From NCBI GenBank assembly GCA_041736305.1, contig JBGSTX010000081.1, positions 1 through 30,417 on the forward strand: a stretch of DNA of 30,417 nucleotides, in the 5' to 3' direction. Positions 1-30,417 of this stretch are shown in pieces. Each line of letters begins with the position of its first letter. The stretch's first letter is position 1. Made by a program: the position numbers and the translations under genes. This stretch comes from Oligoflexus sp. Its GTDB lineage: Bacteria; Bdellovibrionota_B; Oligoflexia; Oligoflexales; Oligoflexaceae. The notes under the pieces were generated by a model. The model ran no database searches. It was given only the letters and a program-made list of their open reading frames with translations, and was not told the origin of the DNA.

Positions 1-53
1 TCTGCTAGGGAGGGGGACTGCTCGGGTCCTAAAACCCAAGCAGCTTCAATCAA

Positions 54-1076
54 TTAGCGGACTTCGCAGATATTTACATAGTTTGGATCGGACTTCGCGC
101 AAACACGGTTGTTGTTACACGTGAAGTCAGTTCCGTAGCGCGGATTTGGACAGTAAGCGTAACCACTAGAGCCGGTTCCACCGGCGGTAGCAACTTGTCC
201 AGCTGGAGCGCTTCCACTGCGGATTTCGCAGATGTACTTATACTGCGCGTCAGACTTTGCACATGAGCGACCGTTGCAGTTGAAGACTGATCCGTAATAG
301 ATTCCACCGCAAAGAGGAAAGCCACTGGCTCCGGCGCCGTTGGCGGCCTGACCACCTGCTGTGATTTCACAGATGTTCACATAAGCTGGATCCGATTTCG
401 CGCAAGTTTTACCGTTGCAGTTGAACTGCGAACCGTAGAAAGTCGCACCGCAGAGAGGGTAGCCACTGCTGCCAACACCGCCTTGAGCTTGCTGGCCGCC
501 GTTAGCAGCCTGGGATGCCGTGGTGATCTCACAGATATTCACATACTGAGGATCCGACTTTCCGCAGACTTTGCCGTTGCAGTTGAACCGCGTACCATAG
601 TACACGCTGCCGCAGAGCGGAAAGCCGCTGGCACCCGCCGTAGCTGCGACGTTAGCGCTATATTTGGCATCATTAACTTGCTTTTCAAGAGCAACTTGCT
701 TCTCCTTGAGAGCTTGATTTTGCGCGTTCAGATCGTTGATCTGGGCGGTGAGAGCATCGATCTCCTTTTGTATCGCTTTTTTCTGCTCTTCGCTCATAGC
801 TTCAGCACTGTCGAGTAACGCTGTCTGCTCGTCTAACTTCTTTTTGATACTTGCAGAACTTGCATCATTGGAGTCTGCTTCTGCTTTGATTTTGCCTAAT
901 TTTTCCTGTCCTTCATTGATTTCATTAATGACGGCATCGACTGCTTCGTCAGCATTAGCATCCCCTTCACTATTTAAATAAATAGCTGTTGGGGGTACCG
1001 ACGATTTGCATGCGTTGCTCGCCAAGATTAAACTACACCAAAGAACTGACCAAACTAACGACTTCATTGACTTCAT
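54..1076 (-). CDS. Putative lipoprotein with coiled-coil stalk and four C-terminal Cys-rich repeats
   Basis: Signal peptide ending ILASNA-C23 (imperfect lipobox). Heptad-rich helix at aa ~45-140. Four ~37-aa repeats G[AS]SG[FY]xxCxxxxYGxxFxCNx(3-4)CxKSDxxYxxICE[IV] separated by G/A/Q linkers. Confidence 0.85.
   Translation of the reverse strand: MKSMKSLVWSVLWCSLILASNACKSSVPPTAIYLNSEGDANADEAVDAVINEINEGQEKLGKIKAEADSNDASSASIKKKLDEQTALLDSAEAMSEEQKKAIQKEIDALTAQINDLNAQNQALKEKQVALEKQVNDAKYSANVAATAGASGFPLCGSVYYGTRFNCNGKVCGKSDPQYVNICEITTASQAANGGQQAQGGVGSSGYPLCGATFYGSQFNCNGKTCAKSDPAYVNICEITAGGQAANGAGASGFPLCGGIYYGSVFNCNGRSCAKSDAQYKYICEIRSGSAPAGQVATAGGTGSSGYAYCPNPRYGTDFTCNNNRVCAKSDPNYVNICEVR
57..635 (-). 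repeat. Four intragenic 4-Cys repeat modules
   Basis: Repeats at aa ~148-184, 202-238, 249-285 and 302-339, each with four conserved Cys. Confidence 0.9.
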
Positions 1077-1381
1077 AAACTTTATCCCTGCTACTGTTTG
1101 TGCCTACACCTTGCTCTTTGCAGCTTTGATACCAAGTGTAAGTTTGCTGAAGCCTAATAAATTAAAATTGTATATGATCCCGGACTTAGCGTTTTGGGCC
1201 GGAATAACTCCTAAGTGAGTGGCCTAAAAAAACTGAATTATTCAAGCAGCTACTGTCATTTTTCTAGCTGCCTGCTTGGCTCCGAGGCTAGCCCTGCTAG
1301 TCAAAACATCGACTTAAAGATGTTTACGAGCAATCAGAATTGGGACGCTAGGTAGAAGCTTAGACACTCTGGGAGAACCTG

Positions 1382-2104
1382 ATGGACTATCCAGCTAAAA
1401 TGAAAGCGATCGAGTTGAGCTGGCAGGGAGAGCAGCGCAAAGTCTGGGTGGTTGATCACTTTGATTCCTACCTAGACTCTTTCGCCGAAGGGGTCGATGG
1501 TCAACTGACAGATGAGCGCTGTCCCTTCGGGGTGATGCTCTGGCCCGCAGCCCGCGCACTGGCTGCGGTCTTTTTAGACGAAAATAAATCTTTCCTACGA
1601 CCCAGCGCCCCTCGGCGTATCGTCGAACTCGGTTGTGGTGTCGGCTTTCTATCCTGTGTACTCGCCAGTCTCTATCCTGAGGCTGAGGTATGGGCCTGCG
1701 ATTATGAACCTATTCTCCAGGGCTACGTCGAGCGCAATGCTCGCAGCTGGGGGCTAGAAAATCGAGTGAGTTTCCATCGATTGGACTGGAGGGATTCGTT
1801 AGCAGACGACTGGCGTTCCAGTGTCGACTGGGTCGTCGGTGCCGACGTCTTCTATGATGATAGTCACATTCAGCACCTGCCTCCTTGCGCGGCTGAGCTT
1901 TTAGTTCCTGGCGGGCGTTTGACTTTGGCCGATCCCCAGCGCTTTCGTTTTAGCTGTGCCCTCGACCTGCTCCAGGAACACTTCACCCTCGAAAATCACG
2001 AGAGCAGTATTTGCTCACTCGAAGCCGAGGGTATTGAAGATGTGATGATCAATCTCCAGAGCCGCGAGCAGGCAGTTTCGATTTTAGACCTTAGAAAGCG
2101 TTGA
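1382..2104 (+). CDS. Class I SAM-dependent methyltransferase (Methyltransf_16 / protein lysine methyltransferase-like)
   Basis: FGVMLWPAARALA, motif I VELGCGVG, post-I ACDY, LDW, and GADVFYD motif typical of this family. Confidence 0.85.
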   Translation: MDYPAKMKAIELSWQGEQRKVWVVDHFDSYLDSFAEGVDGQLTDERCPFGVMLWPAARALAAVFLDENKSFLRPSAPRRIVELGCGVGFLSCVLASLYPEAEVWACDYEPILQGYVERNARSWGLENRVSFHRLDWRDSLADDWRSSVDWVVGADVFYDDSHIQHLPPCAAELLVPGGRLTLADPQRFRFSCALDLLQEHFTLENHESSICSLEAEGIEDVMINLQSREQAVSILDLRKR

Positions 2105-2109
2105 AAATG

Positions 2110-2143
2110 AAAAAGGCCAAACTCCCCCTAGAGAAAGTTTGGC
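2110..2143 (-). terminator. Rho-independent terminator between convergent genes
   Basis: Stem gccaaact...agtttggc, followed by a T run on the minus strand, just downstream of the 2167-3546 gene. Confidence 0.7.
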
Positions 2144-2166
2144 GCTTGTCAGTTTGCACGCTACGC

Positions 2167-3546
2167 TTAAGGAACTAGAGGCGGAGCCTGGTGACAGCCC
2201 ATGCAGCTATATTGCGTGTTGAACATAATAGTCGGATAGGCCGGAGCATTAAATGGATCCACGGGAGCCTGGAAGGGTTGGACAAAGGCTGCGGCGTTCG
2301 CAAGGTTACGCTCGAGGATGCCTTTGTAAGGCCAGGCCGCATAGCTCGTGGGCAGGAGCTTCGCGTTTTTGTAGGCGACGATAGCTGCTGGGACTTTGCC
2401 AGCTTTTACGAGGGCGTCACCCATAGCGAGGAAGAAGCCTTCGAAGTTATGCGGGGCCGATGCCGTGTTTCCGCAGTAGCGCTTGGTGCCTGCGAAGCTG
2501 GGATTGGTGGCGATGAAGCTGCTGAAATCGGGATTGTTGCGATCAATGGGTGCGCCCGAGCAAGCTTCCAAGTTTTGGAAGAGCATCTCGAGGCCTTGAT
2601 TGAACTGTAGCGAATCGGGTGCTTGAGCCAGCATTGGATAGGCTATAGTAAAAAGATTGAATTCAGGAAGGCCCTGGATGGCGGCTCCTGATTTGAACAT
2701 ACCGAGACCTTGCAAGGCTTGTTTCTGCTCTGGTGGATTATCAGGCATGACTGCGCCTAAGAGCGAGGTACAGTCGGCATCAAAGCCTTTAAAGAGCATA
2801 TTCTGCGGAGCTAAACGACTAGCTTCGCTAAAGTGTTGAAAGCAGGAACCTGCCAGATCAAATATATTACTTGGTACAGTCTGGAGGCGGTAGCGTTCGG
2901 CAAACTGCCAGATGCTCAGATAACCCATACGGGCTCTGGCAATGGGAGCGTCGGGACGGGCTTGCATGATGCGACCAAAGCCGGCGGTATAGACGCCGAT
3001 CGAATCAAAAGCACCGGCGCGAAATGAGGCGAGGAACTGCTGGTCGAGGAAAGCTTCCTCGCTACAGACGTAGCTGCTCGGTTGGTGAGCCCCTATCATA
3101 GGTTTCTTAGGAACTACAAAGTCACCTGGATCATCGAAGCAGGAGGGCAAATTATTAGTCGTGGGCCCACCAGAGATATAGATGGGGGCATCGTTACCGC
3201 AACGCAGGATGACGCCATCGCTGACTTCTTCCGATCTACAGCCTTTGCCGTCCTTCAGGACGAAAGGAGCGCCGTCACCGCAGGTAATTTGAAAGCCGTC
3301 AGCGACTTTAGTCGCCGCGCAGCCCTTGCCTGCGGTACCATCGGTACCGTTCTTACCACTAGAGCCCGTGGGACCGGCATCGCCTTTTTTGCCATCTAGT
3401 CCTGGTTCACCGGGCTTACCGGGATCGCCTTTTGCCACAAGGTCGCCGCTAGCTGCGGCTGGCGAGCTGCTTTTCTTTTCGCTCTTTGATTCCAGACATC
3501 CCACGAGTAGGATGGCGCTCGTAAAAATTGCGATACGTACCGACAT
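2167..3546 (-). CDS. Lipoprotein with collagen-like Gly-X-Y segment, helical domain and C-terminal CxxCH heme-c motif
   Basis: Lipobox LLVG-C17. Twelve GXY triplets (GDP...GKG). Two GKGC..DG...CG..AP repeats. CMGCH ends seven residues before the C-terminus. RBS gaggag upstream. Confidence 0.85.
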   Translation of the reverse strand: MSVRIAIFTSAILLVGCLESKSEKKSSSPAAASGDLVAKGDPGKPGEPGLDGKKGDAGPTGSSGKNGTDGTAGKGCAATKVADGFQITCGDGAPFVLKDGKGCRSEEVSDGVILRCGNDAPIYISGGPTTNNLPSCFDDPGDFVVPKKPMIGAHQPSSYVCSEEAFLDQQFLASFRAGAFDSIGVYTAGFGRIMQARPDAPIARARMGYLSIWQFAERYRLQTVPSNIFDLAGSCFQHFSEASRLAPQNMLFKGFDADCTSLLGAVMPDNPPEQKQALQGLGMFKSGAAIQGLPEFNLFTIAYPMLAQAPDSLQFNQGLEMLFQNLEACSGAPIDRNNPDFSSFIATNPSFAGTKRYCGNTASAPHNFEGFFLAMGDALVKAGKVPAAIVAYKNAKLLPTSYAAWPYKGILERNLANAAAFVQPFQAPVDPFNAPAYPTIMFNTQYSCMGCHQAPPLVP

Positions 3547-4127
3547 TTAATTTCTCCTCAGCGTGTTACAAACCCACGGCATGCGCCTGTGCAAGCACAT
3601 TCTGCAATCGCTGTTCCAGATATGACGATAGTGATGTCCAAAGCTTGGACTTCGTCTACGTTCTACTCGCCAAATCCTTGTTCAGCTGGACACCAGACTT
3701 TAGACGGTAAGTATCGGTAAAACATGACGTATTTGCGCAAATTTGTAAGGATGTTTTGCCTCGCGAGCAGAATTGAGAGGTGACTTGGCCTCAAATCTTG
3801 CTCGCAGTAAGAGCTTTCGCATTCGCTCTGCCTTGGAAAGTAGAAAAGTCCTTACGCGAAGACAGAGGAACAGCAGAAAAAGAAGCATTTTTGTCGAGAA
3901 GAATGACAGGCAAATTGATTCTTACTCGCAATCGAGACTCCGCTTGGGAGATTTTGAGTTCAACTAGCCTAGAGGCTCGTCGCGTCTTGCGCTTTCAAAT
4001 GTGGGTCAGAGTCACTGGAGAATTGAGGGGAGACAAAGTCGCTTGCTAATTACAACTATTTTGAATGAAGTGAATCGCAAATGCTCCGTTTAACCGCCTT
4101 GTTTTTTTTCAGGGAATTGACGTTTGT

Positions 4128-4155
4128 TAATTTTTGCCAAAACTAATGCCGATAA
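4128..4155 (+). promoter_or_regulatory. Putative sigma28 (FliA)-type promoter
   Basis: Perfect GCCGATAA at 4148-4155 with TAAT 16 nt upstream, 46 bp before the ATG at 4202. Confidence 0.5.
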
Positions 4156-4201
4156 GCTTTTTAAGTTTGTGAAAATTTTTTATTCATAGAGGAAAAAGCG
4201 T

Positions 4202-4927
4202 ATGAGCCTATTTCGGACGTCTATTCATGTTTTGACTGCTACGTTCTTTAATCTATCTTTGCTCGCTTGCAACAATAATTTGTTTCAAAACAATTCAGGA
4301 GCCGGCAAAAAAAGCGCGAAATCGGCTGCCAAAGCTGAGTCAGGCACTGCTGGCCGAATGCTCGATGACGAGATGCCCATGGCTGACGCCTTGAGTATGC
4401 TGAAAGACGCACCTGTAGGCGATGATGTCTTTGAATGGAACGGATACTCTTTTGCGAATACCAACTGGATCTTCACCGATATCACGGAATCTCAGGACTT
4501 CGTGGATTTGATAGAGGATGTGACGCTAAAAGATTTGCAAGAGTCGTTTGATTCTCTTGCTAAAGAAGACCTGCTCGAATGGTACTCAGAATTTTCGCTC
4601 AATTATCGAGGAGAGTTTTCAGAATCCAATCTGGACGATCAGGAAGATGAAGTTGCCAGCCAGGGCCAATTCTTGCTGTCAGCTCCGAAATCCGTAGTGG
4701 ACACTAAGCCAGTCGGCAACGCTTATGGGGCACCAGCTGCTATCAGGGAAATTCCTTTTCCTGCATTCAATCCTAGGAACGGGGACGAGATCCCAGAGCC
4801 AATTGAACCAGCTGCGCGAGCTCCGCGGCCAGCCAATGTAAGAAATAATGTAAGAGGGGCAGCCGCGGCGGTTTTTCTAAACCCAGAAGACAATGATCTG
4901 GCTGCCATATACGGGAATGTTCAGTAA
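4202..4927 (+). CDS. Hypothetical acidic lipoprotein
   Basis: Lipobox LSLLA-C, RBS agagga, acidic middle region, Pro/Ala/Arg-rich tail. No family recognised. Confidence 0.7.
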   Translation: MSLFRTSIHVLTATFFNLSLLACNNNLFQNNSGAGKKSAKSAAKAESGTAGRMLDDEMPMADALSMLKDAPVGDDVFEWNGYSFANTNWIFTDITESQDFVDLIEDVTLKDLQESFDSLAKEDLLEWYSEFSLNYRGEFSESNLDDQEDEVASQGQFLLSAPKSVVDTKPVGNAYGAPAAIREIPFPAFNPRNGDEIPEPIEPAARAPRPANVRNNVRGAAAAVFLNPEDNDLAAIYGNVQ

Positions 4928-5056
4928 ACATTGGAATCCACCTGCTGACGGGTCTAAGCGTCTGCCCAACTGCTGGATTCGCTTATGGATGCGATACGGA
5001 AAAAATATTAGCACACATCGGACCTGTACTCTGCGGATCCACACGCGTTCTGAATG

Positions 5057-5088
5057 GCCCTCGGCAGCAAAACTGCCGGGGGCTTTTC
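5057..5088 (+). terminator. Rho-independent terminator
   Basis: gccctcggcag-caaaa-ctgccgggggc followed by tttt. Confidence 0.75.
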
Positions 5089-5207
5089 ATTAAATTGATA
5101 GGTTTTCGAGACTATTTTCCCGTGGCGTCCTTCCTTGTAAATATTCCCGCCTCACGGTCAAATTGTCCTCCGCCTGCTTCGCCCACGATGCGAGCCTCGC
5201 GCGACGT

Positions 5208-5609
5208 TCAAATGTTATCGATACCAAAATCCGCTACAGCCTTCTTGCCCGCAACTTCTAAGTTTACATGCATATCATAGCGATGAACTTTGCTGATGCC
5301 TTTGACAGTAGCCTCGTAGGCGTCTCCAAACTTCTTGAAAGTAATGGGCTTGCTTTTTTCCTTGGGGAACTGAATGTCACCCTTGAGCTCAGCCTTGTCC
5401 AGCTTGAGAGCTTTGAGTTGTTGATCATAGACGTAAAGCTTGAGCTTATCTCCGTTGATGACAATCTCTGCCTTGTATTCTCCTGCGTTTCGAAGAGTTC
5501 CACCATGGGGCGCAGCTTCCACAGCGGCCTCGTGGTTATGGTTTTCATGCGCTAAGAGGGGAGCGTTTGCTGCCAGAAAGAGTGTTGTCGTGAACAGAAA
5601 AGCTTTCAT
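5208..5609 (-). CDS. Small exported His-rich putative metal-binding protein (PHGG motif)
   Basis: Signal peptide, HENHNHE and PHGG. Lies directly downstream of the heavy-metal RND gene. Start moved to ATG 5609, which has ggag upstream. Confidence 0.75.
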   Translation of the reverse strand: MKAFLFTTTLFLAANAPLLAHENHNHEAAVEAAPHGGTLRNAGEYKAEIVINGDKLKLYVYDQQLKALKLDKAELKGDIQFPKEKSKPITFKKFGDAYEATVKGISKVHRYDMHVNLEVAGKKAVADFGIDNI

Positions 5610-5623
5610 AAAAGTCTCCAAAA

Positions 5624-8600
5624 TTAAATCCCAGATGAGCCGCTTATCACTTCTCTCATATGTTTTACAGCCCGTTCGGCTGCTTTCTGACCAAATCTAT
5701 AGAAAATTGCTGGAGTCACAAAGATGTCAAGAATAGTGGACGAGAGGAGGCCACTGACGATAACTACGGCAAGGGGATGCAGAATCTCCTTCCCAGCTTC
5801 TCCCTTTGCAAAAAGCAGCGGTGTTAAGGCCAACATAGCTGTTAAAGAAGTCATAAGAACTGGCACCAATCGCTCCAGCGACCCCCGTATAATCATATCC
5901 CTGGAAAAAGCCTCACCCTCTTCGGCCATGAGCTGGAGATAATGGCTGATCATCATAATGCCGTTTCGGCTCGCTATCCCGCAAAGCGTTATAAAGGCAA
6001 TAAGGCTTGCTACGGAGAAGGTGCGATCCGTGAAATAGACGGCCAGGACAGCTCCAATAAGGGCCAGCGGGATGCTGATCATAATTTGAAAGGCAATAAA
6101 GGATGATCGGAAATGGATGGCCAGTACGAGAAAGATACCAAGGATGGAGAGGCCGCCAAGGATAAGGACCATGCGCATGGCCTGCTTTTGGCTTTCATAC
6201 TGACCGTCGAATTCAAGGAAGTAGCCTGGTGGAAGCTGCACTGCTTTCTCAATTCGCTCTCTTACTTCCCTAACGGTACTATCGATATCCCGCCCGCTTG
6301 TATTGAAGGAGATGGCTATCCGCCTCTTCTGATTCTCCCGCTCAATTACGTTTGGCCCACTGGTTTCAAAAACATCAGCCACCTCGGCAACTGTAACGGC
6401 ACGCCCCGTAGGAAGCACATGCAGCGACAGTTTTTTAATGTCCTCAATCGACTTGCGGTATTTCTCCTCCAGTCGGAGCTGAACGTCGAGAATTTTATTC
6501 CCTTCGAAAATGCGCGCGATGGGTATACCTTGCAGCATCAGCTCCAGGCTCTCGATGGCATCGCCTGGAATAAGGCCATATCTGGCCAGATCTGAGCGCA
6601 TGGGAAATATCTTATACTGTGGAAACAAAGACTGCCCTTCCATTTGCAGGTCCACGACGCCTGCAACGCCGGAGACGGCATTGCGTATTTCAGCCCCCTG
6701 CTGCCGAAGGACCCGAAGATCTGGACCAAAAAGCTTGATGGCGACCTGGGCTTTGACTCCTGAGAGAATGTGATCGAGCCTGTGTGAGATGGGCTGGCTG
6801 ATGCTGAAATAGCCATCCTCTGGTAACGCAGCCTTTACCTGCCTGCGGATATCAGAAAATATTTCCTCTCGCGGCCGCTCAGATTTTTCGAGAGCTATCT
6901 CCCATTCTGAATGATTGACCCCTGCGGCATGATCATCCTCCTCAGCCCGCCCTGTGCGCCTTCCGGTGGATTTGACTTCAGGCACGGAAAGAATAGCCTT
7001 CTCCACAGCGATAGCGAGTTCGCTGGAGGCTTCCAAGGAGATGCCAGCCTTTACCGATGCTTCCACCATGGCACTTCCCTCGTTAAAGGGCGGGAGGAAA
7101 TCGCGGCCCATGAAGGGGAGCAAAGCGCTTGAACCAAGGAATAACGCGAGTGAGAAGCCGATAATGAGCCACGGTCGATCAAGAGATTTGGTCAAAATAC
7201 GCTGATCCAGCCTCTTCAGAAACCTGACAAGCCAGCTCTCATGCTCAGCGATGGAGCTGGATTTTCCCAGGAGGAAATAGCAAAGGACTGGGGTGACTGT
7301 GATGGAAACCAGCAGCGAGGCCAGGATCGATGTAATGTAGGCTAAACCAATCGGAGTGAAAAGCCTTCCCTCAATTCCAGGCAGCGCAAAGAGCGGGACG
7401 AAAACCAGAATAACGATGAGGGTAGCCAGAACTATTGAATTGCGAATTTCACTCGATGCCCTATAGACGACCCGAAGGGCCGGTTCAGGATCCTGTCTTT
7501 CCCGGTTTTCCCGAAGCCGTCTGAAGACATTTTCAACATCGACAATGGCATCATCCACCAGTTCGCCGATGGCCACAGCCAGTCCCCCAAGAGTCATGGT
7601 ATTGATACCAAGCCCTAGAAAATGAAAGATTATGGCTGTAATGAGCAATGAAAGCGGGATGGCTGTAAGCGTGATCAGAGTGGTTCTTATGTTCAAAAGG
7701 AAGAGGAGAAGTACGATAGAAACGATTATCGTTCCATCTCGAAGGGCTTCGATCACGTTGCCAATGGCCGTTTCTATGAAGTCGGCCTGCTTAAAAAGGT
7801 TAGAATGGAGTTTTACCCCTGTGGGGAGTGTCTTCCTGAAATCCTCTAGAGACTCATCTACGAGCTTCGTCAGAGCGAGAGTATCGGCGGTGCTTTGCTT
7901 TTGGATCATGAGGATGACGCCGGCTTGGCCATTTATCGAAGCATCACCCCGCCTCGACGCAGGGCCTCTTTGAATCGTGGCTACCTCCTTTAGCAGCACC
8001 GGGCGCCCTAGGTGCGTGCCAATAGGTGTATCCCCGATATCTTCAAATGCTGTGATGCGTCCGATGTTGCGGATGAGCCATTCTCTGCTGCCATCCCTGA
8101 CAAAGCCTCCTCCTCTTGCAATCGAAAGGGACTCAAGTCGCTGAGCCAGATCACGCGGACCTATCAGGCGTCTTTGAAGCTCAAGAGGGTTTATCAGAAT
8201 TTGTATTTGCTCCTGCTCGCCGCCAATAACGGTCGCCTGAGCAAGACCAGGGATCGATAGAAGTCTTGGCTTAAGCTCCCAATCAGCAAGGGTGCGAAGG
8301 CGCATGGGATCAACGGCAGGATTGTCAGCCGTGAGCCCAATCATTTGGATTTCACCCATGATCGATGAGGTTGGTGTGAGGTATGGCTGAACGTCCTTTG
8401 GCAGCCTTGAGCTGACTGCGCCGAGCCGTTCAGAAACATTGAGTCGTGCCGTCTTCAGGTCAGTATTCCATTGAAATTCGATCCGCACTACGGAGATGCC
8501 GGTCGCCGAAGACGAATGGACTCGGGCTATGCCAGGCAGGCCGCTTAGGGCGCTTTCAATAGGCCGGCTGACAGCAGTTTCAATTTCCTCGGGTGCCATT

Positions 8601-8764
8601 CCCTCGGTCTCTGTAAGTACATGAACGGTGGGCTTATTGAGATCGGGAAATACATCAACACTCAGCTGCCTCGTAATGAAAGATCCATACACCAGACAAA
8701 AAGCAGCGAGTGCGACCGTCAGAAAGCGCTGCCTTAGAGCAGTCTTGATAACAAAATCAAGCAT
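5624..8764 (-). CDS. CusA/CzcA-family heavy-metal efflux RND permease
   Basis: About 1046 aa. Motifs DVFPDLNKPTV, GMAPEEIE, TM4 LAVAIGELVDDAIVDVEN, FLPPFNEG, SRNGIMMI, ERLVPVLMT. Start placed at MLDFVIK (8764). Confidence 0.95.
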   Translation of the reverse strand: MLDFVIKTALRQRFLTVALAAFCLVYGSFITRQLSVDVFPDLNKPTVHVLTETEGMAPEEIETAVSRPIESALSGLPGIARVHSSSATGISVVRIEFQWNTDLKTARLNVSERLGAVSSRLPKDVQPYLTPTSSIMGEIQMIGLTADNPAVDPMRLRTLADWELKPRLLSIPGLAQATVIGGEQEQIQILINPLELQRRLIGPRDLAQRLESLSIARGGGFVRDGSREWLIRNIGRITAFEDIGDTPIGTHLGRPVLLKEVATIQRGPASRRGDASINGQAGVILMIQKQSTADTLALTKLVDESLEDFRKTLPTGVKLHSNLFKQADFIETAIGNVIEALRDGTIIVSIVLLLFLLNIRTTLITLTAIPLSLLITAIIFHFLGLGINTMTLGGLAVAIGELVDDAIVDVENVFRRLRENRERQDPEPALRVVYRASSEIRNSIVLATLIVILVFVPLFALPGIEGRLFTPIGLAYITSILASLLVSITVTPVLCYFLLGKSSSIAEHESWLVRFLKRLDQRILTKSLDRPWLIIGFSLALFLGSSALLPFMGRDFLPPFNEGSAMVEASVKAGISLEASSELAIAVEKAILSVPEVKSTGRRTGRAEEDDHAAGVNHSEWEIALEKSERPREEIFSDIRRQVKAALPEDGYFSISQPISHRLDHILSGVKAQVAIKLFGPDLRVLRQQGAEIRNAVSGVAGVVDLQMEGQSLFPQYKIFPMRSDLARYGLIPGDAIESLELMLQGIPIARIFEGNKILDVQLRLEEKYRKSIEDIKKLSLHVLPTGRAVTVAEVADVFETSGPNVIERENQKRRIAISFNTSGRDIDSTVREVRERIEKAVQLPPGYFLEFDGQYESQKQAMRMVLILGGLSILGIFLVLAIHFRSSFIAFQIMISIPLALIGAVLAVYFTDRTFSVASLIAFITLCGIASRNGIMMISHYLQLMAEEGEAFSRDMIIRGSLERLVPVLMTSLTAMLALTPLLFAKGEAGKEILHPLAVVIVSGLLSSTILDIFVTPAIFYRFGQKAAERAVKHMREVISGSSGI

Positions 8765-9011
8765 CGATGATCCCAAAATATTCCGCCCGAGCCTATCAAA
8801 GCACATTTTCCATGATAACGCTCTCTCACCTTGTCATATGGGTATTTGGGCGATCAAGAGCTTTCTGGCTGGCTATCACCGCAAGTTTGCCGTTTTTACG
8901 CGCGGCATCGACTCCAGATATACTGGCTTTTGCTTGCTGAGAAAAGCTGAGTGCCAAAGCGCCAAGCTACGGAAATGACGAGATCGGCAAATATTACCCG
9001 CTGGAAACCTT

Positions 9012-9038
9012 TATATTAGAAACACGGAACACCGATAA
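9012..9038 (+). promoter_or_regulatory. Putative sigma28-type promoter
   Basis: TATA-N15-ACCGATAA, 80 bp upstream of the small ORF at 9119. Confidence 0.35.
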
Positions 9039-9118
9039 AGTAGGGGTCAGGGGCGATCACAGGTCGCTACTGAAGAGAGATATTGACTGAATTCGAGTCA
9101 ATAAAATAAGAGGTCGAC

Positions 9119-9301
9119 ATGAGCTTAGGAGTAAGCATTGCGCTCGCACTGGTAGTCGGAGGCTTTGGCCTTCTCATGGTCTTTATCAAAATAAAGGCTG
9201 ATGCCGCAGCTCGTCAGGAGCGCGAGGACCTCGCACAGCTCTTGAAAGAGCGTCGACCTACTCTGGAGCATACCCTGGAACGCTTCAGCGATAAGAAGTA
9301 G
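9119..9301 (+). CDS. Small single-pass membrane protein
   Basis: 60 aa, N-terminal TM helix then a charged helix, RBS aagagg, fills an intergenic gap. Confidence 0.65.
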   Translation: MSLGVSIALALVVGGFGLLMVFIKIKADAAARQEREDLAQLLKERRPTLEHTLERFSDKK

Positions 9302-9359
9302 TTCGAACGATTATCTTTCTTTTGCAAAGGGCTAGCTGTGCAGTCAGGAGCGAGCCAAA

Positions 9360-10154
9360 CTATTTCAAGTAAGAAATCAAAGTCTCCAGCGCCTGCGGCG
9401 TCTTTCTAAATCGCAAATGCGAAGCAAAAATAGTCTGTCCTGGCAGCTTAGTATCTCGATAAAGCCGCAGATCAGTCTCATTGCTCACCAAATGATCCGG
9501 CAGCACCGCTATCCCCACTCCCTGCTTCACCAATTTCAGCATAGCCGTAATCGAATTAACCTGCACGATTCGCCGCGGAACCTGCCGTGTGATCCGCAGC
9601 AGTAGATCCTCAGGCCCGTAGACTATCCAACGCTGATCGTTCAAACGCTCGAGATCGATCGGCTCTTTACTCACTATAGCTAGTTCCTCGGTGAAGAGCG
9701 GCTGCGAGACGATGAGTTCACTATCTATCGGCTGCGGTAGAAACACGATTTCAAAACGCCCCGCCTCGAGACCCTCCCGCAGCTCTTGCAGGCTGCCCAC
9801 CGTGATGTGAAAATTTTCGTCCTGCGTCTGATAATAGAGTCCTAAGAGACGCTGAAACCAGCTCTCCAGCAGACCATGCAAGATACCCACCCGCAAGAGA
9901 CTGCGCTCGCTGTCGGCGAGCAGAGCCGCACTCTCATTCTGAAAACGCTTGATCGCTTCATAGAGCCGCTGACCCTTGGGTGTGAGAGTCAGGTGCTTCG
10001 ACGAGCGGATGAGGAGCTCGTCATTCACCGACTCTTCGAGTAGCTTGACCTGCCTACTGACCGCCGACTGAGCAATGTTCAACTCTTCTGCTGCTCTGGA
10101 AAAGCTACTTTGCTCAGCCGCCGCCATGAAAGCTTTGAGATAACGAAAATCCAT
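9360..10154 (-). CDS. LysR-family transcriptional regulator
   Basis: HTH signature SFSRAAEELNIAQSAVSRQVKLLEE, LTPKG, and C-terminal LVKQGVGIAVLP. Confidence 0.95.
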   Translation of the reverse strand: MDFRYLKAFMAAAEQSSFSRAAEELNIAQSAVSRQVKLLEESVNDELLIRSSKHLTLTPKGQRLYEAIKRFQNESAALLADSERSLLRVGILHGLLESWFQRLLGLYYQTQDENFHITVGSLQELREGLEAGRFEIVFLPQPIDSELIVSQPLFTEELAIVSKEPIDLERLNDQRWIVYGPEDLLLRITRQVPRRIVQVNSITAMLKLVKQGVGIAVLPDHLVSNETDLRLYRDTKLPGQTIFASHLRFRKTPQALETLISYLK

Positions 10155-10167
10155 GCAGAGGCCTCGT

Positions 10168-10572
10168 CTAAGGTTTGGAACGGCTGCTTCTACTGTCTTC
10201 TATCTGATCCAGACAAACGCCAGGAGCACCCGCATAGGTGTAGCTTTCCAGCAGCTTTTGCGAGCTATCTGTAAAGAACGTGATCTTGCAGCTGTCGGAA
10301 TAGCTATAAATATCAGGTCGCGGATAGGCGTAAACACTGCCCAGGCTGCGGCTGACAAAGGCCGTCTCTTCGTAGCTGAGGGCCTTCTTCCCATTATCCA
10401 TAATGTAAGTACTCCGCGGCGCACCCCATCTCTCGATGAGGCTGTCTGGCGTCTTGCCCATCCACGCCCCGAGTTCGGAGTCTAGCCTTTCCCGGTAGGT
10501 GTGCGTACAAGCCCACAGCCAGAGCGGTGTCATAAGAGCGAAGAATGAGCGTGCATGAAGAACCGAAAGCAT
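10168..10572 (-). CDS. Hypothetical small lipoprotein
   Basis: Hydrophobic N-terminus ending WLWA-C, WMGKTPDSLIERWGAP motif, a further Cys pair, RBS ggagg. Ends 13 bp before the lysR start. Confidence 0.75.
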   Translation of the reverse strand: MLSVLHARSFFALMTPLWLWACTHTYRERLDSELGAWMGKTPDSLIERWGAPRSTYIMDNGKKALSYEETAFVSRSLGSVYAYPRPDIYSYSDSCKITFFTDSSQKLLESYTYAGAPGVCLDQIEDSRSSRSKP

Positions 10573-10783
10573 AAAGGCCTCCGTTTGAAGTTCGAACCTA
10601 TTCTAAGCTTTTCTGGCTGAAAAAAAAGCCAGCTCTCACTGACCTCGTCAAGAATTCGACTTGTCTCGCCTCATTAGCATCCTGGACCGTAATTCTCCAG
10701 CCACAGTCCGTCCCGAGCCGGCGAGGAAAAAGACGGGTTTGGCTGGAGATATAAGGGCCTCAGCTATCTCTCATCATCGGAGA

Positions 10784-10812
10784 TTGACAGAGCGTGGGTG
10801 TCCGGATATAAA
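10784..10812 (+). promoter_or_regulatory. Near-consensus sigma70 promoter for tnpB
   Basis: TTGACA (10784-10789), 17-bp spacer, TATAAA (10807-10812). RBS agagga before ATG 10836. Confidence 0.7.
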
Positions 10813-10835
10813 CCTCGAGGACACCAGAGGAAAGT

Positions 10836-11930
10836 ATGGTCCTAACCTACCGCTACAGGCTTAAAGACGGCAAGCACCGTGAGCAGCTCAAGAAGCTTTC
10901 GGGTCAGGTCAACCTCGTTTGGAATGTCAGCAACGAAGTTATTCGCGAAAACTGGCGCCGATCACGAAAATACACGACAAAAGCAGACCTGAACGCGATA
11001 ACGCGCGGTGCATCAAAAGAGATGGATCTCAATTCTCAGACCATTCAGGCTGTTTCCTATGAGGTTTTACTCAGGACTCAGAAAGCTCAAAAGAGAATCC
11101 GCTTTCGCACAGGCCGAAAGAACCTGGGCTGGGTCCCATTCAACGGCCAAACAGTAAAGTACTGCGGCGATTATATCACCTATAATGGTTTCAAGTTTCG
11201 ACTCTGGGAGCACAGAAAACTTCTGGCTGGGGCAGAGATCAAGACGGGATCTTTTGCCGAAGACTCGCGAGGGCGCTGGTATCTCAATCTCACGATCGAG
11301 GTGACTGATGAAGCCGGTCTGCTAGTTTTGGCTCCTAACCAGGATGTTGGGATCGATCCCGGTACCAAGACAGTCCTGACAACTTCAGCTGGCGAAAAGT
11401 TCACGCGTGAGAATCTAACGCGGGATTATGAGGAAAAACTGGCGAAGGCACAGCGGCACAGGAAAAAACGACAAGCTAGGTCCGTTCACGCAAAGATCAA
11501 GAACAAACGCCAGGATTGGAGCCACAAGGCATCCCATAGCCTTGCAAAACGCTATAACACGATCTATTTTGGTGATGCCGATTCGTCAAAGCTGGCAAAA
11601 ACCAGGATGGCCAAAGGTGTTCTGGACGCTGGCTGGTATCAAATATTTGCCTTTCTCCAATATAAGTCCCTGAGGCGTGGAGGAATCGTGCTCAAAGTGA
11701 GCGAAAAATTCTCGACTGTCACTTGCTCGAACTGCCTCTCGCGATGTGGTCCGAGTGGACTAAGTGGGTTGAGTATAAGAGAGTGGACGTGTCAGAGTTG
11801 TGGAGCGGTTCATGATCGCGACATCAACTCTGCCATCTATATTCTCCGTTCCGGGCGTGGAACGCTGAGGGAGGAATCGACTTCAAATTCTCCCAAGGGA
11901 AGCGCCGACTATAACGCGACGAGCGTTTAG
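10836..11930 (+). CDS. tnpB: RNA-guided endonuclease TnpB
   Basis: N-terminal YRYRL, RuvC-I VGIDPG, HKAS, VLDAGW, Zn ribbon CSNC...CQSCG, RuvC-III HDRDINSA. Confidence 0.95.
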   Translation: MVLTYRYRLKDGKHREQLKKLSGQVNLVWNVSNEVIRENWRRSRKYTTKADLNAITRGASKEMDLNSQTIQAVSYEVLLRTQKAQKRIRFRTGRKNLGWVPFNGQTVKYCGDYITYNGFKFRLWEHRKLLAGAEIKTGSFAEDSRGRWYLNLTIEVTDEAGLLVLAPNQDVGIDPGTKTVLTTSAGEKFTRENLTRDYEEKLAKAQRHRKKRQARSVHAKIKNKRQDWSHKASHSLAKRYNTIYFGDADSSKLAKTRMAKGVLDAGWYQIFAFLQYKSLRRGGIVLKVSEKFSTVTCSNCLSRCGPSGLSGLSIREWTCQSCGAVHDRDINSAIYILRSGRGTLREESTSNSPKGSADYNATSV

Positions 11931-11965
11931 CTGGCGAGGACGTCACTAGGATATCGTAAGCCTCC
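11800..11965 (+). ncRNA. Predicted TnpB omegaRNA (reRNA) scaffold plus guide
   Basis: TnpB guide RNAs are known to derive from the tnpB 3' end and right end. Hairpin cgttcc/ggaacg at 11847-11864. The guide would be the flank after ~11946. Limits are inferred. Confidence 0.45.
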
Positions 11966-12002
11966 ACGTGCGACACGCATAACACAATAAAGGAGATCTC
12001 AA

Positions 12003-12785
12003 GTGGGCAAGCGATTGGCTCTTATCACCGGCGCCTCAGCTGGAATTGGCGCAGAATTGGCTAAGCAAATGGCAGAGCGCGGCTACGATCTCGCTCTTAT
12101 AGCTCGTCGCCGACCGCTACTCGAGGAATTGGCCGAAACGCTGAAGCCGACAGGGGTCCGCGTCGGTATTTATCCCGCTGATGTAGTCAATGCTGACGAT
12201 ATCAAAGCGGCCATTGACGCTGTTGAAAAAGAGATGGGGCCTATTGATATCTGCGTAGCGAACGCCGGTGTCGCTATGGATATGTCTGTCCGCAAGTTTG
12301 ATGTGAAAAAGGCTAGGGAGGTTTACGACGTCAACGTTATCGGTCTCATGCAAACTATTGCGGCCGTACTACCCCATATGATCGAGCGCAGGACCGGAGA
12401 GATCGTCGGTGTTTCGAGCCTAGCTTCCTATTTGACAGCTCCCCGTGTCTATCCCTACTGCGCAAGCAAGGCCGCTGTTTCGGCCCACTTGGAAGGACTC
12501 CGCGTTGAGCTCATGTCCTATGGCATCAAGGTCACTACCGTGTGTCCGGGTTTTATCAAGACTCCGATGACAGATGGAGCGAAGCTAAAAATGCCCTTCA
12601 TCATGGAACTCGATGAAGCCGTTCGTTACATGCTCGACAAGCTCGAAAAAGGGCGCGATCAGGTGATCAACTACCCCTGGAGTCTCTACACGATCATCAG
12701 AGGCCTGAACCTCTTACCGCTTAGTCTGAAACGCCAGCTCTTCGCTAGGGGAACTGCCCGCGGGCCGTCCCATAGCACTCGGTAA
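12003..12785 (+). CDS. SDR-family NAD(P)-dependent oxidoreductase
   Basis: TGASAGIG, ANAG, catalytic S and YCASK, CPGFIKT. GTG start with aaggag RBS. Confidence 0.95.
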   Translation: MGKRLALITGASAGIGAELAKQMAERGYDLALIARRRPLLEELAETLKPTGVRVGIYPADVVNADDIKAAIDAVEKEMGPIDICVANAGVAMDMSVRKFDVKKAREVYDVNVIGLMQTIAAVLPHMIERRTGEIVGVSSLASYLTAPRVYPYCASKAAVSAHLEGLRVELMSYGIKVTTVCPGFIKTPMTDGAKLKMPFIMELDEAVRYMLDKLEKGRDQVINYPWSLYTIIRGLNLLPLSLKRQLFARGTARGPSHSTR

Positions 12786-12854
12786 TTCTACTCTGACGGA
12801 CAAATGGCGATCGAAGCTCGGACAGCTGAGCTTCTCCTCCCTGGATCTGCGATC

Positions 12855-13160
12855 AAATGCTATTGCTGGATTTCCATTTGCCGTAGCTGTTTTCAAGCCA
12901 CTAAAATCTATTTTACTCAATCAGGTACTAACGCCCTTTGAGCTAAGGTATTTTGCCATATCGGCGAGTTTTACTCCGTTTGGACCCACATTGAACGCGC
13001 TTACAATCTCGTCCAAGCGCTGCTGGGGCACAAGCAGATTTTTATGACCGCTGACCTATTTGGCAATTTGAAGGGCGGCGGATGTGGAGTATTTGTCGCC
13101 ATATGGGTTCTAACCGAGAGACTTTTCAACAAACTCCATTAGCCTCTTTACAGCAATTTC
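12855..13160 (-). pseudogene. Eroded fragment of a papain-fold (C39-like) toxin or peptidase domain
   Basis: One frame reads EIAVKRLMEFVEKSLG*NPYGDKYSTSAALQIAK*VSGHKNLLVPQQRLDEIVSAFNVGPNGVKLADMAKYLSSKGVST*LSKIDFSGLKTATANGNPAIAF, with three in-frame stops. Lies on the same strand directly downstream of the immunity gene. Confidence 0.5.
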
Positions 13161-13222
13161 AAAGGTTCACCCTTGGAGAGTGAAGTGGACCCTAACTCGC
13201 GCACAGGGCGAGTTTATCATTT

Positions 13223-13570
13223 TTACAGACCAGCTGTGACTTCTGAGGATGCAACAAGCACAAAAACGACACCGTCATCGGCCTTATAATTTGCAATGTA
13301 TTCAGTAGCCTTTTTCTTTGATCTTACGCAGTAAACCTTAAAATCTTCAAGCGGACCCTCCCGATTTATATACCAGCTGTCATATGTACTTTCGTAGGAC
13401 TTCTTTTCTTTGTTGAATCGCATGACATCGCCGCCCAAAAAAGCAAAGCTATTAGCTGACGGGCTATCCAGAAAGCCTAACACATCTTCTTTTTTCCAGG
13501 CAAAAATACCACTTTCTGCGTTAACAACTAATTTCTTCAAAAGGAAGTCTTCAGGAAAATTCTTGTTCAT
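13223..13570 (-). CDS. Immunity protein, Imm40-like
   Basis: 115 aa, no signal peptide, starts 2 bp after the toxin stop. W..EDV..FL, LGGDV and YDSWY match the GGD/Trp signature of Imm40. Confidence 0.75.
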   Translation of the reverse strand: MNKNFPEDFLLKKLVVNAESGIFAWKKEDVLGFLDSPSANSFAFLGGDVMRFNKEKKSYESTYDSWYINREGPLEDFKVYCVRSKKKATEYIANYKADDGVVFVLVASSEVTAGL

Positions 13571-13572
13571 TT

Positions 13573-15093
13573 CTACCTCATTGGCTCAAATTTACGATGA
13601 TTAATTGAGCCATTGGGCTCAATTATCCATTCAAAATTGCCTTTCCTGCCCAGATACTCGCCTTCCAGTTCAATTCTGGTCCTTTTGATACCATCACCTC
13701 CTGTTATTTCGGTCTTCTTTCCTAGGCCTGCAAAATTGTCAACCTCACCTGGAAATCCATGAAATTGATCTGCTTGCATCTGGGCTCTAACTTTATCGGT
13801 ATACTTTTTATCAGTTAACGGATTGTGCTTGAATCTATCGGCATCCAATTTCCTTAGATCAATGCCGTTATTCTTCGCAGAGTCCAGAATCTTCTCAGCT
13901 CGCTTAGTTATTCCGAGCATTGAAGAAGCTTCTTCAGACCTCCCTACACTCTTCGACAGAATGCGGCTAATTTTACCGGCTTTTCCAGCGACGGCAAGCT
14001 TGCTACCCACCCCAGCGGTAAAAACTCCAAAGACGGCCATACTCCTCTCAAAATTTGTGAGCTTTCGTCCATCTACCAATCCATAACCAGACGTGGCTTC
14101 ATAGATATCCTTCCCCCAGCCAACGACAGGGGTAACAGAGATAGCAATGTCAGCAGCCGCCATACCAAATTCAAAGAGCTGACTACCCTCTCGAAAATTG
14201 CCGGCTCTGAAACTTGCTTCAGATTCGTCAATCGCGTTATCCGAGACAGAAATGAGCTTTTTCCTAGCCGTATAATCTCGATGGGATCGGTATGCTTCGA
14301 CTTTGCTTGCCGCATAGTCGAGATATCTGCGACCCTGATCTATAATGGCTTTCTCGGCGTATATGCTCTCGTTGTTCCGGTCGTTGCCCGGTTCAAAGGC
14401 CTCATCCCTTACTTCCGGCACCTGTGCTAAGATCGAGCGAACCTGCTCATTATAAGTGCTTCTGAATTTTTCGAGATTCTGAATCAGATTGTCGCCATCT
14501 GCTGCTGCCACCGAGTTTTGCAAAGATGCTAAAGATGCTTGGAGAGTCTCGCGATTGGCGTCAATAGATCGCCTATATACTTCGGCCTGCGCCCATAAAT
14601 CCTTTGCTTGCGACAGCAGCTTTTTGGCTTCTCGGGCTTTTCTTCGCCTCTCAGCATTTTTTCCATTTATCTCATCACGCAGCTTGCCCCAGGCCTTCGA
14701 AGTTTCTTTACCCAAAGAAGTAAGGACATCCCCTATTGCAGCGCCACTGGAATCTTCTCCTCCACCAGCAGTTGCCGCTTCGCCTGAGCTGGATCCACTA
14801 GAGGCACTCTCTTCGCAGTCACCGATACAACCAGTTTCAACATCAGAGCCCGATCCAATGGAACTACCCGTAGCGGTACTTGGATTGGCACCTGGACTGC
14901 TACCCGGAGGCTGATCGAAGCATTCCAGCGGCACATTGAACCCTTTGCAAGGGTCGGGACGATCGGTAATCGTAGCTTCAATATAGTAGTTTTCACCTCG
15001 CTTATACTTCGCCGAATCATCCTGATAACGGCTGCCGCATGAAAACAACAAAAAGTTCCACAGTACGAGCAGTGAAAATTTTAACTTATTCAT
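13573..15093 (-). CDS. Polymorphic toxin lipoprotein: lipobox, linker, coiled coil, pre-toxin TG domain, C-terminal toxin domain
   Basis: MNKLKF...LLFS-C lipobox. PT-TG-like TPVVGWGKDIYEATSGYGLVDGRKLTNFER. C-terminal YTDKV..QM...FHGFP..VD...GGDG...FEWIIE..G.INHR.F. ATG at 15093 overlaps the upstream TGA (ATGA). Confidence 0.85.
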   Translation of the reverse strand: MNKLKFSLLVLWNFLLFSCGSRYQDDSAKYKRGENYYIEATITDRPDPCKGFNVPLECFDQPPGSSPGANPSTATGSSIGSGSDVETGCIGDCEESASSGSSSGEAATAGGGEDSSGAAIGDVLTSLGKETSKAWGKLRDEINGKNAERRRKAREAKKLLSQAKDLWAQAEVYRRSIDANRETLQASLASLQNSVAAADGDNLIQNLEKFRSTYNEQVRSILAQVPEVRDEAFEPGNDRNNESIYAEKAIIDQGRRYLDYAASKVEAYRSHRDYTARKKLISVSDNAIDESEASFRAGNFREGSQLFEFGMAAADIAISVTPVVGWGKDIYEATSGYGLVDGRKLTNFERSMAVFGVFTAGVGSKLAVAGKAGKISRILSKSVGRSEEASSMLGITKRAEKILDSAKNNGIDLRKLDADRFKHNPLTDKKYTDKVRAQMQADQFHGFPGEVDNFAGLGKKTEITGGDGIKRTRIELEGEYLGRKGNFEWIIEPNGSINHRKFEPMR

Positions 15094-16373
15094 ATCTTCA
15101 CCATGCAATTTTTGGTGGCGTTCATGTAAAGACCTTCAACGGATCGGTAAGATTCAACTGTTTGAACTCGTTCCGCACGCCGAATATAGTTCTGCAGGCG
15201 GGCAACACACGCCGGCGTGTATTTTTCAGCGATATCAAGGCGACGAGATGCCAACATCTTTTGAGAGCTTAGGAAACCCTTCCAACCCTTGGCTTCGACT
15301 CGATCTACTTTAGACTTAAGATTGTTGATTACAGAATCCAGTCGTTCTAAGTAGGGTTTGCCGACATCAGTATAGGAGCCGCTCACTAGTCTTATTCTAT
15401 CCCTAAAATCTTTTGCCGCGATGAGATCAGCAGCATACAGGCGGCGAGATGATTCGAATTGAAGGTAGGTGGTCTCAAGGTGGTTGCGATCTCGGTCCTC
15501 ACTGATCGAAGTAAACCAGAGCTCAAAAGAAGTTGAAAGCCTATGGACGTGAATTATCGCTGCTATTTTGCCGCTAAGGCCAGATAGGTCGCGTTTCAGA
15601 GAGAGGCGATAAGCATCTTCCAAATCGGAACGTACAGCTGCATAGGCAAATTTTATAAGGTTTTCTCGCTTGCTACGGGCGCTCTGAACCATCGCGTGGA
15701 TCTTATCAACATCGGCGATAAATTCCTGAACTGATGCTTGGACTCGTGCTGCCACGATATTGGTGCGGGCCATTTCACAATCTGGGCCAGCTAGCCAGAG
15801 AGCTTCAGCTTTGGAAGCTTCGAAAGATTTTAGGAGATCGTCCCGCGCTTGTTCTATGAAGGATAGGAGAGCATATTCGCGAGTGCTAAGTGATCGGAGG
15901 AGATCGATGCCTGTGTGATAACCTCGATCAATACTGGCAATTTGGTCCCTAATCTTTTGGCGATCGGCAGAAGGGTTGGGGGAAGAATCTTTTACAAACT
16001 TCTCAATGGCCTGCAGGGACTTGTAATAATCAAGTTCAAGGGCTCGAAAGTTTCGCCACACATTATAGTCGACAGCACCACTATAGGATCTGCCCGCGGC
16101 CAAGGCACTTACCAACAGTGGAGTAGGGCTTTCTTGGGGGCGAAATTTTCGTAAGAGATCTGATGTAGTAGCTGTGAGCAAATTTGCACGGGTTAAGCAC
16201 TGGTCAATTCTTTTTATTTTTGGAATGCATTGGCTTCTGAGGTTTTCCAAGCTTGCTCTGACGATAGCCAGATTGTTGCCGTCGGGCTTTGGGACGATAC
16301 ACTCTTTTAATTCTTGGCCTATGGCAAGGCCCGTATTCAGGAATAAAAGAAAAAAGATGAAAAAAGCACGCAT
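15090..16373 (-). CDS. Sec-secreted, largely alpha-helical hypothetical protein in the toxin operon
   Basis: Signal peptide MRAFFIFFLLFLNTGLAIG, long amphipathic helices, several Cys. Translationally coupled to the toxin gene. Confidence 0.8.
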   Translation of the reverse strand: MRAFFIFFLLFLNTGLAIGQELKECIVPKPDGNNLAIVRASLENLRSQCIPKIKRIDQCLTRANLLTATTSDLLRKFRPQESPTPLLVSALAAGRSYSGAVDYNVWRNFRALELDYYKSLQAIEKFVKDSSPNPSADRQKIRDQIASIDRGYHTGIDLLRSLSTREYALLSFIEQARDDLLKSFEASKAEALWLAGPDCEMARTNIVAARVQASVQEFIADVDKIHAMVQSARSKRENLIKFAYAAVRSDLEDAYRLSLKRDLSGLSGKIAAIIHVHRLSTSFELWFTSISEDRDRNHLETTYLQFESSRRLYAADLIAAKDFRDRIRLVSGSYTDVGKPYLERLDSVINNLKSKVDRVEAKGWKGFLSSQKMLASRRLDIAEKYTPACVARLQNYIRRAERVQTVESYRSVEGLYMNATKNCMVKI

Positions 16374-16407
16374 GCAGGGTTCCTATTCTCGTGAAGATCA
16401 ATTTTAA

Positions 16408-17397
16408 CTATTCAGCGACTCTGGAGATTTCTTCTTTGAGTCTGCTCAGTTTTTCTCTAGCCTTAGGGTTTTGCCTTGCGACCTGATCGTTCAAAAGGAG
16501 CCCAATTTCTTCTTCCTTATTTTGAAACCAACTCAATAAACTATCGTGGGAAATCTTTAGGCTACAGTTCTGCTTAAAGCGTTTGAAACGTCCTTCGGCT
16601 ATATTTGCAGGGTTTTGGAGCGAGGAGAGAGTTGTTCGATTGAAAGCCTCACAATCGAGGCGCTCAAGAGTCACCTTAACTTGTACTTCACTCATATTTA
16701 TATTTTGACAGGAGACCTGCACATCTGACCTTTCATATCCAAAGATCAAGAAAAATTTCTCATTCAAGTCAATGGCGACTTGCTCGTAAAGTGGATCAGC
16801 ACTGTACTTGTCAATCAGGCACGCAAGCGCCTTTTCGTTTCTTAGGCGAGAAAAAAGTTCACCCTGGCGGATTGGTAAAACGCTAGCGTAGGTATCCAGG
16901 CTCGATTTGGTCTCGTAAATATAGGCCTCAACCTGCTCGGGAGTCTTATAGAAACTACAGCTTTTATACTGCGCATTACCAAATTCTGGATGTTGGCATT
17001 CTCGGTAGAGTTCAACGCCATGTTGTGGATGCCTGCAAGCCTGATAAGCAATCACACCAAAATCTGGATGCTCACAAGACTTTGGTTCTTGACCTACACA
17101 TGTGCGGTGTATTCTTCCACCAGGCCCGGTAATAAGTTCGCCATTTCTACCTTTGGGCTGGACCATTTTGCAAGCCGTACCACAGCGATTTGCGTCAGCA
17201 CGTACATTGAATCTTGCTGGAGGACAGACAGGACTCTCTTTACTGAAATAGATATCGGCTCCGCAGATTGGATCGCGCCTGGCTTGATAATTCTCGACTC
17301 CACATAATTGATGCCTTGCGGTCTGTAGTTCGAAGCTCATGGCAGCTTCAGACAAGATGCAAAGAATTATCGACATGATCTGGAAAAAGGTTCTCAT
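16408..17397 (-). CDS. Sec-secreted protein with Cys-rich short repeats and a helical C-terminus; first gene of the toxin operon
   Basis: Signal peptide. ~13-aa repeats CEHPDFGVIAYQA / CRHPQHGVELYRE / CQHPEFGNAQYKS. Start placed at ATG 17397, which has a gaggag RBS. Confidence 0.8.
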   Translation of the reverse strand: MRTFFQIMSIILCILSEAAMSFELQTARHQLCGVENYQARRDPICGADIYFSKESPVCPPARFNVRADANRCGTACKMVQPKGRNGELITGPGGRIHRTCVGQEPKSCEHPDFGVIAYQACRHPQHGVELYRECQHPEFGNAQYKSCSFYKTPEQVEAYIYETKSSLDTYASVLPIRQGELFSRLRNEKALACLIDKYSADPLYEQVAIDLNEKFFLIFGYERSDVQVSCQNINMSEVQVKVTLERLDCEAFNRTTLSSLQNPANIAEGRFKRFKQNCSLKISHDSLLSWFQNKEEEIGLLLNDQVARQNPKAREKLSRLKEEISRVAE

Positions 17398-17843
17398 CGG
17401 ATAGGCTCTCCTCAAGCATCGAATAGAACTTAGAGTATCGTTAAGCGGCGTATACGTTTGAGGAAAGCCTTAGTCAACAAGGATTTGGTCATTTATACGC
17501 GCCTAAGAAAAAATTTACTTTGCGTGTGAGCTGGGGGAGTATGATGTGGACTTGTCTTGCGAAAATAATGCTTAAAAGTCTGCTGCCTTTAACTTATGTT
17601 TCTTTGTGATGCACGGACTGAGATTGCTGTGTTTTCCTTGCAAAGCTATTCCAAATAGTCAGGCCGACGGAATCAGCCCTTTATTTGCAGGCCCGCCAAG
17701 CAAGCTGAGCTTATCGGTTTTTGTGAGAAGGATCGGATTGGGCGTAGGAGAGACCAACCTTCGAGATCCCGATTGGCAGGAGGATCAAGTGTGCGGACAC
17801 CGTGGGCATCAAAATTTTCGCAGCCTGCTAAGGAGACAGGCCT

Positions 17844-18371
17844 TCAATAAAAGGGGCCTAATTCTGTACGACAAGGCTGCTGAGGCAGAACTTGGACATC
17901 GTTACAGGCCAGCTTGACGGAAAAATCCTTGGGATCGTCTCCGTCCTGAAGCCAGGCTATATCGACAAGTTCACCGCTGAAGCAGCCTTTTTTGTCGAAA
18001 GGAGAAACTTTGAGTGCTTTAGGGGGCCAGGGTCGCAGATTAGGACAGACCGATGGGCTTTGCTCGAGGGAAAAAAAAATGCCGCCACCTGCTGCGTTAG
18101 AGACGATGTAGCGACCGTAGGGAAATGCCTCGCTAATAGGCGAAGCTCCGAAGGAATCGTAGGCCGTTTGCTTCCCTAGTTTGCCATCTTTGCAGGCGCC
18201 AGCCTTGAAGGACGTCAGCCGTTTCACCTGCGTCGCCGCATCAGTCTCATAGCCGAGAGTATAGACGGTCGCGGAAGTATCGAGCTGACGGCAAAAAATA
18301 GTTCCGGCCATAGCTTGGGCTTCAAAGAGGAAGAGAGGCAGCAGGACCAGGGCCAAAGGTCGACGTAGCAT
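17844..18371 (-). CDS. Hypothetical exported protein
   Basis: Signal peptide ending AQAMA, six Cys, beta-rich appearance. No family recognised. Confidence 0.7.
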   Translation of the reverse strand: MLRRPLALVLLPLFLFEAQAMAGTIFCRQLDTSATVYTLGYETDAATQVKRLTSFKAGACKDGKLGKQTAYDSFGASPISEAFPYGRYIVSNAAGGGIFFSLEQSPSVCPNLRPWPPKALKVSPFDKKGCFSGELVDIAWLQDGDDPKDFSVKLACNDVQVLPQQPCRTELGPFY

Positions 18372-18553
18372 TGTTCTTTTCCCTAGAGGGCATCGAGGCG
18401 CAGGAGTTGGTGATCATTTAAAGAGTCCTGCATCGTATGGCAGCTTAGACTGCAGTTTGCAAGATATTTGCTCGCTCGACCAATAGCGACTATAAAGGCT
18501 TAGGAGCTCTGGAAATAGAGCTCGGTTCAAAAGTTTGAAAATGCAAAGGAGTT

Positions 18554-19153
18554 ATGATGCGTCAAAGATCAGCTTTAGCTCTCATCGTCTTAGGTACTAG
18601 CCTAACCGCGTCCCTGGCATGGGCCAATAATATGGATAAAATGATGGCGGACGCGAAGGTCGCCGCAGCCGGCAAGGGCACTATGGGTCCTTTCGCTGAA
18701 GCGACATTGGAAGCCAAGAGTGGCTCTAAAGTCGCCGGAACCGTGCTCTTCAGCAAGACCGATAAAGGTCTGCAGGTAAAGGCGAGCGTTAGCGGTGCAA
18801 GTCCAGGAGCGCATGGTATTCACATACATGACAAGGGCGACTGTAGTTCGCCAGACGGAAAATCAGCGGGCGATCACTTCAATCCGACGAAAGCCCCGCA
18901 TGCTGGCCCCGATCAAGCGACTCGTCACGGCGGTGACCTCGGAAATATTACGGTTAACAGCGACGGCAAGGGCCAGATGACTATGGACCTCCCTCCTGTT
19001 GCAGGTATGAGCGACTGGGGAACGATTGTTGGTAAAAGCGTTGTTCTCCATGAGAAAGCCGATGACCTCAAGACCCAGCCTGCGGGTGATGCAGGCCCCC
19101 GTATCGGCTGTGGAGTTATAGCTGCGGTCAAAGCTAAGAAAGCGACGCACTAA
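18554..19153 (+). CDS. sodC: Periplasmic Cu/Zn superoxide dismutase
   Basis: HGIHIH, GDHFNP, RHGGDLGNI, VVLHEKADD, GDAGPRIGCGVI, plus signal peptide and aaggag RBS. Confidence 0.95.
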   Translation: MMRQRSALALIVLGTSLTASLAWANNMDKMMADAKVAAAGKGTMGPFAEATLEAKSGSKVAGTVLFSKTDKGLQVKASVSGASPGAHGIHIHDKGDCSSPDGKSAGDHFNPTKAPHAGPDQATRHGGDLGNITVNSDGKGQMTMDLPPVAGMSDWGTIVGKSVVLHEKADDLKTQPAGDAGPRIGCGVIAAVKAKKATH

Positions 19154-19220
19154 TTTCTTGCAAGTAAACAGCTGAAATGAAAAGATAATAGTATGGGGGG
19201 TTTCGGAACCTGAGCTCAAC

Positions 19221-19248
19221 TCAATAATCGAGTCCGATATTCCGATAA
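19221..19248 (+). promoter_or_regulatory. Putative sigma28-type promoter
   Basis: TCAA-N16-TCCGATAA, 39 bp upstream of ATG 19288. Confidence 0.35.
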
Positions 19249-19287
19249 GCCTAGAGGCTAGCAGGAAAAGACCTGAGGAGCACGAGT

Positions 19288-19626
19288 ATGGACACTGTCG
19301 AAGATACTTCAGACGTACAGAATGTCGAAACAGGAGGCTCAGATCCGGATACCGATAAAGATTATGCCTCGTTCGAAGCAGGCAACCGTCGGCGCCGTAT
19401 CGTCATTATCACTGCGGCGGTCGTCGTCGGTGTGGTCAGCATCGCTGCTTTGGTGGCAACCATGGGCTCTATCGGTAAAATGAGCGCTCAAGTAGAAGAC
19501 GCTTTCACAGAAACTCCCGCAGCACCCGCTGAGAAGAGCAAGATCGAAGCATCTGCTGAGAAGACCGAAGCGGAGCCACCTCCGGCCGCTACGGAAGATC
19601 CGATTCCCGAGCAGCTTGAACCTTAA
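19288..19626 (+). CDS. Hypothetical bitopic membrane protein
   Basis: Acidic N-terminus, RRRR followed by one TM helix, Pro/Glu/Ala-rich tail, gaggag RBS. Confidence 0.75.
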   Translation: MDTVEDTSDVQNVETGGSDPDTDKDYASFEAGNRRRRIVIITAAVVVGVVSIAALVATMGSIGKMSAQVEDAFTETPAAPAEKSKIEASAEKTEAEPPPAATEDPIPEQLEP

Positions 19627-19640
19627 TCTATGGTCTTGAG

Positions 19641-19670
19641 GAAAGCCTCTCTCTGCTTGAGGCTTTCTTT
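19641..19670 (+). terminator. Rho-independent terminator, possibly bidirectional
   Basis: gaaagcctc-N9-gaggctttc followed by ttt, between convergent genes. Confidence 0.75.
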
Positions 19671-20683
19671 CAACTCAAACTCTCAGCCAAAGCATCAATC
19701 GCTAGCGAATCCGTGTCGAAAGAAGTCACCAGTCGCAGGAGACCCGTGCGCTGTTCCCAGACGTAGGCTCCGGATTTTTCGGCCAGCACCCGAGCTTTGT
19801 CTTCTGGCAATTGCACAAACACTTCGTTCGCTTCAGTAGGGTAGGGGAAGCTCGCCCCTTCGATCTCTGCCAAGCGGCTCCGCAGATAGCGGGCCATACT
19901 GTTGGCCCTTTCAGCATTGCGCAGCCAGAGTCCCTCGGCTAGGTAGGGATAGAACTGCGAAGAGAGAAAGCGCATCTTCGAAGCCAGCTGCGCTGCCTGC
20001 TTTCTGTAATAAGGAAAGGCACGGGCAAGTTCAGGACGAAAGAAGACCAAAGCCTCCCCCGCCAGTAGACCATTTTTGGTCCCGCCGAAGCTGAGTATAT
20101 CAACCCCTGCCCGGCTGGTAATATCGGCTAGACTAGAGCCCAAAAAAGCGGCTGCATTCGCTAGACGCGCCCCATCCATATGCACGAGCAGACCTCGTTC
20201 ATGCGCGCGCTCTGTGAGAGCGCGGACCTCTGCGGGCGTGTAGACCGTTCCGAGCTCACTGGCCTGCGTAATAGAGACCAGGCGTGGCATCACGCGGTGT
20301 GGGTCTTGCGGCCGCAAACGCAGGTTTTCTATGGCCTCTGGCTGCATCTTACCATTTCGATGCGGGCAGGTGATGATCGTGTTGCCACCGAGCCAAGCAG
20401 GGGCCCCGCATTCGTCCTCGACGATGTGAGCGATGTCAGTGGCTAAAACTGCTTCGTAGGAGGCACAGCTGCTGCGTATAGCCAGTGTGTTAGCAGCTGT
20501 ACCCGTGAAGACGAGAAAGACTTCGAGATCCGCATCGAAGGAGCGACTAAAGAGCTCTTTGAGACCGCTGCTGATAGCGTCGGCTCCATAGGCGGGCTGA
20601 TGCCCACTATTTGCCGCAGCAATCGCTGCCAGCACTTCGGGATGCACTCCGGATTGATTATCACTGCCGAAACTTTGTTGCAT
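19670..20683 (-). CDS. ltaE: Low-specificity L-threonine aldolase (PLP-dependent)
   Basis: FGSDN, YGAD, TGTAAN, DECGAP, ELGTVY, HMDGARLANA, SFGGTKNG (PLP lysine), QLASKMRF. Confidence 0.92.
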   Translation of the reverse strand: MQQSFGSDNQSGVHPEVLAAIAAANSGHQPAYGADAISSGLKELFSRSFDADLEVFLVFTGTAANTLAIRSSCASYEAVLATDIAHIVEDECGAPAWLGGNTIITCPHRNGKMQPEAIENLRLRPQDPHRVMPRLVSITQASELGTVYTPAEVRALTERAHERGLLVHMDGARLANAAAFLGSSLADITSRAGVDILSFGGTKNGLLAGEALVFFRPELARAFPYYRKQAAQLASKMRFLSSQFYPYLAEGLWLRNAERANSMARYLRSRLAEIEGASFPYPTEANEVFVQLPEDKARVLAEKSGAYVWEQRTGLLRLVTSFDTDSLAIDALAESLS

Positions 20684-20704
20684 ACAGTCCGCTACCTCCT
20701 CAGA

Positions 20705-23263
20705 CTATGGACTATCTCCTAGCACTGATCCATGTTGTCCATGAAAATAGGGACGCTCAATATTTTTCAGCTTGAGGACGGCGTTAATGAGGTTCGAGAC
20801 TGAGATTGGCTTGGTCAGGTAGGTGTCAAAACCCTTTTCGAGGGCATGCCGCGCATCTTCATCCGAGGCATAAGCTGAAAAAGCAGCTACTCTTATCGAC
20901 TGCCCTATCTGCAGTTCCAGGTGTCGCAAGAGCCGCAAGAGCGTAAAGCCATCCTGCTCGGGCATACCGATATCCGTGAGTACGACGTCAGGGACATGAT
21001 CTCGGACGATCGTCATCGCCTCACGCACCGATCCCGCCGCATCAACTCTCGCTCCACTCATCATCAGCTGTCGTGCGGTGAGCATGCGGGTACTGGGGTC
21101 ATCGTCGACCAGCAGAATGCGGAGGTTGTTCAGCGCGTTTTCCAGATTTTCAGTTCTAGCCCCCTCCAGTCCTGGCAGGGTTGGGGCCGAGGCATAGGAA
21201 CTCGGCAAAGATACCGCGAAAGTTGAACCGAGCCCCACCCCTTTGCTGCTGGCCGTGACAGTGCCGTCGTGTAGCGCCGCTAAATGTTTGACGATGGCTA
21301 GGCCTAGACCCAAACCACCGTGACGCCGGGTACTTGAGCTGTCAGCCTGTCGAAATCTTTCAAAAACATGGGGCAGCAGCTCCGGTCGGATCCCGATGCC
21401 GGTATCGCTGACGATGATTTCGATTTTTCGATCACTCGTAGATCGAGCCGTAATCTTTACTTGTCCGTCTTTGGGCGTGAATTTAATAGCGTTGTTGATC
21501 AAATTCCAAATAATCTGCTCAAGGCGACTAGGATCAGCGTCGATCTTGGGCAGCTGTCCGTTCACTTCGAGCTGCAGATTCACTTGCTTGGAATCAGCCA
21601 ACGGCTGCAGGGCAGCAACTACGTTCTTGAGAAACATTTGGATGTCGACGACCTGCTTGCTGACCTCTAATTTTCCTGAAATGATGCGCGACACATCCAA
21701 GAGGTCATTGACCAGCTGCGTAAGAGTATGCGCACTGCGTTCGACGACCGTGAGTCCTTCGATAACCCGAGGCTCCACAGCTTCCAACTTGACTAATTCG
21801 GTCCAACCTAGAATGGAGTTGAGAGGCGTCCGCAGCTCATGCGAGAGAATAGCGAGAAACTCGTCTTTGAGCCTGTTGTTGTCGCGTACTTCCTCATAAA
21901 GCATAAGATTCTCTAGGCTTAGAGAAATGTGGCGACCGATCTCGACGAGCTGATTGAGTTCGATATGGGTGAATTTATCGAAGGCTGTGCACTTGAGCAA
22001 AGTCAATGCACCTACGACTTCGCCTCGCGCCAATATAGGGACCGAGATGAGCGAGCTGGGTTGTTTACTACCCAAGCTCAGAGCCGCCTGAAACTCTTCG
22101 GCAAATTCACTTGCACGGTTTTTTAATGGGCTGATGAGTCGGGCTTGGGCATCGGCTAGCGCGAGGGCTCCAAAAGTCTTTGCCAGCTTGAAATCATCAA
22201 CGGCACGCAGGACCTCGTCAAACTCGGGTGTTAAGCCGTTTGATCGATAAAGCCTACGAAAAGTTTTAGATGGTTCGATCAGGTCACAGATGGCGATATC
22301 TGCAAAGTTTTCGAGGATACGCTCGCAAATCTGCGCGATACTTTGCCTCATATCGAGGTTAGCCGCCAGCGATACGCTAGCATCCGCCAGAAGCCTTTGG
22401 CCTTCTTCCCGACGTTTTTGCAGATCGATATCGGTTAGAGTCGCAATCCAGCCCAGCAGTTCCTTGTCGTTGGCGAGTTCAGGCTGAACCTGACAAAGGT
22501 GCCAGCGAAAGCTCAACTGTTGCTGGTCTTTGAGCCGAAGTTCGGTTTCTAAAGTCTCTTGACTCAGACAGGCTTTTTGCCAGGCTTGTTTCAGCATTTC
22601 TTGATCGTGAGGATGGACTAAAGCCATGAATGAGTCGTCAAAGAGCGACTCAGGCTTCTCACTCCCCGTGAGCTGCGTCCAACGCGGATTTAGGTAGCGA
22701 ATCGAGCCACCTCCATCCGCTGTGATGATGATTTGCGGGAGAGCCTCGGCAAGGCCGCGAAAATGGCGTTCGCTTTCCTGCTTCAAGGTATCGAGCTTAC
22801 GTTCCTGTTCGTTTCGCTGAAGTTCGCGGAGCAGAGCTTCCTGTTCTTTAATCATTTCACTTCGTCGATAGAGCTCGACAAATACGGCAACCTTGGCTCG
22901 CACCATATCAGGGTCCAGGGGCTTTTGCAGATAGTCGACAGCGCCTACAGCATAGCCTTCCTGCATAAAGCGAAAATCGGTCGCCAGGGCGGTCAGAAAA
23001 ATGATCGGAATCACAGAGCTTCGACTGCGCTGTCTTACGAGGCGCGCGAGTTCGAAACCATCCATTTCAGGCATCATAACGTCGAGGAGAATAACCGCAA
23101 AGTCAGACTGCAGGATATATTTGAGGGCTTCCATACCAGAATTAGCTGTGACGAGATTGTAGGCTGGATCGCTGAGTATGGCCAGTACGCTGCAAATATT
23201 CGCAGGCTTATCGTCTACGACCAGAATATTAACTCGTTTTTTCTCTCCAGCAGAAACTGGCAT
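20705..23263 (-). CDS. Cytoplasmic hybrid histidine kinase (REC-PAS-GAF-HisKA-HATPase-REC)
   Basis: ILVVDD / LLDVMMP receiver, PAS VHPHD, H-box [34 protein letters not shown]-terminal TDIGMP...TKP. Confidence 0.95.
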   Translation of the reverse strand: MPVSAGEKKRVNILVVDDKPANICSVLAILSDPAYNLVTANSGMEALKYILQSDFAVILLDVMMPEMDGFELARLVRQRSRSSVIPIIFLTALATDFRFMQEGYAVGAVDYLQKPLDPDMVRAKVAVFVELYRRSEMIKEQEALLRELQRNEQERKLDTLKQESERHFRGLAEALPQIIITADGGGSIRYLNPRWTQLTGSEKPESLFDDSFMALVHPHDQEMLKQAWQKACLSQETLETELRLKDQQQLSFRWHLCQVQPELANDKELLGWIATLTDIDLQKRREEGQRLLADASVSLAANLDMRQSIAQICERILENFADIAICDLIEPSKTFRRLYRSNGLTPEFDEVLRAVDDFKLAKTFGALALADAQARLISPLKNRASEFAEEFQAALSLGSKQPSSLISVPILARGEVVGALTLLKCTAFDKFTHIELNQLVEIGRHISLSLENLMLYEEVRDNNRLKDEFLAILSHELRTPLNSILGWTELVKLEAVEPRVIEGLTVVERSAHTLTQLVNDLLDVSRIISGKLEVSKQVVDIQMFLKNVVAALQPLADSKQVNLQLEVNGQLPKIDADPSRLEQIIWNLINNAIKFTPKDGQVKITARSTSDRKIEIIVSDTGIGIRPELLPHVFERFRQADSSSTRRHGGLGLGLAIVKHLAALHDGTVTASSKGVGLGSTFAVSLPSSYASAPTLPGLEGARTENLENALNNLRILLVDDDPSTRMLTARQLMMSGARVDAAGSVREAMTIVRDHVPDVVLTDIGMPEQDGFTLLRLLRHLELQIGQSIRVAAFSAYASDEDARHALEKGFDTYLTKPISVSNLINAVLKLKNIERPYFHGQHGSVLGDSP

Positions 23264-23307
23264 TCCTGTGTAGCCCTCGGTACAGTGATAGGACCCAAAC
23301 TATCGTC

Positions 23308-26300
23308 TTACTTTTTATTCTTCAACCACATATGCATGAGACCTAGAAGCTGCTCAGTATCGACAGGTTTCGTAATGTAGTCTGTAGCCCCTGCTGCCAG
23401 GCACTTCTCTCTATCTCCCTTCATGGCTTTGGCGGTCAGCGAAATAATCGGTAGAGTACTAAACTCGCTGATTTTCCTGATGCAGGTGGTGGCTTCGAGA
23501 CCATCCATTTCCGGCATCATCGAGTCCATGAGGACTAAATCGGTATCTGGAATTTCCTGCAATTTTTCAAGAGCAAGCCGGCCATTTTCCGCGTAGTTCA
23601 CCTTCATGCCGTAGGTTTCAAGGAGACAGGTCATCGTATAAATATTACGCATGTCATCGTCGACAATGAGGATTTTTCTGCCCTTGAAATCAACGTTGTC
23701 GGGGAGTCGATAAATCTCAGGACTCGGCTCTTCCTTGGCGACCAAAGTGACCGAAGTATCGGCTCCGGCGTAGGTCTGAGGAATGTAGAGATGGAATACG
23801 CTACCTTTGCCGTAGGTGCTCTCTACTTCAATGACACCCCCTAGCAGACGAGCAATCTCGCGACTGATGGTGAGTCCGAGGCCGGTGCCGCCGTACTTCC
23901 TATTGGTAGTACCATCGGCTTGCTGGAACGCTTCAAAGATAAGCTTCTGCTTGTCTTTCGGAATGCCTATGCCGGTGTCGCGGACTGAAAAGCGCAGGAT
24001 AGGCGAACTCGAACGGACAATCCCGGCCGGTGCGCTGTCTCCGGCCAAAGCCATGCTGAGGGTCACGCGGCCGCGGTTGGTGAACTTAAACGCGTTAGAA
24101 AGCAGATTTTTGAGGATCTGCTGGAGTCGATTGAGGTCGCTAAACATACTTGCCGGCGTGTTCTGCGCGACTTCGATGTTGAAGTTGAGCGACTTGTGTT
24201 CGGCGACTGGGCGGAAGGTCTGCTCGAGCATTTCCTGTACTTCGTAGAGTTCGAAGGAACTGGGATGAATCGGCATCTTCCCAGCCTCCACTTTCGAGAG
24301 ATCGAGAATTTCATTGATCAGAGCAAGGAGGTCGTTGCCTGCGGCATGGATCGTTGCTGCGTATTTGACCTGCTCAAGGCTGAGGTTATTGTCCTTATTG
24401 TCCGATAGCATACGCGAGAGGATCAACAGGCTGTTGAGCGGTGTCCGCAGCTCGTGGGACATGTTGGCGAGGAATTCAGATTTATACTTGGAAATAAGCG
24501 AGAGCTGCTCGGCCTTCTCCTCGAGGGAGAGAGAAGCCAGCTCGACTTCGTGGTTCTTGATCTCGAGCAGCTTGGCCTTCTCTTCCAGTTCGGTGGCCTG
24601 GGCTTCGAGTTCGACGTTCGAACGCTTCAGCTCTTGGAGCAGTTCTTCTGTCCGCATGGACGAGGAGATCATGTTGAGGACGACGCCGATGGAATCCATC
24701 AGCTGATCGAGGAAGTTGAGGTAGTTGAGCGAGAAAGGATGAAAGGACGCGAGCTCGATGACAGCCTTGACCTCGCCCTCAAAGAGGACGGGCATCACTA
24801 CGACGTTCGCCGGGCGGGCTTCGCCCAGGGCCGAGCTGATGTAAACGTAGTCGTTAGGTACGCGGCGCAGCAGGATGCGTTTTTTCTCGAAGGCGCACTG
24901 TCCGACCAAACCCTGCTTGAGCTGATACTTGTTCGACAGATTCCTTCGCTCGTCAAAGGCATAGCTGGCGATGAGGTTCAGTGTCGGTTCGTTGAGGTCT
25001 TGTTCTATCATGAAGAAGGCACCGAGCTGCGCGTCGACCAGCGGGGTCAGCTCGGACATGATCAGCTGGGCTACAGCGGTGATGCTGCGCTGCCCCTGCA
25101 TCATGCTCGAGAACTTGGCCAGGTTGGTTTTGAGCCAGTCTTGCTCCGTGTTTTTCTGCGTAGTGTCCTTAAGATTTGAAATCATCTGGTTGATATTGTC
25201 TTTGAGCGCCGCAACTTCGCCCTGCGCTTCGACCGTAATCGAGCGCGTCAGGTCACCTTTGGTTACAGCCGTGGAAACTTCGGCGATGGCGCGGATCTGT
25301 GAGGTCAGTGCTGACGCAAGCTGGTTCACGTTATCGGTCAAGTCCTTCCAGGTACCCGATGCTCCTGGTACGTTTGCCTGCCCGCCGAGTTTGCCCTCTA
25401 TACCTACCTCGCGTGCAACGCCTGTTACCTGATCGGCAAAAGTCCGGAGCGTATCGGTCATGGAGTTGATCGTTTCGGCGAGGGCCGCTACCTCACCCTT
25501 GGCTTCAAGGACGAACTTCTGACTGAGATCCCCGTTGGCTACCGCCGTCACGACTTTGATAATACCCCGCACCTGCTTGGTGAGGTTGGAGGCCATGAAG
25601 TTTACGTTGTCCGTCAAGTCCTTCCAGGTGCCGGCTACACCGGGCACGTAGGCCTGGGCGCCGAGCTTTCCTTCGATACCTACCTCCCTTGCAACCGTGG
25701 TTACCTGGTCGGCAAAAGTACCGAGCGTATCGATCATGGAATTGATCGTTTCCGCGAGGGCCGCCACCTCGCCTTTGGCCTCGAGGAAGAGTTTGCGATT
25801 GAGATCCCCGTTGGCTACCGCTGTCACGACTTTGATGATACCCCGCACCTGCTTGGTGAGGTTGGAGGCCATGAAGTTTACGTTGTCGGTGAGATCCTTC
25901 CAAACCCCCGAAACTCCTTTCACCTCAGCCTGCCCGCCGAGTTTTCCTTCGGTACCTACTTCTTTAGCAACCCGGGTAACCTCCGCAGCAAAGGAGTTGA
26001 GCTGATCCACCATCTTATTGATTACATCTTTGATCTGGAGAATCTCGCCGCGCACCTCGACCGTAATCTTCTGGGTCAAGTCACCGTTGGCGATCGCGGT
26101 CGCGACCTTGGAAACGTCGCGGAGCTGGACCGTCAGGTTCCCGGCGAGGACGTTCACGTTATCAGTGAGATCCTTCCAAACCCCCGAAACCCCTTTTACA
26201 TCGGCCTGTCCACCGAGTCGTCCTTCGGTACCTACCTCTTTCGCCACCCGCGTTACTTCCGCGGCGAAAGAGTTGAGCTGATCCACCATCGTGTTGATAG

Positions 26301-28815
26301 TGTTTTTAAGCTCGAGGATTTCGCCTCGCGCATCGACCGTAATCGTCTGGGATAAATCGCCTCGCGCCACCGCCGTGGTTACCTTGGCTATGTTTCGGAC
26401 CTGGTTGGTGAGGTTACCGGCGAGTACGTTCACGTTATCGGTCAGGTCTTTCCAAACCCCTGAAACCCCTTTTACATCAGCCTGCCCACCGAGTCGCCCT
26501 TCGGTACCTACCTCTTTCGCCACGCGCGTTACTTCTGCCGCGAAGGATCGGAGCGTATCCACCATGATGTTGATGGTATTCTTGAGCTCAAAAATCTCGC
26601 CCTTGGCATCGACCGTAATCTTCTGCGACAAGTCGCCATTCGCCACAGCCGTCGTAACCTTGGCTATGTTCCTCACCTGAGCCGTGAGGTTCCCGGCAAG
26701 ACCGTTTACATTATCCGTCAAGTCTTTCCAGGTGCCGGAGACCCCCTTCACATCCGCCTGCCCTCCGAGCTTACCCTCGGTTCCTACCTCCTTGGCCACT
26801 CGCGTAACTTCCGCGGCGAAGGAGTTGAGCTGATCCACCATCTTGTTGATCACATCTTTGATCTGGAGAATCTCACCTCGCACTTCAACCGTAATCTTCT
26901 GGGTCAAGTCACCGTTGGCGATCGCCGTCGCGACCTTGGAAACGTCGCGGAGCTGAACGGTCAGGTTTCCGGCGAGGACGTTCACATTATCCGTCAGATC
27001 TTTCCAAACCCCGGAAACGCCCTTAACATCGGCTTGCCCACCGAGTTTTCCTTCGGTACCCACCTCTTTCGCTACCCGCGTAACTTCTGCGGCGAAGGAG
27101 TTGAGCTGATCCACCATCGTGTTGATCGTATTCTTGAGTTCGTAGATTTCGCCCTTAGCATCGACCGTAATCTTCTGCGACAAGTCACCCTTGGCCACGG
27201 CCGTGGTTACCTTGGCGATGTTTCGAACCTGGTTGGTGAGGTTACCCGCCAGGACGTTTACGTTGTCGGTGAGATCTTTCCAGGTACCGGAAACCCCTTT
27301 TACATCAGCCTGCCCACCGAGTTTACCTTCGGTACCTACTTCTTTAGCAACCCGCGTAACCTCGGCAGCGAAGGAGTTGAGCTGATCCACCATTGTATTG
27401 ATCGTATTCTTCAGCTCCCGGATTTCGCCTTTTGCTTCGACCGTAATTTTCTGCGACAAGTCACCCTTGGCCACCGCTGTCGTTACCTTGGCGATGTTTC
27501 GAACCTGGTCAGTGAGGTTGGCTGCGAGACCGTTCACATTATCGGTGAGATCTTTCCAGGTTCCGGACACCCCCTTGACGTCGGCCTGCCCACCGAGTTT
27601 TCCTTCGGTACCTACTTCTTTTGCAACCCGGGTAACCTCGGCCGCGAAGTTTCGGAGCGTGTCCACCATCGTGTTGATCGTGTTTTTAAGCTCGAAGATC
27701 TCACCACGGGCATCGACTGTAATCTTCTGCGACAAGTCGCCGTTGGCGACCGCTGTCGTTACCTTGGCAATATTTCGAACCTGGCCGGTCAGGTTTCCGG
27801 CGAGGACGTTTACGTTATCGGTGAGATCTTTCCAAACCCCAGAAACCCCTTTAACATCAGCCTGTCCACCCAGTCGTCCTTCGGTACCTACCTCTTTCGC
27901 AACGCGCGTAACCTCTGCAGCAAACGAGTTGAGCTGATCCACCATCGTATTGATCGTATTCTTCAGTTCGTAGACTTCTCCGCGTGCATCGACCGTAATC
28001 TTCTGGGACAAATCGCCTTTCGCTACCGCTGTTGTTACCTTGGCAATGTTACGAACTTGGTTGGTGAGGTTACCGGCGAGGACGTTGACGTTATCGGTAA
28101 GGTCGCGCCAAATACCGGAGGCGCCTCGCACATCAGCTTGGCCACCGAGTTTACCTTCGGTACCTACTTCTTTTGCCACCCGCGTAACTTCTGAAGCGAA
28201 AAAGTTGAGCTGATCCACCATCTCATTCACCGTCGTCCCAATCCGAAAAAATTCACCTTGCAGGGGACGGCTGTCGATTTCCAGGGACATCTTCTGCGAA
28301 AGGTCACCCTTCGCCACTGAGGTGATAACCCGCGCGATCTCGTTGGTGGGCTGCACCAACTCGCCGATGAGAGAGTTGACCGAATCAACGCAGGTGGCCC
28401 AGCCGCCGCGCACCGGCCCGATCGAGGCGCGCTCAGTCATGCGCCCTTCTTGGCCAACAATTTTAGCGACTCGGGCAAATTCATTGCTCATCGTTTCGTT
28501 AGCTTCAATGATGTCGTTGAGAACTTCGGCTACTTCGCTTAAGACGCCAAAGCGATCATCAATTTCAAGACGCACAGTAAAATCACCCTGCCGCATAAGC
28601 CGAACGGTCTTGAGCAGACTACGCATCTGCTGCCGTAATTCGGCAGGGTCAACCTCGTTATTTACGCTTTCTCGCGTTAGAACTGACGCGGGAGTGAATT
28701 GCTTTTCGCTGCGTCTCGTTTTGTCGTAATTTTGATGGCGGCGATCTCTAGAGCTCTGCTTCCCAGCCAGTTTTTCTTTAGATGGCATATCGAGATTGCT
28801 GTCTTGGTTGCGCAT
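23308..28815 (-). CDS. Poly-HAMP hybrid histidine kinase (HAMP array-GAF-HisKA-HATPase-REC), related to Nik1/Os-1 and OsaA types
   Basis: About 12 tandem 92-aa units ([21 protein letters not shown]...WKDLTDNVN). H-box [23 protein letters not shown], receiver LMDSMMP. Start placed at ATG 28815 with a ggag RBS. Confidence 0.95.
25160..28600 (-). repeat. 276-bp-period intragenic tandem array encoding poly-HAMP units
   Basis: Near-identical peptide units with third-position divergence. For example, a ~50-bp identical block occurs at 25562 and 25838, 276 bp apart. Confidence 0.9.
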
Positions 28816-29110
28816 AGACAAAAGCTCCAGAGTAGTCGAGATCAAGTGATTGCAGGCAATAGAGTAGTGAGCCTCTTAGGCATTCTTTCGCTCAACACTC
28901 CATTGCCTTTGCACTGGGTTAATCTATCAGGCCGGTCATTTGGATGAAATCAGAAATAAAGCGTGAAGTGGATAAGCTTAAGCGAAATCTTCTTCGCATA
29001 AATAGACAAGCAATTGGAGGAGGGACCTCTTTGTAGGGGAAAGAGCTGTTGAAATAAGCTCACTCCCAATTTGACTCCCTCTGAGTAAAAATATGAGCAT
29101 CGCCAGTTAA

Positions 29111-30417
<1,307 letters not shown>

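Follow-up and report, generated by a model that had tools for sequence, protein, structure and literature searches.

Based on analysis of a 30,417-nt stretch of Oligoflexus sp. DNA (the window; contig JBGSTX010000081.1 of assembly GCA_041736305.1) and comparisons to related loci, we propose that four close-set minus-strand genes, here termed A to D, form a mobile cassette of a hitherto undescribed kind, probably encoding a delivery complex of A, B and C. The source genome is a metagenome-assembled draft in 392 contigs, 92.7% complete. Judged from its sequence and that of its relatives, the locus is a polymorphic toxin-immunity cassette that recurs with different tips in related bacteria and on a Nostoc plasmid. 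Nothing in the literature searched describes the cassette, in line with a preliminary description of this DNA, which had proposed the system as a candidate undescribed one.

The four genes occupy positions 13223-17415 and are spaced as first read: a 34-bp gap separates A from B, B and C share an ATGA overlap, and C and D lie 2 bp apart, confirming the observation of a four-gene toxin locus. The preliminary description had let the locus span 12855-17415; the genes account for 13223-17415, whereas a start at 12855 falls 368 bp past the D stop codon, and no convincing gene was seen in that interval. Gene A (16408-17397) has a frame open to TTG 17415, giving 335 aa from the TTG and 329 aa from ATG 17397, of which the ATG is the likelier start because it is preceded by AGGAG. 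Genes B (15090-16373, 427 aa), C (13573-15093, 506 aa from MNKL) and D (13223-13570, 115 aa) follow. A G+C-rich hairpin at 13194-13214, 9 bp past the D stop, is a possible terminator by consensus match; its T run is found on the plus strand only, and hairpin-type sites in the region are no commoner than in shuffled sequence.

C would be the weapon, exported by Sec, anchored to lipid via the lipobox cysteine and carried on a long flexible tether. It comprises, in order and all on the minus strand, a signal peptide with the lipobox LFSC (residues 1-19, 15037-15093), a G/S/A/D/E-rich low-complexity tether (residues 20-124, 14722-15036), a conserved charged region of coiled-coil-like composition (residues 125-310, 14164-14721), the PT-TG pre-toxin domain (residues 313-374, 13972-14157) and a swappable C-terminal module (residues 376-506 plus stop codon, 13573-13968), delimited by paralogue comparison and homologue search and presumably exchanged by recombination. 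The core of the tip, placed by its conserved residues, lies at about residues 422-504 (13582-13830). The N-terminus, MNKLKFSLLVLWNFLLFSC followed by GS, forms the lipobox and contains no twin arginine; among 20 C proteins of the family, the lipobox is canonical in 15 (Cys after G, A or S), atypical in two and devoid of its Cys in three. All four cysteines of the mature part (49, 58, 89 and 93) lie in the tether, where P55 and P63 are nearly invariant in the family alignment. Residues 125-310, which gave only sub-threshold Pfam matches, to coiled-coil families, appear from the family alignment and from co-divergence with A and B to be a helical region specific to this toxin class. PT-TG is assigned by Pfam PF14449 (E 3.6e-10, 40.1 bits vs a cut-off of 23.5) and was detected by Pfam in 16/20 C proteins; its TG loop is conserved and flanked by two moderately hydrophobic stretches, the 19-residue Kyte-Doolittle profile peaking near 1.5 at residues 306 and 352. 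The domain had initially been taken as one mostly of Firmicutes LXG/T7SS and RHS toxins; a preprint now reports it to be widespread in diderms too (10.1101/2025.10.01.679605). Two more lipoprotein PT-TG toxins are encoded in the source genome; they differ in their N-terminal region and have neither A nor B as neighbours, which would support class specificity of A and B.

The tip is predicted to be an Ntox19-like, two-histidine RNase of BECR fold. Residues H445, D467, R471, E492, H499 and F502 are invariant or nearly so across 41 aligned homologues, and their arrangement (H445, D467-x3-R471, E492, H499-x2-F502) agrees with the published Ntox19 signature of D, H, DxxxR, E and HxxF (Zhang 2012). 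No Pfam model matches the tip or these homologues, and sequence searches yielded no relative of solved structure. The family comprises 844 representatives at E <= 0.001, of which 350 reach E <= 1e-10, and the match is C-terminal in all of the 150 homologues listed (proteins of 61-2489 aa). Toxins that use other delivery systems bear this tip as well: seven sampled homologues carry N-terminal TPS (protein P0109), RHS, TcdB_midN with RHS, PT-HINT with a haemagglutinin repeat or, in two cases, PT-TG, and one is without a match. The downstream protein D belongs to Imm40 (PF15569; E 1.3e-8, 35.7 bits vs a cut-off of 25), carries a GGD motif within FLGGDV, and has a single cysteine and no signal sequence. 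This identity is in agreement with the published pairing, in which Imm38 or Imm40 are listed as partners of Ntox19 (Zhang 2012). The RNase would act in the cytoplasm of the target cell, while D would remain in that of the producer and neutralise tip that comes in or is mislocalised.

A and B each start with a hydrophobic signal sequence, and the three exported proteins A, B and C have even numbers of cysteines in their mature parts (14, 6 and 4, respectively). The N-terminal half of A is modelled as Cys-rich short beta hairpins with a Cys spacing of 13 residues (AF2, pLDDT 83.4), built from CGVExY / FGxxxY units, and its C-terminal half as helical. B is predicted to be almost wholly helical (AF2, pLDDT 87.8), one helix spanning 87 residues; its Cys columns C59, C199, C389 and C423 are invariant or nearly so in an alignment of 22. 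The Cys-repeat secreted A, long helical secreted B, lipobox-bearing PT-TG toxin C and signal-less GGD-type D read from the sequence at the outset are all borne out by Pfam, sequence and model; of the two partners called helical, B is, whereas half of A is Cys-repeat beta structure. A has no Pfam or NCBIfam match and no specific solved-fold match (best Z 7.8), and B neither a Pfam match nor a specific solved fold. The best structural matches of B are designed or spectrin-like helical bundles (Z 14.0, rmsd 4.5, 196 aligned); a ClyA-type protein, 6mrt_A, ranks fifth (Z 10.9, rmsd 5.8, 210 aligned), in a range common for helical models. Profile and structure searches matched neither protein to a known secretion system, as anticipated, or to a known delivery, chaperone or adhesin fold. 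The A of one related locus (L020) bears Ricin_B_lectin and RicinB_lectin_2 domains, a hint of target binding.

Of 131 genomes of the phylum, 33 encode a B-family protein. We compared 30 B loci of Oligoflexia (the window, L007, L017-L036 and L047-L054), four of which are cut by contig ends. In all 26 with room for a downstream gene a C-like toxin gene directly follows B, recognised in 23 by BLAST, HMM or Pfam and in L047, L048 and L050 by eye from architecture only; a homologue of A is present in 28/30. The trio is thus syntenic in related genomes, as had been expected, and no other gene family is common to more than four of the first 22 loci. The source genome holds two copies of B only, the second in an A-B-C-immunity locus on another contig (C128), between a primase-like gene and tRNA-Ile, where A, B and C are 70, 65 and 58% identical to those of the window. 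Similarity between the two C proteins ends at about residues 374-426: the match stops at residue 426 of 506, and another tip and a different 92-aa gene then follow.

Tips above cut-off in the 20 C proteins belong to Col-Pyo_DNase, EndoU_bacteria, Peptidase_C39, CdiA_C, LHH and ADPrib_exo_Tox; a 'Cytotoxic' tip is sub-threshold in two, and the tips of 12 are unnamed. A small signal-less gene adjoins C in every complete locus. Six of 18 downstream genes fall above cut-off into known immunity families, namely Barstar, Imm35, SUKH, Imm45 (two) and ADP-ribosylglycohydrolase, the last adjoining an ART tip, and for these six the immunity family fits the tip wherever the tip is named. The features by which polymorphic toxin systems are defined (Zhang 2012), a constant N-terminal part, variable tips and a tip-matched downstream immunity gene, are therefore all found, as the preliminary description had proposed. 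Across 19 loci, similarity matrices correlate between A and B (r 0.40), B and the N-terminal part of C (r 0.45) and A and the N-terminal part of C (r 0.65), values that were reached 1, 0 and 0 times, respectively, in 2000 permutations, and the tips show r of -0.06 to -0.12 against A, B or the N-terminal part of C. The constant parts thus appear to travel together and the tips not to, and common descent alone can give such correlated divergence. No B-C or A-B fusion protein turned up, a weak point against association of these proteins.

Several observations favour mobility, among them the setting of the paralogue given above. GC content is lower in the locus (0.43-0.47) than in its flanks (0.51-0.53), and the distance to a TnpB gene is 1.3 kb. 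The plasmid that holds the Nostoc copy is mobilizable, and an integrase gene adjoins the copy. There, A alone has a signal peptide; B and C have none, their frames being open for just 10 and 5 codons upstream, and C is without a lipobox. Export by Sec as a lipoprotein is therefore not constant across the family, and the reading of C as a lipoprotein stands for the window and for most relatives, but not for Nostoc.

In the proposed mechanism, A and B would be dedicated exported accessory proteins, inherited with the constant part of C, which they would bind outside the cytoplasm to give a surface-displayed or released delivery complex. B may serve as its helical scaffold and A as a disulfide-stapled rod that contacts the target, with membrane passage by way of PT-TG. 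Prediction of the three-chain complex (A 27-335, B 22-427 and, as partner, C 125-400) scored 0.50 (runs 0.37, 0.50 and 0.59) vs 0.00 for the best of three controls, one with B replaced included; at least 78% of contacts are common to the runs, and the pLDDT of the partner is no lower than 65. The pass mark is reached by 58/80 solved complexes and 2/110 mismatched pairs, and passing scores of 0.60 or lower by seven of the 80 and both passing mismatches. Where the guess was not likely beforehand, passes in this zone are wrong more often than they are right; the calibration is only rough because own alignments and three chains were used. The prediction hence lends weak support to a complex of A, B and C. 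Of the three-component display or translocation device suggested at first, the complex retains this support; for translocation, no beta-barrel or outer-membrane channel is encoded in the cassette.

This same lack of a channel gene would suit an account modelled on the SitBAI toxins of Myxococcus, which are delivered by outer-membrane exchange (PMC5562445): C at the outer membrane would pass by membrane fusion or vesicles, and A and B would stabilise or load it and form no autonomous complex. In logic the two agree: SitBAI, too, has a polymorphic toxin that is a lipoprotein, conserved in its N-terminal part and variable in its nuclease tip. Upstream, and overlapping the toxin gene, is an accessory gene whose product bears a type I signal; the gene for a cytoplasmic immunity protein lies downstream, and such cassettes occur several to a genome and on mobile elements (PMC5562445). 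However, SitBAI has one accessory gene as opposed to two, SitB is predicted to be a beta-barrel whereas B is all-helical, PT-TG is a feature of C, and SitA orthologues are reported in traAB species only (PMC5562445). The lineages also differ, being here Oligoflexia and one cyanobacterial plasmid, in a comparison of SitA and SitB by description only. The lectin domains on one A suit recognition of foreign surfaces better than kin fusion, and the Nostoc C has no lipobox. We consider such passage unlikely, and retain the autonomous delivery complex as the preferred reading.

A and B could instead be periplasmic holding or maturation factors, acting as chaperone, in disulfide formation or processing, or as a safeguard, with no role at the target cell. 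Lap1 and Lap2 are small helical partners that bind the constant helical region of a T7SS toxin before export. EsaD and its three partners provide a further T7SS precedent (PMC10653861), and the dependence of the weak predicted contact on B also favours this reading. More generally, LXG/EsaD-type loci share with the cassette the order partner, partner, toxin, immunity, a PT-TG between constant helical region and tip, and partners thought to bundle with the helical N-terminal part of the toxin. Against this stand the size of A and B (329 and 427 aa), their Cys stapling and their conservation across great distances, and ricin-type lectins on one A are unneeded for a periplasmic chaperone. With a signal peptide on A only, the Nostoc A and B would occupy different compartments. 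We thus hold a purely periplasmic role to be improbable, somewhat more so than SitBAI-like passage. T7SS membership itself was rejected: C has no LXG or WXG100 N-terminal domain in Pfam, A and B are large proteins with Sec signals, and the host is a diderm without T7SSb.

A cassette directed against eukaryotes or prey instead of bacterial competitors, with A as a lectin-type adhesin, would accommodate the ricin-type lectins, the naming of Oligoflexus in a paper on an alga-preying bacterium (PMC12865303) and the note of Ntox19 in amoeba-symbiont effectors (Zhang 2012), but is very improbable given that the tips are the usual antibacterial nucleases and that the small signal-less genes next to the toxin, six of them in known immunity families, are a mark of toxins able to hit kin.

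Established delivery systems do not account for the cassette either. In agreement with the initial reading that T5SS/CdiB, T6SS, T7SS and RHS markers are absent, no TPS, PAAR, VgrG, LXG, WXG or RHS family was matched in A-D (Pfam, E <= 1) or in 18 neighbouring ORFs of the window. CdiBAI also combines a swappable C-terminal tip with an immunity gene, one relative's C has a CdiA_C tip and the tip family of the window occurs on the TPS protein P0109; membership was rejected, as the toxin has no TPS domain, haemagglutinin repeats or VENN motif and the window encodes no CdiB/FhaC-type transporter. A T6SS effector was likewise rejected in view of the absence of PAAR, VgrG or Hcp fusions and of any such gene nearby; Hcp (PF05638) gave no match in the whole of the 92.7% complete genome, the E. 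coli control being positive. The MafA/MafB system of Neisseria resembles the cassette in its Sec-exported polymorphic toxin with a conserved, lineage-restricted N-terminal domain and in its upstream exported partner, which is conserved rather than polymorphic and is believed to keep the toxin at the surface (Zhang 2012). Yet the Maf partner is a lipoprotein and its toxin soluble (Zhang 2012), whereas here the toxin is the lipoprotein and there are two partners, and MAFB-N (DUF1020) was not matched in C at E <= 1.

A parallel to the proposed complex is the Umb system of Streptomyces, whose UmbA, UmbB and UmbC are likewise exported proteins that are encoded together and have no dedicated secretion apparatus. 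The toxin subunit combines a long stalk of helices with a polymorphic tip at the C-terminus, the adaptor is helical, and the third subunit can present lectin domains distally to bind the target (PMC11062931). UmbC, however, differs from C, which carries a lipobox and PT-TG, in its TAT signal and ALF repeats; UmbA contains a trypsin-like domain (PMC11062931), and the host is a monoderm. In A, B and C, Pfam matched neither a trypsin nor a repeat family, and the Foldseek match of B to 8w20_A of Umb (rank 3, E 0.16, probability 0.28, TM 0.18) is not significant. The likeness thus appears to be one of logic, not of family.

In conclusion, we infer that A and B represent a real and so far undescribed accessory module for Sec-exported polymorphic toxins, which would deliver C as a complex. 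The cassette thereby points to an undescribed way of toxin delivery between bacteria.

The cassette comprises four tightly packed genes on the minus strand (window 13223-17415). A, encoding an exported Cys-repeat protein (listed as 16408-17415, with a likelier start at ATG 17397, which is preceded by AGGAG), is separated by 34 bp from B, the gene of an exported all-helical protein (15090-16373), whose stop shares an ATGA with the start of the PT-TG toxin gene C (13573-15093); the immunity gene D (13223-13570) follows after a gap of 2 bp. The G+C content is 0.43-0.47 within the cassette, compared to 0.51-0.53 in the flanks. Neighbouring genes, of ordinary or mobile kind, encode hybrid histidine kinases, an AcrB pump, a LysR regulator, a beta-eliminating lyase, a Cu/Zn superoxide dismutase, a short-chain dehydrogenase and an IS605-type TnpB; no secretion-system marker was found among the neighbour genes of the window, and no orphan tip or immunity cassette was seen at 12786-13222. 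The TnpB gene, of the IS200/IS605 type, lies on the plus strand at 10836-11930, 1.3 kb from the cassette (Cas12f1-like_TNB, E 3.6e-19; OrfB_IS605, E 1.6e-5). The minus strand further holds a gene for an 1845-aa hybrid histidine kinase (23308-28845), in which 12 consecutive HAMP stretches are followed by GAF, HisKA, HATPase and receiver domains, and a 459-aa ORF (2167-3546) with a collagen-like triple-helix repeat just below the cut-off (E 3.4e-6). A 175-aa secreted Cys-rich ORF without Pfam match (17844-18371, minus strand), 428 bp upstream of A, was considered as a fifth cassette member and rejected; it does not appear in a clustering of 22 loci and, because it is absent from the paralogous copy of the cassette in the same genome, it is probably located outside the cassette.

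C begins with a signal peptide that ends in the lipobox LFSC, followed by a tether of 105 residues that is rich in G/S and contains four Cys, a charged region with sub-threshold Pfam coiled-coil matches only, the PT-TG domain (residues 313-374, Pfam E 3.6e-10, above the cut-off), in which two moderately hydrophobic stretches flank the TG loop, and a swappable C-terminal module of 130 residues, which carries the toxin tip. When the last 134 residues of C were searched against 1.84 billion sequences, 844 cluster representatives were retrieved at E <= 0.001 and 350 at E <= 1e-10, and the match forms the C-terminal end of the protein in all 150 homologues listed, which span 61-2489 residues. Seven of the homologues were scanned for domains, revealing TPS in one, RHS repeats in one, TcdB_midN with RHS in one, PT-HINT with haemagglutinin repeats in one, PT-TG in two and no match in one; among the closest relatives, which have 63-79% identity in the tip, are lipoproteins of the same build as C. 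In an alignment of 41 sequences, H445, D467, R471, E492, H499 and F502 (C numbering) are invariant or nearly so, and these residues correspond to the published signature 'D, H, DxxxR, E, HxxF' of Ntox19, which the accessible text of Zhang et al. 2012 presents as a predicted two-histidine RNase of the BECR fold with Imm38 and Imm40 as immunity partners. D was assigned to Imm40 (E 1.3e-8, above the cut-off) and contains the GGD motif of that family. We hence regard the tip as an Ntox19-like predicted RNase, an assignment that relies on the motif together with the pairing to Imm40, since the tip matched neither a Pfam model nor a solved structure.

The same genome harbors a second A-B-C copy on another contig, C128 (A'-B'-C'-I', locus L007:5816-10078), in the same order, with A', B' and C' being 70%, 65% and 58% identical to their counterparts. 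The match between C and C' ends at residue 426 of 506; beyond this point the tip differs, and so does the downstream gene, which encodes 92 aa in the second copy. Nucleotide similarity between the loci (65-67%) is confined to A-B and the middle part of C, and does not extend past PT-TG. This copy is flanked by a primase-like gene (2478-4829 of L007), accompanied by pseudogene-like fragments of a second copy, and by a tRNA-Ile (10578-10654), beyond which ParB and ParA genes are located (12408-14356), and the arrangement resembles a mobile element integrated at the tRNA.

Across the phylum, a single-protein query detected the B family in 26 of 131 genomes and a profile search in 33 of 131; B homologues are present in 14 of the 21 genomes of the window's own family, with up to four copies per genome. 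Including the two loci of the window genome, 30 B loci were assembled (28 further loci fetched), four of which are cut by contig ends. A C-like gene (496-872 aa) directly follows B in all 26 loci with downstream sequence, as called by BLAST clustering, family HMM or Pfam PT-TG in 23 cases and by eye in L047, L048 and L050 (lipobox, PT-TG-like stretch, small downstream gene). A homologue of A is found in 28 of the 30 loci (absent from L033 and L052), in most cases immediately preceding B, with a divergent orientation in three loci and a downstream position in one. A separate search for related loci with a narrower A alignment recovered only two loci. Synteny of the two upstream genes with the toxin elsewhere, as the preliminary description had anticipated, is thus borne out. 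No other gene family is common to more than four of the first 22 loci. One relative, labelled 'same genus' in the genome search, is the cultured, non-pathogenic type strain Oligoflexus tunisiensis Shr3, which carries the cassette twice (L019/L037 and L024); a TnpB-like ORF, judged by eye, lies nearby (L019:11602-12942). A fourth exported protein family of 225-357 aa is present beside the cassette in four of 22 loci (L022:8309-9022, L029:7931-8608, L036:4283-5023 and L033:5402-6475), with secreted genes of similar size upstream in L024 and L025, and could represent a further accessory protein. Separately, at least four tandem small genes of 73-130 aa are located just upstream of the cassette in L018 (G074 C49, 9155-11419, minus strand) with a common C-terminal motif, ...KYGIKPGCDGKGNC., and two other small ORFs of this array have a common lysine/glutamate-rich tail; these genes may encode a family of secreted peptide precursors.

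The C-termini of the toxins vary together with their immunity genes, again as expected from the preliminary description. Pfam recognised PT-TG in 16 of the 20 C proteins, and six kinds of tip scored above the cut-off (Col-Pyo_DNase, EndoU_bacteria, Peptidase_C39, CdiA_C, LHH and ADPrib_exo_Tox), with a sub-threshold colicin-E3-like 'Cytotoxic' match in two of the 20 tips and 12 of 20 unnamed. Immunity families above the cut-off were recovered in six of 18 genes downstream of C, in agreement with the tip wherever the latter has a name: LHH is paired with SUKH, both 'Cytotoxic'-like tips with Imm45, and the ART tip with an ADP-ribosylglycohydrolase, a pairing termed Imm-ARG in Zhang 2012, the remaining families being Imm35 and Barstar. 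In a pairwise comparison of 19 loci, the similarities of A, of B and of the constant C region correlate with one another (r 0.40 to 0.65; 0-1 of 2000 permutations at or above the observed value), while tip similarity is unrelated to any of the three (r -0.06 to -0.12). This pattern indicates that the constant trio is passed on together, whereas the tips are swapped. As common descent alone could give the correlation within the trio, it is no proof of contact between the proteins.

The cassette also extends beyond the Oligoflexia. A tblastn search of B against 72,556 plasmids yielded a single match, plasmid pNe_1 of Nostoc edaphicum CCNP1411, and no match was obtained against 50,697 phage records. 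On this mobilizable plasmid (L045, NZ_CP054693.1, 5868-10023), an A homologue (profile E 1.3e-66) and a B homologue (2.5e-64) are followed consecutively by a gene annotated as 'polymorphic toxin type 24 domain-containing' (C profile E 1e-10) and a 155-aa gene in the immunity position, with integrase and ParB genes nearby; the cassette thus crosses phyla and rides on mobile DNA. The Nostoc A has a signal peptide, B and C have none, and the frames of the latter two are open upstream for 10 and 5 codons only; export of B and C via Sec or as lipoproteins is hence not universal. Two further PT-TG toxins of the window genome, on contigs C294 (L043:6239-8568) and C56 (L044:5370-9961), of 684 and 674 aa, are lipoproteins whose N-terminal regions are near-identical to each other and different from that of C. 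One combines a Ribonuclease tip with Barstar and the other an unnamed tip with Imm8, and neither A nor B was found beside them, which argues that A and B are tied to one constant-region class and not to lipoprotein toxins generally. Upstream of the C56 toxin gene, and overlapping it (ATGA), lies a gene for a secreted coiled-coil protein of 733 aa, whose trypsin-like domain recalls that of UmbA in the Streptomyces umbrella (Umb) system.

Neither A nor B has a match in Pfam or NCBIfam. The AlphaFold2 model of B, obtained with the family alignment, is elongated and all-helical (pLDDT 87.8) with one helix of 87 residues, and that of A (pLDDT 83.4) has two halves, short beta hairpins at 31-155 and helices at 159-334 (TTG-start numbering). 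Cysteines in A recur with a spacing of 13 residues (32, 45, 58 and 108, 121, 134, 147; ATG-start numbering), and mature A, B and C contain 14, 6 and 4 cysteines, all even numbers, compared to one in D, in keeping with disulfide-bonded exported A, B and C and a cytoplasmic D. Fold searches with B returned generic helical-bundle likeness only (Foldseek best E 0.12); the top match in VIA, a designed three-helix bundle (Z 14.0, rmsd 4.5, 196 aligned), falls in a score range common for helical models according to the guidance of the tool. The best match of A (Z 7.8) covers the helical half only. ESM Atlas gave no usable match for B, and PDB sequence searches with profiles of A, B and the tip, and with the tip alone, returned nothing below E 0.03. 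No kinship was detected by hhalign between A and B (probability 0.9%) or C and B (probability 5%). Word-index protein searches for B returned at least three and at least five proteins, and no longer fused forms, which says little as the index was saturated at 8000 candidates. Some A proteins have long C-terminal extensions (L020:4491-6521, L028:3293-5005 and L034:9893-11317), comprising ricin-type lectin domains (Pfam) in L020, a locus of an uncultured relative, and giving no Pfam match in L028.

Polymorphic toxins are mainly recognised through the machines that deliver them, namely T5SS, T6SS, T7SS, Rhs, Umb and outer-membrane exchange. The earlier claim that the cassette matches no known secretion system stands, as TPS, PAAR, VgrG, LXG and WXG were not found in the cassette proteins, nor were a TAT signal, ALF repeats, a trypsin domain or DUF1020. 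The cassette probably belongs to none of the sitBAI, Umb or Maf-type systems. In gene organisation, its closest counterpart is sitBAI of Myxococcus, in which, according to the accessible part of PMC5562445, a lipoprotein toxin gene overlaps an upstream accessory gene bearing a type I signal and is joined by an immunity gene, on mobile elements; however, SitB is a predicted barrel, whereas B is helical. The three-protein logic without a secretion machine is closest to Umb, in which the lectins are placed on the third subunit (PMC11062931, accessible part). More broadly, the cassette agrees with a toxin class that the available text of Zhang 2012 derives from MafA/MafB, in which Sec-dependent toxins have N-terminal domains restricted to a lineage and are accompanied by conserved partners that are likewise exported. 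'PT-TG' and 'PT-TG toxin' architectures are widespread in diderms according to the available text of a 2025 preprint (10.1101/2025.10.01.679605), which concludes that diderm PT-TG proteins must use several unknown secretion routes; the accessible main text is silent on Oligoflexia, signal peptides and lipoproteins. Full-text literature searches on PT-TG and on toxins of Oligoflexus and Oligoflexia yielded no account of this cassette, although the supplements of this preprint and of Zhang 2012 may list the proteins. We conclude that A and B constitute a real, well-supported new accessory module.

The preliminary description had further suggested that the three exported proteins may form a dedicated display or translocation device. 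In a single three-chain prediction (A 27-335, B 22-427 and C 125-400, family alignments, C as partner), the score reached 0.50 (runs 0.37, 0.50 and 0.59), a verdict of weak support, compared to 0.00 for the best of three controls, including one with B replaced; contacts agree to at least 78% between runs and the partner pLDDT is at least 65. Of 80 solved complexes, 58 attain the passing mark, as do two of 110 mismatched pairs; at scores of 0.60 or below, those that pass comprise only seven of the 80 complexes and both mismatches. This calibration is approximate because own alignments and three chains were used. The prediction thus raises the odds of A-B-C binding a little, and is silent on cells. 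Against a complete device, the cassette contains no outer-membrane channel lookalike, the main gap of the mechanism. We propose that C would be exported by Sec, lipidated and brought to the outer membrane or the surface, with A and B co-exported and binding to the class-specific helical/PT-TG part of C. The assembly would then be displayed or shed, and A would touch the target, the main hint being the single A with ricin-type lectins (L020). The tip would enter the target and cut RNA, with D protecting kin; speculatively, the two moderately hydrophobic stretches around the TG loop may serve membrane passage. In its boldest form, which we consider possible though rather doubtful, A-B-C would be a self-contained toxin-delivery particle or surface spike of diderms that relies on general export only, with A as a target-reading, disulfide-stapled rod (lectin-tipped in some lineages), B as a helical scaffold and C as a lipid-tethered warhead whose two hydrophobic PT-TG helices insert in the target membrane and let the tip pass inward, in a module old and mobile enough for Oligoflexia and Cyanobacteria, thereby supplying a missing delivery route for diderm PT-TG toxins. 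Such a particle would be the functional counterpart of the Streptomyces umbrella particle.

Taken together, the cassette represents a concrete, testable candidate for the delivery of PT-TG toxins in diderms, based on two conserved exported proteins that always accompany one class of these toxins. The two cassettes in the cultured O. tunisiensis Shr3 make genetics and biochemistry feasible. If A sets the target range, as the lectins do in Umb, the module would offer a natural scaffold for studies of how Sec-exported toxins are targeted to, and enter, other bacteria.
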